A stretch of 62,534 nucleotides of DNA, counting the filler, from a candidate division TA06 bacterium SM23_40 (GTDB taxonomy: Bacteria > LJUI01 > SM1-40), in the NCBI GenBank assembly GCA_001303705.1. It is 6 parts of 6 records of this genome, joined end to end, with 100 filler letters (N's around TTAATTAATTAA, not from the genome) between each part and the next. Parts side by side here need not be neighbours in the genome. Positions count along the whole stretch, not along the records: positions 1 to 17,595 come from LJUI01000041.1; 5 more parts are not named here. One strand, written 5' to 3'. A program made the translations under genes and the position numbers. Below are positions 1-62,534 of the stretch, piece by piece; the first letter of the stretch is position 1, and the number at the start of each line of letters is the position of its first letter. A model generated the notes under the pieces. It was not told the DNA's origin and ran no database searches. It saw only the letters and a program-made list of their open reading frames with translations.

Positions 1-3000
1 AGCGCTGGAAGATCAGCGGCATCAGGTATTCGAACATGCTCCCCGCCCAGCTGAGCAGCGCCCGGTGCCGGCCGATCGAGCCGTAGGGCCGGCTCATGGA
101 GAACCAATGCTCGATCGGGACATCCCCCCGGGCGATGGCAATGAAGCTTCCAAGCCGCGCCTCGCTCGCTAGGAGATCGTAGTAGGAGCTGTCCAGGCGG
201 CCTTCGGAGACGTTGTAACCGATCGAAAACAGCCGCTGTTCGGTGTCGTACAGGAAGCGCACGTTGATCGATTCGGACAGCTCGCCTCCATCCCGGATGA
301 GCTGCGTACTCAGCGCCAGCATTTCGCTGGCCAGCCATTTCGACTTTTCGAAGGCCTGTATGAGGCGGTCGATCCATTCGAAGAGGGGGGCTGCGTCTGC
401 GGGAGCCTCCTCCCGGATCGAACGGAGTAACTGAATAATGGCGACGGTTCCGTTGGCGAGATCGAGAAGCGAAGGTGCGCGATGCAGATCTCCGCTGTAC
501 GCGAGCAGCACATCCCGGCCCAGTGGGGCGATCTCCTCTTCCGTTTTTTCATCGAGGATTTCGATCCAGGCGAGGTAGCGGTCCGCGATCCCGAGCCAGG
601 CCGATGCCTGACTCTGCACCTGCCTCGCCCAATAGACCGCACCCGCGTAGGAGTCGGCGGACCCGCGCGCGGCGGCGGGCTCGCGCAAGTCGGTGGACCC
701 GTGCACGCCGGCTGACTCATACGCTTCACCGCCCAGAGCCCGTGCGCCGCTTTCCAACCGCCGCAGCAGGCGCACGGCGTCGGCGATCCGCTCCGGTGGA
801 CTTTTCAACGCGCGCAGCAGCTCGTCGAGGCCGTGGGCATCGAAACCGGGAACGCCCTCCGCTTCGACGGCCTGTTTCAGGATTTCCCCGGTGTCCCGCA
901 TCCCTTCAAAGGCATTCGCATCCAGAACAGGCGTCTGAATCAGCTCGTCGAGTCCCTGCTCCAGAGCCCACAGGCAACCGAGGAGGTTTCCGCTGTCCAC
1001 CATTGACACGTAGCGGGGCTCCATGGGGGCCAGGGTTCGAATATCGTACCAGTTCAGCAGATGGCCCTCATAACGTTCCAGCTTGCCGATCGTCTCCGTC
1101 GTGCGCGTCAACGCTTCGACGACCTGGTCCACCGTCAGGTATCCGAAATCATGCGCGCCGAGCGCGCTGAGCATCCAGAAACCGATATTGGTTGGGCTGG
1201 TACGCATTGACAGTTGATTCGTATGGGAGACCTGGTAATTATCGGGTGGCAGCCACGAAGTCTCTTCCCCGATGAACTCCGAGAAGTAGCTCCAGGTTCG
1301 TCGGGCGATGCTCCTCAGGAACCGATGATCCTCTTCAAGAAGATGAGGTTGCCGGGATTTCGCGGGCGGTTGGCTGACCAGGAGCCAGCCGACCAGGGGA
1401 GATACGAACCACAACGCGAGCCACGGGCCGGCAACAGGAAGGCTCGACGGTGCCCAGCGCTGCACCGCCCATACCGCTATACCGCTGAAGATGCTCGATA
1501 GACACAGTGTCATGACGAATGTCCGCACCTTCCCGGGAGCGTTCCAGTGCATTACCTGGGCTGAGGTCCACTCGAGCAACCGGCGATGTGAGATGAGGCG
1601 GCGATACCAGATCCGCACAATGGCATCCAGGGCCAGCCAGGCCTGGTGCGGGAGCAGCGCGGCCTCGACAACCGCCCGCAGCAGGTCGTGCGTCACCTTC
1701 GAGAACGAAAAGCCCTTCATCCACCGGCCGGTGGTCGCCCAGGTGAAGGGTTGCGCCAGGGGGTGGAAGAGGAGCTGCACGGCGACCACGCAGGTGGAAA
1801 TCAATCCCATCCGGGGGGAGATCAGCCAGGAGGGCACGAGCAGGCCCATGCTGGCCAGGGGCACGAGGCTCCGGCGCAGGTTATCGAAGATCTTCCAGCG
1901 GTCGAACCGGGAAAGCGGATTGTGCCCCCGCCGCCCCGCGGATTGGGGGGCGCGCGGCAGGATCCACTCCGCGATCTGCCAATCGCCACGGATCCATCGG
2001 TGCTGCCGGCCGGTGTAGCTCAGGTAATCCTGCGGGAATTCATCATAGAGCTCGATATCGCTGGCCAGGCCCACCCGGACGTGAGCGCCTTCGATCAAAT
2101 CGTGGCTCAGCAGACATTCTTCGGGGAACCTTCCGGAAAGCACCCGGCTGAAGGCGCGCACATCGTAGATGCCTTTGCCATGGTAGGAACCTTCGCCGGC
2201 GAGATCCTGATTGACGTCGGAGACGGCTTTTGTATACGGGTCGATTCCGACCGGGTCCGAGAAGAGCCGGCTGAAGAGCGAGGCGTTCGTGCTCGGCAGC
2301 GAGGGGCTGACGCGCGGCTGGATGATGGCGTAGGAGCCGGCCTCGATCGTGCCCTCGGTATTGAAGCGCGGCTGGTTGAGAGGGTGCGCCAGTGTTTCGA
2401 TCATCCTGCGGGCGGTGCCGTGAGGCAGCTGTGTGTCGCTGTCCAATGTGATGATGAACCGTACGTTGGACAGATGATCCGGATCGCCGACGTACACCAG
2501 ACGATCGGCATCCGCGGGCCGCGTTCCATCGATCAGGCGGTTGAGCTCTTCCAGCTTCCCGCGCTTTCGCTCCCAACCGATGAATTTTTGTTCGGATTCA
2601 CTCCATCTCCGCTCCCGGTGGAAGAGGAAGAAGCGTTCCTCGCCGTACCGCTGATTGAGGGCTTCGATCCCTTCGGTCACCATCCTGAGCAGAGATTCGT
2701 CCTCCCCCGAGTGTTCCTGATTCGAATCGGTATAATCCGAGTAGAGGCCGAAGAGCAGATTGGACTCCTTGTTGGCCAGGTACCGGATCTCGAGATTGTC
2801 CACCGCGGTCTGGATCGTTTCCGCATTCACCAGCATTATCGGCACGACGACGAGCGTGCGGAATTCATCGGGGATCCCCGAATCCTCGAAATCCATCTTT
2901 GGAAGGGTACGCGGCGGAAGCAGCCGCGTGATCATGTAATTCAATATCTCGAGCGAGAGCTGGCTGGCGGGAATCGACAGGAGTAGAATTATCAGGAGCC

Positions 3001-4774
3001 GTCCCCCGGGTGTCTGCCCGCGCATGCCGAGGAGGACGATCAAAGTGATGAATGCGGCGAGGAGGAAACCGAGCGCGGAGAAGTACACGACGGAATGACG
3101 GCGGTAGATCCAGTGCAGGGCGCGGAAACGCCACTTCTCGCCGCATCCGACGAGCAGCGCCAGCTTCTGCCTCCCTTCGCCGACGAGATACGTCCCGACA
3201 TGGGTCCGCCGTTCATCCGCCGCCGTCTCACGGGCGGCGTGCGCCGCAAGAGCGATGGCTTCCCGGGCGACCCGGTCTTCCGCCTGACCGGACCCGCGGG
3301 CGAGCTCCTCGATCCTCCGGCGATACCGGTCGCGTGTGTCGAAATCCATACGGGGATAGATGCCCGATGGATCCGTGCGAAGCAGCCGCTCCACCCGGCT
3401 GAGCTTTTCGAATATTTTTCTCCAATCCAGAAGGGCCAGTTGCCGCAGGCTGGTGAACGCATTTCCGATCGATATCTGATCTCTCATCTGACGGTTGTAC
3501 TCGCGGGGGGTGAGATCGCCGAGGGATATCCGCAGCGTGCGCTCGAGCCATCCCTGAACCGGCACCAGAGCGGCTTCCTGGTCGTAGAGGTTCTCGATCA
3601 GTTGCGCGGCGAAATAGGGGCTCGGGCTCGGGTGCATTTCGGCGAGCTCGGCGAGGATCGAGAAGAGCTGACTGGGATCCCGCCGGTTGGCGGTGATCAG
3701 CCTGTTCGCCCAGAAATCGGCGAATTCGCGCTCCCGCAGCGCCGTCAGCGACTGTTCAGCGAAATTCGAGATGCTCTCGATCAACGCCGCGCGCAGCATC
3801 TGGGGAACGGCCCAGAGCTCGCCGATCGACAGCGCGCCGACCGATTGATATGACTCGATGAAGGCGAGGATGTTCTCCCTGTCGAGGCGCAGGTCCTTAT
3901 GGGAGACGAGACTCCTCGCCAAGCCGTAGATGCGCGGCAGGCCGCGGTAGGGCTCGTTGGCGAGTACCGGCAGTTCCTGGTAATAGCGCCGAGGGAGGTT
4001 CATCTGAATCTCTCGAACGTTGCTCTCGACGATGTACTCGTTGTCCAGGAGCCATTCGGTGGTCGGGGTCGTACTCTGTCCCAGTCGGCTCGCTTCGGCG
4101 AGATCGATGCATGCCCGATGTATCCATCGCATGGTCCGGTCGAGCCGTTTGAGCAGTCCGATGTCCTGGCGGGCATATGGGTCCCCCCGCTGGTCCCCGG
4201 CGAGACGCTCCGCGTATTCCGGGATCTGCGCAGCCGGGAGCGGGCTTCCGAGGTTCTCCGTCTCTCCTACTAGACCCTCCCGCTTCGGATGCAGGATGAA
4301 TATGGCGGGAGGGATCTCGCCGCTCTCTCTCAGTATTGCCACCGGGGAATGCAGCGTTTTGATAGGCGTCCGGAGGATCAGAACGGTCTCTCCGGAAACC
4401 AGCCAGCGTGCGTGATCCTCGAGCAGTCTTCGTTCCAGGCCGAACCTCGATCGCCGTATCCAAGCAGCGGCGAGGAGGATCCCCACGAATCCACCCGCGA
4501 GGCCTGGAATCAGGGCGGAAAGGGCTCCGCCCGGAATCTGCGCCGGCCACTGAAGGGTTATGGAGGTGACTCCGGCGAGGGCCCCGAACAGGATGAACGC
4601 AATGGCCGTCCCGAAAATCCTGCGCCACCGGAAGGGGTCCCGTGTAACCACATTTCCATCCGCGGTCTTGCTCACCAGTGCAGCGCGGCGGAACCCTCTC
4701 CTCTGCAGCTTCTTGAAGGCTCCGCGGGCTTCTTCCCGTTTTGCGAAGTAACCTATGAGGATACCGGTGTCCAT
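1..4774 (-). CDS. ndvB: Cyclic beta-1,2-glucan synthase (Cgs/NdvB/ChvB family), 3' part runs off the window
   Basis: Manual minus-strand translation from ATG 4774 (MDTGILIGYF...) gives family motifs EWLLDNEY, GELWAVPQMLR, GWERKRGKLEELN, PTNIG and YDLLASEARL. It is absent from the ORF track, consistent with no stop before the window edge. Confidence 0.88.
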   Translation of the reverse strand, partial: MDTGILIGYFAKREEARGAFKKLQRRGFRRAALVSKTADGNVVTRDPFRWRRIFGTAIAFILFGALAGVTSITLQWPAQIPGGALSALIPGLAGGFVGILLAAAWIRRSRFGLERRLLEDHARWLVSGETVLILRTPIKTLHSPVAILRESGEIPPAIFILHPKREGLVGETENLGSPLPAAQIPEYAERLAGDQRGDPYARQDIGLLKRLDRTMRWIHRACIDLAEASRLGQSTTPTTEWLLDNEYIVESNVREIQMNLPRRYYQELPVLANEPYRGLPRIYGLARSLVSHKDLRLDRENILAFIESYQSVGALSIGELWAVPQMLRAALIESISNFAEQSLTALREREFADFWANRLITANRRDPSQLFSILAELAEMHPSPSPYFAAQLIENLYDQEAALVPVQGWLERTLRISLGDLTPREYNRQMRDQISIGNAFTSLRQLALLDWRKIFEKLSRVERLLRTDPSGIYPRMDFDTRDRYRRRIEELARGSGQAEDRVAREAIALAAHAARETAADERRTHVGTYLVGEGRQKLALLVGCGEKWRFRALHWIYRRHSVVYFSALGFLLAAFITLIVLLGMRGQTPGGRLLIILLLSIPASQLSLEILNYMITRLLPPRTLPKMDFEDSGIPDEFRTLVVVPIMLVNAETIQTAVDNLEIRYLANKESNLLFGLYSDYTDSNQEHSGEDESLLRMVTEGIEALNQRYGEERFFLFHRERRWSESEQKFIGWERKRGKLEELNRLIDGTRPADADRLVYVGDPDHLSNVRFIITLDSDTQLPHGTARRMIETLAHPLNQPRFNTEGTIEAGSYAIIQPRVSPSLPSTNASLFSRLFSDPVGIDPYTKAVSDVNQDLAGEGSYHGKGIYDVRAFSRVLSGRFPEECLLSHDLIEGAHVRVGLASDIELYDEFPQDYLSYTGRQHRWIRGDWQIAEWILPRAPQSAGRRGHNPLSRFDRWKIFDNLRRSLVPLASMGLLVPSWLISPRMGLISTCVVAVQLLFHPLAQPFTWATTGRWMKGFSFSKVTHDLLRAVVEAALLPHQAWLALDAIVRIWYRRLISHRRLLEWTSAQVMHWNAPGKVRTFVMTLCLSSIFSGIAVWAVQRWAPSSLPVAGPWLALWFVSPLVGWLLVSQPPAKSRQPHLLEEDHRFLRSIARRTWSYFSEFIGEETSWLPPDNYQVSHTNQLSMRTSPTNIGFWMLSALGAHDFGYLTVDQVVEALTRTTETIGKLERYEGHLLNWYDIRTLAPMEPRYVSMVDSGNLLGCLWALEQGLDELIQTPVLDANAFEGMRDTGEILKQAVEAEGVPGFDAHGLDELLRALKSPPERIADAVRLLRRLESGARALGGEAYESAGVHGSTDLREPAAARGSADSYAGAVYWARQVQSQASAWLGIADRYLAWIEILDEKTEEEIAPLGRDVLLAYSGDLHRAPSLLDLANGTVAIIQLLRSIREEAPADAAPLFEWIDRLIQAFEKSKWLASEMLALSTQLIRDGGELSESINVRFLYDTEQRLFSIGYNVSEGRLDSSYYDLLASEARLGSFIAIARGDVPIEHWFSMSRPYGSIGRHRALLSWAGSMFEYLMPLIFQR

Positions 4775-5207
4775 TCTCTATCCTTCTGTCACCACTTGTT
4801 CTGAGCTACCAGGCATTGCGCTGGATTTCACCGGGTGGGAATCTGCAATGCAATTTCGGAGCGTCAATCAGGCTGCGTCTCTGATTGAGAGCAAATGGGT
4901 CTATGATGCTCCATTGTAGAAGCAGCACGGGATTACGTCCACATATATCAGCAGTTATCGGGAAGGGTGCGAATTATTATTACTTTACATAAATCATAAT
5001 ATATCCCTTGTGTTTCGCGTGGGTTGTGCTATATTCAGCCGTGAAACAGATAGATTTAGGAGTGAATATAGCTAGTTATCCGGATAAAGACGATAAACGA
5101 AACCTGCCTTGTTGATCATCTCTATTGGGGAACTCACTTACATTTTTTCCTAAAAAAACTGTTCGATGTAGTTAAGTGGTATCATTTGAGACCAATAGGA
5201 GGTCACA

Positions 5208-5498
5208 ATGAAGATTTATGTAGGCAATATGTCTTACGATACGAGCGAGGACGACCTGCGGAAAGCATTCGAAGCTCACGGTCAGGTAGACTCCGTAAAA
5301 GTCATTACGGACAGGGACACCGGCCGTGCGAAAGGCTTCGGATTCGTCGAGATGTCAAGTGACACCGAGGCCAAGGCGGCAATGGAAGCCCTGAACGAGA
5401 AGGATTTCCAGGGCCGCAGCCTCAAGGTCAACGAGGCACGTGCTCGTAACGAAGGCCTGCGTGGCGGAGGCGGAAGAGGCTTCGGGCGCAGTTACTAG
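5208..5498 (+). CDS. RRM (RNP-1) RNA-binding protein with Gly-rich tail
   Basis: RNP2 IYVGNM, RNP1 KGFGFVEM, GGGGRGFG tail, AGGAGG RBS. Confidence 0.95.
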   Translation: MKIYVGNMSYDTSEDDLRKAFEAHGQVDSVKVITDRDTGRAKGFGFVEMSSDTEAKAAMEALNEKDFQGRSLKVNEARARNEGLRGGGGRGFGRSY

Positions 5499-5587
5499 AA
5501 ACCAGTGATCGGGCCTAATTGAAAGGCATCAGCAACTTAGAGGCAGGTTCATAGATTCGTTTTGATGTTTTCAGTTTACGATCAGAG

Positions 5588-5617
5588 GGGAAGCCGGGTG
5601 ACCGGCTTCCCTTTTTT
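5588..5617 (+). terminator. Rho-independent terminator after the RRM gene
   Basis: GGGAAGCCGG-gtga-CCGGCTTCCC perfect stem followed by T6. Confidence 0.9.
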
Positions 5618-5706
5618 AGGTAAAAAATTATTGCGATGCAGGAGATCAATTTCTATTATCTATTAAAAAATTTATACTTACTAGAGTGAATTCTATAGAT
5701 ACTTGA

Positions 5707-7095
5707 TTGACACGTGCGATCCGATTGTATCTGATCAATCCCTCAAATCCGCTCGTCAGCATCATCAAGATCAAGGAGAGCCGCTGGAACCGTTTCCGCG
5801 TGTGGAAACCGCTCAGTCTCATGGTTCTCGCGGACCTGATCCCACCGGATTGGGAGATCTCGATCTTTGACGAGAACCTCGGCGTTCCGGACTATCCGTC
5901 CCTGCCGCGGCCGGATCTGGTGGGCATTACCGCTTTCACCTCGCAGGCGAACCGCGCGTATGAAGTGGCCGATCACTTCCGGCACTTGGGCGTTCCCGTT
6001 GTCATGGGCGGGATTCACGCAACCATATGCTTAGACGAGGTCATGGAGCGTGTGGATTCGGTTGTCACGGGGGAGGCCGAGGGCATTTGGCATCAGATTC
6101 TGGAAGATGCCCGGCATAAAGGCCTGAAGCGACGGTACGACGGCGGCCTTGCCGCCTCGACCGAAATGCCGATCTCTCGGCACGATTTGCTGGATTCGAG
6201 ATACGCATTCGGAGCCATTCAGACGACACGGGGCTGTCCCTTGAACTGCAGTTTTTGCAGTGTTTCGGCGTTCAACGGGATTCACTACCGCCAACGGTCG
6301 ATTGCCGACGTGGTGCAGGAATTTAAGATGATACGCGAGAAACGTGTTTTAGTGGTGGACGACAACCTCATCGGCACGCGGCCCGAGCACATCGCCCGCG
6401 CCAAGGATCTCTTCCGCGCCTTGGCAAAGGCGGAAGTGCGAAAGGAATGGGTTGCACAGGCCACCATTAATTTCGCCGATGACGATGAACTTCTCGCGTT
6501 GGCCGCGAAAGCTGGTTGCAGCGGCGTCTTCATCGGATTCGAGTCCCCCGTACCGGATGGGCTTCTAGAAATTGGCAAGAAATTCAACCTTCTTAACGGC
6601 CGGGACTTCCGAGCCTCCGTGTAAAGAATTCAGCGTTACAACATAATAGTAGTAGGTTCCCTTATCATTGGTTTGGACGTAGATAAACCGGGCATCGGCA
6701 AACATGTCGCCGAGGTAGCTGACCGGTACGGTGTTGACAGTCTCAACGCGCTGTTTTTGACGCCGTTGCCCGGCACACGTCTCTGGGAGAAGATGAAATC
6801 GGGGGATCGAATCGCTCTCGATGCATTCCCGGAAGATTGGAAATACTATACGCTGACATACCCGGTGGCACGATACAAGCACCTGTCACTAGACGATGTC
6901 TTGCAAGAAATGATAACCTGTAACCACACTTTCTATTCCTTGCCACGCGTTCTTCGCAGAATTTGGAGTAGTGTGAGGCATTACCGCAAGCCGTGGCTGA
7001 GCATAATAGGAAATTTTTCGAGCAGGGGCAACATCCGCTTGGCACACAGGTTGTACGAGGTATACCGGCGTCAGGTTTGGGATAAATTCTCATGA
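5707..7095 (+). pseudogene. B12-binding radical SAM protein interrupted by one in-frame TAA (6622-6624)
   Basis: CPLNCSFC (CxxxCxxC) and VVMGGIHA motifs. ORFs 5707-6624 and 6673-7095 share a frame and read through as ...RASV*RIQRYNIIVVGSLIIGLD... Confidence 0.8.
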
Positions 7096-7170
7096 TGATT
7101 CGGATCGGTTCCGTAGTATTACACCGGTGAGTATTTCTTTTAGTAAGAGGGTGGCAGTTTCATATAGCAC

Positions 7171-7442
7171 AACTGTTGTTTTATCAGTCGGTTAGCTGCC
7201 CAAAAGGTCTCTTAATCAGTAGGTTCGGGGTTCGATTCCCTGGCGGTGCATTTTTATTTATTTAATTGCAATAAGTTAGCGGCCTTGGGTTTTAAGGCGA
7301 AAATCCAAAAAATCAAAAGGTAGCGCATAGGTAGCAGCAAGATGCTGTATGTTTTGAATTTTCTACTATTGCGTTCCGGTTTATAACAAGTGTGTGCTAT
7401 TGTGTATATATATAGTATAATCAACGCACCTGGAGAGCTCTC
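7171..7442 (+). repeat. Kinase-leader element copy 1: tRNA-Lys(CTT) 3'-half core (7209-7250), IHF-like boxes, AGGTAGC direct repeats, promoter/RBS
   Basis: CTCTTAATCAGTAGGTTCGGGGTTCGATTCCCTGGCGGTGCA, then TTAATTGCAATAAGTTA, AAAGGTAGCGCATAGGTAGCAGCA, TATAGTATAAT and GGAGAGCTCTC-ATG. Present four times. Confidence 0.92.
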
Positions 7443-9686
7443 ATGATCGGAAAGACCATTTCCCATTACGAAATCCTTGAGAAGCTCGGCGAGGGCGGTA
7501 TGGGTGTGGTCTACAAGGCCCGCGATACCAGGCTCGACCGGCCGGTCGGGATAAAATTCCTCCCGCCCCATCTGAGCCAGAAGGAGGACGCAAAGAAACG
7601 GTTCGTGCAGGAGGCCAAAGCGGCCTCCGCCCTCGACCATCCCAATATCTGCACCATATATGAGATAGACGAGATTCCTGAAGGACAGATGTTCATCGTC
7701 ATGGCCCACTACGAGGGGGAAACCCTGGAGGAGAGGGTGAAAAAGGGCGGGATCGGCGTCGAGGAGGCGTGCGATATCGTCGAGGCGGTCGCCGGTGGCC
7801 TGGCCGAAGCGCACCGGAGGGGGATCGTCCACCGGGACATCAAGTCGTCCAATATCCTCATCACCGGGGGCGGCCGGGCGAAGATCATCGATTTCGGCCT
7901 GGCCAAGCTGGCCGAGCAAAGCCACCTGACGAGGGAAGGGACTACGTTGGGTACGGTCAAGTACATGTCCCCCGAGCAGGCGCGAGGGGACGAGGTCGAT
8001 CACCGCACTGACATCTGGTCGACGGGGGTGCTCCTCTACGAGGTGATTACCGGCCGAAAGCCGTTCCGGGGGGATTACGACCAGGCGGTCATCTACTCGA
8101 TCCTGAACGATGAGCCGCCGGGGATCAAGACGCTCCGCCCCGAGGCGCCCGCGGCGGTGGAGAAGGTCATCAAAAAGGCCCTGGCCAAGGATCCGGAGCA
8201 GCGGTATCAGCGGATCGAGGATCTGGCGGCGGATGTGCGGTCGGTCCGGGAGGCGGCCCGGACGAAGACGGCGTCGGGGCGGCCCGACCGGGAAAAGCGC
8301 TCCATCGCGGTACTTCCCTTCGTCGACATGAGCCCCCAGAAGGACCAGGAGTACTTCTGCGACGGCCTGGCCGAGGAGCTGATCAATGCGCTGGCCCACA
8401 TCAAGCCGCTCCGCGTGGTGGCCCGGACATCGGCATTCTCGCTCAAGGGCGGGAAGTACGATGTGCGCGAGATCGGCGAGAAGCTGAACGTCGACACGGT
8501 GCTCGAGGGGAGTATCCGGAAGGCGGGCGAGCGGCTTCGGATCACCGCCCAGCTCGTCAGCGCCGCTGATGGGTATCATATCTGGTCGGAGAAGTACGAC
8601 CGCAAGCTGGAGGATATCTTCGCCATACAGGACGAGATCTCGCTCGCGATCGTTGACAAGCTGAAGATAGAACTCCTGGGCGACGAAGCCACCCGGCTGG
8701 TGAAGCGCGGCACGGAGAACCTCGAGGCGTACGATCTCTATATCAGGGGCCGCTTTTTCTGGGAGAAGCGTGGCGAGGGGCTGAAAAGGGCGGTCGAGTA
8801 TTTCGAGAAGGCGATAGAGAAGGACCCGAACTACGCGGAAGCGTACGCCGGTATCGCGGAATCCTACAATCTGCTCTCCTTCTACGGCTACCTGCTGTCC
8901 CGGGAGGCGATTCCCATCGCCAGGGAGAACGCCCTGAAGGCCCTCGAGATCAACGATACCATTGCCGAGGCCCACAACGCTCTGGGATGGATCCACCAGT
9001 ATCACGATTGGGATGGATCGGCGGCTGAGCAGGAGTTCAAGCGGGCCCTGGAACTCAATCCCACTTATACGCCGGCTCATTACTGGTATGCTTCGATGCT
9101 CTCGTTGACGGATCGAGATGATGAGATGCTACGGGAGAACGAGCGCGCGATAGAGGTAGATCCGCTCTCGGTCGTGGCACATGCACAGTACGGCTGGGAC
9201 CTGATCGGCAGGCTTAAATTAGATCAGGCGGAAGAGAAGCTGAAACGCGCGCTCGAGCTAAACCCTGACTACGCGCTCGCCCACTGGCTGCTCGGTTGGG
9301 TCTACGACCTCATGTCGAAAGACGACCAGGCCATCACAGAGCTTCGAAAATCGGTGGAATTGTCTGGCCGCAATCCATGGATACTTTCGACGCTCGGCAA
9401 TGTATACGGCAAAGTGGGGAGGACGGCGGAAGCCCTGGAGGTGCTCACCGAACTTCAGGAACGTTCCGAGAACGAATACGTCCAATCGCTCTATTTCGCG
9501 TATGCTTACGCGGGGCTCGGAGAGCTCGAGGAGACATTGACCTGGCTGGAGAAAGCGTATGAAGCCCATGAACTATGGCTGATCGTGATCGGAAGGTTTT
9601 GGCATATGGATCCTGTCTTCGAAAAAATCCGGGATGATCCCCGTTTCCAGGCGTTTGTCCGGAAGATCCTTGCCTCAATACGTTGA
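7443..9686 (+). CDS. Hanks-type Ser/Thr kinase + TolB_N-like (SIAVLPF) domain + TPR repeats, no TM helix
   Basis: LGEGGMGVVY, HRDIK, DFG, YMSPEQ, then SIAVLPFVDMS and TPR-like helices. Confidence 0.93.
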   Translation: MIGKTISHYEILEKLGEGGMGVVYKARDTRLDRPVGIKFLPPHLSQKEDAKKRFVQEAKAASALDHPNICTIYEIDEIPEGQMFIVMAHYEGETLEERVKKGGIGVEEACDIVEAVAGGLAEAHRRGIVHRDIKSSNILITGGGRAKIIDFGLAKLAEQSHLTREGTTLGTVKYMSPEQARGDEVDHRTDIWSTGVLLYEVITGRKPFRGDYDQAVIYSILNDEPPGIKTLRPEAPAAVEKVIKKALAKDPEQRYQRIEDLAADVRSVREAARTKTASGRPDREKRSIAVLPFVDMSPQKDQEYFCDGLAEELINALAHIKPLRVVARTSAFSLKGGKYDVREIGEKLNVDTVLEGSIRKAGERLRITAQLVSAADGYHIWSEKYDRKLEDIFAIQDEISLAIVDKLKIELLGDEATRLVKRGTENLEAYDLYIRGRFFWEKRGEGLKRAVEYFEKAIEKDPNYAEAYAGIAESYNLLSFYGYLLSREAIPIARENALKALEINDTIAEAHNALGWIHQYHDWDGSAAEQEFKRALELNPTYTPAHYWYASMLSLTDRDDEMLRENERAIEVDPLSVVAHAQYGWDLIGRLKLDQAEEKLKRALELNPDYALAHWLLGWVYDLMSKDDQAITELRKSVELSGRNPWILSTLGNVYGKVGRTAEALEVLTELQERSENEYVQSLYFAYAYAGLGELEETLTWLEKAYEAHELWLIVIGRFWHMDPVFEKIRDDPRFQAFVRKILASIR

Positions 9687-9810
9687 GCGGTAAGATCAAG
9701 GGGGAGCTTCCTATGCATCGGGAATAGCTGCCTGAATCGTTTCCGTCCGATCGTCTGCATTCTCCAGTCGGATAAAAAGCCGTATATATGATATGGCAAC
9801 CACGCCACTT

Positions 9811-10083
9811 AACTGATTTTTTATCAGTCGGTTAGGTGCCCAAATGACCTCTTAATCAGTAGGTTCGGGGTTCGATTCCCTGGCGGCGTATTTTTTATTT
9901 GTTTAATTGTAATAGGGTAGCGGCTTAGAACTTCAAAGCGAAAATCCTAAAAATCGAAAGGTAGCGCATAGGTGCAGCAAAATGCAGTAGTTGCTGTATT
10001 TCTTCCTATTACGTCCTGGTTTATAACTCGTGCATGCTCTTATATATATGATATAGTATGCTTGACGTATCCGGAGATCTCTC
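9811..10083 (+). repeat. Kinase-leader element copy 2 (tRNA-Lys core 9849-9890)
   Basis: CTCTTAATCAGTAGGTTCGGGGTTCGATTCCCTGGCGGCGTA with the same flanking motifs as copy 1. Confidence 0.92.
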
Positions 10084-12420
10084 ATGATCGGTAAGACTAT
10101 ATCTCACTATAAAATACTCGAAGAACTCGGCCGCGGCGGTATGGGTGTTGTCTACAAGGCGGAAGATACGAAGCTCCGCCGCACCGTAGCGCTGAAGTTC
10201 CTCACTCCCCAGGCGCTCGGGACGGAAGACGAGAAAGCGCGCTTCATACACGAGGCGCAGGCGGCCGCCGCGCTCAATCATCCCAATATCTGCACGGTCT
10301 ACGAGATCGATGAGTTGGAAGGCCGATCCTTTATTGCGATGGAATATATCGAGGGACGGAGTTTGAGGGATATCATCGCGTCGGGTCCGATGAAATTGGA
10401 GATAGCACAGGGAATCGCGATACAGATTGCCGGGGGGTTGCATGCGGCTCACCAAAGACAAATCGTGCATCGCGACATAAAGCCCGCGAATATCATGATC
10501 ACCGGCGAGGGAAGAGTTAAGATCATGGACTTCGGTCTCGCGAAGTCGCCGGGCCGAACGCAGCTCACGCGCGAAGGGACTACGCTTGGAACGGTGGCAT
10601 ACATGTCGCCTGAGCAGAGCAGAGGAGAGGCGGTTGATTCTCGCACTGACATCTGGTCACTCGGTGTGATGCTCTATGAAATGGTAACGGGGCAGGCACC
10701 GTTCAGAGGTGACTATGAGCAGGCAGTTATCTACTCGATCCTGCACGAGGACCCCGAGCCGGTGACGGCGCTTCGAACCGGCGTGCCGGTTGAGCTTGAG
10801 AGAATCGCTCACAAGGCGATGGCAAAGAACGCGAGTGATCGATACCAGCGTGCCGATGAGCTGCTGGTGGATCTCAGATCTTTGTCGGCTGAGATAACAA
10901 CCACCGGTTTAGCAAAGGGTCCAGCAAAGAAAGGATTCACGGGAAAGCATATCGGTTTTGTATTCGGTTCGGTAGTAATTATCGTTGCAGCTCTCGTGCT
11001 TGCAAGACTCTATCTCTTTCCCGAAAAAAGCGAAGCGATCGATTCGATAGCGGTGCTGCCGCTCGAGAATTTATCACGGGATCCTGATCAGGAATACTTC
11101 GTTGATGGGATGACCGAGGCGCTTATCGCCGATCTTGGGAAGACCGGCACGATCAAGGTGATCTCGCGGACATCGGTCATGCGCTACAAGGATACAGACA
11201 AATCCCTGCCGGAGATTGCGAACGAGCTCGGCGTCGATGCGATCGTCGAGGGATCGGTCATGCAGACAGGAGGCCGGGTGCGCATCACGGCACAGCTCAT
11301 CGAGGCGGACGAGGATCATCAAATCTGGGGGGAGCACTACGAGCGTGACCTGCAAGATGTCCTGGCGCTACAGCGTGGGGTAGCACGCGCGATCGCCAGT
11401 GAAATAAATATCACTTTGGCACCAGGGGAAAAAGGCGAAAAATCTGATGCCCGCCGGATCGATCCCCGCGCTCATGAAGCGTACCTCAAGGGGCGCTACC
11501 ACTGGAACAAGAGGACGGAGAAGGATCTCTGGAAAAGCATCGAATATTTCGAGGAGGCTATCAGGATGGATCCCGATTACGCCCAGGCGTATGCGGGACT
11601 TGCGGAAGCCTTCACCATACTCAGAAACTGGGGATATTATTCGGCAAAAGAAGCCAATCAAAAAGCAAAGGAATACGCCCACAAGGCGCTCTCGATAGAC
11701 AACAAATCGGCGGCGGCGTATTCGGTGCTCGGCCTAGAATCTCTCGAATACGAGTATAACTGGGAGGCTGCGGAAGAATATTTTAAAAAAGCGATATCGC
11801 TGAATCCGAACTATGCCACCGCTCACCATTGGTATGCAAATATTCTTGCCCGCTGGGGGCGACATGATGAGGCGATGGAACAGATGCTGCGAGCCCTGAA
11901 GCTCGATCCACTGTCCCTTGTCATAAACGTGGCCCTTGCTCTTAACTATTATTATGTGGGTCGCTACGATGAAGCGATCGAGCAGAGCCGGAAGTCGCTC
12001 GAACTGGATAAGAATTTCCTTGCTGCTTATTTTGTTTTGTACCTTTGCTACGTAGAGAAAGGAATGATTCAGGAAGCTTACGAGGCATTCAGGCAAGTGA
12101 TGATCCTTGACGAAAAAACAAGCATATATGTGGAAGAACTCGACCATGTCTGCAAAACGTCGGGGTACGAAGTCTGCAATACATGGTGGGTAATCAAGAA
12201 CATGGATGAATGGTCGTTCCATGACTATAACTACCCGTTCTATCGGTCCATGGCTTATGCACGGATTGATAATAAGGACAAAGCGTTTGAAGAATTGGAA
12301 AAGGCGTATGAAGCGCGTTCGCCGTATTTAATATCGATCGGCGTCGAGCCGGCGCTCGACACCCTTCGATCGGATCCGCGTTTTGATGAGCTGCTCAAAA
12401 AGGTCGGATTAAAAGAGTGA
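10084..12420 (+). CDS. Ser/Thr kinase + TM helix + TolB_N-like domain + TPR repeats
   Basis: Kinase motifs HRDIKPAN/DFG/YMSPEQ, hydrophobic IGFVFGSVVIIVAALVLARLYL, SIAVLPLENLS, TPRs. Confidence 0.93.
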   Translation: MIGKTISHYKILEELGRGGMGVVYKAEDTKLRRTVALKFLTPQALGTEDEKARFIHEAQAAAALNHPNICTVYEIDELEGRSFIAMEYIEGRSLRDIIASGPMKLEIAQGIAIQIAGGLHAAHQRQIVHRDIKPANIMITGEGRVKIMDFGLAKSPGRTQLTREGTTLGTVAYMSPEQSRGEAVDSRTDIWSLGVMLYEMVTGQAPFRGDYEQAVIYSILHEDPEPVTALRTGVPVELERIAHKAMAKNASDRYQRADELLVDLRSLSAEITTTGLAKGPAKKGFTGKHIGFVFGSVVIIVAALVLARLYLFPEKSEAIDSIAVLPLENLSRDPDQEYFVDGMTEALIADLGKTGTIKVISRTSVMRYKDTDKSLPEIANELGVDAIVEGSVMQTGGRVRITAQLIEADEDHQIWGEHYERDLQDVLALQRGVARAIASEINITLAPGEKGEKSDARRIDPRAHEAYLKGRYHWNKRTEKDLWKSIEYFEEAIRMDPDYAQAYAGLAEAFTILRNWGYYSAKEANQKAKEYAHKALSIDNKSAAAYSVLGLESLEYEYNWEAAEEYFKKAISLNPNYATAHHWYANILARWGRHDEAMEQMLRALKLDPLSLVINVALALNYYYVGRYDEAIEQSRKSLELDKNFLAAYFVLYLCYVEKGMIQEAYEAFRQVMILDEKTSIYVEELDHVCKTSGYEVCNTWWVIKNMDEWSFHDYNYPFYRSMAYARIDNKDKAFEELEKAYEARSPYLISIGVEPALDTLRSDPRFDELLKKVGLKE

Positions 12421-12469
12421 TCGGTGAAATCATTTGGTAATGCATTTTCGATAGACTTAAAATGACAAC

Positions 12470-12592
12470 ATGATCGGTAAGACCATTTCACATTACAATA
12501 TCCTCGAAGAACTCAGCCGCAGCGGCATGTTGGTTGTCTACAAGGCGAAGGATACGAAGCCGAAGCACACTGTGGTGCTTGAGCTCCTTTAG
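12470..12592 (+). pseudogene. Degenerate 40-codon remnant of a fifth kinase N-terminus
   Basis: Translates MIGKTISHYNILEELSRSGMLVVYKAKDTKPKHTVVLELL*. The Gly-rich loop and catalytic Lys are mutated, and it stops just before element copy 3. Confidence 0.85.
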
Positions 12593-12595
12593 CTC

Positions 12596-12864
12596 ACCTG
12601 ATGTATTATCAGCAGGTTTGACGCCCAATTGGTCTCTTAGTCAGTAGGTTCGGGGTTCGATTCCCTGGTGGTGCATTTTTATTTATTTAATTGCAATAAG
12701 TTAACGTTTTAGAGCCCCGTTCCCAATATCCCGAAAATCGAAAGGTAGCGCATAGGTAGCAGCAGAATGCTGTATTTATTGTTTCTCCTGCTATAACATC
12801 TATATGACTAGTGTATCACCTTGCGGGTATGATACAGTATATGTAACGTGCCTGGAGAGCTCTC
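12596..12864 (+). repeat. Kinase-leader element copy 3 (tRNA-Lys core 12634-12675)
   Basis: CTCTTAGTCAGTAGGTTCGGGGTTCGATTCCCTGGTGGTGCA plus conserved flanks. Confidence 0.9.
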
Positions 12865-15552
12865 ATGATCGGCAAGACAGTATCCCATTACAAGATCCTC
12901 GAAAAGCTTGGTGAGGGCGGGATGGGTGTGGTATATCGTGCGCACGATACCGCGTTGGGCCGTGACGTTGCACTCAAGTTCCTGCCCACCAACTTAACCC
13001 GCGATCCCACGGCCAAGACGCGGTTCGTCCGAGAGGCACGTGCAGCCTCCGCACTCGATCATCCAAATGTATCCACGGTGTACGAGATAGACGAGACCGA
13101 AGAGGGTCAGCTTTTTATCGCCATGACCTACTATGAAGGTGAGGCATTGAGAGAAAGGCTCTCCCGCGGGCCCCTGCCCCTGGAGGATGCCATGAGCATA
13201 ACAATTCAGATCGCGCAAGGGCTCTTGGCTGCTCACCAAAAGGATATCGTCCACCGGGATATCAAGGCGGCGAATGTTTTTCTTACCTCCAGCGGCCTCG
13301 TGAAGATCCTGGATTTCGGGCTGGCGAAGCTTTCCGGGGTGACGCAGCTGACACTGCCCGAGACGACCGTCGGCACGGTTTCTTACATGTCCCCGGAGCA
13401 GGCCCAGGGAGCGGAGATCGACAGCCGATCCGACGTATGGTCATTGGGCGTCGTTCTCTACGAGATGGTCACCGGCCAACTGCCCTTTCGAGGGGAATTC
13501 CCGGAGGCGATGGTGTACTCCATCCTCAATGAAGATCCCCCGCGCGTGACCGGGCTGCGGTCGGGTGTTCCTCTTGAACTGGAGAGAATCATCGATAAGT
13601 GCCTCGCAAAGGGTGCGGACCAGCGGTATCAGCACCTCGATGATCTCATCGTCGATCTCAACCGCCTTAAGCCTTCCCTGGCCAGTGGGTCAGGTGTGAG
13701 ATCAATGGAGCCTGCGAGCACAGTTCGAGGTGTACGCCGTTCACTGCTGTTCGCGGTGGCCGGGTTCGGTTGGCTTGCAGCCGTTATGGTCAGCCTTTAT
13801 CTGTTGCGTCCCCCCGCGCAGCATCCTCCCGTGCGGCTGCATACTATCTCTTACTCCGGTCGGGACTGGGCGCCCAACGCTTCCCCGGCAGGAGACATGA
13901 TCGCATTCGCATCCGATCGCGACGGAGTGTCCCGGATCTGGCTCAAGCAGGTGGCCGGCGGCAGCGAGGAGCCCATTACAGAAGGGCCCGACGATCTTCC
14001 CCGCTTCTCGCCAGACGGAGCGCAGATCCTGTTTGTGCGAGACCTGGGTGGCACGAGGGATCTCTACCGTACATCTGTAGTCGGTGCCCAGCAGCGCCGG
14101 ATACTCGAGGATGTAAGCGAGGCCGACTGGTCACCGGACTTGAAGAATGTGGCTTTTATAAGAACGGAACCGGTGGGCGAGGATAATATCGAGGTCATCG
14201 GCGTGGCAGATATTCAAACGGGTGATGAGCAGATCCTCGCAGAGATTCCAAATCGCCTTTGCTACGGTATCCGGTGGTCACCGGATGGACGGCGTATCGC
14301 CGTGAGCGAGACTCATTCATCTCCCGCGACGACAGGGTTCCACTATATCGACTTGATCTACGTTCCATCGGGCGAGATCACGCGCCTCGAGCTCACCGAC
14401 ATGGCGGGACCGTACACGGCTACCGAGTGGGGCCCGGACGGCCAGACGTTTCTGGCCGGTCAGGCTGCAGCCGTTCTCACGCAGTTCGGGGATTTCCCCG
14501 GCCAGATCATGGAGTACGACCTCGAATCAAAGACCGTTCACCCCTTGTTCTGGTCACCCGTCAAGCTGCCGTTTGGCGGGCGGAGATTCTCGACGATTGC
14601 TATTCTCGGTAACGATCGGTTCGTCATAGACGAAAATATAGCCAATTCGGTCCTCATTGAAGTTCCATGGTCTGGAAAGAACAGCACCGGCTTGGGAAGA
14701 ACGCTCACACGTGGATTGGGACGGGACCGGCAGCCCGCCTATTCACCGGACGGGGATCGTGTCATCTTCTCGTCCAATCGCAGCGGGAACACCGATCTCT
14801 GGACCGTCGACCGGAACACGGGAACAATCCGCCAGCTGACCGACGATCCCGCTATCGATTATGATCCGGCGTTCTTCCCCGACGGCGAGCGCATCGTGTG
14901 GACATCCACCCGCAGCGGCAATCCGGAGATCTGGATGGCTGCCGCCGATGGAAGCCGGGCACAGCAGGTCACGCGGGACGGCATGGATGCAGAGAATGCG
15001 ACCGTTACTGCCGACGGGGAATGGATCGTATACGGCAGTTTCAACGATGAAACGATCGGTATATTGAAAATACGCCCCGACGGTTCGGATATGACGTTCC
15101 TTGCGGAAGGCTCCTATGTTAATCCCGAAGTTTCGCCTGACGGACGGTACGTTCTGTTTCTGGTAACTCGCGGCCTCGGCACTGTTATGAAAATTGTCGA
15201 GACCGAGAGTGCCCGGATAGTGCCATTCGAGATCGAATTTCCCACGAGAATGCTGCACGAGAATATAGTTATCGGGCGCGCACGGTGGACGCACGACGGC
15301 CGTGGAATCGTCTATGTGGGGCATGATGAACGAGGGTGCTTCGGTATCTACGTGCAGGATTTCATCCCGGGACGCGACACGTCCGGATCACGAAGGCCGC
15401 TTGCCGGTTTCTCGAATGACTTTATCACGGAATCTCTCGGTGTCTCGCCCGATGGCAGGCACATCGCTATCTCAGTACTGTCCGAGCGTCTGAGTCTCAA
15501 GCTCGCCGAGCTGGTACCCCTTAGTTGGGGGGACGGCACGAGCGCCGAATAG
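12865..15552 (+). CDS. Ser/Thr kinase + TM helix + TolB/PD40-type beta-propeller repeats
   Basis: Kinase motifs HRDIK/DFG/YMSPEQ, TM LLFAVAGFGWLAAVMVSLYLL, repeated PxFSPDG/WSPDG/YSPDG motifs. Confidence 0.93.
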   Translation: MIGKTVSHYKILEKLGEGGMGVVYRAHDTALGRDVALKFLPTNLTRDPTAKTRFVREARAASALDHPNVSTVYEIDETEEGQLFIAMTYYEGEALRERLSRGPLPLEDAMSITIQIAQGLLAAHQKDIVHRDIKAANVFLTSSGLVKILDFGLAKLSGVTQLTLPETTVGTVSYMSPEQAQGAEIDSRSDVWSLGVVLYEMVTGQLPFRGEFPEAMVYSILNEDPPRVTGLRSGVPLELERIIDKCLAKGADQRYQHLDDLIVDLNRLKPSLASGSGVRSMEPASTVRGVRRSLLFAVAGFGWLAAVMVSLYLLRPPAQHPPVRLHTISYSGRDWAPNASPAGDMIAFASDRDGVSRIWLKQVAGGSEEPITEGPDDLPRFSPDGAQILFVRDLGGTRDLYRTSVVGAQQRRILEDVSEADWSPDLKNVAFIRTEPVGEDNIEVIGVADIQTGDEQILAEIPNRLCYGIRWSPDGRRIAVSETHSSPATTGFHYIDLIYVPSGEITRLELTDMAGPYTATEWGPDGQTFLAGQAAAVLTQFGDFPGQIMEYDLESKTVHPLFWSPVKLPFGGRRFSTIAILGNDRFVIDENIANSVLIEVPWSGKNSTGLGRTLTRGLGRDRQPAYSPDGDRVIFSSNRSGNTDLWTVDRNTGTIRQLTDDPAIDYDPAFFPDGERIVWTSTRSGNPEIWMAAADGSRAQQVTRDGMDAENATVTADGEWIVYGSFNDETIGILKIRPDGSDMTFLAEGSYVNPEVSPDGRYVLFLVTRGLGTVMKIVETESARIVPFEIEFPTRMLHENIVIGRARWTHDGRGIVYVGHDERGCFGIYVQDFIPGRDTSGSRRPLAGFSNDFITESLGVSPDGRHIAISVLSERLSLKLAELVPLSWGDGTSAE

Positions 15553-15627
15553 CCCGGATCCCCAGTCGTGATCCTTTGCGGAATGTCCTGGGATACCATG
15601 AAGTCATTCGTTCAGCACAATAAGAAA

Positions 15628-15894
15628 AGCTGTTGTTTTATCAGTAGGTTAGCTGCCCAAAAGGCCTCTGAATCAGTAGGTTCTCCGGTTCGATTCCTTG
15701 GCGGCGTATTTTTTATTTATTTAATTGCAATAAGTTAACGACTTACAGCATCGCTACCAAAATCACAAAAATCGAAAGGTAGCGCATAGGTAGTAGCAAA
15801 ATACTGTAATTACTGTCTACCACATTCTGGCTTATAACTCGTGTATGCTCTTGTTTGTATGATATAGTATAATGAGCTTACCTGGAGAACTCTC
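15628..15894 (+). repeat. Kinase-leader element copy 4 (degenerate tRNA-Lys core 15666-15708)
   Basis: CTCTGAATCAGTAGGTTCTCCGGTTCGATTCCTTGGCGGCGTA. The T-stem is damaged but the flanks are conserved. Confidence 0.9.
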
Positions 15895-17595
15895 ATGGTC
15901 GGCAAGACTATTTCACATTATAAGGTCCTCGAGAAGCTCGGTGAGGGCGGGATGGGCGTGGTCTACAAGGCCCGCGATACCAAACTCGACCGCACCGTCG
16001 CGCTGAAGTTCTTGCCGCTGCATCTCACCGGCGCGGATGAAGACAAGCAGCGATTCATCCGCGAAGCGAAAGCGGCCGCGGCGCTGAACCATTCGAATAT
16101 CTGCACGATCTATTCAGTGGAAGAACACGGCGGGTACCAATTCATCTCGATGGAATACGTCGACGGAATGACGTTGCGTGAAAAATGCGGTACGACCGGT
16201 CCGGTCGCTGTGCCGTCCAAAGAGGCAATCGGGTATGCGATACAGATCGCCGAAGCCCTCTCGGAAGCCCATGAAAAGGGAATCATCCACCGTGATATCA
16301 AACCCGGAAACATCATGGTGGATTCGAAGAACCGGATAAAGGTCATGGACTTCGGTCTGGCCAAATTGAAGGATGTGAGCCCTCTCACCAAGGCAGGCAC
16401 GACGGTCGGAACGCTCGCCTACATGTCGCCGGAACAGATACAGGGGCAAGACGTCGATCACCGTTCGGACATCTTTTCATTCGGTGTCGTCCTGTACGAA
16501 ATGCTCGCGGGACAGACCCCCTTCCGCGGCGATCACGAAGCGGCGATGATGTACTCGATCGTGCATGAAGAGCCGCAGCCGATATCGTCCTCTGTGCCCG
16601 AGATATCATCTCAGCTCGAAAATTTCATCGAAAGAACGCTGGAAAAGGATCCCTCTGACCGGTACCAATCGATGCAGGATCTACTCAGTGATTTGAGGCG
16701 CTTGAAAAGAAAAACATCCAAGAAGGCGGCGACTGTGGTCGGCGCCGCACCCCCTGCCCCGTCAGTAGCGGAACAACAGCAATCTTTCGGCACGCGCTCT
16801 GTTGCGCGTTCTCCGGTCTTTTACATTGCTATAGCCATGGTCGTTGTAATTGCCGCGGTGGCGTCATACGTGATCTTCTTCCTCCCGAAGAGTGGTGACG
16901 CCCCCCCGATGAATCCCAACAGAGTCTTTGTCGCGGCGTTTGAAAACCGCACCAGCGATCCGGCCCTCGACCCGATCGGAAGGCTGGCGTCGGATTGGGT
17001 CACGCAGGGGATAGTGCAGAACGAGCTCGCCGAGGCGATACCGACGACGACAATGCTTATGCTTATGCAGGATGCCGGGTTGAAGGAAGCCGGATTCGAG
17101 GATCGAGATAAGCTCATCGAACTGGCGGAGGCGACGCATTCGGGGATTCTCGTGGCGGGGATGTTTTATCAGGTCGGCGAGGATATACAGATCGAGGCGC
17201 AGATCATCGATGCGCAGAGGAACGATGTCATCCTGACGCTCGATCCGGTTCGCGGTCCCCGGAGCGAGCCGATGAAGGCGATCGACGCGCTGCGGCAGAA
17301 GGTCATGGGAGCGCTCGCGATTCACATTACACCAGGGGTTGCTATTGCGACGGTCGGCGAGCCGCCGGTCTACGAAGCGTATGTGGAATATATGGAAGGA
17401 ACGAAATACTTCGGCATGGACTATGAAAAATCATTCGAACACTACCGGCGCGCATTGGAGATAGATCCTCACTATATGGGACCGAAGCTGAGGATGGCGA
17501 CCGGATATGCGAATATGGGGCAGTATGAAACCGCCGATTCGATTTTTCAAACCATTGATCGCCACAGTCGTAGATTATCTCCGTATGAGCGGTAT
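15895..17595 (+). CDS. Ser/Thr kinase + TM + divergent TolB_N-like domain + TPR (truncated at contig end)
   Basis: HRDIKPGN/DFG/YMSPEQ, TM VFYIAIAMVVVIAAVASYVIFFL, RVFVAAFENRT. Confidence 0.92.
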
Positions 17596-17695
17596 NNNNN
17601 NNNNNNNNNNNNNNNNNNNNNNNNNNNNNNNNNNNNNNNTTAATTAATTAANNNNNNNNNNNNNNNNNNNNNNNNNNNNNNNNNNNNNNNNNNNN
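17596..17695. other. Artificial contig spacer (N-TTAATTAATTAA-N)
   Basis: Stops in all six frames inside a run of Ns. Confidence 0.98.
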
Positions 17696-17758
17696 GCCCC
17701 TCGTGTCAGAGCCAAGATCGAAGGCTGCTCCTATAATTTCGTATTCCCGGCGCTTCAT
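17696..17758 (-). CDS. Arginase/ureohydrolase family N-terminal fragment
   Basis: MKRREYEIIGAAFDLGSDTRG resembles the arginase N-terminal IIGxPxDLG..RG motif, GGAG RBS, cut by the gap. Confidence 0.55.
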
Positions 17759-17820
17759 TCGATGTTCTCCCCCAGGTGCCCGCGCAGTTGGGCAAGCCGC
17801 GTGCAGCGATTTGCCATGTC

Positions 17821-18153
17821 TCAGAATGACAGCGAAGTGATGGCAACGCCGACGAAAATCAGAAACAGACCCAAGTAGAACTTCACACAACTGAAGGACG
17901 GTGTCGAGCCATACTTCGGGAATTCAGTCACCGCCCACTTGAGGCTGTCCCGCCAATTCTTACCGTGCGGCGGAATATTGAACGAAACGGCCGTCGCCAA
18001 CACAACGGTTCCCTCAAGAGTCGCGAAAAGCCCGATGAATTGCATCCACGTGAGCGGTTTTGCGAACTTGATGACAATGCTGACCACCACCGCGATAGTC
18101 GTGAAACACAGCGCAATCCAGCTGTCGTTCAATTTCGGTCCTTGAGATAGCAT
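17821..18153 (-). CDS. Hypothetical small membrane protein
   Basis: 110 aa with three hydrophobic segments. Confidence 0.55.
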   Translation of the reverse strand: MLSQGPKLNDSWIALCFTTIAVVVSIVIKFAKPLTWMQFIGLFATLEGTVVLATAVSFNIPPHGKNWRDSLKWAVTEFPKYGSTPSFSCVKFYLGLFLIFVGVAITSLSF

Positions 18154-18390
18154 TCTGATTCAGGCCAATCTACTGTCTGCGTTGCTCTCCAAAGAGAGTC
18201 TTTTCTCTGGGGTACCCTACCACACGGAAATCTCCCCTGACATGGGCTCACGATCGAGCAAGCACTTGCATGCCGAGCGAGATCCCGTCGGCTCGGCCAC
18301 CGAGAGAGCCGATCAGATGCGGGAGCTCCGAGATGGCCACCGCAGACGACGCACGCGCAGACTATCCATGGACTCGTCAGTCTTATATCG

Positions 18391-19080
18391 CTAGTAGGCA
18401 ATCACATTCATAGTGACGAGCAGAGTCACACCGGTGGCGCTTTCCTCATACGTGCGATATCCCATCGGTTCATCGACGCCGTGGCCATACAAGATGTCGC
18501 CTCGGATGTTGAAGTGCGGCACGAATTCGTATCCGGCGCCGACTGAGAACCCCGTCCCGCCCCTCGTGTCCTTTCCGAATTCGTCAGGAACGATGCCTAC
18601 GCCAACCGTTCCTTCGAAGAAGTACGAGGGGGCTGCCTCATTGAGATAGTAGGTAGCGCCCACCAATCCAAAGACAGTGTGACTTCCCATCATAGGGATG
18701 ATCCCGATGGCAAAGGGAAAGGCGATGATCGCCCCGACGGCCTTCAGATCGTCGCCGCGCATTGCATCGAAGTAGTCACCATAGGTCTCCCCGATTTTGT
18801 CCCAATAGCACATACACATCTTGGCGCCGGTGAAGAAGTGGAGATTGTTCGTCGGCGCAAGACCGAATCTGAAATCCAGTCCCGGTCCTATTCTGAACAC
18901 ATCGTCGGATCTCTCCCCTGCCTCTGAGTGGATGTAGCTGGGGCCGACCCCGACACCCGCTCCAACGGTAAAACCCTGGCGCTGGCCATTGAAGAAGAGA
19001 AGATCGAACGCCTGAGCACCTGCCTGCTCACTGCACACCACGAGAAGGACAAGCGCAACGAAGGCTCCCTTTCTGAACAT
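18391..19080 (-). CDS. Exported protein, probable outer-membrane beta-barrel
   Basis: Start MFRKG with GGAGG RBS, signal peptide, alternating beta-strand patterns (GFSVGAGYEF), terminal aromatic residue. Confidence 0.65.
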   Translation of the reverse strand: MFRKGAFVALVLLVVCSEQAGAQAFDLLFFNGQRQGFTVGAGVGVGPSYIHSEAGERSDDVFRIGPGLDFRFGLAPTNNLHFFTGAKMCMCYWDKIGETYGDYFDAMRGDDLKAVGAIIAFPFAIGIIPMMGSHTVFGLVGATYYLNEAAPSYFFEGTVGVGIVPDEFGKDTRGGTGFSVGAGYEFVPHFNIRGDILYGHGVDEPMGYRTYEESATGVTLLVTMNVIAY

Positions 19081-19131
19081 CGCACTCCACCTCCGTGTCT
19101 GAAGTGCCGGATCTGCCATTCCGCCCTGGGC

Positions 19132-19220
19132 TCAGAACGGCTTGCGCCAGGAGCGGCCGTTCTGCTCATCGGAACGGTTTGCGCCAGGGGCAGCCGTTCT
19201 GCTCATCAGAAGGGCTTGCG
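19132..19220. repeat. 37-bp palindromic (REP-like) tandem repeat, ~2.4 copies
   Basis: TCAGAACGGCTTGCGCCAGGAGCGGCCGTTCTGCTCA at 19132, variant at 19169, partial at 19206 overlapping the GNAT stop codon. Confidence 0.8.
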
Positions 19221-19766
19221 GCCCTTGCGGTAGGATCCCTCATCCTTCCAGTCGTCGCGCACTATCGCATAGAGATACATGTCGACATAGCGTCCGTGGA
19301 CAAAGGCGACCTTCCGGTAGATGCCCTCGCGCTGCATCCCCGCCGCCTCCGCGACGCGGCAGGAGATGCCGTTCCCCACGACGATGGTGGCCTGGATTCG
19401 CGCGATCGGCGTAGCATTGAAGAGATGGTTGGCCAGGAGGCAGACCGCCTGCGTTGCGATCCCGCGCCTGCGGAACTCCGGGTGGACGTGCCACCAGAGC
19501 TCGGTCCCCTTGTAGATCTTCGGGAGCGTGAACGGGTTCATGTACCCGGCCGTTCCTGTGGGGCTCTCACTCTCTCTATCGATGATGAGGTATCTTCGCG
19601 TATCCGGAGCATCGTCCTTCGCCAGCAGTTGCTCCCACTGGTGGCGCGTCATGGGCCAGATGTTGAAGTGATCACCCAAGTATTCAGGGTCGCTGAACCA
19701 GTCCGCGAGCAGTTGCGCGTCGTCAGGCGTGACCGGCCGCAGTCTGACATTCTCTCCGATGAGCAC
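19206..19766 (-). CDS. GNAT N-acetyltransferase, RimJ/RimL type
   Basis: VRLRPV, VHPEFRRRGIAT, NxxSxRVAExAGMQREG motifs. Confidence 0.9.
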   Translation of the reverse strand: MLIGENVRLRPVTPDDAQLLADWFSDPEYLGDHFNIWPMTRHQWEQLLAKDDAPDTRRYLIIDRESESPTGTAGYMNPFTLPKIYKGTELWWHVHPEFRRRGIATQAVCLLANHLFNATPIARIQATIVVGNGISCRVAEAAGMQREGIYRKVAFVHGRYVDMYLYAIVRDDWKDEGSYRKGRKPF

Positions 19767-19792
19767 GGTATCCCTCCTCGTTCTGTCTGGGC

Positions 19793-20267
19793 GTCGTCTA
19801 CTCCCCCGGAACTGGTCTGATCCTCTGCTACTGGTCTGCCCCCCTGCAGCTGGTCTGCCCCTCTGGGGTTGGTCTGCTTCGGTGCAACTCGTCTACTCGT
19901 CTGAAGCTGGTCTGCACCGCTGGACCCGGTCTGCACCGCCGGACCTCGTCTGGTGCTCTGCTGCTGGTCTGCCCTTGTGAAGCTGATCTGCCCCTATGCA
20001 CCTGGTCTGCTTCGGTGCAACTGATCTACTCGTGCAGAGCTTGTCTACCACGCTGAGGCTGGTCTGCTACGCTGGAGCTGGTCTACCCCTCTGGAACTGG
20101 TCTGCCCCTCCGGAGCTGATCTGCCCCGCTGGAACTGGTCTGCCCCTCTGGAACTGGTCTACCCCTCTGGAACTGGTCTGCCCCTGTGGAGCTGATCTGC
20201 CCCTCTGGAGCCGGCCTGGCGCTCCGGAGCCGGTCTGGCTCTTTCGGGTCCGTCTACCACGAGGCTT
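19793..20267. repeat. 19-bp minisatellite, 25 units, consensus ~CTGGTCTGCCCCTCTGGAR
   Basis: Unit starts at 19793, 19812, 19831 ... 20230, 20249, each exactly 19 nt apart. Confidence 0.92.
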
Positions 20268-20535
20268 GTCTGCGAGGCGGTTCTGTCGGAATGCGCGATC
20301 CCGCTTGGACTCGACAAGGATCAGATGCAGCGGTCAGCGCCACCTCGCATCAGTCGCGCGGCATGTACGGGCCGCCCGATCCCGTGAGGAGGCAGCCCGG
20401 CCTCTCGGTGGCGTACGCGATTCCGGTTCGCAGGATCCCACCCGGGATCCGTTCTCTGTTCCAGGCGATGCACGAGACAGTGCTTCTGGCAGTGCTCCCG
20501 GCGCTGCTTCAGGAACGCGCAGGCGAGAGGAATCG

Positions 20536-20955
20536 CTAGCCGCCAAGTATCCCTTGGGCACCCTCTGGGTCGATCCAGAAACCGTCCCGAAGCCGCTCCA
20601 GCAACGCTCCTTCTCTCTCCGATACGGTGTCCGCTCCAGCCAGCCCGCATGCCATCCTAAAGACTTCGACTCGCTGGTTAGGGGTCAGGATCTTATTGAC
20701 AGCCTGGATCAGACATTCGATACCTTCATCGGTGAGGGCCGACTCTTCACAGGGGAGCGTGTGGAATATCTTATTGTATGCAAGCCCCATGAGATTCCCG
20801 AACTCCACGCGGTCACAGTGCTCGAAGATATCGAGATGTCTCACCTGTTCATAGAGATAATCCCGTTCTTCCTTCGTGCCGCACTTATCCGCAGTGCAGA
20901 CGGCCCATGCAACTGCTATGAATGCTTCTGCCGGCGTTTTGAACTCGATAGTCAT
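20536..20955 (-). CDS. TerB-like (tellurite resistance/DjlA N-terminal fold) protein
   Basis: Two AD...E motifs (CTADKCGTKEER, LAGADTVSEREGALL), AGGAGG RBS before MTIEF. Confidence 0.65.
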   Translation of the reverse strand: MTIEFKTPAEAFIAVAWAVCTADKCGTKEERDYLYEQVRHLDIFEHCDRVEFGNLMGLAYNKIFHTLPCEESALTDEGIECLIQAVNKILTPNQRVEVFRMACGLAGADTVSEREGALLERLRDGFWIDPEGAQGILGG

Positions 20956-21092
20956 GCTCCCTCCTCTCACCTGAGCAATTGTGGTGGCAAAAGTCCACCA
21001 CTTATTTGCTCACCCAGGGCCAATAGAACGACCGACCCTATGTGCCGCATGTTGCCAGAGCCCGCCTGGCCGCACGCTACCGCCCCTACCCC

Positions 21093-21632
21093 CTACTCAA
21101 TCAACAAGAACGCATATCGATTCATCGGCTGGTCGTACCTCGAAAGAACCTCAATGGGAAACCCATGCCGTCGCACGGTGGAGAAGACGTCTACCGCTAG
21201 GCCCTCTGCGGTCGGCCGGGCAGTCTCCGGTTTGATGCATTCCTCTCTCACGCTGGAGCACTCGGGGCAAAAACTGCACGAACTCATGGGGAGCAGAAAC
21301 GCCTTCTCGTACCCCGAGAGAAAGACCTCTCTTTCGAGCTCCAACAGCCCTTCGTACACGGACCTACTCCATGCGCGCCGTTCCTCCAGGCTATCGACCT
21401 GCTTATAGAACCGGAAGACTACCACCGTCGAGTACTCGCCGAAGAACTGGCGGCAGTCCGCGACCGACGGCACGTTCGGGGGACAGCACGCGTGCCTCCC
21501 GTAATCGTCGCAGCCGTACTCGCACTTCATACGGACCCACTGGGCGACAACGATAGTCCTGGCGTCGATCCACTTGAACTCTGTGTATCCCCGCTCATGG
21601 AACAGCGCATCAAGAGCTTTGCGGTCTGCCAT
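21093..21632 (-). CDS. DUF2284-type Cys-rich metal-binding protein
   Basis: KCEYGCDDYG..CCPP, CSFCPEC, C..P..ARP..E...DV motifs. Confidence 0.8.
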   Translation of the reverse strand: MADRKALDALFHERGYTEFKWIDARTIVVAQWVRMKCEYGCDDYGRHACCPPNVPSVADCRQFFGEYSTVVVFRFYKQVDSLEERRAWSRSVYEGLLELEREVFLSGYEKAFLLPMSSCSFCPECSSVREECIKPETARPTAEGLAVDVFSTVRRHGFPIEVLSRYDQPMNRYAFLLIE

Positions 21633-21831
21633 AGCCAATCCACTCCGTTCGCTGGAGACCTGTTTCCGCCCGGGACGAGATGCGGTTCAAGTTCAGGTAT
21701 CATCTGCCGGCACGAAGCGGCCGGCATACCATATATTCGAACTCTTCTTCCGGTGCGCGCTCCGCCGATACCTCATGTTGATCGACATATTGTGATGATC
21801 GACACTGGCATCGATGGCGGGCGCCGGCTCG

Positions 21832-22407
21832 TCATTGTCTGTGTACCATCCGGATAGACCCCTCGGGACAGACATCCACGCAGAGGCCGCACCCATAGCA
21901 CCTGTCGCGGTCGACGACCAACTCCCCGTCGTCCGTCTTACGAGCGCCGAAGTAGCAGACCTCGGTACATGCACCGCAGGCAGCGCAGAGCTCCGGGTCA
22001 CTCTCCTGGACGAGGCGACCCTTGTCACACACATCGCTCGGGTCCAGGAAATAGACGCAGCAGTCGTCGCAACAGAAGCAGATCCCGTCCACGCGTGTCC
22101 GATCATCGCTCCGGAATGGGCGGGTGACGAGATGGCAGGTCTCTGCTTCGCGGAAGATCTCTTCCACATCCGCCAGCGCGATCTCCCGCCCGCCCGAGCC
22201 GCTCATCCCTATGTCATCGTAGAATACGAGGCAGAGATCGATCCGCGAGCGGTCGCACTGCCCTCGCCCCTCGCGGCAGCCGCAGTTGGAGACCCAGAAT
22301 CGGTCACGACCCCGAATGAGTTCCCGGGCCTCGTCACGAGTACACACGAAGTGCATTGCGGGTACTTGCATATCCATGATTAGCTCCTGATAAGAATTTC
22401 GCATCAC
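21832..22407 (-). CDS. 4Fe-4S ferredoxin domain protein
   Basis: CAACGACTEVC and CYGCGLCVDVCP motifs, plus CGCR and ICFCCDDCC. Confidence 0.88.
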   Translation of the reverse strand: MMRNSYQELIMDMQVPAMHFVCTRDEARELIRGRDRFWVSNCGCREGRGQCDRSRIDLCLVFYDDIGMSGSGGREIALADVEEIFREAETCHLVTRPFRSDDRTRVDGICFCCDDCCVYFLDPSDVCDKGRLVQESDPELCAACGACTEVCYFGARKTDDGELVVDRDRCYGCGLCVDVCPEGSIRMVHRQ

Positions 22408-22725
22408 TCTCGCAGCACATAGGCGTCATACGATCCCATGTATACGTATCCGAGTTTCTCGGCCAGCGTGCACGATTCCGGGTTTGCAGCATCCCAATGG
22501 GGATCTATCTTCTGTTCCAGGCAGTGCTTCAGGAGCGCGCAGGCGAGGGCGGTGGCGACACCCCCGGTGCGGTGCGCGGGCACCACGTAGATGCTCACTT
22601 CGATCCCCTTGCTGCAGACGAGCGAGGACCACGCCGCGCCGATCATCTCGTTCCCCTCCTCGAGGAAGAAACCGCATCCCCGCTCCACGAAGTCCTCTGC
22701 CGAATCAAAACAGGAGAGGTCGAGA
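22404..22725 (-). CDS. GNAT family acetyltransferase (C-terminal part, 5' end in gap)
   Basis: IEVSIYVVPAHRTGGVAT, PHWDAANPESCTLAEKLGY. Confidence 0.8.
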
Positions 22726-22825
22726 NNNNNNNNNNNNNNNNNNNNNNNNNNNNNNNNNNNNNNNNNNNNTTAATTAATTAANNNNNNNNNNNNNNNNNNN
22801 NNNNNNNNNNNNNNNNNNNNNNNNN
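22726..22825. other. Artificial contig spacer
   Basis: N-TTAATTAATTAA-N. Confidence 0.98.
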
Positions 22826-23126
22826 TCACGTTTCCCATCCTACCCGCTATTTCCAGGAATCGTGGCCGACGTTCGTAAGTGGACCCGGAGACGGCCAGTA
22901 CAGCGGTGTCAGGATAGGACTGTTGCAGCTTGCTGATGAACTCGAGACCATCCATCACGGGCATGAACAGATCGGCTATGACTAGATCCGCCGGCTTCTC
23001 ACCCATCAGCTTCAGCCCCTCCTGCCCGTTCTCCGCTTCGATCACCGAGTGGCCGTCCAATTCGAGCATCCTGCACAGCACCCGTCGCACTGCGGCGTCG
23101 TCATCAACCACGAGAATCAGCGCCAT
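22826..23126 (-). CDS. Response regulator receiver protein (3' truncated)
   Basis: ILVVDDD, DLVIADLFMPVMDGLE. Confidence 0.92.
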
Positions 23127-23176
23127 CTCACGACCCTCCGAATCCTATTTTGCCCTACGGCGGCCCGTTCCTGCGA

Positions 23177-24592
23177 TCAAACCGCTCGGGCTGCTGTCCT
23201 CCGCCAACAGAAGTATACTGGAACACCTACGGCGGTGATCACGAGTCCCGCCAGCGATTCTACCGGCCTGGCAAACAACGTGTTCACGATTATCGCGACC
23301 GTGACAACCACGAAGATCACCGGTACCGTCGGGTAGCCCCACGTCCTGTAAGGTCGCGGTAGGTCTGGCCGCCGTCTGCGTAGCACGAACACCGCCGCGA
23401 CGGCGGCGGCCCAGAAAGCCAAGGTGATGAACATGACATACGTGAACAGCTGTTCGTACGTGCCGGTCAAGGTGAGCACGCAGGCCCATACCGCCTGAGT
23501 CGTAATCGCGGCCGCCGGAGTACCGAAGCGTGGGTGCACGGCGCCCGCTCGATGAAAGAAGACACCGTCGCGCGCCATTGCGTAGTAGACTCTCGGCCCG
23601 ACAAAGATCGAACCGTTCAACGCGCCGAATGTGGAGATCATCACGGCTGCAGAGACCAAGCTCGCCGCGCCGGTCCCGAACAGCGCCTGCGAAGCGCGTT
23701 CCGCAACCCGCATGACGCCCGCCAATTCAGCGAGGGGCAACGCCAAGACGTATACGACATTCACCAGAACGTACAGGATCGTGATTGCGGCGGTTCCGAT
23801 TAGCAGCGATAGTGGAAGGTTACGCCTGGGATCCCGAATCTCTCCGGCCACGTAGCTGATGTTGTTCCACCCGTCGAATGCCCAGGAGACGGCCACTACG
23901 GCGACCCCGAATCCGATCAGCAACGCACCAGGGCTTGCTCCGGTCGGATTGAGAGAGTTGTCGAGCTGCTGCCGGGACCCCAGCATGAGCCCCACCGTCA
24001 CGAAAGCCACCAGGGCAGCGATCTTGACCACAGTGAACGCGTTCTGAATCAGCTTCCCAAAAACCACGCCGGCGTAGTTGCACACCGTCAGTAGGACGAT
24101 CACGGCCACGGCCGCGAGCTGTACCGTGGAAACGCTATATCTGTAATCGAGACCATTCTCGGCGATGTCCAACGATAGCACGATCCGATCGGTCGAGATC
24201 GCGGGAGCAAAATATCCCAGGTATTCGGCGAACCCGACCGCCAGGGCCGCTATCGACCCGCCCATCGCAACCAGGAACAGTATCCACCCGAACAGGAATG
24301 CGGCGAGGTTACCGTACGCCTCCCGCAGATACACGTACTGACCACCGGCCTCGGGCATCGCGGCACCGAGCTCCGCAAACGTGAGGGCACCTGAGAGGGT
24401 CAGCAGTCCTCCGACAACCCAGGCCAGGAGCAACAACGGCACTGACGGAATGCTCTGCGCCATTATACCCGTCGTGAGGAAGATCCCGGATCCGATGACT
24501 ATTCCCACCATCATCATTACCGAGTCGAACAGCCCGAGCGCGCGGACGAGCTCGGGCCCCTCGCTCACCGTGCCCCGCACATCACTCTGCAT
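23177..24592 (-). CDS. APC-family amino acid permease
   Basis: IGSGIF, AELGAAMPEAGGQY, WAFDGW, GEIRDP motifs, ~12 TM segments. Confidence 0.93.
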   Translation of the reverse strand: MQSDVRGTVSEGPELVRALGLFDSVMMMVGIVIGSGIFLTTGIMAQSIPSVPLLLLAWVVGGLLTLSGALTFAELGAAMPEAGGQYVYLREAYGNLAAFLFGWILFLVAMGGSIAALAVGFAEYLGYFAPAISTDRIVLSLDIAENGLDYRYSVSTVQLAAVAVIVLLTVCNYAGVVFGKLIQNAFTVVKIAALVAFVTVGLMLGSRQQLDNSLNPTGASPGALLIGFGVAVVAVSWAFDGWNNISYVAGEIRDPRRNLPLSLLIGTAAITILYVLVNVVYVLALPLAELAGVMRVAERASQALFGTGAASLVSAAVMISTFGALNGSIFVGPRVYYAMARDGVFFHRAGAVHPRFGTPAAAITTQAVWACVLTLTGTYEQLFTYVMFITLAFWAAAVAAVFVLRRRRPDLPRPYRTWGYPTVPVIFVVVTVAIIVNTLFARPVESLAGLVITAVGVPVYFCWRRTAARAV

Positions 24593-24684
24593 TCGCGTGG
24601 GATGTCCAGAAGCGACGACTTTGTGGAGACACAGATCTGCCCCTATACTGGATCAAGGACACGGCGGCTAGCGCCGATCGCAAC

Positions 24685-25977
24685 GTGAACTCTGCGGATG
24701 ATATCATGATGAATGCGCGCACCGTTATGCTGGTTCTCTCGCTGATAGTGGGTCTGCTGTCTCACTCAGTCAATGCGCAGGAGGCGCTACTGCTCCGACC
24801 GGGAAAGGTGTTCGACGGTACCGAGATGCGCGACGCCTGGGTTGTCCTGATCAGAGGCGACCGGATCGCGGCCGCCGGACCCTACGACCAAGTCCAGTCT
24901 CCCCGGGGAGCCCGCATTGTGGAGCTGCCCGGGCTAACGCTGCTGCCAGGTCTGATTGAGGGCCACTCGCATTTGCTGCTCCACCCCTACGATGAGACAC
25001 CGTGGACCGACCAGGTGCTCTATGAGTCACTCGGACAGCGAATCGCGCGAGGTGTCGTGCACGCCGAGAAAACACTCATGGCCGGGATAACGACGGAACG
25101 TGACCTCGGTACCGAGGGAGCGGGCTACGGTGACGTAGGACTCAAAGAGGCAATTGAGCTGGGGGTGATCCCCGGACCACGCCTGATTGTGACAACGAGG
25201 GCGATCGTGGCAACCGGAAGCTACAACCCGAAGGGGGCTCCCGAACTGTCGCTCCCGAAAGGCGCAGAGGAAGCCGACGGTCACGACGATCTCATCAGAA
25301 TCACCCGAGACCAGATTGGCAGGGGCGCGGACTGGGTGAAGATCTACGCCGATTATCGCTGGGGTCCCGGCGGCACGAACCGCCCCTCGTTCACAGAGCA
25401 GGAGCTGCGGCTGGTCGTCGATGTAGCGGAGAGCTCCGGTCGACACGTGGTCGCGCACGCCAATTCCGTGGAAGCCATCCGCCGATCCGTCATGGCAGGA
25501 GTCAAGACGATAGAGCATGGAGATGAGGCCGACCGCGAAGTGCTGCAGTTGATGGCTGAACGTGACGTTGCCCTATGCCCTACCGTCGCTGCATCCGACG
25601 CCATCATGCAGTACCGGGGGTGGCGCAAGGGAGTTGACAGCGAACCGGAGCGGATCCGGCAGAAGAAGGCATCGTTCCGCTTGGCTCTCGAGGTGGGGGT
25701 CCCCATTTGTTTCGGCGGTGACGTCGGAGTCTTCGCGCACGGTGACAACGTGAGGGAACTCGAGCTGATGGTCGAGTACGGTATGACACCGCTGGCGGCG
25801 GTGCGCGCGGCGACGTCAGGGAACGCGACAATCCTCGAACTCGACGATCGGGGCGAGGTACGGGAGGGACTGCTTGCAGATCTGATTGCCGTCCGGGGTG
25901 ATCCCACGGCAAACATATCAGCGCTCAGGGAAGTAGTGATGGTAATGAAGGGGGGCGTGTTCTACAAGAGCCCCTAG
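24685..25977 (+). CDS. Secreted metal-dependent amidohydrolase (prolidase-like)
   Basis: Signal peptide, PGLIEGHSH, WVKIY, VAHA, IEHG, GGD, ADLIAV. Confidence 0.88.
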   Translation: MNSADDIMMNARTVMLVLSLIVGLLSHSVNAQEALLLRPGKVFDGTEMRDAWVVLIRGDRIAAAGPYDQVQSPRGARIVELPGLTLLPGLIEGHSHLLLHPYDETPWTDQVLYESLGQRIARGVVHAEKTLMAGITTERDLGTEGAGYGDVGLKEAIELGVIPGPRLIVTTRAIVATGSYNPKGAPELSLPKGAEEADGHDDLIRITRDQIGRGADWVKIYADYRWGPGGTNRPSFTEQELRLVVDVAESSGRHVVAHANSVEAIRRSVMAGVKTIEHGDEADREVLQLMAERDVALCPTVAASDAIMQYRGWRKGVDSEPERIRQKKASFRLALEVGVPICFGGDVGVFAHGDNVRELELMVEYGMTPLAAVRAATSGNATILELDDRGEVREGLLADLIAVRGDPTANISALREVVMVMKGGVFYKSP

Positions 25978-25980
25978 CTC

Positions 25981-27852
25981 CTACCCTAGCTTGTTCCTGA
26001 TCAACTCAGCGACCGCCACCGGGTCTGCCCGGCCGGCGGTCTCTTTCATGACTTGTCCCACGAAGAAGTCCAACAAGCTCGACTTCCTCGACAAGTACCG
26101 ACGGACCTCGTTCGGGTGGGCGTCGAGTACCTGATCCACGATCAACTCGAGTTCCTTCCCACCGCCGATCCGATCGAGGGTGTACTTCCTTGGATTGTTG
26201 ACCGGGTTTGTCCCGCCGCCGTGCAGCTTTCGATCACTGGCGCCAGCCGACGAAACACGGTCTCTGTCGGAGATCTTGGCCCAAGTATCGCGCAAGGGTA
26301 CCGTCCGGTTGAACACCAATCGCTCAGCCGATGAATCGATCAAGTCACTCACAAAGTATCCCTGTCGCTCGAACTGGTATCTCGTGCCCGGAGGATCCTT
26401 CCCGATACTTGGCTCCACATACGCACCGGTCGTAATCACGACTGATGCGGGATTCAGGAAGTCGGTGAACTCCCCACCTTCCTCTACATCGTCGGGATCG
26501 GGAACGGTGAACAGGCGATCGTAGAGCCGCACCTCCGCCGGCACGGCATGGCGGATGGATACCCAATGCAGCGTACCCTTCACCTTGCGACCGTCGGGAG
26601 CCCCACCGCCCTTTGTATCCGCGTCGTACGTGCAGCGGAGTTCCGTGATCTCGCCCGTCACCGGGTCCTTTATGACCTCGATGCACTTGATGTAGTAGGC
26701 GTACCGCAGCCGGACCTCCCGACCCGGGGCAAGCCGGAAGAACTTCTTCGGCGGGTCCTCGAGAAAATCGTCTCGCTCAATGTACAGCTCACGAGTGAAC
26801 GGCACCCGTCTCGATCCCTCTTTCGGTACGTCGTGTGGGTAGAGCGGCGCATCCAACCACTCCGTCTCGCCTTCCGGGAAGTTGAGCAACACGACCTTGA
26901 GAGGGCGCATTACGCACATCACGCGAGGCACAGTACGGTTGAGGTCATCACGGATCGCGTACTCCAGCTTGCCGATATCTACACGGCTGTCGACCTTGGC
27001 GACGCCGATCATATCGCAGAAGTTGCGGATGGCCGCCGGCGTGACGCCCCTACGCCTGAGCCCCGCCACGGTCGGCATCCGCGGGTCATCCCAACCGGTT
27101 ACATGATTCTCCTTGACGAGCCGCACGAGCTTGCGCTTGCTCAAAACCGTGTAGTCGAGGTTGAGTCTGGCAAACTCGGTCTGCTCGGGAGGCTCCTCGA
27201 ATCCAACGTTTTCAAGTACCCAGTCATACAACGCCCGATTGTCCTTGAACTCGAGCGTACAGAGCGAGTGGGTTACACCCTCGATCGCGTCCTCCAGGCA
27301 ATGGGCGTAATCGTACATCGGGTAGACACACCAGGCGTCACCCCTCCGGTAGTGAGTGGCATGGCGTATCCGATAGAGAAGCGGATCCCGCATCAACATG
27401 TTTGGGGCGCCCATGTCGATCTTGGCCCGAAGGACGTGGGCGCCGTCGGGGAACTCCCCTGCCCGCATGCGCTCGAGCAGATCCAGGTTCTCTTCGACGG
27501 ACCGATTTCTGTAGGGGCTTTCCTTGCCCGACCTCGTCACAGTACCGCGGTAGTCTCTGATCTCCTCCTCGGTGAGGCTATCCACGTACGCTTTCCCATC
27601 TTTGACGAGCTTCACGGCAAACTCATAGAACTGCTCGAAGTAGTCCGAGGCATAGTACAACCGGTCTTCCCAGTCGTAGCCCAGCCATCTCACGTCCTCC
27701 CTGATGGCGACTGCGTATCTCTCTTCCTCGGTGATCGGGTTTGTATCATCGAACCGGAGGTTGCACTTCCCGCCTTCGTGCTCAGCGGCGATCCCAAAGT
27801 TCAGTACGATCGACTTCGCGTGGCCGATGTGAAGGAACCCGTTAGGTTCGGG
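25981..27852 (-). CDS. glnS: Glutaminyl-tRNA synthetase with C-terminal YqeY/GatB-like extension (5' truncated)
   Basis: [35 protein letters not shown], then C-terminal [16 protein letters not shown]. Confidence 0.93.
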
Positions 27853-27952
27853 NNNNNNNNNNNNNNNNNNNNNNNNNNNNNNNNNNNNNNNNNNNNTTAA
27901 TTAATTAANNNNNNNNNNNNNNNNNNNNNNNNNNNNNNNNNNNNNNNNNNNN
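27853..27952. other. Artificial contig spacer
   Basis: N-TTAATTAATTAA-N. Confidence 0.98.
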
Positions 27953-27953
27953 T

Positions 27954-28562
27954 TCATGCTGCGAGCACACGGCTCAGCCTCTCTCTGAGGAAGAGGCGCG
28001 CCCGCAGCAGGCGCGACTTGACAGCCGGCACGGAGAGATCGAGAATCTCTGCGACCTCCTTGGCCGGCAAGCCCTCGACGTCGCGGAGTATGAACACGGC
28101 CCGATAGATCTCGGGCAATTCGTCGATCGCTTCCTCGAGAAGCTGCCGCATTTCCTCGGCCTCTACCATCTCCTCGGCATTCGGGGCCCAGTCGCGCACG
28201 TCCGATGGGATCTCGGAGAGATCGAGGTCCTGCCCTGGCTGATCGAGGGAGTAGACGGGAGCAGTGCGCTCCTGGCGCAGCTTCATGAGTGCCGTATTCA
28301 TGGCGATGCGGAAGAGCCAGGTGGCGAAACTCGACTCCTCTCGAAACGTCGAGAGGTGCTCAAATGCGCGGAGAAACGTCTCTTGGAGCACATCTTCTGC
28401 GTCCTGAGGATGTTTGGTCATCCGGAGCCCGAGGCTGTAGATACGTTCCTGGTAGCGCCTGACAAGTTCTTCGAATGCGTCGAAGTCACCTCTCTTCGCC
28501 TCGCGGATGAGCACAGCTTCAGTTGCCCCGCTGAGACCAGTGCCATCGAGTCCCGCCGACAC
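27954..28562 (-). CDS. ECF sigma-70 factor
   Basis: DAEDVLQETFLRA, FATWLFRIAMN, region 4 AVKSRLLRAR. Confidence 0.93.
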   Translation of the reverse strand: MSAGLDGTGLSGATEAVLIREAKRGDFDAFEELVRRYQERIYSLGLRMTKHPQDAEDVLQETFLRAFEHLSTFREESSFATWLFRIAMNTALMKLRQERTAPVYSLDQPGQDLDLSEIPSDVRDWAPNAEEMVEAEEMRQLLEEAIDELPEIYRAVFILRDVEGLPAKEVAEILDLSVPAVKSRLLRARLFLRERLSRVLAA

Positions 28563-28816
28563 AGCGTACTCCTCTCATTCCTTGTGTGCAACACTCTTGT
28601 TTCAATCTACTCGATTCCCTCTCTCCCTGTCAATATGGCGGTTCGTCATGGCGGGAGGCACATGGAGCATCTGGCTTCGGGAGAGTCGGGGGTCTGTTGG
28701 GCCGGCATGGCGTGTCTTTTCGTCGGCGGTGCAGTACAGCATTCAGGGGGGATCGAGACCGGACAGGTGGCGAGCGGGAGGAGGGTGACTGGGTCCCGTG
28801 GTCGGGACACGGGAAG

Positions 28817-29092
28817 CTACCCAGGCGTGTGAGACCCATGACACAAGGCTTCGTCAGGGGGGTGAGGGAGGCCCGTGACAACGAGGATTACTCAGGTGTG
28901 TGAGGCCCATGAAGCAAGGCTTCCGTCGGGTAGTGAGGACTGTGACAACGAGGATTACTCAGGTGTGTGAGGCCCATGAAGCAAGGCTTCCGTCGGGTAG
29001 TGAGGACTGTGACAACGAGGATTACTCAGGCGTGTGAGGCCCATGACAACGAAGGTTCCTCAGGGGGTGCCATGTACCTGAGAGATCGCAAA
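28817..29092. repeat. Higher-order tandem repeat (33/34-bp monomers, 67-bp dimers), with a detached variant at ~29319-29379
   Basis: GTGACAACGAGGATTACTCAGG at 28875, 28942 and 29009, alternating with ATGAAGCAAGGCTTCCGTCGGG. Confidence 0.88.
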
Positions 29093-29392
29093 TGAAGGTA
29101 AGTTTTGTCGTTACTTTGTCGGAGCATGGTGTAGTATGGGATCGGACACATGGCAACGACCTCCTTTCGGTGTGGGTGTATCCGGGGCGACTGTTTTCTG
29201 CATTTCGCACAGGATACACGATGTTGCCCATGTGTCCGTTACTTTTCGCCCTTTGGTCGCAGGGTTCTGGCCTCACGCAGCAGTCTCCTGACCGTCTGCC
29301 GCAGCTCCTCGAGGGTCCGAGGCCCATGACACCGGAGCCTCCGCAGGGGGGTACCATGTTGCTGAGAGATCCCATGTGATCCGGGTTTCGAC

Positions 29393-29421
29393 TTGATTAG
29401 TCGACCGGGGTATGGTATAGC
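29393..29421 (+). promoter_or_regulatory. Putative sigma-70 promoter
   Basis: TTGATT-17 nt-TATAGC with TG extension, upstream of 29559. Confidence 0.45.
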
Positions 29422-29558
29422 ACTCTGGTATCGCCAGGAAGTGGATGGTCTCCGGTTGCGGGTTCGGGTGGCCGCGATGGCCTGTGTACCGAACGGTGAG
29501 AGGTCCGGTCCCCCTGTCCGAGCGTCGGCGTAGTTGAATCCGAGGAGAGAGGTGCGTC

Positions 29559-31574
29559 GTGAGTAGTCATGGATTCTGGCTGTTCCTCGCGGTGTCCTGG
29601 CTCGTGGTCGCCTCTACAAATGGGGCGCTTGCCGAGGAGAAAGCATGGTCGGACGAACTGATCGGTGAGGCGCTGCAGGCGGTGCTTCTCACGCAGAGCG
29701 ATCTTTCCATACGTCGGGACTATGTTCCCGTCGATCCATTCCGCCTGGAGGTCGTCTCACACCTGCTGGAGCAGCCGTTCGATGCGGGCCCATATGCGCG
29801 CACCCTGTCTCAGGGACTGGAAGGGAAGCGCTGGAGCGTAGCCGGTCTCCTGGCGGGGGCTGCGACCCCGCTGGGCTCGGCGATTGCGGTCAGCCCGCGC
29901 GCCGGCCCCGATCTGGAGGCAGGCCTCCGCAAGCTTCTCGATGCTTCGGGGTCGGAGGTCCCCGACGAGATGATCGAGATGTGGCTCTCGGAGGCCGCCG
30001 ACCTGCCAGACGAGCTTACCGGGGCGTTAGCGGTCCTCATCGAGGGTGCGGCCGCCGCTCATCACCACCTGACCCGGGCTTTCCGCCGGCTGGCCGACGA
30101 GGAGAAGGAGGAGCTCCTCCGCGGGGCGTGCAGGCTGACGATAGAGGAGGAAGAGTCGGAGGCCGCCGCCCACGAGCTGGCGAAGCGCGTGCTGGCTCAG
30201 GCGGAGAAGGTCGATTTCGACGAGCTGTTCAGGGCCGGGATGGCCCTGGGAGGGGCGGTCGATGGAGCCCTTGGAGAACTCGCTGTCGCCCCACGGCCAG
30301 ACAGGGAAGCGGATGGCGGCACGATCTCCCGGTCGGACAAGTCGGGCCGGTCCGAGAGTCAGGCCGAGTGGCTGCAGCGGCTGGCCGAAGAAACCGGAGA
30401 ACAGGAGTATGTCCTGCTCTGGGATACCCCCCTCGGAGAGATACGAGTGGGCGGCGCCGGTCCGGATCGATACGCATCGCCCGGGCTCATCACCATCGAT
30501 CTCGGGGGCGACGACTACTACATCTGTGATGACGGGGCACTGGTGGACGGAAATGCTCCCATCTCCCTGCTGATCGATCTATCCGGAGATGATACCCACC
30601 GCTCCGGAGAATTTTCGCTGGGAAGCGGGTACGGTGGCATCGGGATGCTCATCGATATTGAGGGAGACGACGTCTATCAGGGAAGCAGCTTCACCCAGGG
30701 CGCCGCCCTGCTCGGGGTGGGCGTGTTGTGGGATGGCCAGGGCGAGGACTGCTACCTCGCCGAGACCCAGGGGCAGGGAGCGGCAACCTTCGGCATCGGA
30801 CTCCTGACAGATCTGGAGGGGGATGACCTGTATAAGGCCGAGTTCTTCTCCCAGGGCTTCGGCGGTGTGGCCGCCCTCGGGGCGATCGTCGAAGGCGGCG
30901 GGAACGATACGTATGTCGTTGGCCACAAGTACCCCGACCACCGCGAGCCGGACTACTATGCCTGCCTGTCCCAGGGGTTCGGGTACGGGTGGCGCGACAT
31001 CAGCTCCGGGGGCGTTGGCGTCATCGCCGACGTCGCCGGCAACGATACTTATATCGCGGACTACTTTGCTCAGGGTTCGAGTTACTGGTTCGCGCTCGGC
31101 ATACTCGTCGACGAGGGGGGGAACGACAAGTACGTCGCTCGTCGCTACTCGCAGGGAGCGGGGATCCACCTGGCGGTCGGCGTGCTGAGCGACCGCGAGG
31201 GCAACGATGACTACCTCTCCTGGGGAGTGTCACAGGGCTGTGGCCACGACCTCGCGCTCGGACTTCTCGTCGATGATGAGGGGAACGATAGCTACCTGGC
31301 TAACTGGCTTTCCCAGGGAGCGGGGAATGCCAATGGATTCGGGATCCTCGCCGACGGGGGCGGAGACGACATCTACCTGACTCGTCCCGGGCGCGGTCAG
31401 GGGCAGGGGAACTTCGACCGGGGGTACGAGAGTGTGGGGGTGCTGGTAGACCGCGAAGGCCATGATGTGTACTCCGGTGCGGGTGCTGATGGCGCGATGT
31501 GGCGAGAGGGGATGTACGGCATCGGGCTCGATCGTGAGCCGGAACCCGACTCCTTACAGGAAGGCCAGGAGTGA
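29559..31574 (+). CDS. Secreted hypothetical protein with Gly/Asp-rich repeats (QGxG..GxLxDxxGxDxY)
   Basis: Signal peptide and ~10 repeats suggesting a Ca-binding beta-solenoid. Confidence 0.75.
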   Translation: MSSHGFWLFLAVSWLVVASTNGALAEEKAWSDELIGEALQAVLLTQSDLSIRRDYVPVDPFRLEVVSHLLEQPFDAGPYARTLSQGLEGKRWSVAGLLAGAATPLGSAIAVSPRAGPDLEAGLRKLLDASGSEVPDEMIEMWLSEAADLPDELTGALAVLIEGAAAAHHHLTRAFRRLADEEKEELLRGACRLTIEEEESEAAAHELAKRVLAQAEKVDFDELFRAGMALGGAVDGALGELAVAPRPDREADGGTISRSDKSGRSESQAEWLQRLAEETGEQEYVLLWDTPLGEIRVGGAGPDRYASPGLITIDLGGDDYYICDDGALVDGNAPISLLIDLSGDDTHRSGEFSLGSGYGGIGMLIDIEGDDVYQGSSFTQGAALLGVGVLWDGQGEDCYLAETQGQGAATFGIGLLTDLEGDDLYKAEFFSQGFGGVAALGAIVEGGGNDTYVVGHKYPDHREPDYYACLSQGFGYGWRDISSGGVGVIADVAGNDTYIADYFAQGSSYWFALGILVDEGGNDKYVARRYSQGAGIHLAVGVLSDREGNDDYLSWGVSQGCGHDLALGLLVDDEGNDSYLANWLSQGAGNANGFGILADGGGDDIYLTRPGRGQGQGNFDRGYESVGVLVDREGHDVYSGAGADGAMWREGMYGIGLDREPEPDSLQEGQE

Positions 31575-31725
31575 GCCACGGACCCGGCCGTTCCGCCGGG
31601 GAAGTGAAAAACCTCTGGACAAAATCGGAGAGATAGAGCACCTTGTTGGTGATCATTACTGGTGATCATCTGGCAGGTAACAGACTGCTGATCAGCGTAC
31701 ACATTCAGTGCAGGGGAGACGCCAC

Positions 31726-33069
31726 ATGGTGGAACCCAAGAAGAAGGGGCCGGAGTTCGTGCTGAAGAACGTGCGGGACCGGAAGGTCCGGCTTATCAGG
31801 CTCTGGTTTACCGACATCCTCGGATTCCTCAAGAGCTTCACTATCACGGCAGACGAGCTCGAAATGGCACTCGAGGAAGGAGTGGGCTTCGACGGCTCGT
31901 CGATTGAAGGCTTCGCCAGGATCGACGAGAGCGATATGATTGCCAAGCCCGATCCCGCGACATTTCAGTCCCTGCCCTGGTCCAACGATATCGAGGGCGG
32001 AGAGGTGCGGATGTTCTGTGATATCTTGCACCCGGGCGGCGACCCGTTCGAGGGGGATCCGAGGTGGGTGTTGAAGCGGGCGCTCGAGCGCGCCGCACAG
32101 CTCGGGTATACCTTCTACGTCGGGCCGGAGCTCGAGTTCTTCTACTTCAAGAATCAAAAGGGAATGCCTGAGCCGATCGACGAAGGGGGGTACTTCGACC
32201 TTGTTCCCCAGGATGTTGCCGATCAGATGCGTCGTGAGACAGTGCTCACGCTCGAGGCGATGGGGATAGGTGTCGAGTACGCCCACCACGAGGTAGCGCC
32301 GAGCCAGCAGGAGGTCGATCTACGGTTTACTGATGCGTTGACGATGGCGGACAACGCCATGACCTACCGCATGATCGTGCGCGAAGTCGCCACGCGTCAT
32401 GGAATCCACGCTACGTTCATGCCCAAGCCGCTCTTCGGCGAGAACGGGAGCGGAATGCATACCCACCAGTCGCTCTTTGTCGGCGAACGGAACGCGTTCT
32501 TCGATCCCGATGACAAGTATCACTTGTCGTCCATCGCCAGGCAGTACATTGCCGGACTGCTCAGGCACGCCCGGGAGTTCACGCTCGTCACCAACCAGTG
32601 GGTCAACTCATACAAGCGTCTCGTTCCCGGGTTCGAAGCTCCCATCTATCTGACCTGGGCGCTGCGCAACCGGTCGGATCTGATCAGGGTCCCCGCCTAC
32701 AAACCGGGGAAGGAGAGGAGCACACGGGTGGAATACCGTGCCCCGGATGCGGCCTGCAATCCCTACCTGGCATTCGCCGTTATGCTCGCGGCCGGCCTCG
32801 AGGGTGTGATCAACGAGTACGAGCCGGTCGAGCCCACGGAGGAGAATGTATACCTGATGGGGGAGCGCGAGCGGGCAGAGCGGGGAATCAGCACTCTGCC
32901 GGAAGATCTCCACGAGGCGATCTCTGTCGCCGAGAAGAGCGAGCTCGTGCGAAAGACGTTGGGTGAGCACGTCTTTGAGAAGTTCCTCGCGAACAAGAGG
33001 ATCGAGTGGCAGAACTACCGCAGCCGCGTTCACTCGTACGAGATTGAGCGCTACATGTCGATCCTGTAG
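31726..33069 (+). CDS. glnA: Glutamine synthetase type I
   Basis: FDGSSIEGF, GPELEFF, HHEVA, FMPKP, NGSGMH, NSYKRLVPG, EYRAPD. Confidence 0.96.
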   Translation: MVEPKKKGPEFVLKNVRDRKVRLIRLWFTDILGFLKSFTITADELEMALEEGVGFDGSSIEGFARIDESDMIAKPDPATFQSLPWSNDIEGGEVRMFCDILHPGGDPFEGDPRWVLKRALERAAQLGYTFYVGPELEFFYFKNQKGMPEPIDEGGYFDLVPQDVADQMRRETVLTLEAMGIGVEYAHHEVAPSQQEVDLRFTDALTMADNAMTYRMIVREVATRHGIHATFMPKPLFGENGSGMHTHQSLFVGERNAFFDPDDKYHLSSIARQYIAGLLRHAREFTLVTNQWVNSYKRLVPGFEAPIYLTWALRNRSDLIRVPAYKPGKERSTRVEYRAPDAACNPYLAFAVMLAAGLEGVINEYEPVEPTEENVYLMGERERAERGISTLPEDLHEAISVAEKSELVRKTLGEHVFEKFLANKRIEWQNYRSRVHSYEIERYMSIL

Positions 33070-33096
33070 GCGCCGTCCCGGCGGCAGCGACCGCCG

Positions 33097-35892
33097 CTAT
33101 TCTCTCGATTGGGGAGGGGAGAGGGCGAACTCCGACTCTACGAGAGAGAGGGAGGTGAGGGTGGCGTCGATGTACACCGAGTCGATCGGTGTCGTCGTCC
33201 TGAACTGGACGTGGGTAAGGTTGTTGGGATAGTCGAACTCCACGGGGAGATCAGCAGGCATCCAGTCCGACCACTCGACGAACGTTAGTTCATCGAACCA
33301 GGCATACCCGGTGTCGGCCTCAGGCTTGTCGTTACTGCACAGGATGTTCACCCATCCGGCCTCCTCCGGCGCGGGGAGGTCCCGCGTGTAGAAGGTCCAC
33401 TCCTGCGTGCCCGTCACGGGCTCGCACCCGAGCTCTATCTTGATCGGATCCCCGCCGAAGCGCTGTCGGTAGAACAGAGCCATATACGAGGCATCGCTTG
33501 CGTTGTCGGTCTTGAGCCAGCCGGAGAGCGTGTACTCGCGATCTGAGTCGATCGGCGGCCGGCTCTCCATATAGGTGATGACGTTGTCCCCTGCATCCCA
33601 TGGTCTCCTCAGGACGAGCGAGCGGAGGCCGTGGTGGGAGACGGTCGAGTCGAGCCATTCGTCCTCGCTGTTCAGGTGCCAGATGGTGGCGCCCTCCAGC
33701 TCGAAGTCCCCGAACCAGACCACCTCCTTCCCCACTCTCAATTCCAGATCGGCCGCGGGTATGAGGGTCTCGAGCGAATCGATGCTCAAGAGATCACCTG
33801 CGCCGGTCAGGGCCCACGGGTGGGATACGAGCGTATCAGCTACTGCAGGGAAGAGCGGGACTGCGCCCTCGGCCGGGGAGTGCGATTCGGCGATCGCGGT
33901 GGTGTCGAGGGCGATGGCCGCACCGGTCAACTCTTCGTTGGCCACGATGATAGCACCCAGGTCCCGGGACAGGTCGGCCATGCGGCGGATGATGTTTGCG
34001 GCCAGGCTCCCTGTAGCAGGCGTGGGGATGTAATCATCGATGAAGACAGGGACGAAGGAGCTGTTTCTGACCCCGTTTCGGTCGATAGTGAATGTGAGGA
34101 CGAGTGTGGGGAATGTCTCGAAATACTCCTGATCGAACGCGAAATTACCCAGACTGTGGGCGATGACCTTCCCCTCGTAGATCTCGAATCCCTGGAGGAC
34201 GTGAGGGTGGTGGCATATGACGAGATCCGCCCCCAGGTCGACGGCCATATGCTTCAGCTCGATGACACTCGAATCGGGCGCGGAGGGGAAGCGGACATGA
34301 TTCTCGTACGCGGTCCAGGCATCCATGGGGCGGTAGTCTGACAGTTCCTTTGCCATGCCGGGCAGAAACGCCGGGTGCCAGAATGGCGTGCGCTCCCCGG
34401 AGGCATGATCCCGTTCGGGCACGAACTGGTATTCGCGTCCTGCGTGGATCTGGACGACGACGAAGTCTGCCACCTCGCCGGCCCTGGGGATGGCCTCTGC
34501 CATATACTGGTGGGTGGAGCGGCCGAACCCCGGTTTCGAGTACCCGGCGTAGAAGAACGGCTGCTCATTGTAATCGATGCCGGTGCGATCGCAGAACGAG
34601 AGGAAGGCGAAACGGATCCCGTCGTGGGAGAAGAACGTCGGCTGGAGAGACTCGTACAGGTCCATCCCCGCTCCTGAGTGGCGGATCCCGACACTGTCGA
34701 GTACCTCGGTCGTCTCCTCCAGCCCGCGGTCGAGATAGTCGTAGATGTGATTGTTCCCCAGGGCGACGACGTCGATCCCCGCGAACTCGAGACCTGCCAC
34801 ATACTTCGGTTTTCCGCGGAAGATGTATTGCTTGGTGGGGTGCGGCTCGCCTTCGTCGGTGAGCGGACATTCGAGATTGCAGACGCTCACGTCCGCGGCA
34901 TTGCCGAAGACGTCGAGGGTGAATTGGAAGATGTACTCCACGCCGTACGTGGGGATGATACCCCCTTGCTGTTCGTACCGCCGCGCCATCATAACATCGC
35001 CGACGAAGTTGACGGTCACCTCGCCTGTATCCGGGCCGCAGTCGACGAGAACGGCATGGTGGCCGACGCGGTCGGACTCGTCCGTGGCGGCGACCCCGAC
35101 CGTGTGGGGCAGCGGCGGGAATGAGTGGCTTGTCCAGGCCCCGCTTGCCGTATCTCCGTCGCCGAACTCCCAAAAGAACGAGTGGTGTGGACTGTCCGGG
35201 TCGAGCACGCCGGCATGGAAGGAGTAGAATGAGTCGAGCATCGACTGCGGATCCCGGCGGATGCGGACAAGCGGCTCGATCGGCTGATCCTCGGTCACGT
35301 CCCAGACTTCATCGAAGAAGGTGATCCCATCGACAGGATTATCGTCGTCGTCATTGATATAGTAGATCGAGGTGATCTCCGGCTCGTATCCATAGGTTTC
35401 GTACCAATCATCTCCGACCGGAAGGAGATAGAGGCGCCACTCTTCGAGCGGAGCCACCCCCTGGTACACGAGCCGCCACTCCGAGGAGGTCGGGAGCTGC
35501 GTCCCGGCGAACGTATAGAAGAGCTCATTCGTCCCGTCCGAGAGGCCGAATGCCTGGATCTCGCCCACCGAGTGGATGTAGACCGCCACCTGCCAAACCG
35601 TACTGCGTGTAACCTGCCTCGGCTCGATATCCTCGGCCTTCCACGTATTCCCCCACAGCACCAGGGAGTAGACCGACTCGTAGGCCAGCTCGTCCGTCAC
35701 CTCCCAGGCGTCGGGATCCTTATCCTGTTCGGCGCTGTAGCTATAGAGCGTCACCTCTCCGTCCTCGAAATCCTCGATCATGACGCCCCTCGACCACTCG
35801 TCGTGGCTCGCCGGACGCACAACTGCCGGCACGAGCGTCAACAGCACGGCCGCGACACCTATGCACGCCATCAAACGAGTGCGGATACCCAT
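33097..35892 (-). CDS. Secreted CapA-family metallophosphatase-domain protein with PKD-like and C-terminal carbohydrate-binding-like domains
   Basis: VGDVMM, NLECP, LGNNHIYD, QIHAGREY, HHPHVLQG, SLGNFAFDQ, WEFGDG (PKD). Confidence 0.82.
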   Translation of the reverse strand: MGIRTRLMACIGVAAVLLTLVPAVVRPASHDEWSRGVMIEDFEDGEVTLYSYSAEQDKDPDAWEVTDELAYESVYSLVLWGNTWKAEDIEPRQVTRSTVWQVAVYIHSVGEIQAFGLSDGTNELFYTFAGTQLPTSSEWRLVYQGVAPLEEWRLYLLPVGDDWYETYGYEPEITSIYYINDDDDNPVDGITFFDEVWDVTEDQPIEPLVRIRRDPQSMLDSFYSFHAGVLDPDSPHHSFFWEFGDGDTASGAWTSHSFPPLPHTVGVAATDESDRVGHHAVLVDCGPDTGEVTVNFVGDVMMARRYEQQGGIIPTYGVEYIFQFTLDVFGNAADVSVCNLECPLTDEGEPHPTKQYIFRGKPKYVAGLEFAGIDVVALGNNHIYDYLDRGLEETTEVLDSVGIRHSGAGMDLYESLQPTFFSHDGIRFAFLSFCDRTGIDYNEQPFFYAGYSKPGFGRSTHQYMAEAIPRAGEVADFVVVQIHAGREYQFVPERDHASGERTPFWHPAFLPGMAKELSDYRPMDAWTAYENHVRFPSAPDSSVIELKHMAVDLGADLVICHHPHVLQGFEIYEGKVIAHSLGNFAFDQEYFETFPTLVLTFTIDRNGVRNSSFVPVFIDDYIPTPATGSLAANIIRRMADLSRDLGAIIVANEELTGAAIALDTTAIAESHSPAEGAVPLFPAVADTLVSHPWALTGAGDLLSIDSLETLIPAADLELRVGKEVVWFGDFELEGATIWHLNSEDEWLDSTVSHHGLRSLVLRRPWDAGDNVITYMESRPPIDSDREYTLSGWLKTDNASDASYMALFYRQRFGGDPIKIELGCEPVTGTQEWTFYTRDLPAPEEAGWVNILCSNDKPEADTGYAWFDELTFVEWSDWMPADLPVEFDYPNNLTHVQFRTTTPIDSVYIDATLTSLSLVESEFALSPPQSRE

Positions 35893-36011
35893 ACCTGCTC
35901 CCTTCATCCCTATGTCAGCAAACTGAGTCACATCCCTCTGTACCGATGCCCCTCAACAGGCCTCTACACTAAGTTTACCGCACCTCCCCACCCGCGGTCA
36001 ATCGAAAAATT

Positions 36012-36054
36012 CGGGGACGTTGGTAGGTTCAGAAGGTTGCGAGGAACGTCCCCG
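36012..36054. repeat. Dispersed palindromic element (GGGACGTTGGTAGGTTC..AAGGTT.CG family)
   Basis: CGGGGACGTT...AACGTCCCCG stem. The same core occurs at 50671, 50709 and 58057. Confidence 0.82.
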
Positions 36055-36061
36055 GGGTTTG

Positions 36062-37366
36062 TTAGCGGAAGAGCATGCTGGCGAAGGTGACCCAGGAGCC
36101 GGCTCCGTCCACGTCGGCTTTGTCGTAGCCGAGGAGTTCTCCTCTGGAGGCGTTCATGGCTCCGAGCATAGTGTAGATCGGGGCGAAGCCGCAGATGCGG
36201 CGGCGGTTGTCGTCGCGGGCGATGTGGGCGAGGCAGCCGTGTCGATCGAGCCTCTCCGCAAGCGTCAGAAACTCGCGGTCCCGTTCTCTGATATGGCCCA
36301 GGTCCGCGAGGTCAGGAGGCTGTGGATCGCCGTACCGCGGTCCGATGTGAGCGAGGTCGGCGCTGGCGATGAACAGGACGGTCTTTCCTTGCGCCTCGGC
36401 CGCAGACTTCAATGCATCGGCGAATTCGTTGATCGCCGCCGCCTCGGACTGCTCGGCCGTACTGTTCGCAGACGTGTGGGAGAACGCGCAGAGAATGGGC
36501 GCGATCAGTGGACACTGCAGACCGCTCCACAGATGCTGAATGAACAGGACCTGGAGTTCGATGCTATGTTCTGTCCGGTGGACGAACTCGTCGGCGAAGA
36601 GGTCGCGCTCCCACCGGGTGTCGAGTTCCTCGACGAACGCGGAGTCTGCCTGTGCCGTGCCGAGCGGTGTCTGGAATGCTTTTTTCGTCGCCGTGAAAAG
36701 GTTCTCAACGCCGAAGTGACCGGTGCCCAGTATGACGCAGAGCGCAGGCGGTTCGTGGCCCGCGAGTTCAGCATAGGCCCGTGCGTAGGTGGTGCCGCCG
36801 TGGCTGAGGTCGATGTGTGGTGCGAGGATTCCTTTCGGCCTCGGCCGAGTTCTCGCATCAACGTTATCGACTCTCCGGTCGGGTGAGCTTCGGCTATCGG
36901 TCGGCGCTCTCACCTCCGCGGAGGCTCTGGCCTCCGCGAAGTAGGAGCCGAGTTGTCGGCGGAGGGGCTCGGCGTCGGCAGGATACGCGGTACCGGCGAG
37001 CGTCGGTGCTCTCACGGCGGAGCGGCTGAACTCCTCCTGCAGCTCTCTTCGTCTCTCGTGGAAGCGGGGACTGTCGAGGAAGTACGCGTGATCGAGCTTC
37101 GCCAGGAGACGCTCGAGCTGATCGGTGAAAAGGAGAGTTCCCATCCTTCGCGTGTACTCCACCTGAATATCCCGGAGTGAGTGTCTCCCATCCATGAACT
37201 GGAGAAGGAACGCCACCTCCTTGGAGATCGCCAGCGGTGCATCAGCGATCCGCAGAGGATCGATAAGGGCAGCTGCCGGCTGTCCGTCGAGCACCGCCTG
37301 AACGACCTCGACAGGTCTCAGCTTCGGATGTTCGAACTCCTCTCCCACAATCAACCCCCTCGTCAC
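36062..37366 (-). CDS. amrB: AmmeMemoRadiSam protein B (MEMO1 family) with N-terminal extension
   Basis: AGTAYP, APHID, EHSIELQ, SADLAHIG, RICGFAP. Confidence 0.88.
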   Translation of the reverse strand: MTRGLIVGEEFEHPKLRPVEVVQAVLDGQPAAALIDPLRIADAPLAISKEVAFLLQFMDGRHSLRDIQVEYTRRMGTLLFTDQLERLLAKLDHAYFLDSPRFHERRRELQEEFSRSAVRAPTLAGTAYPADAEPLRRQLGSYFAEARASAEVRAPTDSRSSPDRRVDNVDARTRPRPKGILAPHIDLSHGGTTYARAYAELAGHEPPALCVILGTGHFGVENLFTATKKAFQTPLGTAQADSAFVEELDTRWERDLFADEFVHRTEHSIELQVLFIQHLWSGLQCPLIAPILCAFSHTSANSTAEQSEAAAINEFADALKSAAEAQGKTVLFIASADLAHIGPRYGDPQPPDLADLGHIRERDREFLTLAERLDRHGCLAHIARDDNRRRICGFAPIYTMLGAMNASRGELLGYDKADVDGAGSWVTFASMLFR

Positions 37367-37687
37367 AATTGACTCCGGCGTGCGTCCTCAACACGGATGT
37401 CTCAGCGTGCGCGGGATGTAGAACGTCTCTGCCATATCCTGTGCATGATCTGCCCCACGTGGATTCCCCGGCACACCTGAGACGGAGACTACGCCGCACT
37501 TCTATCTACTCGGGCAACCATATCCTCTTTTTCCGGCGATTGTCAAGGGGGGGCGGGCGTGGTGGAGGTTCCTTGACAACGTCCGTCGATTCCGTTAATG
37601 TAGCCTGTGTGGATTCGTTGTGCAATTCTCTCAACATGCGGTCGAACGTTGGCCCGCGGTCTCGCGCTGTAGCGGATAAGGGAGTCA

Positions 37688-40357
37688 ATGATGGCCAGTA
37701 AGTATGTCTATTTCTTCGGAGGAGACAAGACAGAGGGTGATGCCTCGATGAAGATGAGCCTGGGCGGAAAGGGCGCGAATCTGGCCGAAATGGCGAAGAT
37801 AGGCATCCCCGTGCCGCCGGGATTCACGATCACCTGCCAGGCGTGCAGCGAGTACCGGATGCTCGGCACCTTCCCGGAGGGCGTGATGGACGAGGTGAGG
37901 GAGAAGACGAGGATGATTGAGGAGGTGACGGGTCGAGCGTTCGGTGGGATAGAGAAGCCACTCCTTCTCTCGGTACGATCGGGCGCGCCCATCTCCATGC
38001 CGGGAATGATGGATACGGTGCTCAACCTCGGTCTCTCGTCGAAGACGGTCGAGGCGATGATGGACGGCGGCAGAGATGGCCGGTTTGTGTACGATTCGTA
38101 CCGGCGCCTCATTCAGATGTTCGGCAACGTCGTCATGGGGATCGCGCACGACGCCTTCGAGTCTATTCTCCTGCAGCTTCGTCGCGAGGTCGGGGCGGAG
38201 AGGGATATCGATCTCACTGCCGAGCACCTCGAGGAACTGATTCGACGGTACAGGGAGAAATACCGGGAGAAGATCGGCGAGGAGTTTCCCGAGGATCCCG
38301 CCTTCCAGCTAGAGCAGACGATCCGTGCCGTCTTCGACTCCTGGGATAACCAACGTGCGGTGACCTACCGCAAGCTCAACAACATTCCTGATGACCTGTG
38401 CACTGCAGTCAACGTCCAGATGATGGTCTTCGGTAACATGGCCGAACGATCGGGGACCGGCGTCGCGTTCACCCGTCACCCCGCGACGGGCGAGGATGTC
38501 TTCTACGGCGAGTATCTGATGAATGCTCAGGGGGAGGATGTCGTCGCCGGCATACGCACTCCTCAGCCGCTCAACGACATCAACAGGATCCACGACGACC
38601 AGCAGACACTCGAGGAACTGATGCCGGAGGTGTACAAGGAGCTCGAACAGATAAGACTGAAACTCGACCGCCACTTCGCCGACATGCAGGATCTCGAGTT
38701 CACTATCGAGGAAGGGAAGCTGTACATTCTCCAGACGCGGAGCGGCAAGAGGACGGCACTGGCTGCCGTGAAGATCGCCCTCGACTATCTCGACAAGGGC
38801 ATGATCGACGAGAAGACCGCGCTCTCCCGGATCGAGACGACCTTCATCGATCAGCTCCTCCATCCCCGGATCGACCCCGCCACGTCGTATAGCGTCGCCG
38901 CGGTCGGGCTCCCGGCGGCTCCCGGGGCCGCGGTCGGCCAGGCAGTACTCGACGCGGAGACCGCCGAGAGATGGGCGAGCGGGGGCAAGAAGGTGATTCT
39001 CGTGAGGAACGAGACGACCCCGGAGGACATCGGAGGGATGAACGCGGCTCAGGGGATCCTCACCGCGCTCGGCGGGATGACTAGCCATGCGGCGCTCGTT
39101 GCCCGGGGGATGGGGAAGCCCTGTATCGTCGGGTGCAGCGCTATCCACATCAACCTAGATAGTCGGACCGTCAAAATCGGAGAGGCGAGAATCAAGGAAG
39201 GGGACTTCCTGACACTGGCCGTTGGCGAGAAGGGCGAGGTCGTTCTGGGCGAGCTGCCCCTCGTTGAGGCAGGATTCGATGAGAGCTTCATCCGTCTGCT
39301 CGGGATCGCCGACAGGCATCGCCGGCTCAGGGTAAGGGCGAATGCGGAGACGGTCAAGGACACCAAGCAGGCGCGTGAGTTCGGGGCCGAAGGGATCGGC
39401 CTCTGCCGCACCGAACACATGTTCTTCGAGGGAGATCGCATCGTCGCGTTTCGACGGATGATACTGGCGCCCACGGAACGGCAGCGCCGGACTGCCCTCG
39501 ACCAGCTCCTCCCCCTGCAGCAGGCTGATTTCGAGGGCATCTTCGAGGTGATGGATGGGTTGCCCGTGACCATCAGGCTGCTCGATCCTCCCCTCCACGA
39601 GTTCCTCCCGCACCTGAGAGAGGAGATGGGGGAGGTGTCGCAGGTTCTCGGGGTGACGGTGGAGGATCTCAAAGAAAAGGTCGAATCGCTCCGTGAACTC
39701 AATCCCATGCTCGGGCATCGCGGCTGCCGGCTCTGCATCACCTTTCCTGAGATCTGTGAGATGCAGACCCGCGCCATCATCGGGGCGGCGATCAACGTGA
39801 AGCGCCGAGGAATCGATGTGAGACCCGAGATCATGGTCCCGCTCGTAGGGCACGTCAACGAGTTCGTCCATCTCGAACGTGTGATACGGGAGGTGGCGGA
39901 CGAGATGATGAAGAGCTCGGGCGTTGAGCTCGAGTACCTCCTCGGTACGATGATAGAGGTGCCGCGCGCAGCGCTGACAGCCGGTGAGATCGCTGCGCGG
40001 GCAGAGTTTTTTAGCTTCGGCACCAATGATCTGACGCAGATGGGCTTCGGGTTCAGCCGCGACGATATAGGGAGCTTCCTTCCCGACTACCTGCGCAAGG
40101 AGATCCTGCCGGTCGATCCGTTTCAGGAGCTCGATCGCGATGGGATCGGCAAACTCGTTGAAATGGCCTGCCGCCTCGGGCGCGAGGCGCGACCCGATCT
40201 CAAACTCGGAATCTGCGGCGAGCACGGGGGTGATCCCTCGAGCATCGAGTTCTGTCATCGAGTTGGTCTTGATTATGTGAGTTGCTCGCCATTTCGGGTC
40301 CCCATTGCCCGCCTGGCAGCGGCCCAGGCCGCCATCAAGGAGCAAGAGGAGAAGTGA
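37688..40357 (+). CDS. ppdK: Pyruvate, phosphate dikinase
   Basis: GGKGANLAEM, SMPGMMDT, GGMTSHAA (phospho-His), GLCRTEHMF, GTNDLTQ. Confidence 0.97.
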   Translation: MMASKYVYFFGGDKTEGDASMKMSLGGKGANLAEMAKIGIPVPPGFTITCQACSEYRMLGTFPEGVMDEVREKTRMIEEVTGRAFGGIEKPLLLSVRSGAPISMPGMMDTVLNLGLSSKTVEAMMDGGRDGRFVYDSYRRLIQMFGNVVMGIAHDAFESILLQLRREVGAERDIDLTAEHLEELIRRYREKYREKIGEEFPEDPAFQLEQTIRAVFDSWDNQRAVTYRKLNNIPDDLCTAVNVQMMVFGNMAERSGTGVAFTRHPATGEDVFYGEYLMNAQGEDVVAGIRTPQPLNDINRIHDDQQTLEELMPEVYKELEQIRLKLDRHFADMQDLEFTIEEGKLYILQTRSGKRTALAAVKIALDYLDKGMIDEKTALSRIETTFIDQLLHPRIDPATSYSVAAVGLPAAPGAAVGQAVLDAETAERWASGGKKVILVRNETTPEDIGGMNAAQGILTALGGMTSHAALVARGMGKPCIVGCSAIHINLDSRTVKIGEARIKEGDFLTLAVGEKGEVVLGELPLVEAGFDESFIRLLGIADRHRRLRVRANAETVKDTKQAREFGAEGIGLCRTEHMFFEGDRIVAFRRMILAPTERQRRTALDQLLPLQQADFEGIFEVMDGLPVTIRLLDPPLHEFLPHLREEMGEVSQVLGVTVEDLKEKVESLRELNPMLGHRGCRLCITFPEICEMQTRAIIGAAINVKRRGIDVRPEIMVPLVGHVNEFVHLERVIREVADEMMKSSGVELEYLLGTMIEVPRAALTAGEIAARAEFFSFGTNDLTQMGFGFSRDDIGSFLPDYLRKEILPVDPFQELDRDGIGKLVEMACRLGREARPDLKLGICGEHGGDPSSIEFCHRVGLDYVSCSPFRVPIARLAAAQAAIKEQEEK

Positions 40358-40382
40358 GCCGGAGCCAGGGTAGGCGGGGGAG

Positions 40383-41279
40383 GTGGAGGATATGAACGGA
40401 ATGAAGGAGAAAGATAATCGGAAGAGCGTAAGGATGAGGCACGTCTTCGCCGTGTCCGATGGCACGGGCGCGACGATCGAGACGGTAGTCAAGGCCGCCC
40501 TCAAGCAGTTCGAACCGACGAAAGTCGAGCTCCGTCGAATTCCCAATGTGAGGACATCTCAGCAGGTCGAGGAGCTGGTCGACGATGCCGCGAAATTGGA
40601 CGGCATCATCATTTACACCATGGTGTCGCCGAAACTGCGGAGGAAGGTGACCGAGGACGGGATGAAGAACGGCGTACCTACCGTTGATGTCTTCGGCCCG
40701 ATCCTGACCAGATTGTCCGATCTTCTCGAGCTGTCGCCGATGGCGAAACCGGGCATCTTCCGTCAGCTCGATGAGGAGTATTTCAGGAGGATCGAGGCCG
40801 TCGACTATACCGTCAAGCACGACGACGGCGGCGACCCGGCCGGACTCGACAAAGCAGAGATCATCCTTGTCGGTGTCTCCCGGACATCAAAGACGCCGGT
40901 GGCCATTTACCTGGCCTACCGCGGCTGGAAGGTGGCGAATATTCCGATAATCCTCGGGATCAAGCCGCCCCGGGAGCTGTTCGAGGTCGACAGTAAGAAA
41001 GTAGTCGGGATGACCATCACGGCGGACAGACTGACAACACTCCGGTCCGTGCGTGTCCAGTACCTCGACCGGTCGCAGTTCATCCAGTATACCGATCCCG
41101 CGGCCATCAGAGAAGAACTGCGGCTTGCGGAACAGCTCTTCGCCAAACAGGAGTGGCCTGTCGTCGATGTCAGTCACAAGTCGATCGAGGAGACCGCGAC
41201 TCAGGTGATGAGGATTACCTACGGTAGATCGGGGGTGAGCAAGGGGGAGATCCCGGTGGAGGAAGGGACGGAACCATAG
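40383..41279 (+). CDS. PPDK/PEPS regulatory kinase-pyrophosphorylase (DUF299 family)
   Basis: VSDGTG.T, YFRRIEAVDY..KHDDG, GVSRTSKTP, SIEETA, adjacent to ppdK. Confidence 0.93.
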   Translation: MEDMNGMKEKDNRKSVRMRHVFAVSDGTGATIETVVKAALKQFEPTKVELRRIPNVRTSQQVEELVDDAAKLDGIIIYTMVSPKLRRKVTEDGMKNGVPTVDVFGPILTRLSDLLELSPMAKPGIFRQLDEEYFRRIEAVDYTVKHDDGGDPAGLDKAEIILVGVSRTSKTPVAIYLAYRGWKVANIPIILGIKPPRELFEVDSKKVVGMTITADRLTTLRSVRVQYLDRSQFIQYTDPAAIREELRLAEQLFAKQEWPVVDVSHKSIEETATQVMRITYGRSGVSKGEIPVEEGTEP

Positions 41280-41356
41280 GCGGCGGAGACGGCCTGGCCG
41301 GCTGGGAGTCGATTCATCCGTTTGGCCGGGATTCTTACGGGATGTTCAGGGGATTC

Positions 41357-42358
41357 TCAGGGGATGGTGAGCACGCCTGCGCCGTTGATCCTGCTCGCCT
41401 TCAGCAATTCGAGCGCTCGATTGGCATCATGAAGGGGGAAGCGCTCGATTTCCGTTTCGATCGGTATCTCGCCTGCCAGCCGCAGCAGTTCCTCGCCGTC
41501 CTGCCTCGTCGCAGCCGTAACGCTCCGCACCGTCCGCTCATAATATAGATGTTCGGTATAGTTGAGAGCGGGGACGGGGGTCGAGTAGATCCCGGCGAGG
41601 GCGAGAGTACCTCCTCTCTCGAGAACGCGGAGCGCATCGAGCACCAGTTCTCCTGCAGGCGCGAAGATGATGGCGCTGTCGAGTTTTTCGGGCGGCGTCA
41701 TCTCGGCTCGGCCCACCCATGTGGCCCCCAGGGAGCGTGCCAGGTCCTGGTGAGCGGGGCTGCGCGTGAAGACATAGACCTCGCATCTCCAGTGAACGGC
41801 CACCTGGATCGCGACATGAGCTGAGGCACCGAACCCGTACAGGCCGAGCCGGCTGCCGGGCTGAATCTCAGAGAGGCGAAGCGCCCTGAATCCGATGATT
41901 CCGGCACAGAGGAGAGGCGCTGCCTGCTCGTCGGCGAAACCATCTGGCAGCCGATAGGCAAATGCCTCCTTCGCTACGGTATACTCGGCATACCCGCCGT
42001 CCACATCGTACCCCGTGAATCTCGCATCCGGGCAGAGATTCTCCCTGCCCGACAGACAGAATCGGCACTTGCCGCATGTGGAGGCGAGCCAGGCAAGTCC
42101 CACCCGATCTCCCTCGCTGAACCGGGTCGTCCCCTTCCCTCTCTTCTCGACAGTGCCGACAACCTGGTGCCCGATGACGAGCGGCCGTCCGAGCAGAGGC
42201 AGTTCGCCCTCGACAGTATGGAGGTCCGTATGACAGATGCCGCAGACGTGCACGCGTACCTGCACCTCGCCGACGCCCGGTTCGGGCGCTGGAAGATCGA
42301 CGAGCTGGAGCGGATGCTCGCCGATGGGCCGTGGCTGTTCAAGGATCATAGCCTTCAT
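41357..42358 (-). CDS. Zinc-dependent alcohol dehydrogenase (propanol-preferring family)
   Basis: CGICHTDLH, GHQVVG, CGKCRFC..C, GLYGFGASAH. Confidence 0.92.
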   Translation of the reverse strand: MKAMILEQPRPIGEHPLQLVDLPAPEPGVGEVQVRVHVCGICHTDLHTVEGELPLLGRPLVIGHQVVGTVEKRGKGTTRFSEGDRVGLAWLASTCGKCRFCLSGRENLCPDARFTGYDVDGGYAEYTVAKEAFAYRLPDGFADEQAAPLLCAGIIGFRALRLSEIQPGSRLGLYGFGASAHVAIQVAVHWRCEVYVFTRSPAHQDLARSLGATWVGRAEMTPPEKLDSAIIFAPAGELVLDALRVLERGGTLALAGIYSTPVPALNYTEHLYYERTVRSVTAATRQDGEELLRLAGEIPIETEIERFPLHDANRALELLKASRINGAGVLTIP

Positions 42359-42429
42359 GGAGAGTCTTCCCTCTCTACGGTTCATCGAGTCCCTGTTATC
42401 GTGGCTTGGTCGCCGCTGTCGAGCCCGTT

Positions 42430-42566
42430 GTGGCCCGATGACAGTGCGGTGTAGGGCCCAATGAGACTGCGGTGCAGGGCGCGATGAGAGTGCGGTGCAG
42501 GGCCCGGTGACGGTACGGTGCAGGGCCCGATGAGAGTGCGGTGCCGGGCCCGATGACAGTACGGTC
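42430..42566. repeat. 23-bp tandem repeat, 6 units (AGGGCCCGATGASAGTRCGGTGC)
   Basis: GGCSCRRTG at 42432, 42455, 42478, 42501, 42524, 42547. Confidence 0.9.
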
Positions 42567-42656
42567 GAGGAGCCTCGATGAACCAGCCGGAGGGTCCGGG
42601 GGCAGGGAAAGGGATTCCTCGCGTCACGTTCCCGATGCCCGGGAACGACGTGCGAG

Positions 42657-44294
42657 CTACTCCGGGCCGGGGCCCGCCGACACCGGGGTCCCGTCGCCGT
42701 ACACGAACGTGCGGTATGTCTTTTCGATCCGGTCCCAGTTCTCTTCGCGGTCGAGCGCCCAGAACCTCCCGATTACCGATACCACCATCCCCGTTCCGAT
42801 TCGCTGGGCCTCGCGCTCAACCTTCTCGATGTACCGGGCCCCGCTCTCAGGACGTTCCCCGCGGCGGCCCAGCATCGCATGGATGTATACCTCATCAGGG
42901 CCGTTCCGTTTGGCCAAGTCGAGGAGGGCCAGCAGATGATCGACTGAACCGTGTGAGCTGAAGAAGGAGACGATTCCGAGCAGGTGGAGGGGCCTGCCAC
43001 CCCGCTTCGCCTCGTCCATCGCCCAGAGAAAGGCCTCGTTCCGGAAGAACGAGCCATCCTCGATTGCTCTGTCGACCCGGACACGATCTGAATAGATCCG
43101 CCTGCCCGCGCCGATGTGCATGTGGCCGGCCTCAGAATTCCCGACCGTTCCATCGGGCAGGCCGACGGCCACCCCCGCTGCCTGGAGTGTTGTGGCCGGG
43201 TAGGTGGACGTGAGCCCATCCATGACCGGCGTGTCAGCCTGCGCGATGAGATCTCCCTTCGATCCGTCGCCCACGCCCCATCCGTCGAGGATGACGAGCA
43301 GGATGCGCCGCCTCGTATCGGGTGGTCGATTGACCGACCCCACAAGGAGCATGCGTCCTGTCATTACGTCGGGTTTCGCGAGGCCGAGGAGTTCGAGAAT
43401 CGTAGGTGCAATGTCAGTAAGCTCCCCGTCCGTCCGGCACCTCACCTCGCCTCCACCAGGGATCGCGGGATCTATGCAGATGAACGGGACCGGGCTTGTC
43501 GTGTGGCCGGTGTCGACAGCACCTTCCGGATAGAGCCACCTCTCGACCGTGCCGTGATCTGACGTGACGATGGTCGTCACGCCGGTCGCCAGGGCCGCCT
43601 CGACCACTACCCCGAGCTGGCTGTCGACGGTCTCGACCGCTTCCTTGATCGCAGCAGTATTCTCGATGTGTCCGACGACATCCACGTTGGCGAAGTTAGC
43701 GATGATGACGTCGTAGGCGGGATCGGCGAGTTTCTCCACGACAGCCGCCCGCACGTCAGCCGCGCTCATCTCCGGCTTCTCGTCATAGGTGCCGACGTCC
43801 CTGGGTGACGGGATGATGATGCGCTCCTCTCCCGGCACTGGATCCTGGCACCTGCCATTGAGGAAATAGCTGACGTGGATCGCCTTCTCCGACTCACAGA
43901 TTTTGATCTGGCGGAGGCCATTAGCTGCCAGCACGTCGCTCATAGTCTTCTCGATCTCTCCCACAGGCGGAAAGGCGACGCGTACCGCCAGCTTCGGATC
44001 GTATCCGATCATCGTCACGAATCTCAGTCCCAGATCGGGCTCAACAGGGAAGAGATCAAAACGGGGCTCCGTCAGACTCTGCGTCAGTTCGACCTCGCGT
44101 TCGCCGCGGAGATCGTAGAAGATGACGGAATCTCCATGTCCGATCCGCCCCACCGGGGTCCTGTGTCGGTCGACGAGGACGATGGGCTCCAGGGCCTCGT
44201 CCTCCTCGCCGGCGCGGTACGCCCGGCGCACGGCGTCGGCCATCGGCGTGGGACGGCCTCTGGTATCTCCTTCTTGGTCGGGTTGGTTCTCCAT
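42657..44294 (-). CDS. gpmI: 2,3-BPG-independent phosphoglycerate mutase, circularly permuted
   Basis: Contains NFANVDVVGH, TSDHG and TGHTTSPVP first, then the normally N-terminal LVILDGWG, GNSEAGH and GRFWALDR. Start chosen from the GGAG RBS before MENQ. Confidence 0.85.
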   Translation of the reverse strand: MENQPDQEGDTRGRPTPMADAVRRAYRAGEEDEALEPIVLVDRHRTPVGRIGHGDSVIFYDLRGEREVELTQSLTEPRFDLFPVEPDLGLRFVTMIGYDPKLAVRVAFPPVGEIEKTMSDVLAANGLRQIKICESEKAIHVSYFLNGRCQDPVPGEERIIIPSPRDVGTYDEKPEMSAADVRAAVVEKLADPAYDVIIANFANVDVVGHIENTAAIKEAVETVDSQLGVVVEAALATGVTTIVTSDHGTVERWLYPEGAVDTGHTTSPVPFICIDPAIPGGGEVRCRTDGELTDIAPTILELLGLAKPDVMTGRMLLVGSVNRPPDTRRRILLVILDGWGVGDGSKGDLIAQADTPVMDGLTSTYPATTLQAAGVAVGLPDGTVGNSEAGHMHIGAGRRIYSDRVRVDRAIEDGSFFRNEAFLWAMDEAKRGGRPLHLLGIVSFFSSHGSVDHLLALLDLAKRNGPDEVYIHAMLGRRGERPESGARYIEKVEREAQRIGTGMVVSVIGRFWALDREENWDRIEKTYRTFVYGDGTPVSAGPGPE

Positions 44295-44548
44295 TATCGT
44301 CTCCGGGTGTTCCTCTGTCATTTTGTCGTCACTCACCAAGCTGCGACTCTGATGCTGCCTGGTGGTTGGATATCTGTCGGTCAATATACCCTTAGCGCTT
44401 TCTCGAGGCAACCGAATTCTTGTTGGTGCAGTGCAGGCAATGGTCTCCTGGCAGTACCTCCTCAGATCCCGAGATTCCTGGAGCGGCGGGGGCCGAGCGG
44501 TCGGGGGCCCCGAACTGAGCCAGGATCCCACCTTCGGAGAGAATTGAC

Positions 44549-44613
44549 TTGACACGGGTTTCACTCTAGCATATATTTTCAACAGACGCTGAAAATTAGC
44601 AGAAGGGTGAAAC
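44549..44613 (+). promoter_or_regulatory. Sigma-70 promoter overlapped by a 24-bp-arm inverted repeat (putative AbiEi operator)
   Basis: TTGACA(44549)-17-TATATT(44572); GTTTCACTCT-7-ATTTTCA-8-TGAAAAT-7-AGGGTGAAAC. Confidence 0.75.
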
Positions 44614-44617
44614 GGTC

Positions 44618-45611
44618 ATGAAAAACAACGAATTACTCAGGCGCAGCTTGGATGTTCTACAGAGGCTCATTAGCACTGTTCCTTCGATCTCCGCGATCGC
44701 TGAGCCGAAGCTCAGGCCATCCGGGAGAGCGGGGCCGGATATGATTTGGGACATGGTGGCGGGCGGGAAGCCTGTCACAATCCTGGCGCAAATAGTCCCG
44801 CTAGGACAGCCGAGATACCTGCGGAGTGCCGCTGAGCTGATGCGTCGCTGGGTGAAGGGGGCCCATCCGAAGGCGGCGTACGGGCTTGTGGTTGCGCGTT
44901 TCATCAGTGATGAGGGCGCTAGTATCCTGACAGATGCGGGCATAGGGTATGTAGATCTAGCTGGGAACTGTCTCATTTCGGTGAACAATGTCTATGTCGA
45001 ACGGCGGACAGGTCCAAACCCGTTGCCGAGCACTCGCCAAATCAAAAGCCTCTTCTTTCCTAAGGCGAGTCGCATTTTGCGTGTGCTGCTCTGTAATCCG
45101 ACCCGGATGTGGCGTGTCACAGAACTCGCCGAGGAGGCCAGGGTGAGTCTCGGGCAGACGTATAATGTGAAGAGGAAGCTGATCGATTATGAGCTGTTGA
45201 CGCTAGATCAGTCACGCAGGTTGAAGCTGGCCAATCCCTCCGCACTTCTCGATCGCTGGCGCGAGAACTACACGTTTCGCAACAATGTTATTGCGGATTT
45301 CTACTCCATGGAGCGCCCCGAACAGATTGAGGAGTCAGTCCGGAAGTGGCTTGATCGCCAACACTTGAGATATGCTTTCACCCTATTCTCAGGAGCAAGG
45401 AGAGTGGCTCCATTCGTTAGGCAGGCGCGCGTCGCTCTGTATGTCGATACTGATGTGTTTGAGGTTGCAGCGGCTTGCGGGTTCAGCCGTCCAGCGTCCT
45501 CACGGAGCCTCAGTCGTCAGCGATATACAACTATACCTGGATCTGTATAGCTACAGAGGACGAGGAGCAGAACAGGCCGAGTTTCTGAGATACCAGCGCA
45601 TCGGTTTCTAG
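44618..45611 (+). pseudogene. AbiEi-like type IV antitoxin/regulator, frameshifted near the C-terminus
   Basis: GYVDLAGNC, KASRILRVLL, ELAEEARVSLG HTH. The conserved tail VSDIQLYLDL..RGRG.EQA lies in another frame after ~45490. Confidence 0.72.
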
Positions 45612-45620
45612 GAGTGCACA

Positions 45621-46472
45621 ATGCCTGTACAGAGTGACTACACCATGGACGAGGTAGGGGCATGCCGGTCTGTCATTCTGGAGATCGCGTCATGCCTGGG
45701 CGCTTACAGGGATCACATGGTTCTGGTCGGTGGTTGGGCCCCCTACTTTCTCCTCCAGAGACATCGCGAGACGAACCACTGTGGAAGCCTCGACGTGGAC
45801 ATAGCCCTCGACTCCAACGCCATTCCCGCAGATGCCTATCAGAGTATTCTAAGCACCCTTCAGGAACGAGGCTTCGAGCCGAGAAGGGACGTCAAAGGAA
45901 ATGTCATTCCCTCGAGCTTTCTTCGGACTTTCACTGGCACGGAGGGACGAGAGCACGTTGTGCAAGTGGATTTTCTCGCGCCCGAATACGGTGGCACGGG
46001 AAAGAACAGGAGGCATCAAAGGGTACAGGATCTGCTCGCGCGGAAGTGTCGTGGCAGTGACCTCGTCTTTGACATGAATCAGGCAATCACGTTGCGAGAC
46101 CGTCTGCCAAATGGTGCATGGAATGAGGCCGAGATTAAGGTAGCTGATGTGGGAGCGGTACTGGCCATGAAAGGCTTCGCATTCTTCGACCGAAGCAGCG
46201 AGAAAGATGCATACGACATCTACATGCTCTGTCGTGAGTACGGAACCGGCCCAGATGATGTGGCTGAGGCGGTCATTCCGAGGTCCAGTAACAGACTCAT
46301 CAGGGAGGGATTGTCGAAGATCAGTGACAAATTCTCAGCTCATGATGCGGTTGGCCCAGTGGCAGTCGCCGACTTTCTCGAAGAAATCGATAGAGAGGAA
46401 CGAGAGCGCATCGCACGGGACGCCTACGAAGTGATTGATTACGTCCTCAAGCGGATCTACCCGGAGGCATGA
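45621..46472 (+). CDS. Nucleotidyltransferase, AbiEii-like toxin
   Basis: LVGGWAP, SLDVDIAL, VDFL, MK..A..DR..EKDAYDIY, directly downstream of the AbiEi-like gene. Confidence 0.78.
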   Translation: MPVQSDYTMDEVGACRSVILEIASCLGAYRDHMVLVGGWAPYFLLQRHRETNHCGSLDVDIALDSNAIPADAYQSILSTLQERGFEPRRDVKGNVIPSSFLRTFTGTEGREHVVQVDFLAPEYGGTGKNRRHQRVQDLLARKCRGSDLVFDMNQAITLRDRLPNGAWNEAEIKVADVGAVLAMKGFAFFDRSSEKDAYDIYMLCREYGTGPDDVAEAVIPRSSNRLIREGLSKISDKFSAHDAVGPVAVADFLEEIDREERERIARDAYEVIDYVLKRIYPEA

Positions 46473-46920
46473 GACGTTATCCACATGCTGAAAGGCTCCT
46501 GATAGCATAGAGCAGCTGTGGTTCACAATGTGAGGCTGGCGTTCCTGGAGGGGATGGGTGCCGATCCTTGGTCTTCTGACGTGGCCTGGAACAGACTCCA
46601 ACGAGAATTTCACAATTCTACTCAGCAGATCTCAGATTCACCTCAGAGGCAGCAGTTACTTGGTGTGAGGAACACGGGAATGCAGAGAGATTTGCTGAGG
46701 TGGTGGCTCCCTTTCTATGGCGAAGATTCGGCTGTCGAGGATTATCTCCCGGCGCGGGGAAGATGCCCGAAGGCGAAGCGTCAGTGATTCCTTCAACGGT
46801 GAGCGTGGAGCATCCTGGAGCCGTGTCTCACCGTTCTCAATGGTGGACGTCTCTTTTGACCTTGACATGCAGGTTCTGAGGTGCGAAAGTGCAAGAACAT
46901 TTGAACGCCGGCCCCCGCGT

Positions 46921-47070
46921 GTGACCCGCATGTGAGGGGCGTGTGACCCGTACGTGACGGGCGTGTGACCTAGACGTGACCCGCGTGTGATCCGTTCGTG
47001 ACGGGCGTGTGATTCGCACATGACCAGCGCGTGCCGCGCATCTGACCCGCGTGTGGCCTGCACGTGAGAG
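46921..47070. repeat. 11-bp phased repeat (~14 units, GTGAnnnGCRY-like) in the hutH leader
   Basis: GTGACCCGCAT GTGAGGGGCGT GTGACCCGTAC GTGACGGGCGT ... with constant 11-nt period. Confidence 0.85.
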
Positions 47071-47165
47071 GAGCGTGGCCTTTCGAAACGAGTTCTGACT
47101 GGAGCAATCCAGGGAGATGGACCGGCTGCGGCCGGCTGGCACATACGTGAAATGGAGGATGAGAT

Positions 47166-48692
47166 ATGCCAGTGACTCTCGACGGGAAGAACCTCACTAT
47201 CGAGGATGTGGAGCGGGTTGCCCGACACAACGAGACGGTGACCATTCCTGATGCCGTCATGGAGGATATTCAGGCGTGCCGCGAGATCGTCGATAGAAAG
47301 GTCGAGGCGCGCGAGATAATGTACGGCGTGACGACCGGCATCGGAGAGCTGTCTGAGGTAGTCCTGACGCCTGAGCAGACCAAGATGTTCCAGAAGTACC
47401 TCATCTACAGTCATGCTGCCGGGTGTGGGAAGCCTCTCCCGGTGGATGTAGTGCGGGCGGCGATCGCGAGCAGAATAAACGTCCTGTGCAAAGGCCGTTC
47501 GGGGTTGCGGCCGGTTGTCGTCGAGACACTCGTCCAGATGCTCAATCGCGGAGTGACGCCGGTTGTCTGCGAGAAGGGTTCGGTGGGTGCGTGCGGTGAC
47601 CTTTCCCCTATGGCGCAGATGGCCCTCGTGCCGATGGGAGAAGGAGAGGCATTGTACAAGGGCGAGCGATTGAGCGGGAAGGAGGCGATGGAGAGGGCGG
47701 GGATCCCTACGATCGTGTACGAGGCTCGCGATGGGCTGGCCACTATCAATGGTTCGAACATGATCGCCGGGATGGGATCCCTCCAGCTCTGCGACGCCAT
47801 GCGCTGGGTGAAGACCTCGGAGATCACTGCCGGTGTGACCCTCGATGCGCTCAATGCGAACATGCTCGCATACGATGAACGTCTCCACACAGCGCGCGGC
47901 TATCCCGGCGCTGTCGTCTCCGCGAGGAATATCAGGAAGGTCGTCGACGGGGGCGATTTCCTCACACAGACGGGCAAGAAGGTGCAGGATGCCTACAGTC
48001 TGAGGAGCACGCCGCAGGTCGTGGGTGCGGCGCGCGACTCCTACGAGTTCTCGCGTCGGATGTTCGAGATCGAGCTCAACGGCGTGGGCGACAACCCGCT
48101 CTTCTTCCCTGATGAGGGCGGGATATGTATCACCGGCGCCAATTTCCAGGGGACGCCGCTCGCGTTCGCGCTCGAGATGCTGGGTACCGCGGTGACGACC
48201 ATTGCCACGCTATCGGAACGGCGCACGAACCGGCTCATGAACCCGCACCTGAGCATGGGACTCCCCGCTTTCCTCACCAAAGGGGCAGGCATGTTCGCCG
48301 GGCTCATGCTGACGCAGTATACCGCCGGGATGCTCGTCTGCGAGAACCGGATACTCAGCCATCCTGCGGCCACAGGTTCGATCCCCGCAGCAGCCGACCA
48401 GGAGGATTTCGTCAGCATGGGGATGACGACCGCGCTCAAGACGAGACAGATACTGGAGAACGCCAACGCAGTCCTGGCTATCGAGCTGATGGCAGGTGCT
48501 CAGGCACTCGACTTCAGGAAGCCGCTCAGGCCCGGGAGAGGCGTGCAGGCGGCATACGATGTTGTGCGCTCGCACGTCGATCATGTCGATGAGGATCGCC
48601 CGCTCTTCGACGATATCAATGCGCTCACCGAGGCCGTCAAGTCCGGTGAGGTCCTCCGAGCGGTGGAGGAGGCGATCGGTGCGCTGGAATAG
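47166..48692 (+). CDS. hutH: Histidine ammonia-lyase (MIO enzyme)
   Basis: YGVTTGIG, LIYSHAAG (His-specific SH), GSVGACGDL, VQDAYSLR..PQV, QEDFVSMG. Confidence 0.85.
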   Translation: MPVTLDGKNLTIEDVERVARHNETVTIPDAVMEDIQACREIVDRKVEAREIMYGVTTGIGELSEVVLTPEQTKMFQKYLIYSHAAGCGKPLPVDVVRAAIASRINVLCKGRSGLRPVVVETLVQMLNRGVTPVVCEKGSVGACGDLSPMAQMALVPMGEGEALYKGERLSGKEAMERAGIPTIVYEARDGLATINGSNMIAGMGSLQLCDAMRWVKTSEITAGVTLDALNANMLAYDERLHTARGYPGAVVSARNIRKVVDGGDFLTQTGKKVQDAYSLRSTPQVVGAARDSYEFSRRMFEIELNGVGDNPLFFPDEGGICITGANFQGTPLAFALEMLGTAVTTIATLSERRTNRLMNPHLSMGLPAFLTKGAGMFAGLMLTQYTAGMLVCENRILSHPAATGSIPAAADQEDFVSMGMTTALKTRQILENANAVLAIELMAGAQALDFRKPLRPGRGVQAAYDVVRSHVDHVDEDRPLFDDINALTEAVKSGEVLRAVEEAIGALE

Positions 48693-48878
48693 AGCGGAGT
48701 GCGCTCGTGCTGACCGGACCCGGCCGGTGCAGCTCACGATTGCGGATGAAGTGGGTGTTTCCGTCGAGATCCGGGCTCGGTTGCGCGAGACCCAAAGAAT
48801 CAGGTGAAAGGACGCTGAGTACTGGGTAGAGCTGAGGCGATCGATGTGCCTGGTAGAGCGTCTCAGGTCTTTATCTTC

Positions 48879-48907
48879 TTGACACATTTGCCGAATGGGT
48901 GTAGACT
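48879..48907 (+). promoter_or_regulatory. Sigma-70 promoter
   Basis: TTGACA-17-TAGACT. Confidence 0.7.
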
Positions 48908-49020
48908 CTCACGGTAGGCGTTGAGTTCCCGAGATTTCTGCCGGCCAGGGGCTGGCAGAGGGCGCCCGGTGGCCTCGGGAGCGGTTTGGCACTGAAACAG
49001 CTCAAAGGCAGGCTATTCGA

Positions 49021-49066
49021 GAGCGACACCGAGCGTCACAGCTGAGTGGTCGTTCTTTTGTTTTTT
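49021..49066 (+). terminator. Probable intrinsic terminator within the leader of the FG-GAP gene
   Basis: GAGCGAC...GTCGTTC imperfect stem followed by TTTTGTTTTTT. Confidence 0.55.
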
Positions 49067-49102
49067 GCAGCATGAACATCGCCCATCCCGAGGGCAGGTG
49101 AA

Positions 49103-49765
49103 GTGATGAGGATTCACAATGTCGTCTACATTTCAGGCCTGGTGTTCCTGGTGGCAGTTGGCTCCGCCATCAGGGCTGAGGTGCCGGAGTTGATGCTGAC
49201 GCTGACCAATGCGATCTATGGAGAGGAATACGGGTACCGGGTTGCGAACGTGGGAGATATGAACGGAGACGGAGACCCGGACCTGTTGGTGGGTGCTCTT
49301 CGCCCGATTTATAACGGGTTCGGGCGCGGATACCTGTACTTTGGGGGGGCAGCGTTCGATACGCTGGCAGATGTTGTCTTTGTGAGCGAGGAATGGAACG
49401 AATATTATGCGAGCGCGCTTGCTGGAGCAGGCGATCTGAATGGAGACGGGTACTCCGACATCATCATCGGGGCTCCTGCCAACAACATGGGCGGGAAGGC
49501 GTATATCTACTTCGGCGGCCCTGTTGTGGACAGCCTGCCGGATGTGGAGATCCACGGGAATGGTGGGTCCTTCGCCGGCAATCTGGCTGGTTGTGGGGAT
49601 GTGAATGTGGATGGGTATGATGACGTAGTCATCACTGCGTTTGACGCCGGGCCCGGGATGACCGGGGAGGCGTATGTCTACTTCGGCGGCTCGCCCATGG
49701 ATACGCTCGTGGATCTGTATCTGGACCCCGGAGGATCGCACGATGCGTTCGGCCTGGGTGTGTGC
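49103..49765 (+). CDS. Secreted FG-GAP (integrin alpha-like) repeat protein, truncated
   Basis: Repeated GD.NGDG..D...GA and GxAYxYFGG motifs, signal peptide. Confidence 0.88.
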
Positions 49766-49865
49766 NNNNNNNNNNNNNNNNNNNNNNNNNNNNNNNNNNN
49801 NNNNNNNNNTTAATTAATTAANNNNNNNNNNNNNNNNNNNNNNNNNNNNNNNNNNNNNNNNNNNN
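49766..49865. other. Artificial contig spacer
   Basis: N-TTAATTAATTAA-N. Confidence 0.98.
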
Positions 49866-50218
49866 CTCACATCCGGGGTGAGCACCTGTTGCGGAACGGC
49901 GATGGCGACACTCATGGTATCGATAGTGATCTCGAGCTGATAACTGCCATCTTTCATCCCGCGTGATGCTACTGAGAACGTGTACGTTTCATCCGATGCG
50001 ATGTCTACCGACTCCCCCGCGATCTCGAGACTCTGCGTGACATTGTTCGACACCCGGTACTGAAGTACCTGGTTCTCCGGCATCCGGTATTCGAGCATGA
50101 GGCCTGTCTCCAGATCTCCCCACGGCCCTTTGCGTGCGGCACACCCGCTCAGGACAGAAATGGCCAGAACCGCCATCACTACTGGTTGCCACGTCCGCCG
50201 GATCCTTCTCCGGATCAT
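49866..50218 (-). CDS. Putative lipoprotein (3' truncated)
   Basis: Basic N-terminus and lipobox VLSGC, GGAG RBS. Confidence 0.7.
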
Positions 50219-50364
50219 CTGCTCCCTCCTCTCCGTAGGTGCTGGACAATAGTCGTGACTCACCACACCGGCTCTGTGCGCCAGGCTCATCGCGGCGCGG
50301 CCGGATGTCTCTTACCACCCTCGGCACATTCCACGTCGCCGGCATCGCGCTCGCGCATGGGCGC

Positions 50365-50652
50365 TCATCTCGCAGGCGACGGCGCAGTGCCGGCTCTCTT
50401 CATGCCAGGCATGTCGCCTCCAACCTGGATAGTCAATATATCTTTGCGGATATCGGCCCAGGCCCAGGGACAGAACCCCTCCGGCACCTTCGCCAATTCC
50501 TCGTGGCCTTCTATCACGAATTCCTGACCGTCCCTGAAGCACTCACAGGGGCCGAGTCCCCTGTACGTGTCCTCCAGGTACTCGTCGATCAGATCCTGAT
50601 CGAGCGTCCTCTTGAGGACAGTGATCTTGCATCGAGGCACAGAAGCCGCCAT
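50365..50652 (-). CDS. TIGR04076-family protein, apparently lacking its conserved C-terminus
   Basis: CKITVLK, PC..F..GQEF, PEGFCPWAWADI. The expected C-terminal CxDG.RPV.F segment is absent. Confidence 0.6.
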   Translation of the reverse strand: MAASVPRCKITVLKRTLDQDLIDEYLEDTYRGLGPCECFRDGQEFVIEGHEELAKVPEGFCPWAWADIRKDILTIQVGGDMPGMKRAGTAPSPAR

Positions 50653-50670
50653 CGCACCAACTCCTCCTCA

Positions 50671-50746
50671 CCCGGGGACGTTGGTAGGTTCTCAAGGTTA
50701 CGATCCCGCCCGGGGACGTTGGTAGGTTCTGAAGGTTACGATCCCA
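50671..50746. repeat. Two tandem 38-bp copies of the dispersed GGGACGTTGGTAGGTTC element
   Basis: CCCGGGGACGTTGGTAGGTTCT(C/G)AAGGTTACGATCCC at 50671 and 50709. Confidence 0.88.
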
Positions 50747-50815
50747 CCGCACAGGCCAGTGCCGGGGACGCCACCCGGGGAGGTACCTAGGTTTGAAGAT
50801 TATTATCAAAATCGA

Positions 50816-51409
50816 TCAGAATTTTCTGCCGAGCTCATACGCCCGTTCGAGGTTCTCCTTGCGGACGGCCGCATCACCACCCACCATACCTCCGAGGATC
50901 TCCATCTTTGCCTGCTTCACCCCTACTCCGAGCAGCCGATCGTTGATCATGATCCGGCGCATGCTCTCTGCGATGCCGATCTCCTCGAGGTGTTCAACAG
51001 TATGCCCCGCAGGGCATACGACAAGGGCTTTCTCTACGTCGATCCTCGAGGTCACATGCTCGCCATCCGCATAGAGATACGCATACCCATACGTGAGTAC
51101 TCGGTCAAACCAACCTTTCAGTTTCGCGGGACAATCGCTCCACCACACCGGGTACACGAACGCCAGGCCATCCGCTTTGTCGATCTTCGACTGCTCCGCC
51201 TTCACATCTTCAGGTACAGGAGCTTTGGGATCCAGCGCGGTCTCCCGTTTGTATTGATCCAGGTCCATATCCGACTTGAACTCCATTTCGTACAGGTCGC
51301 CTATCTCGACTGAATGCCCGGCATGCTCGAGCCCCCGCACAAACTCTCCGAGCACCTCCCAAGTAAACGACTCCTTGCTGGGATGAGCGAAAACGACGTA
51401 CACATACAT
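50816..51409 (-). CDS. NAD(P)H-dependent oxidoreductase (flavodoxin-2 fold)
   Basis: AHPSKESFT, DLY, YPVWWSDCPAKLKGWFDRV. Confidence 0.92.
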   Translation of the reverse strand: MYVYVVFAHPSKESFTWEVLGEFVRGLEHAGHSVEIGDLYEMEFKSDMDLDQYKRETALDPKAPVPEDVKAEQSKIDKADGLAFVYPVWWSDCPAKLKGWFDRVLTYGYAYLYADGEHVTSRIDVEKALVVCPAGHTVEHLEEIGIAESMRRIMINDRLLGVGVKQAKMEILGGMVGGDAAVRKENLERAYELGRKF

Positions 51410-51769
51410 CGATCTTGCCTCACTCTCGTGCTGGTTGGCTCGTGAGATCTCGATTTCGATCGGGAACCGAATTCGACATCCCGCATTCTACCCGAGCGAG
51501 GGTGCGATGTCAACTTCTCTTACCGTCGCATGGTCTGATGCCCGCACCCCGACCTGGCGGCCTGGCCACGTCGCGGGATCATCTGGATCACCTGGATATG
51601 AGCAAAGAACTGCCGGCCACCTCAGTGACCGGCGAGTGTCGCTTGAGGCCCACTTAAGGGCCGGGAGACGTTCATGTGTCTGCCGCTGACGGACTATCCG
51701 CTGCCGGCCGTTGCCCGGCTATCTGAGTCCGGATCGGCACCTGACTGCCCATGCCGGCGAACCTGTCGA

Positions 51770-54010
51770 TTAACCCTCGAAGAAGACGACGAACTCGCCC
51801 ACGACCTCTTCGACGAATGTGGTTCCGCCGAGCTCGAATGAAACGCCGATGGTATGGCCACCTGTGGCAGTCGGATTGGCCACGCCGACATCGGGAGGCA
51901 TGTCCAGCATCGTGAAGATGATCTCGGCGGGTGGTATTGCGCCGAGCCAGTCGAAGAAGGCGTTCGCGGCGAAGTAGGGGGAGGTCAAGCCAGCGAGTCC
52001 GGGCATAAGCGAATTCGGTACGCCTGAGAGGAGGCCCATCAGGGGGCTTCCGCCAGTGACAGCGATGATTCCGAAGCTCGGTCCAAAGTCGTGGCCGCCC
52101 ACGAGGGGGTCGTAGTACCAGACATCACCCCCCTCCAGGTAGACGCTACCGCCTGCGGCGATGTACTCCTCGATCTGGAGCGCCTCGGGGGAGCCCTCCA
52201 TGATCATGGCGTTGTTCGGGTACACACCCAGACAGATGAACAGTCCGCGATACGCAAACAGGTCGTAGTTGCCCGGAGGACCCTCAACGAACTCGGAACT
52301 CCTGCCGAGGGCAGATAGCGCATCCATGATCGGCTGGCCGCTGAACGGAGTGAGATCAGCGTCCCAGATCAGATAGTCACAGACAGGGGCGATCTCGAAC
52401 GAGAAGCTATCCTCATCATAGAGCGTCGCCGGCGGTGTTCCGATCCGGGATCGATACCGATACTCGCCGAACGGCGCCGCCGACGGCACTCGGTGAGTGA
52501 GATGGCGCTGCACAGTGAAGTCGGCCGGCAACGTATATTGGTCGGGCCCCACAACTCGCACGGTATCTCCGCTCGACACCACAGCCTCTGTGAGCACCCA
52601 GAACGGCTCGGGCTGCCCCCACCGATTGATCGCCGTGTACGTCACCCCGAGTTCGCTTCCCGGGAGGACCACCGTCGTGTCGGGCGTCAAGTACAGTGTC
52701 AAGTAGTCGTCCTGGTCGAAGAAGAATGCCCCCATGTCGCTGCGCGTCCCGTCGGGATCGAGCGAGTCCGGGTGTCCTGCGTCGATGCACGGCGACTCCC
52801 ACAGCAGACGATGGTCTCGTTTGCCGGCGAGTACGAACGATGGATTCTCATCGATGTTCCCCTCACCCGGCCAGCCGCCCTCCACATCGGAATAGGTCAC
52901 CCCGATCGAACTTCCCTCCCCCACGTATATCTCAGACCCGGTTGGAGCGGTATTCTCCCAAGAGATGGAGTTGAGCACCGTCGGTGCAGCCCAGAACTCA
53001 CAGGAGATGCCGCCCCCATACAGGGCTTCGTTGCCGGCGATCGTATTCCCGGCGATGACTGTCTCACAATACTTGTTGCAGGAGATCCCGCCGCCGACAT
53101 ATTGAGCCGTATTTCCCGTGACCAGATTTCCGATGACGTCAGGGGTGGGTCCCCACAGGTAGAGGCCCGCCCCGAACTGGGCGGTATTCCCACATATCCG
53201 GTTACCCGCGAGAATGGAGGAGTCGTGGGAGATCCACCTGCGCTCCTCGCCGAGCTCACGCCCCCTTCCCCCTCTGTCCCAGGGCGCCGGACCCGCCCAT
53301 TGCAGCTCCCAGATCGGGACCAGCCAGTATACGCCTCCGCCGAAATCAGCAGTATTGCCTATGATGGTATTTCCTTCGATAGTCGGGGGGATCATCACGC
53401 AGAAGATCCCGCCGCCCGAGTCGGCTGCGTTGGCGGTGACCAGATTGCCAGTGATCATTGCGGGGGACCGGTCGAGGTTGATCCCGCCGCCCCAGGTAGC
53501 CGTATTTCCTGAGATCGCGTTGCCCTCGATGAGGGCGGCAGACGAGTCACAGTGGATGCCGCCTCCGCACACCGCGGTGTTCGCGGCGATCGCGTTGCCT
53601 GCAATAGTCGGAGAGGCCCCGCCGAGGCAGGCGATGCCTCCGCCGTACTCGTCCCCGATCGAATACCCGTTGCGGATTGTGAACCCCTGCAACACCGAAC
53701 TCGACTGCTCTCCACTGTGGAAGCAGAATCCCCTGTGTGGATCCATCGAGCTTCCCTGGCAGTTGATGATAGTCACCTGTGGCCCGTTCTCGGACATCAC
53801 GACGATGCTCTTGCCAAGGAAGTCGATGTCCCGGTTCCCGTCCCCTGTGTAGCTGCCATTCGCGACAAGCACCGTATCTCCGTTCACCGCAGCATCGATC
53901 CCCGCCTGGATCGTCGGATACTGGCTCGGAACGTGAAGGACGGTGCCCAGTGCAGTCACGCTCGATCCCGCGACGAGTGCTCCGGCCATTAAGATCTCTA
54001 GCGCTCTCAT
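51770..54010 (-). CDS. Secreted right-handed beta-helix repeat protein
   Basis: Signal peptide, VPSQYPTIQAGID, repeated N.A..GGGI.C, SPCIDAG..DMGA. Confidence 0.85.
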   Translation of the reverse strand: MRALEILMAGALVAGSSVTALGTVLHVPSQYPTIQAGIDAAVNGDTVLVANGSYTGDGNRDIDFLGKSIVVMSENGPQVTIINCQGSSMDPHRGFCFHSGEQSSSVLQGFTIRNGYSIGDEYGGGIACLGGASPTIAGNAIAANTAVCGGGIHCDSSAALIEGNAISGNTATWGGGINLDRSPAMITGNLVTANAADSGGGIFCVMIPPTIEGNTIIGNTADFGGGVYWLVPIWELQWAGPAPWDRGGRGRELGEERRWISHDSSILAGNRICGNTAQFGAGLYLWGPTPDVIGNLVTGNTAQYVGGGISCNKYCETVIAGNTIAGNEALYGGGISCEFWAAPTVLNSISWENTAPTGSEIYVGEGSSIGVTYSDVEGGWPGEGNIDENPSFVLAGKRDHRLLWESPCIDAGHPDSLDPDGTRSDMGAFFFDQDDYLTLYLTPDTTVVLPGSELGVTYTAINRWGQPEPFWVLTEAVVSSGDTVRVVGPDQYTLPADFTVQRHLTHRVPSAAPFGEYRYRSRIGTPPATLYDEDSFSFEIAPVCDYLIWDADLTPFSGQPIMDALSALGRSSEFVEGPPGNYDLFAYRGLFICLGVYPNNAMIMEGSPEALQIEEYIAAGGSVYLEGGDVWYYDPLVGGHDFGPSFGIIAVTGGSPLMGLLSGVPNSLMPGLAGLTSPYFAANAFFDWLGAIPPAEIIFTMLDMPPDVGVANPTATGGHTIGVSFELGGTTFVEEVVGEFVVFFEG

Positions 54011-54077
54011 TATCCCTCACCCCCCTCTAACGGCCTGTCAGCCCAGCTGAGCAACCAACCAGAACGACAAACCTTCC

Positions 54078-55108
54078 CTACTCCGCGGGCGGCCACACGA
54101 TAGCGAACTCAAAGCAGTCCTCAACCCAGATCGAATCTGGATGAGCTCCGGTCCGACAACAGAGCCTGTACGGTTCACCAAACGGCGCCCCCATCGGGAC
54201 ACGCACGTGGCGTCGCACACCGTACAGCCCCCCGTTGCCACCAAGAGTGATCTCCACGGGACCGAGCGCGGGATTCCTCGCGTACGGGTTGCCGTTCAGC
54301 AGGTAGGCATCTACCCATCCGTCGAATGTGAGTGTGCTGTCAGTAACGTTTACGACATCGATGCTGAACCACAAGTCCTCGCCCCGGACGACCTGGGTCG
54401 TGTCCGGCGTCACACAGACCCACAGTAGCGGCGTCGGCCCAGCAGTGCAGGGATAGTAGTGGTAGCCCATGTCGGGAGGCCATACGTCACAGACTTCATC
54501 GGTTCTCGTGGTCCCTTCCGGCACAGCCGAATCCGGATCGCCACCGTCCACACACGGACTCTGCTCGGGTTGGCCGGCGATCGTCTGACTCAGATAGTAA
54601 TCGCCCTGTGGGCCGGTCGCGAACAACGGATCGGCGTCGATATTGCCGACGCCGGGCCAGCCATCCTGCACATCCGAATAGGTGACAGTACACGGCCCTG
54701 AGATCTGGGGTCCCGTGCTCGCATTGTTGCCCCAGACTATCGAGTTGGTGACCGTTCCGGTCGAGTTGTACCAGCATATTCCTCCGCCATCGTCGGCCAT
54801 GTTCCCCACGATCGTATTGCCACCGATCGGTGGGGAAGAGCTGGAGCAGACTATCCCGCCACCGAGCGGTCCGCCGGAATTATCTGCGATCAGGTTGCCC
54901 TCGATCGAACCCGACGAGAGATAATAATGAATACCACCACCAGAGCTACCTCCCACATTGCCCGAGATGATGTTGCCGCGGACGATCGCGCTACCTGAAT
55001 GGCAGATTATTCCTCCGCCATTGCGTGTCGCTACGTTCCCCACAATCGTGTTGTCAGCGATCATGGCCAAGAAACCATTGTAGCAAAGGATCCCTCCGCC
55101 ATTCCAGG
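54078..55108 (-). CDS. Beta-helix repeat protein paralog (5' truncated)
   Basis: GGGI repeats, YSDVQDGWPG.GNIDADP, SPCVDGG, DMGYHY. Confidence 0.82.
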
Positions 55109-55208
55109 NNNNNNNNNNNNNNNNNNNNNNNNNNNNNNNNNNNNNNNNNNNNTTAATTAATTAANNNNNNNNNNNNNNNNNNNNNNNNNNNNNNNNNNNN
55201 NNNNNNNN
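55109..55208. other. Artificial contig spacer
   Basis: N-TTAATTAATTAA-N. Confidence 0.98.
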
Positions 55209-55272
55209 AGGCGACTCCTGTCGTCGGCGACTCCTGCACTTCATCGCTCTATTTCGAAAGACGGGGGTGCCA

Positions 55273-56961
55273 ATGAAGGGATACCTCATAACCGGCATCG
55301 TAGTGGGCGCGGCCGTGGCCCTCGCCTGCGCGAACGGAGGTGCAGCGCAGACACTGCCGGATCAGGTAGACGAGCGGCTCCGGGCCCGGCTCGAGGCTGC
55401 CGGAGTCCCGGCGAGGGCGGTAGTGGGTGACGAACTCGTCTATGCCTCGATCGCTTTGCCGCGTTTCTACGAGATCCGTACCTATCGGCCAGCCTGGAGT
55501 GACGACAGTGGACCGACTGCAGACACGGACAGCCTCGTTGCGGCGATCCGGGACGCAGATCGCGAGGGCCTGGAGTCCGAACACTATCATCTGGCGGAGA
55601 TCGTGGAGACGCTCAAGGAGATCCGCGAGAACCAAGCTCTTCGAAGACCACTCGACCCCCGAAGGCTGGCAGACCTCGATCTGTTGCTCACCGACGCGTT
55701 TCTGCTGTACGCGTCCCATCTTCTCGCCGGACGCGTCAACCCGGAGACGATCGATCCGGAATGGCACGCCAACCGGCGCGACTCTGATCTTTCCGTTGTC
55801 CTGCAGGACGCCCTCGCCTCCGGGCGTTTCCGCGACACCCTGGAGCAACTGCTTCCCCATCACGTCGGGTACAGGAGATTGCGGCAGACTCTCGCGCAGT
55901 ATCGCGAGCTGGCGGCCCAAGGGGGATGGCAGAAGGTGCCGGAAGGTCCCAAGATGGAGAAGGGGGATCGCGGTGACCGAATCCGCCTCCTGCGCAGCCG
56001 GATGGAGGCTGCTGGCGCTCCTGTCCGCACGGCGGCCAGCCATGACGATCTCTTCGACGAGGCACTCGAACAGACCGTGCGCACCTTCCAGAGGCGATAC
56101 GGGCTCGATGTCGATGGCGTAGTGGGACAGGCCACACTGGCGGCGCTCAACATCCCGGTCGAGGCTCGGATCGACCAGATCGAGGTGAATCTGGAGCGGT
56201 GGCGGTGGCTTCCCCAGGAACTCGGGCCGCGGCACGTCATCATCAATATCGCCAACTTCGACCTGGATGTTGTCGAGGGCGGCCGGACGGTGCTCTCAAT
56301 GCTCGCAATAGTGGGAAGGCCCTACCGGCGAACGCCCATCTTCAGCGACAGGATGACCTATCTCGTGCTGAATCCCCACTGGCACGTCCCTACGAGCATC
56401 GCCGTGTTGGACATCCTGCCCACGCTGCGCACCGACGCCGGTTACCTGGCCAGCCAGAACATGAGGGTGTTGCAGGGCTGGGGCTCCCAGGAGCGCGAGA
56501 TCGATCCCCGGTCGATCAATTGGTCCGAAGTCTCCGCCGCCAACTTCCCCTACAGGTTGCGGCAGGACCCGGGGCCGGGTAACGCCCTGGGCCGTGTGAA
56601 GTTCATGTTCCCCAATAAGTTCAACGTATATCTCCATGACACGCCGGCGCGAGACCTTTTTGCCAGGACGCGGCGCACCTTCAGCTCTGGCTGCATTCGG
56701 ATCGAGAAGCCGATCGATCTGGCGGAGTATCTGCTGCGGGGCGATCCGCAGTGGACGCGGGAGAAGATCCTCGCCGCTATCGACAGACGCGTCGAACAGA
56801 CAGTGCGGTTACCAGAAGCGATCCCGATTCACCTGCTCTACTGGACCGCCTGGGCTGATGAGGACGGATCTATTCAATTCCGGAACGATATCTATGACCG
56901 AGACAGACTCGTGCTCGAGGCGCTCCGCAGTGGACCGCCCGAGCCAACGGAAGAGAAATAG
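55273..56961 (+). CDS. L,D-transpeptidase, YcbB/LdtD family
   Basis: PG-binding FQRRYGL.VDGVVG, NLERWRW, NALG.VKFMFPN, YLHDTP, SSGCIR. Confidence 0.92.
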   Translation: MKGYLITGIVVGAAVALACANGGAAQTLPDQVDERLRARLEAAGVPARAVVGDELVYASIALPRFYEIRTYRPAWSDDSGPTADTDSLVAAIRDADREGLESEHYHLAEIVETLKEIRENQALRRPLDPRRLADLDLLLTDAFLLYASHLLAGRVNPETIDPEWHANRRDSDLSVVLQDALASGRFRDTLEQLLPHHVGYRRLRQTLAQYRELAAQGGWQKVPEGPKMEKGDRGDRIRLLRSRMEAAGAPVRTAASHDDLFDEALEQTVRTFQRRYGLDVDGVVGQATLAALNIPVEARIDQIEVNLERWRWLPQELGPRHVIINIANFDLDVVEGGRTVLSMLAIVGRPYRRTPIFSDRMTYLVLNPHWHVPTSIAVLDILPTLRTDAGYLASQNMRVLQGWGSQEREIDPRSINWSEVSAANFPYRLRQDPGPGNALGRVKFMFPNKFNVYLHDTPARDLFARTRRTFSSGCIRIEKPIDLAEYLLRGDPQWTREKILAAIDRRVEQTVRLPEAIPIHLLYWTAWADEDGSIQFRNDIYDRDRLVLEALRSGPPEPTEEK

Positions 56962-56972
56962 GAGACACTCAG

Positions 56973-57980
56973 ATGCTTCGAACTCCTGACAGATCGGCTC
57001 CTGCCGCGGTGTGCTTCGTCGTCGCGTCGGCCTTCATCCTGGCCGCAGCTGGCGGCGCCTCGGGTCGAACGGATGGCGGCTTCTCCCCCGAGAAGGCCAG
57101 TTTGGCCTTACGGGTCGGAGATCTCGTGGTGCCCTACCGCGTCTTCGCCATCTCCGCCATGCCCGAAGAGATCGTACCGCTCGAAGTTCTCGGTTCCGGG
57201 GATTTCGTATCCGGAGGGGAAGAGCGCTATCTCCTCGAGCCTTCGCGCGACGGGATCGCCCGGAAAGGGCCCGGGCGATGGCAGTGGCAGGTCCCGAAGG
57301 AGGCAGGCCTCTACCCGATCCGAATAGTGGATACGGAGGCCGCTGACACCATCACCCTCAATGCTTTCGTAATCGTGCCCTACGATCAGCTGGAGGGCGA
57401 ATACCTCAATGGCTACCGAATCGGCAGATACCCTGCGATACCTCTGAAGCGACTACCGATCTATAAGCCACCCCGGGGCTTCATCGAGGTAACAGAGGAG
57501 AACGCGGAGACCTACGTCGCGCCGCACTTCCGGCTGAGCCAGTTTCTATGCAAACAGGGTGGAGATTATCCGAGATATTTGGTTCTGAAGGGGAAGCTGC
57601 TCCTCAAGCTGGAGCTCATACTCGAGAAGGTGAACGAAAAAGGCTATCCCTGCACTACTCTGCACATCATGAGTGGGTACCGTACACCCTACTACAACAG
57701 AGTGATTGGAAACGTCAAGTACAGCCGCCACATCTACGGCGGCGCGGCGGACATATTCATCGACGAGGACCCCAGGGATGACATGATGGACGATCTCAAC
57801 AAGGACGGCAAGATCGATTACCGAGATGCTGCCGTCCTCTATGGCATCATCGATCGAATGTACGGGAGATCCTGGTACGAACCCTTCGTCGGCGGCCTTG
57901 CCAGATACAAGAAGACCGCCTCACACGGGCCGTTCGTCCATGTGGACGTGCGAGGCTTCCACGCCAGGTGGGGAGACTGA
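56973..57980 (+). CDS. Peptidase M15A-family (MepK/YcbK-like) exported Zn peptidase
   Basis: HF.L..F.CK, SGYRTP.YN, SRH.YG.AADI, FVHVDVRG, adjacent to the LDT gene. Confidence 0.82.
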   Translation: MLRTPDRSAPAAVCFVVASAFILAAAGGASGRTDGGFSPEKASLALRVGDLVVPYRVFAISAMPEEIVPLEVLGSGDFVSGGEERYLLEPSRDGIARKGPGRWQWQVPKEAGLYPIRIVDTEAADTITLNAFVIVPYDQLEGEYLNGYRIGRYPAIPLKRLPIYKPPRGFIEVTEENAETYVAPHFRLSQFLCKQGGDYPRYLVLKGKLLLKLELILEKVNEKGYPCTTLHIMSGYRTPYYNRVIGNVKYSRHIYGGAADIFIDEDPRDDMMDDLNKDGKIDYRDAAVLYGIIDRMYGRSWYEPFVGGLARYKKTASHGPFVHVDVRGFHARWGD

Positions 57981-58056
57981 AGTCACCCGCTGCAACATGG
58001 CGGCCGTCCTCGCAACAATCGCCCGGTGGATGTCCAAGGCCACATCGTCCCCCCCA

Positions 58057-58096
58057 GGGACGTTGGTAGGTCCTGAAGGTTACGGGCGGGAACGTC
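58057..58096. repeat. Dispersed GGGACGTTGGTAGG element copy
   Basis: GGGACGTTGGTAGGTCCTGAAGGTTACG...AACGTC. Confidence 0.8.
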
Positions 58097-58508
58097 TGTA
58101 GCATAGCAGCAACGGACCCCCGGTCAATTGCCTCTTTCACCCGATGTCAATGCCACATAGAAATATCCTATTCTTCGCCAAGTAGAAACGTCCCGTTTTG
58201 CCCGACGGCATGGAGGGCCCGATCCACAGACGCCCGCGGCCCGCTACGAGGCTATCCGGACAGGCACATCCCCCCGCTACGTCTCGCTGCGATCGCGCAA
58301 TGATAACGAATCACTCTAACTGAGAAGCGTATTCCCCTGATGCTAAATGCGTTAGCTGTTTTCCATCGGCCTGTCGAAATCCCCTGCGTCTCCCGGGTGC
58401 TGCGCGACGCGGCACCAAGCGGCTGGGCTGTCCCTTTCCTGTGTGGCGCAGAGCTCAGGCCCACTGCTGGCGCCGGTCGCGATGCGCCCCGGACACCGTA
58501 CGGCCCGC

Positions 58509-58712
58509 CTACTCGACATGATAGTCCTCGGGGCCGGCAGTGCTGGGCCAGCTGGCGGCCACGACCCGCTTGTACACGACCTGATAGCATTGCCCCACAA
58601 CATCCGCCAGGTCAAGGGGCTGCTTGGACTGAGCTCCTTTTCCGCCAAAGAACCCGTTGCCAATCATCGCCACAATGATGTCTCCGGCGATCTCCTCCGC
58701 CTTCTTGTTCAT
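58509..58712 (-). CDS. Small hypothetical protein
   Basis: Strong AGGAGGAG RBS, 67 aa with protein-like composition. Confidence 0.55.
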   Translation of the reverse strand: MNKKAEEIAGDIIVAMIGNGFFGGKGAQSKQPLDLADVVGQCYQVVYKRVVAASWPSTAGPEDYHVE

Positions 58713-58941
58713 TCCTCTCCTCCTCTACGTTGACCCTGCGAATACGGGCAGAGATCCAGTACATCGTATACCACGCTCTGGCGGCTTCGGCAAGAGCCTT
58801 CTGTTGGATGCCGAACGAAGAGTAAGCGACAGAAAATCCCCATCTCGCGGGGCGCTACGGCTGTGGCCTCGCAGTCCGGGGAGCTGGTTTCCCAGCATTG
58901 CGTCCTCGCCGCCGGGACAGAAGCGAGTAGTCCAGGTGCGG

Positions 58942-60749
58942 TTACGGTTGGGCCACCACGAATGTGAACTCGTCCCGGTCGTACACCACCGCAGGCGGCA
59001 CACCGATTCCGGACCGATACACATAGGTCCCCTGTGGCGCCGTCGCCGGCACCTCGCGATCCAGGTGGCGCTGTGTGACAAAGTGGGCGGGCAGGGTGTA
59101 CCGGTCCGGGCCGCATAGACCCAGAATGCCACCCCGCGGCAAGATAACCTGCGTCAGGATCCAGAGCGCCTCGGGCTGGGCCCACCGGTTGATGAGAGTA
59201 TAGGTGACGCCGAGCTCACCGCCCGGCAGGACCTCAGTGGTATCCGGCGTGAGGTACAGGGTCAGGTAGTCTTCCTGATCAAAGAAGTGAGCACCCATGT
59301 CGCTGCGGGTCCCGTCTTGATCGAGGGAGTCGGGATGTCCGGAATCGATGCACGGCGAACCCCAGAGGAGACGGTAATCCCCCTTCTCTGCCAACACGAA
59401 TACCGGATCGGCATCGATGTTTCCGCCGCCGGGCCACCCGCCTTCAACATCGGAATAGCTGATCGTGATCGAACTAGACGTGTCGAGCGATACCTCTGGC
59501 CCCGTCAGCGCGCTATCACCCCAGAGGATCGAGTTCATGACGGTGATTGAGGAATTCCCGTAGCAGTCGACCCCGCCCCCCTGAGCGGAGGCCCTGTTTT
59601 CTGCAACGGTGCTACCGGAGAGCGTCATCGTAGAATGATCGAGGCAATGGATACCGCCGCCGCGCTCGTTGGCCGTGTTTCCCGTGATCGTATTCCCGGC
59701 GAGCGTCATCGATGAGTGGCGCCAGCAATGGATGCCGCCGCCGCACTCGGAGGCGGCGTTTAACGCAATGATATTGTTGCGCACCTCTGCAGAAGAATAG
59801 GCCCAGCAGAGAATCCCAGCGCGATTATGCCGCCCCCCCACTCGGCCGAGTTCGCTGTGATCCTATTCCCTATGATGGCCGGCGAGACACCGTGACAACG
59901 GATCCCTCCTCCGATCACACCGGCATTTCCCGTGATCACGTTGCCGAGGATGGCAGGAGAATGCAGAGACCAACAGCAGATCCCCCCGCCCTCCCAGGCG
60001 ACATTTGCCGCGATGATGTTATTCTCGATGATCGAGCTAGACCTTCCACAGGCAACTCCACCACCGTGGTCATACGGTGCCCTGTTCTCGATGATTTCGT
60101 TGTCCCTTATGGTGGGCGAGGCGTCCCAACAATAGACCCCCCCGCCAATCAGCAAGGCGGTGTTGCCCGTGATGAGGTTGCCCGTGATGAAGGCCGAGGC
60201 GTCGTGTGCGCAGCAGATCCCCCCGCCGAGATCTGCCGTGTCTTCCATGACGGTGTTGCCGGCAATCGTGGGGCTCGACTCTCCCTCACAGTAGATCCCT
60301 CCTCCCCATGCTCCGCTCCTGTTCGCGGTGATTGTGTTCCCCAAGATCGAGGGGGAGGATGCAAGGCAGTAGATTCCTCCGCCGTTGCCGGTCGCGATCC
60401 ACCCGTTGCTGATCGTGAAGCCCCGCACGACCGCGTCAGAGCCTTCTCCGGTGTGGAAATAGAATCCTCGATGGGGTTCTGATGCAGTGCCCTGACAATC
60501 AATGATGGTTAGATCAGGCCCATTCTCGGACACCAGGAGTAGCGCCTTGCCGTAGAAATCGATATCTCGGTTGCCGTCGCCCGTGTATGTGCCATCGGCG
60601 ACGAGCACTGTATCCCCGCCCACTGCCGCGTCGATCCCCGCCTGGATTGTCGGGTACTCGAGCGGAACGTGGATCACAGCGCCAGACGCGATCGATATGA
60701 GGCCGACCACAGCATGAGATGCTGCCACCCACGACCACACCTGCTTCAT
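58942..60749 (-). pseudogene. Beta-helix repeat secreted protein, split by a frameshift at ~59815-59840
   Basis: ORFs 60749-59760 and 59841-58942 together are colinear with the N-terminal ~540 aa of the 51770-54010 paralog. The frame changes between WGGGI and GILCW. Confidence 0.8.
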
Positions 60750-61066
60750 TTTCGTCTCACCCCCTCCGGAAGGGTCCGTGGAACAAGCAAGAGAACGACC
60801 CCTTCCCGGTATGCTCGGTGCCGTTCTCCAGGAACCAGCCTATGCTATTGTGACACAACAGCCCTTCCCGACGCCACCGCGCGCGATCTGCTTCCCCTCA
60901 ATGAGCAGAACTATCGGGAATTCATTTGCTGTACGCGGCCTCTGATTCCCCCCTTCTCTGAAGATCGTTCGGAATCCGGCCAGAACCGCCCCTATGGAGC
61001 CACCCTGGTATGGTATCGCCATTTACAGAGGATGTCAAGTGAATAGACGCCCGCGCGACATTCATG

Positions 61067-61095
61067 TTGACCCGAGGCCTCCACAGGATTATACT
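61067..61095 (+). promoter_or_regulatory. Sigma-70 promoter
   Basis: TTGACC-17-TATACT upstream of 61208. Confidence 0.6.
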
Positions 61096-61207
61096 TCTCC
61101 ATCGACTTCTTGGCACAAGGAAAACTATGCCGGCTTGGCGCTTGGGGTGCCCTGACACCTCCGGCAAGCCGCTGTCGACCATCGCCTGAACCAGGAGGTC
61201 ATCTGCG

Positions 61208-61912
61208 ATGCCGAAGACATATCAACAGATAACCGATCGAGTCTACACTCTGGTCGAATCCCTGCCTCGCTACAATCACGAAACACCCGCGAGTCACTTC
61301 CCCACCAACGGCGTCTACCTCTTCTTCGAACGTGGCGAGGTTGTGCAGAGACGCGGCAAGATCCTCCACCGCATCGTCAGGGTGGGCACTCACAAGAAGG
61401 ACGGCAAGCTCAGAGACCGGATCCATCAACATTTCGGTACTGCCCGCCCTCTCGGAGGGAACAAGAACGCGAGCGTCTTCCGTAAGCACCTGGGCGGCGC
61501 GCTCTTGGCGAAGTTGAATCCGGAAGATCCCCGCCTGGACCGCTGGCTGACGCACATGTCCCCTACGTTCCCCGAAGTCGAAAAGATGGTGAGCCTTCAG
61601 CTGCGGTTCAACTTTGCCTTCACCTGCATCCGGGTCAACAGGACGAAGGAACGCCTCGCCCTGGAACGCAGCCTCATTGCTCTCCTCGCGCAGCACCCGT
61701 TGGGCGAGCCGTCGACACGGTGGCTCGGCAGATATGCCACGATCGACGCGATCCGAGGCAGCGGTCTCTGGAACACGCAGCATCTGAGCGCTGCTCCTCT
61801 CAGCGCTGAAGAGCTCACGCGCCTCGAACAGTTGATCAAAGCCTCCCGTGCGAAAAGACGGAGTACTCGTCCGAAGAGGCGAAGCACTCGTGCAAAGGGA
61901 AGGCGCAAGTGA
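61208..61912 (+). CDS. GIY-YIG-like nuclease domain protein
   Basis: NGVYLFF...RIVRVGTH...LRDRI.QH...ERLALER..I...N pattern, basic C-terminal tail. Confidence 0.55.
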   Translation: MPKTYQQITDRVYTLVESLPRYNHETPASHFPTNGVYLFFERGEVVQRRGKILHRIVRVGTHKKDGKLRDRIHQHFGTARPLGGNKNASVFRKHLGGALLAKLNPEDPRLDRWLTHMSPTFPEVEKMVSLQLRFNFAFTCIRVNRTKERLALERSLIALLAQHPLGEPSTRWLGRYATIDAIRGSGLWNTQHLSAAPLSAEELTRLEQLIKASRAKRRSTRPKRRSTRAKGRRK

Positions 61913-62457
61913 AAGGCTTCCTGGTCATCATCCCGTGCCGCCAAGCCAAGATCTGGGACAGAGATCCGAAGCGGGGACCGATGCCTGCGTGCGACGCATA
62001 CACGGGAGCACCGTTCAAGGTCAACAGAGCATATGCTGAGCGCTTCGGTGAGCGGTGGATCATCCTGAGCGCTAAGTACGGGTTCATCTCTCCGCTGTTC
62101 CAGATACCCGGTCCGTACAACATCACCTTCAAGAGCAAGTCGACGGATCCGGTCTCGCTTTCGACATTGAAACAGCAGATCGCCATCCAGGGCCTGGACC
62201 ACTTTCCGATAGTGATCGGACTCGGAGGCAAAGAATATTGCTGCACGATCAAACAAGCGTTCGCGCCGCTCTCTGGGGAGCTCCGCTTCCCCTTCGCTGG
62301 ATTACCCATCGGCAAGTCCATGCAGGCAATACGGTGCGCTATCGACGACGGGAATCCGTTTCCCGAAGTGGGCCTTGGCGACGTTGAACCGCCGCATCAG
62401 CTCTGTGATACTTCGGAGCGGTTCGATGATAGGATCGAGTTAGAAGGCATACCATGA
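61909..62457 (+). CDS. DUF6884-like protein
   Basis: LVIIPC...K, PA.DAYTG..F, W.ILSAKYGFI.P, PYN. Start overlaps the upstream stop (GTGA). Confidence 0.65.
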   Translation: MKGFLVIIPCRQAKIWDRDPKRGPMPACDAYTGAPFKVNRAYAERFGERWIILSAKYGFISPLFQIPGPYNITFKSKSTDPVSLSTLKQQIAIQGLDHFPIVIGLGGKEYCCTIKQAFAPLSGELRFPFAGLPIGKSMQAIRCAIDDGNPFPEVGLGDVEPPHQLCDTSERFDDRIELEGIP

Positions 62458-62468
62458 GGAGGGAGCAG

Positions 62469-62534
62469 ATGAAGAGCATACTCGTTTCTCTCGGCATTGT
62501 CACGCTCTGCGTGACCGTCATTATCATGGGAGGA
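62469..62534 (+). CDS. N-terminus of an exported protein (runs off window)
   Basis: GAGGAGG RBS, MKSILVSLGIVTLCVTVIIMGG signal-like sequence. Confidence 0.55.
   Translation, partial: MKSILVSLGIVTLCVTVIIMGG

Follow-up and report, generated by a model that had tools for sequence, protein, structure and literature searches.

CIMEs are att-flanked elements without recombination or transfer genes that are joined in tandem to related elements, as in the accretion of Streptococcus ICEs; phage-ICE tandems are reportedly the subject of a 2026 paper. Integrons are recognized by an intI/attI/Pc platform and by attC imperfect palindromes. Multiple tandem islands are described downstream of one tDNA, ssrA, in Dehalococcoides, each bounded by a 3'-end direct repeat adjoined by a short conserved motif, and these islands stockpile paralogous cargo, rdhA (McMurdie et al. 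2011, PMC3146451). Among the Dehalococcoides islands, 15 have no integration module; accretion was proposed to move these as cis-mobilizable elements, and the CIME concept is cited in the same paper. Islander contains 2083 islands whose attP site is anticodon-centred and 125 tandems of at least two members; it calls a tandem only when every member encodes its own integrase (PMC4383910).

The window analyzed here, meaning the whole stretch of 62.5 kb, is from an uncultured sediment bacterium and comprises six contigs joined by N spacers; the array lies on contig 1 (positions 1-17595). A non-coding element of ~280 nt is found 5' of each of four Ser/Thr kinase genes (Table 1). A repeat search detected direct-repeat families of four copies with start-to-start spacings of 2640/2641, 2781-2785, and 3030-3034, and the four upstream regions aligned with a mean column identity of 78%, confirming the repeated element reported in the preliminary description. 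That description assigned one intact kinase gene to each unit. All four downstream ORFs indeed contained a Pkinase domain, but kinase 4 is cut by the contig end and unit 2 also contains a 5' kinase fragment. Because kinase 4 reaches the end of contig 1, the array may extend beyond 17595. The element is an attP-type junction composed, from left to right, of X, O, and a P' arm; the core (O) had been seen earlier, whereas the older tRNA-Lys-like piece of ~38 nt on its left and the conserved paired-repeat box on its right had been missed. We propose, with a probability of roughly 0.55, that the array is a tandemly amplified, integrase-less (CIME-like) island family targeting tRNA-Lys(CTT).

Table 1. 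Features of the kinase array on contig 1 (positions along the window)
Feature	Position	Strand	Description
X1	7171-7208	+	Older decayed tRNA-Lys-like piece; left part of junction 1
O1	7209-7250	+	42-nt tRNA-Lys(CTT) 3' half, anticodon loop to discriminator base
P' arm 1	7251-7341	+	T-rich flank 7251-7280, spacer, paired GGTAGC-N5-GGTAGC box
Box 1	7316-7339	+	Repeats 7319-7335
Promoter/RBS of kinase 1	7406-7442	+	-10-like AT-rich motif 7411-7421; GGAG RBS 7432-7437; read from alignment
Kinase 1	7443-9686	+	747 aa, Pkinase + TPR sensor
Junction 2	9811-9890	+	X2 9811-9848 + O2 9849-9890
P' arm 2	9891-10083	+	Degenerate box 9960-9975, then promoter-like motif, RBS
Kinase 2	10084-12420	+	778 aa, Pkinase + TPR sensor
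Kinase 5' fragment	12470-12592	+	40 codons, ends in stop
Junction 3	12596-12675	+	X3 12596-12633 + O3 12634-12675
P' arm 3	12676-12864	+	Intact box 12741-12764, then promoter-like motif, RBS
Kinase 3	12865-15552	+	895 aa, Pkinase + PD40 beta-propeller sensor
Junction 4	15628-15708	+	X4 15628-15665 + O4 15666-15708
P' arm 4	15709-15894	+	Box 15775-15798 (one mismatch), then promoter-like motif, RBS
Kinase 4	15895-17595	+	At least 567 aa, Pkinase + TPR-like sensor, cut by contig end

The locus had been presented as a system of undescribed form; however, tandem integrase-less tDNA islands and CIMEs are in print (PMC3146451), and together with the Dehalococcoides ssrA islands they are its close analogues. 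The ssrA islands share with the array tandem copies, 3'-end repeats, paralogous cargo, and a motif beside the repeat. They differ in using a tmRNA gene, 20-bp repeats, and a serine recombinase module, whereas the present units involve tRNA-Lys(CTT), a 42-nt core, and a predicted heterobivalent tyrosine-integrase arm architecture, and each is a single-gene unit with its own promoter and Ser/Thr kinase cargo. Like the Islander-type tandem tRNA/tmRNA islands, this family regenerates the target tRNA and has its ends marked by displaced 3' fragments in the same orientation, and, as in the anticodon-loop-centred attP class, the identity block begins at the anticodon loop. In contrast to those tandems, no unit contains an integrase, each spans 2.6-3.0 kb and holds a single gene, the cargo genes are paralogs, and no intact tRNA was seen beside the window array. 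Att-flanked tandem elements without recombination genes also recall CIMEs and Streptococcus ICE accretion, but no helper element or integrase was seen beside the array. Integrons are comparable in function only, as small, mostly single-gene modules between recombination sites. The integron-like anatomy suggested earlier was not found: contig 1 contained no intI/attI/Pc platform and no attC-type imperfect palindromes or hairpins, and each module has a promoter-like motif and an RBS of its own.

A 22-nt T-arm/acceptor pattern had exactly four matches in the window (7229, 9869, 12654, and 15687), compared with a chance expectation of 0.02, and none of 100 shuffles reached four. The tRNA-like part O starts at the anticodon loop in every copy and ends 192, 193, 189, and 186 nt before the respective kinase ATGs, in agreement with the tRNA-Lys(CTT) 3' half of 42-43 bp placed 186-193 nt before the ATG in the preliminary description. 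Aligned without gaps from position 31-32 of a genuine tRNA-Lys(CTT) of a relative, O1-O4 matched at 41/42, 41/42, 38/42, and 25/42 positions, the low count of O4 being due to a 1-nt insertion; in O4 the T-stem pairing is broken and the T-loop bases are kept. Among the best 29 loci in relatives, 23 were intact tRNA-Lys(CTT) genes (84-100% match). X1 consists of an anticodon-arm-like inverted repeat and variable-region-like bases, and its best ungapped placement, at tRNA position 24, gave 22/40 matches (4 of 2000 shuffles as good); X2 gave 26/40 (0 of 2000). In tRNA coordinates X covers about 24-50 and O 32-73, an overlap indicating two partial copies and not one decayed tRNA. The anticodon-loop-like spacers inside X vary between the aligned copies. 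A left extension of X1 (about 7126-7170) is common to copies in relatives and aligns with L001 and L017. In the alignment of the four copies, the bases directly left of O did not mirror the anticodon-stem half-site, so the sites may be incomplete for a tyrosine recombinase. Two of the four copies have an imperfect box; in box 2 the second repeat is short by one base. Mean pairwise identity across copies in the upstream alignment was 79% for the -10-like motif and 75% for the RBS. The consensus promoter scan did not list the -10-like motif of kinase 1, and one sigma-70-like match fell in P' arm 3 (12804-12833).

The GGTAGC-N5-GGTAGC box is a predicted arm-type site of the widespread Arm-DNA-bind_3 (DUF4102) family of tyrosine integrases, judging from relatives and 80 metagenome loci. 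Its position right of the core, pairing, and spacing are as expected for such a site. Tyrosine integrases linked to tRNA-Lys(CTT), which the earlier reading called for, were found in the lineage at G025:C36, G053:C69, and G053:C9. The G025 integrase (Arm-DNA-bind_3 + Phage_int_M + Phage_integrase) starts ~45 nt from a GGTAGC-N5-GGTAGC pair, and a 47-nt tRNA-Lys(CTT) fragment lies ~115 nt beyond that pair. By eye, a pair of 11-bp-spaced repeats occupied the matching position at 5 of 10 homologous integrase loci and a tRNA 3' fragment lay beyond the repeats at 6 of 10; the repeat sequence varies with integrase lineage among the ten. A metagenome search for the box matched 107 stretches, from which 80 loci were listed and classified. 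Among these 80, an integrase N-terminus lay 27-58 nt left of the box at 13, an intact tRNA of various types ended 22-141 nt left of it at 17, and a non-tRNA T-arm motif lay 104-207 nt right of it at 13; 45 showed no integrase, tRNA, or T-arm motif, and 21 had <300 nt left of the box, too short for an integrase or tRNA to show. The T arm of the window copies lies 87 nt left of the box, the spacing of attL-type metagenome loci. The DUF4102/Arm-DNA-bind_3 domain is characteristic of the IntSXT subgroup, which comprises integrases of islands, ICEs, and phages (PMC8138268). The G025 integrase, linked to both box and tRNA-Lys(CTT), has this arm-binding N-terminal domain; the window contains no such protein. 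A tblastn search of the 62.5-kb window with one integrase query and a Pfam scan of 30 ORFs on its other contigs detected no integrase, nor was one found within the array of relative G014 or, with two integrase queries, in the closest relative, G002. G014 does have an orphan member of this integrase family, on another contig than its array, and the box is degenerate in the two kinase copies of G014. A literature search, aimed elsewhere than at the motif itself, returned no report of this arm motif.

In G014 (C75), the intact tRNA-Lys(CTT) is followed by P' and a first kinase, then by X-O-P' and two further kinases, and finally by two T9SS-cargo genes, X-O, and unrelated DNA. In G032 (C59), one kinase lies between tRNA-Lys(CTT) and X-O, and the acceptor end of the fragment equals that of G032's own tRNA. 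In both genomes, the kinase units begin at an intact tRNA-Lys(CTT) and end at a displaced X-O copy, with no integrase inside. The earlier reading of the tRNA piece as a remnant att site, and of the junctions as attP-like, was supported. ARAGORN found no tRNA gene in the window, and no intact tRNA-Lys lies on contig 1. The genes flanking copy 1 on its left (RRM protein, B12-radical SAM) are found beyond the island in G032, right of attR; the window array may therefore not sit at the tRNA locus. The window and G002 differ in gene order despite kinase-domain identities of 90% (K1 orthologs) and 88% (K3 orthologs), and one breakpoint falls in a junction: the window K1-K2 junction matches the region downstream of G002 K1 on its left side and upstream of G002 K2 on its right, the switch falling inside X/O. 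An extra 8.7 kb in G002 has one breakpoint near -76 of K3, not at a core. In both G002 and G014, the gene immediately before the K1 ortholog is another kinase, and no element separates the two.

The kinase family probably owes its growth to a small genomic island, devoid of an integrase, that was copied repeatedly. The ancestral unit would have been [tRNA-Lys]-P'-promoter-kinase-X-O, an arrangement of the type that relatives still have at their genuine tRNA gene. If the right end of a first copy became fused to the left end of a second, the result would be exactly the X-O-P' junction. Such fusion could involve excision and re-integration by an integrase, attL x attR exchange between sister chromosomes, or unequal crossing-over within O, and further rounds would give the array. 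The kinases would then have diverged to synonymous saturation and gained different sensors, with the junction blocks held by constraint on protein-binding DNA and by gene conversion. Recombination probably still occurs preferentially at the junctions, reshuffling kinase, T9SS-cargo, and radical-SAM modules among close relatives, either site-specifically through a trans-acting integrase or by homologous recombination.

Four-fold sites of the four kinase domains were 35% identical, compared with 32% by chance, and with synonymous sites saturated the earlier statement that the kinases are well diverged proved correct; the sensors of kinases 1 and 2 were 35% identical. Rather than newly acquired cargo, the kinases are paralogs that separated long ago. 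Identity by block was 79% for X, 89% for O, 89% for the T-rich flank, 88% for the box region, and 58-63% for the spacers, showing that the junction blocks are conserved beyond neutral expectation. This constraint acts on DNA rather than RNA fold, because the fold z-scores of copies 1-4 (0.43, -2.83, 0.12, and -0.43) were mostly null and the T stem is broken in copy 4 while the T loop is kept. That the element acts as an RNA co-transcribed with the kinase genes, as a tRNA-like processing signal, small RNA, or leader, is accordingly very improbable: copy 2 alone folds tRNA-like and a T-run follows the acceptor-like end, but shuffled sequences fold as well as the other three copies, T-stem pairing is also broken in several G002 copies, X and O are two partial tRNA copies with overlapping coordinates, and neither ARAGORN nor the Rfam tRNA models returned anything (Rfam at E<=10 gave two window matches, both below gathering scores and neither to a tRNA model).

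Ordinary paralog expansion, in which unequal homologous crossing-over produced tandem copies of a kinase that happened to lie just 3' of tRNA-Lys(CTT) beside an old island scar, would leave the att remnant an inert passenger kept by promoter/terminator use and by gene conversion among the copies and the real tRNA gene. A single X remnant is common to all copies, indicating that the junction was made once and then copied, and in G014 a tract of 99-100% identity runs from the core to about kinase codon 26; its end inside the coding region points to gene conversion rather than cassette insertion. Both observations speak against the cassette system proposed earlier and fit such expansion, as do the missing integrase in the window and G014 array, the absent left half-site, the decay of some boxes, and the detection of the full P'-promoter module in only 2 of 301 relatives (E<=1e-5, two candidates scored per genome, a search that missed G014). 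We nevertheless consider it unlikely, since conservation is confined to blocks: core, T-rich flank, and box, for which integrase-linked att sites have counterparts, show 88-89% identity against 58-63% for the spacers, which gene conversion would have homogenized too; moreover, T-stem pairing is not kept and no fold or terminator is shared, matching junctions flank unrelated cargo (T9SS proteins, radical-SAM enzymes) in relatives, and X-O marks the far island end in G014 and G032. More doubtful still is an active integron-like system of single-gene, promoter-bearing circles re-inserted at X-O-P' or tRNA-Lys by an integrase encoded elsewhere. Constrained att architecture with predicted arm sites, the module order that differs between close relatives with its breakpoint in X/O, the single-kinase island of G032, and the orphan G014 integrase are in its favor. 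Tyrosine-recombinase exchange requires matching spacers between sites, however, and the differing X spacers would hinder it; the age of the kinases and the lack of attC-like hairpins also speak against it. No sign of present-day excision, circles, or empty sites was found among assembled contigs of public runs, and metagenome contig L147, 99.87% identical to the window, keeps the same order of K2, fragment, junction, and K3 over 3723 nt.

Site quartets for the element and kinase histories (6:5:4 and 6:5:8) neither linked nor separated the two. The kinase fragment of unit 2 has no element upstream and is joined directly to junction 3. The same fragment-junction composite occurs in L014, L018, and L082, the last of which also carries a kinase 3 ortholog.

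Four head-to-tail units were found on contig 1 of the window (positions 1-17595), with direct repeats spaced 2640/2641, 2781-2785, and 3030-3034 nt from start to start. Each unit consisted of a conserved non-coding element of ~280 nt followed by a Ser/Thr kinase gene (Pkinase E-values of 1e-50 to 1e-59), and both the repeats and the T-arm pattern described below confirmed the original sighting of four element copies ahead of four kinase genes. Homology between units extended from -281 to about +790 relative to the ATG, with a sharp left onset at -281. The kinases shared 53-64% amino-acid identity; the sensor of kinase 1 was 35% identical to that of kinase 2, the kinase 4 sensor was weakly related, and the kinase 3 sensor was unrelated. 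At four-fold degenerate sites the four kinase domains were 35% identical, against 32% expected from composition, indicating that the kinases had diverged beyond synonymous saturation, in keeping with their earlier characterization as well diverged. Adjacency across the spacers listed in the table is meaningless because the window is a concatenation of six contigs.

Coordinates of the array and of other features in the window
Feature	Position	Strand	Remarks
Open frame, 1591 aa	2-4774	-	Runs off contig start; no Pfam match at E<=0.001
B12-binding radical-SAM gene, first piece	5707-6624	+	305 aa; left of array
B12-binding radical-SAM gene, second piece	6673-7095	+	140 aa; left of array
Conserved ~45-nt extension	7126-7170		Precedes element copy 1
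Kinase 1	7443-9686	+	TPR sensor (domain match)
Kinase 2	10084-12420	+	TPR sensor (domain match)
Kinase 5' fragment	12470-12592	+	40 codons; abuts element copy 3; fifth kinase piece in array
Kinase 3	12865-15552	+	PD40 beta-propeller sensor (domain match)
Kinase 4	15895-17595	+	TPR-like sensor; truncated at contig end
Spacers	17596-17695, 22726-22825, 27853-27952, 49766-49865, 55109-55208		Two 44-N runs flanking a short AT linker
AbiEii-like nucleotidyltransferase	45621-46472	+	Type IV toxin-antitoxin family, E 3e-07; on a different contig from the array

From left to right, each element contained an older, decayed tRNA-Lys-like piece (X), the 3' half of tRNA-Lys(CTT) (O), a T-rich flank, a spacer, a box, a second spacer, and a conserved -10-like AT-rich motif with a GGAG ribosome-binding site directly before the ATG; the T-rich flank and box are referred to as the P' arm. 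O measured 42-43 nt, ran from the anticodon loop through the discriminator base, and had the same orientation as the target tRNA, as is required of an att junction. The T-arm/acceptor pattern matched exactly four times in the window (0.02 expected), and ungapped matches to a relative's tRNA-Lys(CTT) were 41/42, 41/42, 38/42, and 25/42 for copies 1-4, the last score belonging to a copy with a 1-nt insertion; the tRNA half reported for each element was thereby verified. X (~38 nt) was best placed, ungapped, at position 23-24 of tRNA-Lys(CTT) in all four copies, with 22-26 of 40 positions matching, a score equalled by 0 to 4 of 2000 shuffles. X and O overlap in tRNA coordinates and are therefore two nested partial copies rather than one decayed tRNA. 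The right core half-site was present in O, and X contained a full, anticodon-arm-like inverted repeat around a different 7-nt spacer, which varied among copies. The box comprised two GGTAGC repeats 11 bp apart (GGTAGC-N5-GGTAGC), perfect in copies 1 and 3, with a one-base deletion in copy 2 and a one-base change in the second repeat of copy 4. A consensus scan for promoters and terminators returned 12 promoter-like matches (7.2 expected), the -10-like motif not being among them, and 9 terminator-like matches (8.6 expected), none at the tRNA-like part.

Units 1-3 were each enclosed by two X-O-P' junctions and contained one kinase gene as their sole content, apart from the additional 40-codon fragment in unit 2. 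They thus have the CIME-like arrangement of att sites on both sides with no recombination or transfer genes inside. One intact kinase per unit had been claimed; this was correct for units 1-3, apart from the extra fragment in unit 2, and kinase 4 is cut by the contig end. The fusion of the kinase fragment to a junction was kept in three lineages, being found in the window and at loci L082:1839-1985, L014:1774-1896, and L018:5420-5542 from relatives or metagenomes, with an additional copy at a second locus of G002, the closest relative of the window; its reading frame had decayed in L082. Either a scar left by a deletion or a small upstream ORF could explain this fragment. A short junction form was also detected in G002 (L016:5302, L014:1900, L018:5555), in which ~37 nt between the two ATCAGTNGGTT repeats of X and O were absent, as recombination between X and O might leave behind. 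In two short-form copies, a different shared sequence took the place of the P' arm.

Mean pairwise identity among the four window copies was 79% for X, 89% for O, 89% for the T-rich flank, and 88% for the box region, compared with 58-63% for the two spacers. The element is constrained DNA, and RNA folding does not explain the constraint: the four copies had fold z-scores of 0.43, -2.83, 0.12, and -0.43, and T-stem pairing was broken in copy 4 and in several G002 copies, with the T-loop bases retained. A tRNA gene or tRNA-like structured RNA was ruled out, since ARAGORN found no tRNA gene in the window, Rfam gave no tRNA match there at E<=10, and the z-scores were inconsistent; a functional-RNA reading was rejected likewise, Rfam and RNA folding giving no consistent signal. 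A MITE- or REP-like element was rejected because terminal inverted repeats were absent.

The preliminary description had suggested looking for the intact tRNA-Lys(CTT), and it was found at the head of homologous arrays in two relatives. On a 15-kb contig of G014, the intact tRNA-Lys(CTT) was followed by a P' arm and promoter, kinase A, X-O-P', kinase B, kinase C (with no preceding element), a partial O and box, T9SS-cargo gene 1, a box alone, T9SS-cargo gene 2, X-O, and unrelated DNA (a small ORF, then MscS); the T9SS cargo was identified by domain search. In G032, the order was tRNA-Arg, tRNA-His, tRNA-Lys(CTT), one kinase, X-O, an RRM protein, and a B12-radical-SAM gene, and the acceptor end of the X-O fragment was identical to that genome's tRNA. 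Both arrays are integrase-less islands at the tRNA gene, in which the intact tRNA with its P' arm is attL and X-O is attR. In loci L014 (G002:1-16000), L017, and L056 (G014:C75), X-O-P' junctions flanked T9SS-cargo and radical-SAM genes. The T9SS-cargo genes there encoded FlgD_ig or Por_Secre_tail C-termini and had, after the stop codon, the same conserved ~45-nt extension that precedes window copy 1. The P'-promoter part was present in at least 2 of 301 relatives, a lower bound since two candidates were scored per genome and G014 was missed.

A box search of genome contigs recovered the element ahead of a kinase in CP070795.1 (G001) and CP070727.1 (G002). These two MAG "chromosome" records (loci L001, labelled candidate division WOR-3, and L002) are unequal in size and share one identical element-bearing contig, so the bins overlap and the WOR-3 label needs caution. 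The element was matched in 40 of 61 genomes (G002 and 60 relatives), and 23 of the 29 best loci among relatives were intact tRNA-Lys(CTT) genes. Downstream of genuine tRNA-Lys(CTT) genes, a degenerate GGTAGC-type pair lay at a similar distance in G010, and a GGTACC pair was present in G040, G041, and G025. In G041 (L058, C1:318000-337999), the tRNA and GGTACC pair were followed by an AAA/nSTAND-like ATPase, a subtilase, and further ORFs that, judged by eye from N-termini and sizes, would form a type I restriction-modification system; the locus looks like a defence island at the same tRNA-Lys(CTT) hot spot.

In G025, a 396-aa tyrosine integrase (Arm-DNA-bind_3, Phage_int_M, Phage_integrase) started ~45 nt from a GGTAGC-N5-GGTAGC box, and a 47-nt tRNA-Lys(CTT) fragment lay ~115 nt past the box, with no intact tRNA at that place. 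Homologs of this integrase were found in 8 of 61 genomes. When ten homologous integrase loci were compared by eye, five had an 11-bp-spaced direct-repeat pair at the same position, the repeat sequence varied with integrase lineage, and six had a tRNA 3' fragment 100-230 nt further on; at the G053 locus, the tRNA-Lys(CTT) fragment begins at the anticodon loop, exactly like O. An integrase linked to tRNA-Lys(CTT), which the preliminary description had proposed to seek, is thus present in G025 and G053; none was detected in the 62.5 kb of the genome covered by the window or in the G014 array, and two queries recovered none from G002. In metagenomes, 107 stretches matched a degenerate version of the box. 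Among the 80 loci listed, an integrase N-terminus lay 27-58 nt left of the box in 13, an intact tRNA (Arg, Leu, Met, Lys-CTT, and others) ended 22-141 nt left of it in 17, and a non-tRNA T-arm motif lay 104-207 nt right of it in 13, six of which also had the integrase; 45 had no integrase, tRNA, or T-arm motif near the box, and in 21 the sequence left of the box was shorter than 300 nt, not enough to reveal an integrase or tRNA there. Among these listed matches (L078-L157), which came from unrelated samples, the box stood beside integrase starts and beside intact tRNAs that represented ten or more anticodon types.

In the window, the box lies 87 nt from the T arm, at the fixed distance from the core that arm-type repeats keep, and would accordingly be a candidate binding site. 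We infer that integrases of a widespread DUF4102-type family recognize the box as their arm-type site and that the window element, as an X-O-P' junction, is of attP type. The DUF4102 arm-binding domain is described as typical of the IntSXT subgroup, which includes island, ICE, and phage integrases (PMC8138268). The GGTAGC-N5-GGTAGC pair could be a general marker of the island ends of one integrase clade. The proposal that the junctions are attP-like was supported by O, the position of the box, and the integrase-linked boxes elsewhere.

Cassette order, which the preliminary description had recommended comparing between strains, differed between the window and G002 despite close orthologs of kinases 1 and 3 (90% and 88% kinase-domain identity). 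In G002, kinase 1 was followed by a different kinase, 71% identical to kinase 2; the kinase 2 ortholog was placed after a T9SS gene; and kinases 2 and 3 were separated by about 8.7 kb of DNA made up of T9SS and radical-SAM modules that had junction copies of their own. The window junction between kinases 1 and 2 corresponded on its left to the sequence downstream of G002 kinase 1 and on its right to that upstream of G002 kinase 2, with the switch inside X/O. In G014, the tRNA-proximal and second copies shared 99-100% identity over a tract beginning at the first base of O and ending at about kinase codon 26, and ~55-65% identity thereafter; this tract reflects a recent conversion or exchange and stops, on its right side, within coding sequence. 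Circles and empty sites were sought in assembled Logan contigs of four public runs (marine sediment and seawater) at 90% likeness. Joints were many and located in conserved kinase-domain DNA, and probably stem from paralogs in other organisms; one that goes back 2781 nt (12915 to 10135) fell within the conserved kinase 5' end. Contig ends and loose ends at 7209 and 9849 reflect only graph breaks at the core, to which the 5' halves of genuine tRNA-Lys genes connect as well.

The simplest origin of the array that we can infer is tandem amplification of an integrase-less tRNA island. If the attR of one island copy were joined to the attL of the next, exactly the X-O-P' junction seen between window units would result, and the amplification could have involved excision followed by re-integration, exchange between attL and attR, or unequal crossing-over within O. 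We therefore read the units as tandemly amplified, integrase-less (CIME-like) tRNA-Lys islands whose attP-type junctions are constrained and act as recombination points (probability about 0.55). Ordinary duplication with an att remnant as an inert passenger is rather unlikely. A plain tandem paralog array, whose junctions would be featureless, does not fit, since the att-type blocks are conserved far above synonymous sites. A two-unit block duplication would make copies 1 and 3 alike and copies 2 and 4 alike; site quartets split 6:5:4 in the elements and 6:5:8 in the kinase domains.

A currently active integron-like system is improbable. It would account for a switch inside X/O, but one G002 breakpoint lay away from any core, and a metagenome contig 99.87% identical to the window kept the order kinase 2-fragment-junction-kinase 3 unchanged over 3723 nt. 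The window, the G014 array, and, under two queries, G002 yielded no integrase, and the orphan integrase of the same family in G014 is on another contig without an adjoining tRNA fragment. The anticodon-stem half-site has no mirrored counterpart to the left of O, and a single X is common to all copies, so the junction formed a single time. The box is imperfect in two of four window copies and decayed in both G014 kinase copies, and the quartets favour neither agreement nor disagreement between element and kinase histories. Furthermore, window copy 1 has to its left the RRM and radical-SAM genes that G032 carries outside its island, so the window array may not be at the tRNA locus. Equally doubtful is a broader version, in which an uncultured sediment lineage (closest record labelled candidate division WOR-3) has a tRNA-anchored, integron-like module system whose X-O-P'-bounded units are moved in trans. 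Its small promoter-bearing units would be sensor kinases, T9SS cargo proteins, and radical-SAM enzymes; a DUF4102-type tyrosine integrase recognizing the GGTAGC pair would excise, amplify, and reshuffle them in trans; and X sites with altered anticodon-loop-like spacers would serve as recombination sites orthogonal to the essential tRNA gene. Overall, the observation behind the preliminary description was confirmed, and its interpretation as trans-mobilized, integron-like cassettes was supported in part.

Integrons consist of intI with attI and Pc, and of promoterless cassettes ending in attC hairpins. In contrast, the window contained no recombinase or intI/attI/Pc platform and no attC hairpins; its element lacks a conserved hairpin or inverted repeat, and its units carry their own -10-like motif and ribosome-binding site. 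Integron identity was thus ruled out, and the label integron-like was not upheld. PMC4383910 treats as standard the regeneration of a tRNA with a displaced 3' fragment, attP sites centred on the anticodon, and islands in tandem; that resource counts a tandem only where each island brings an integrase of its own. Among described systems, the tandem ssrA islands of Dehalococcoides come closest; the preliminary description knew of no system of this form. According to PMC3146451, several islands there follow a single tDNA, a copy of the tDNA 3' end delimits each of them, and their cargo is paralogous rdhA; 15 islands without integration modules were proposed to be cis-mobilizable and moved by accretion. 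The window differs in that it implies a heterobivalent tyrosine integrase with arm sites, its target is tRNA-Lys(CTT), its cargo is sensor kinases, and its units are unusually small (2.6-3.0 kb, one gene with its own promoter). Kinase arrays at tRNA-Lys were not described in the titles and abstract openings searched.

On the island reading, sensor kinases would have been multiplied and diversified by amplification of a minimal integrase-less tRNA island rather than by plain gene duplication. The attP-type junctions persisted long after their cargo reached synonymous saturation, which raises the question of whether continued use by a trans integrase is what preserves orphan att sites. Should these sites be active, each unit would amount to a naturally occurring integrative module of very small size that brings its own promoter. 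Left of the array, the B12-binding radical-SAM gene was split into two pieces, and its G032 ortholog was a single 458-aa ORF (L063:9772-11148); a frameshift, decay to a pseudogene, or an error of assembly could explain the split.
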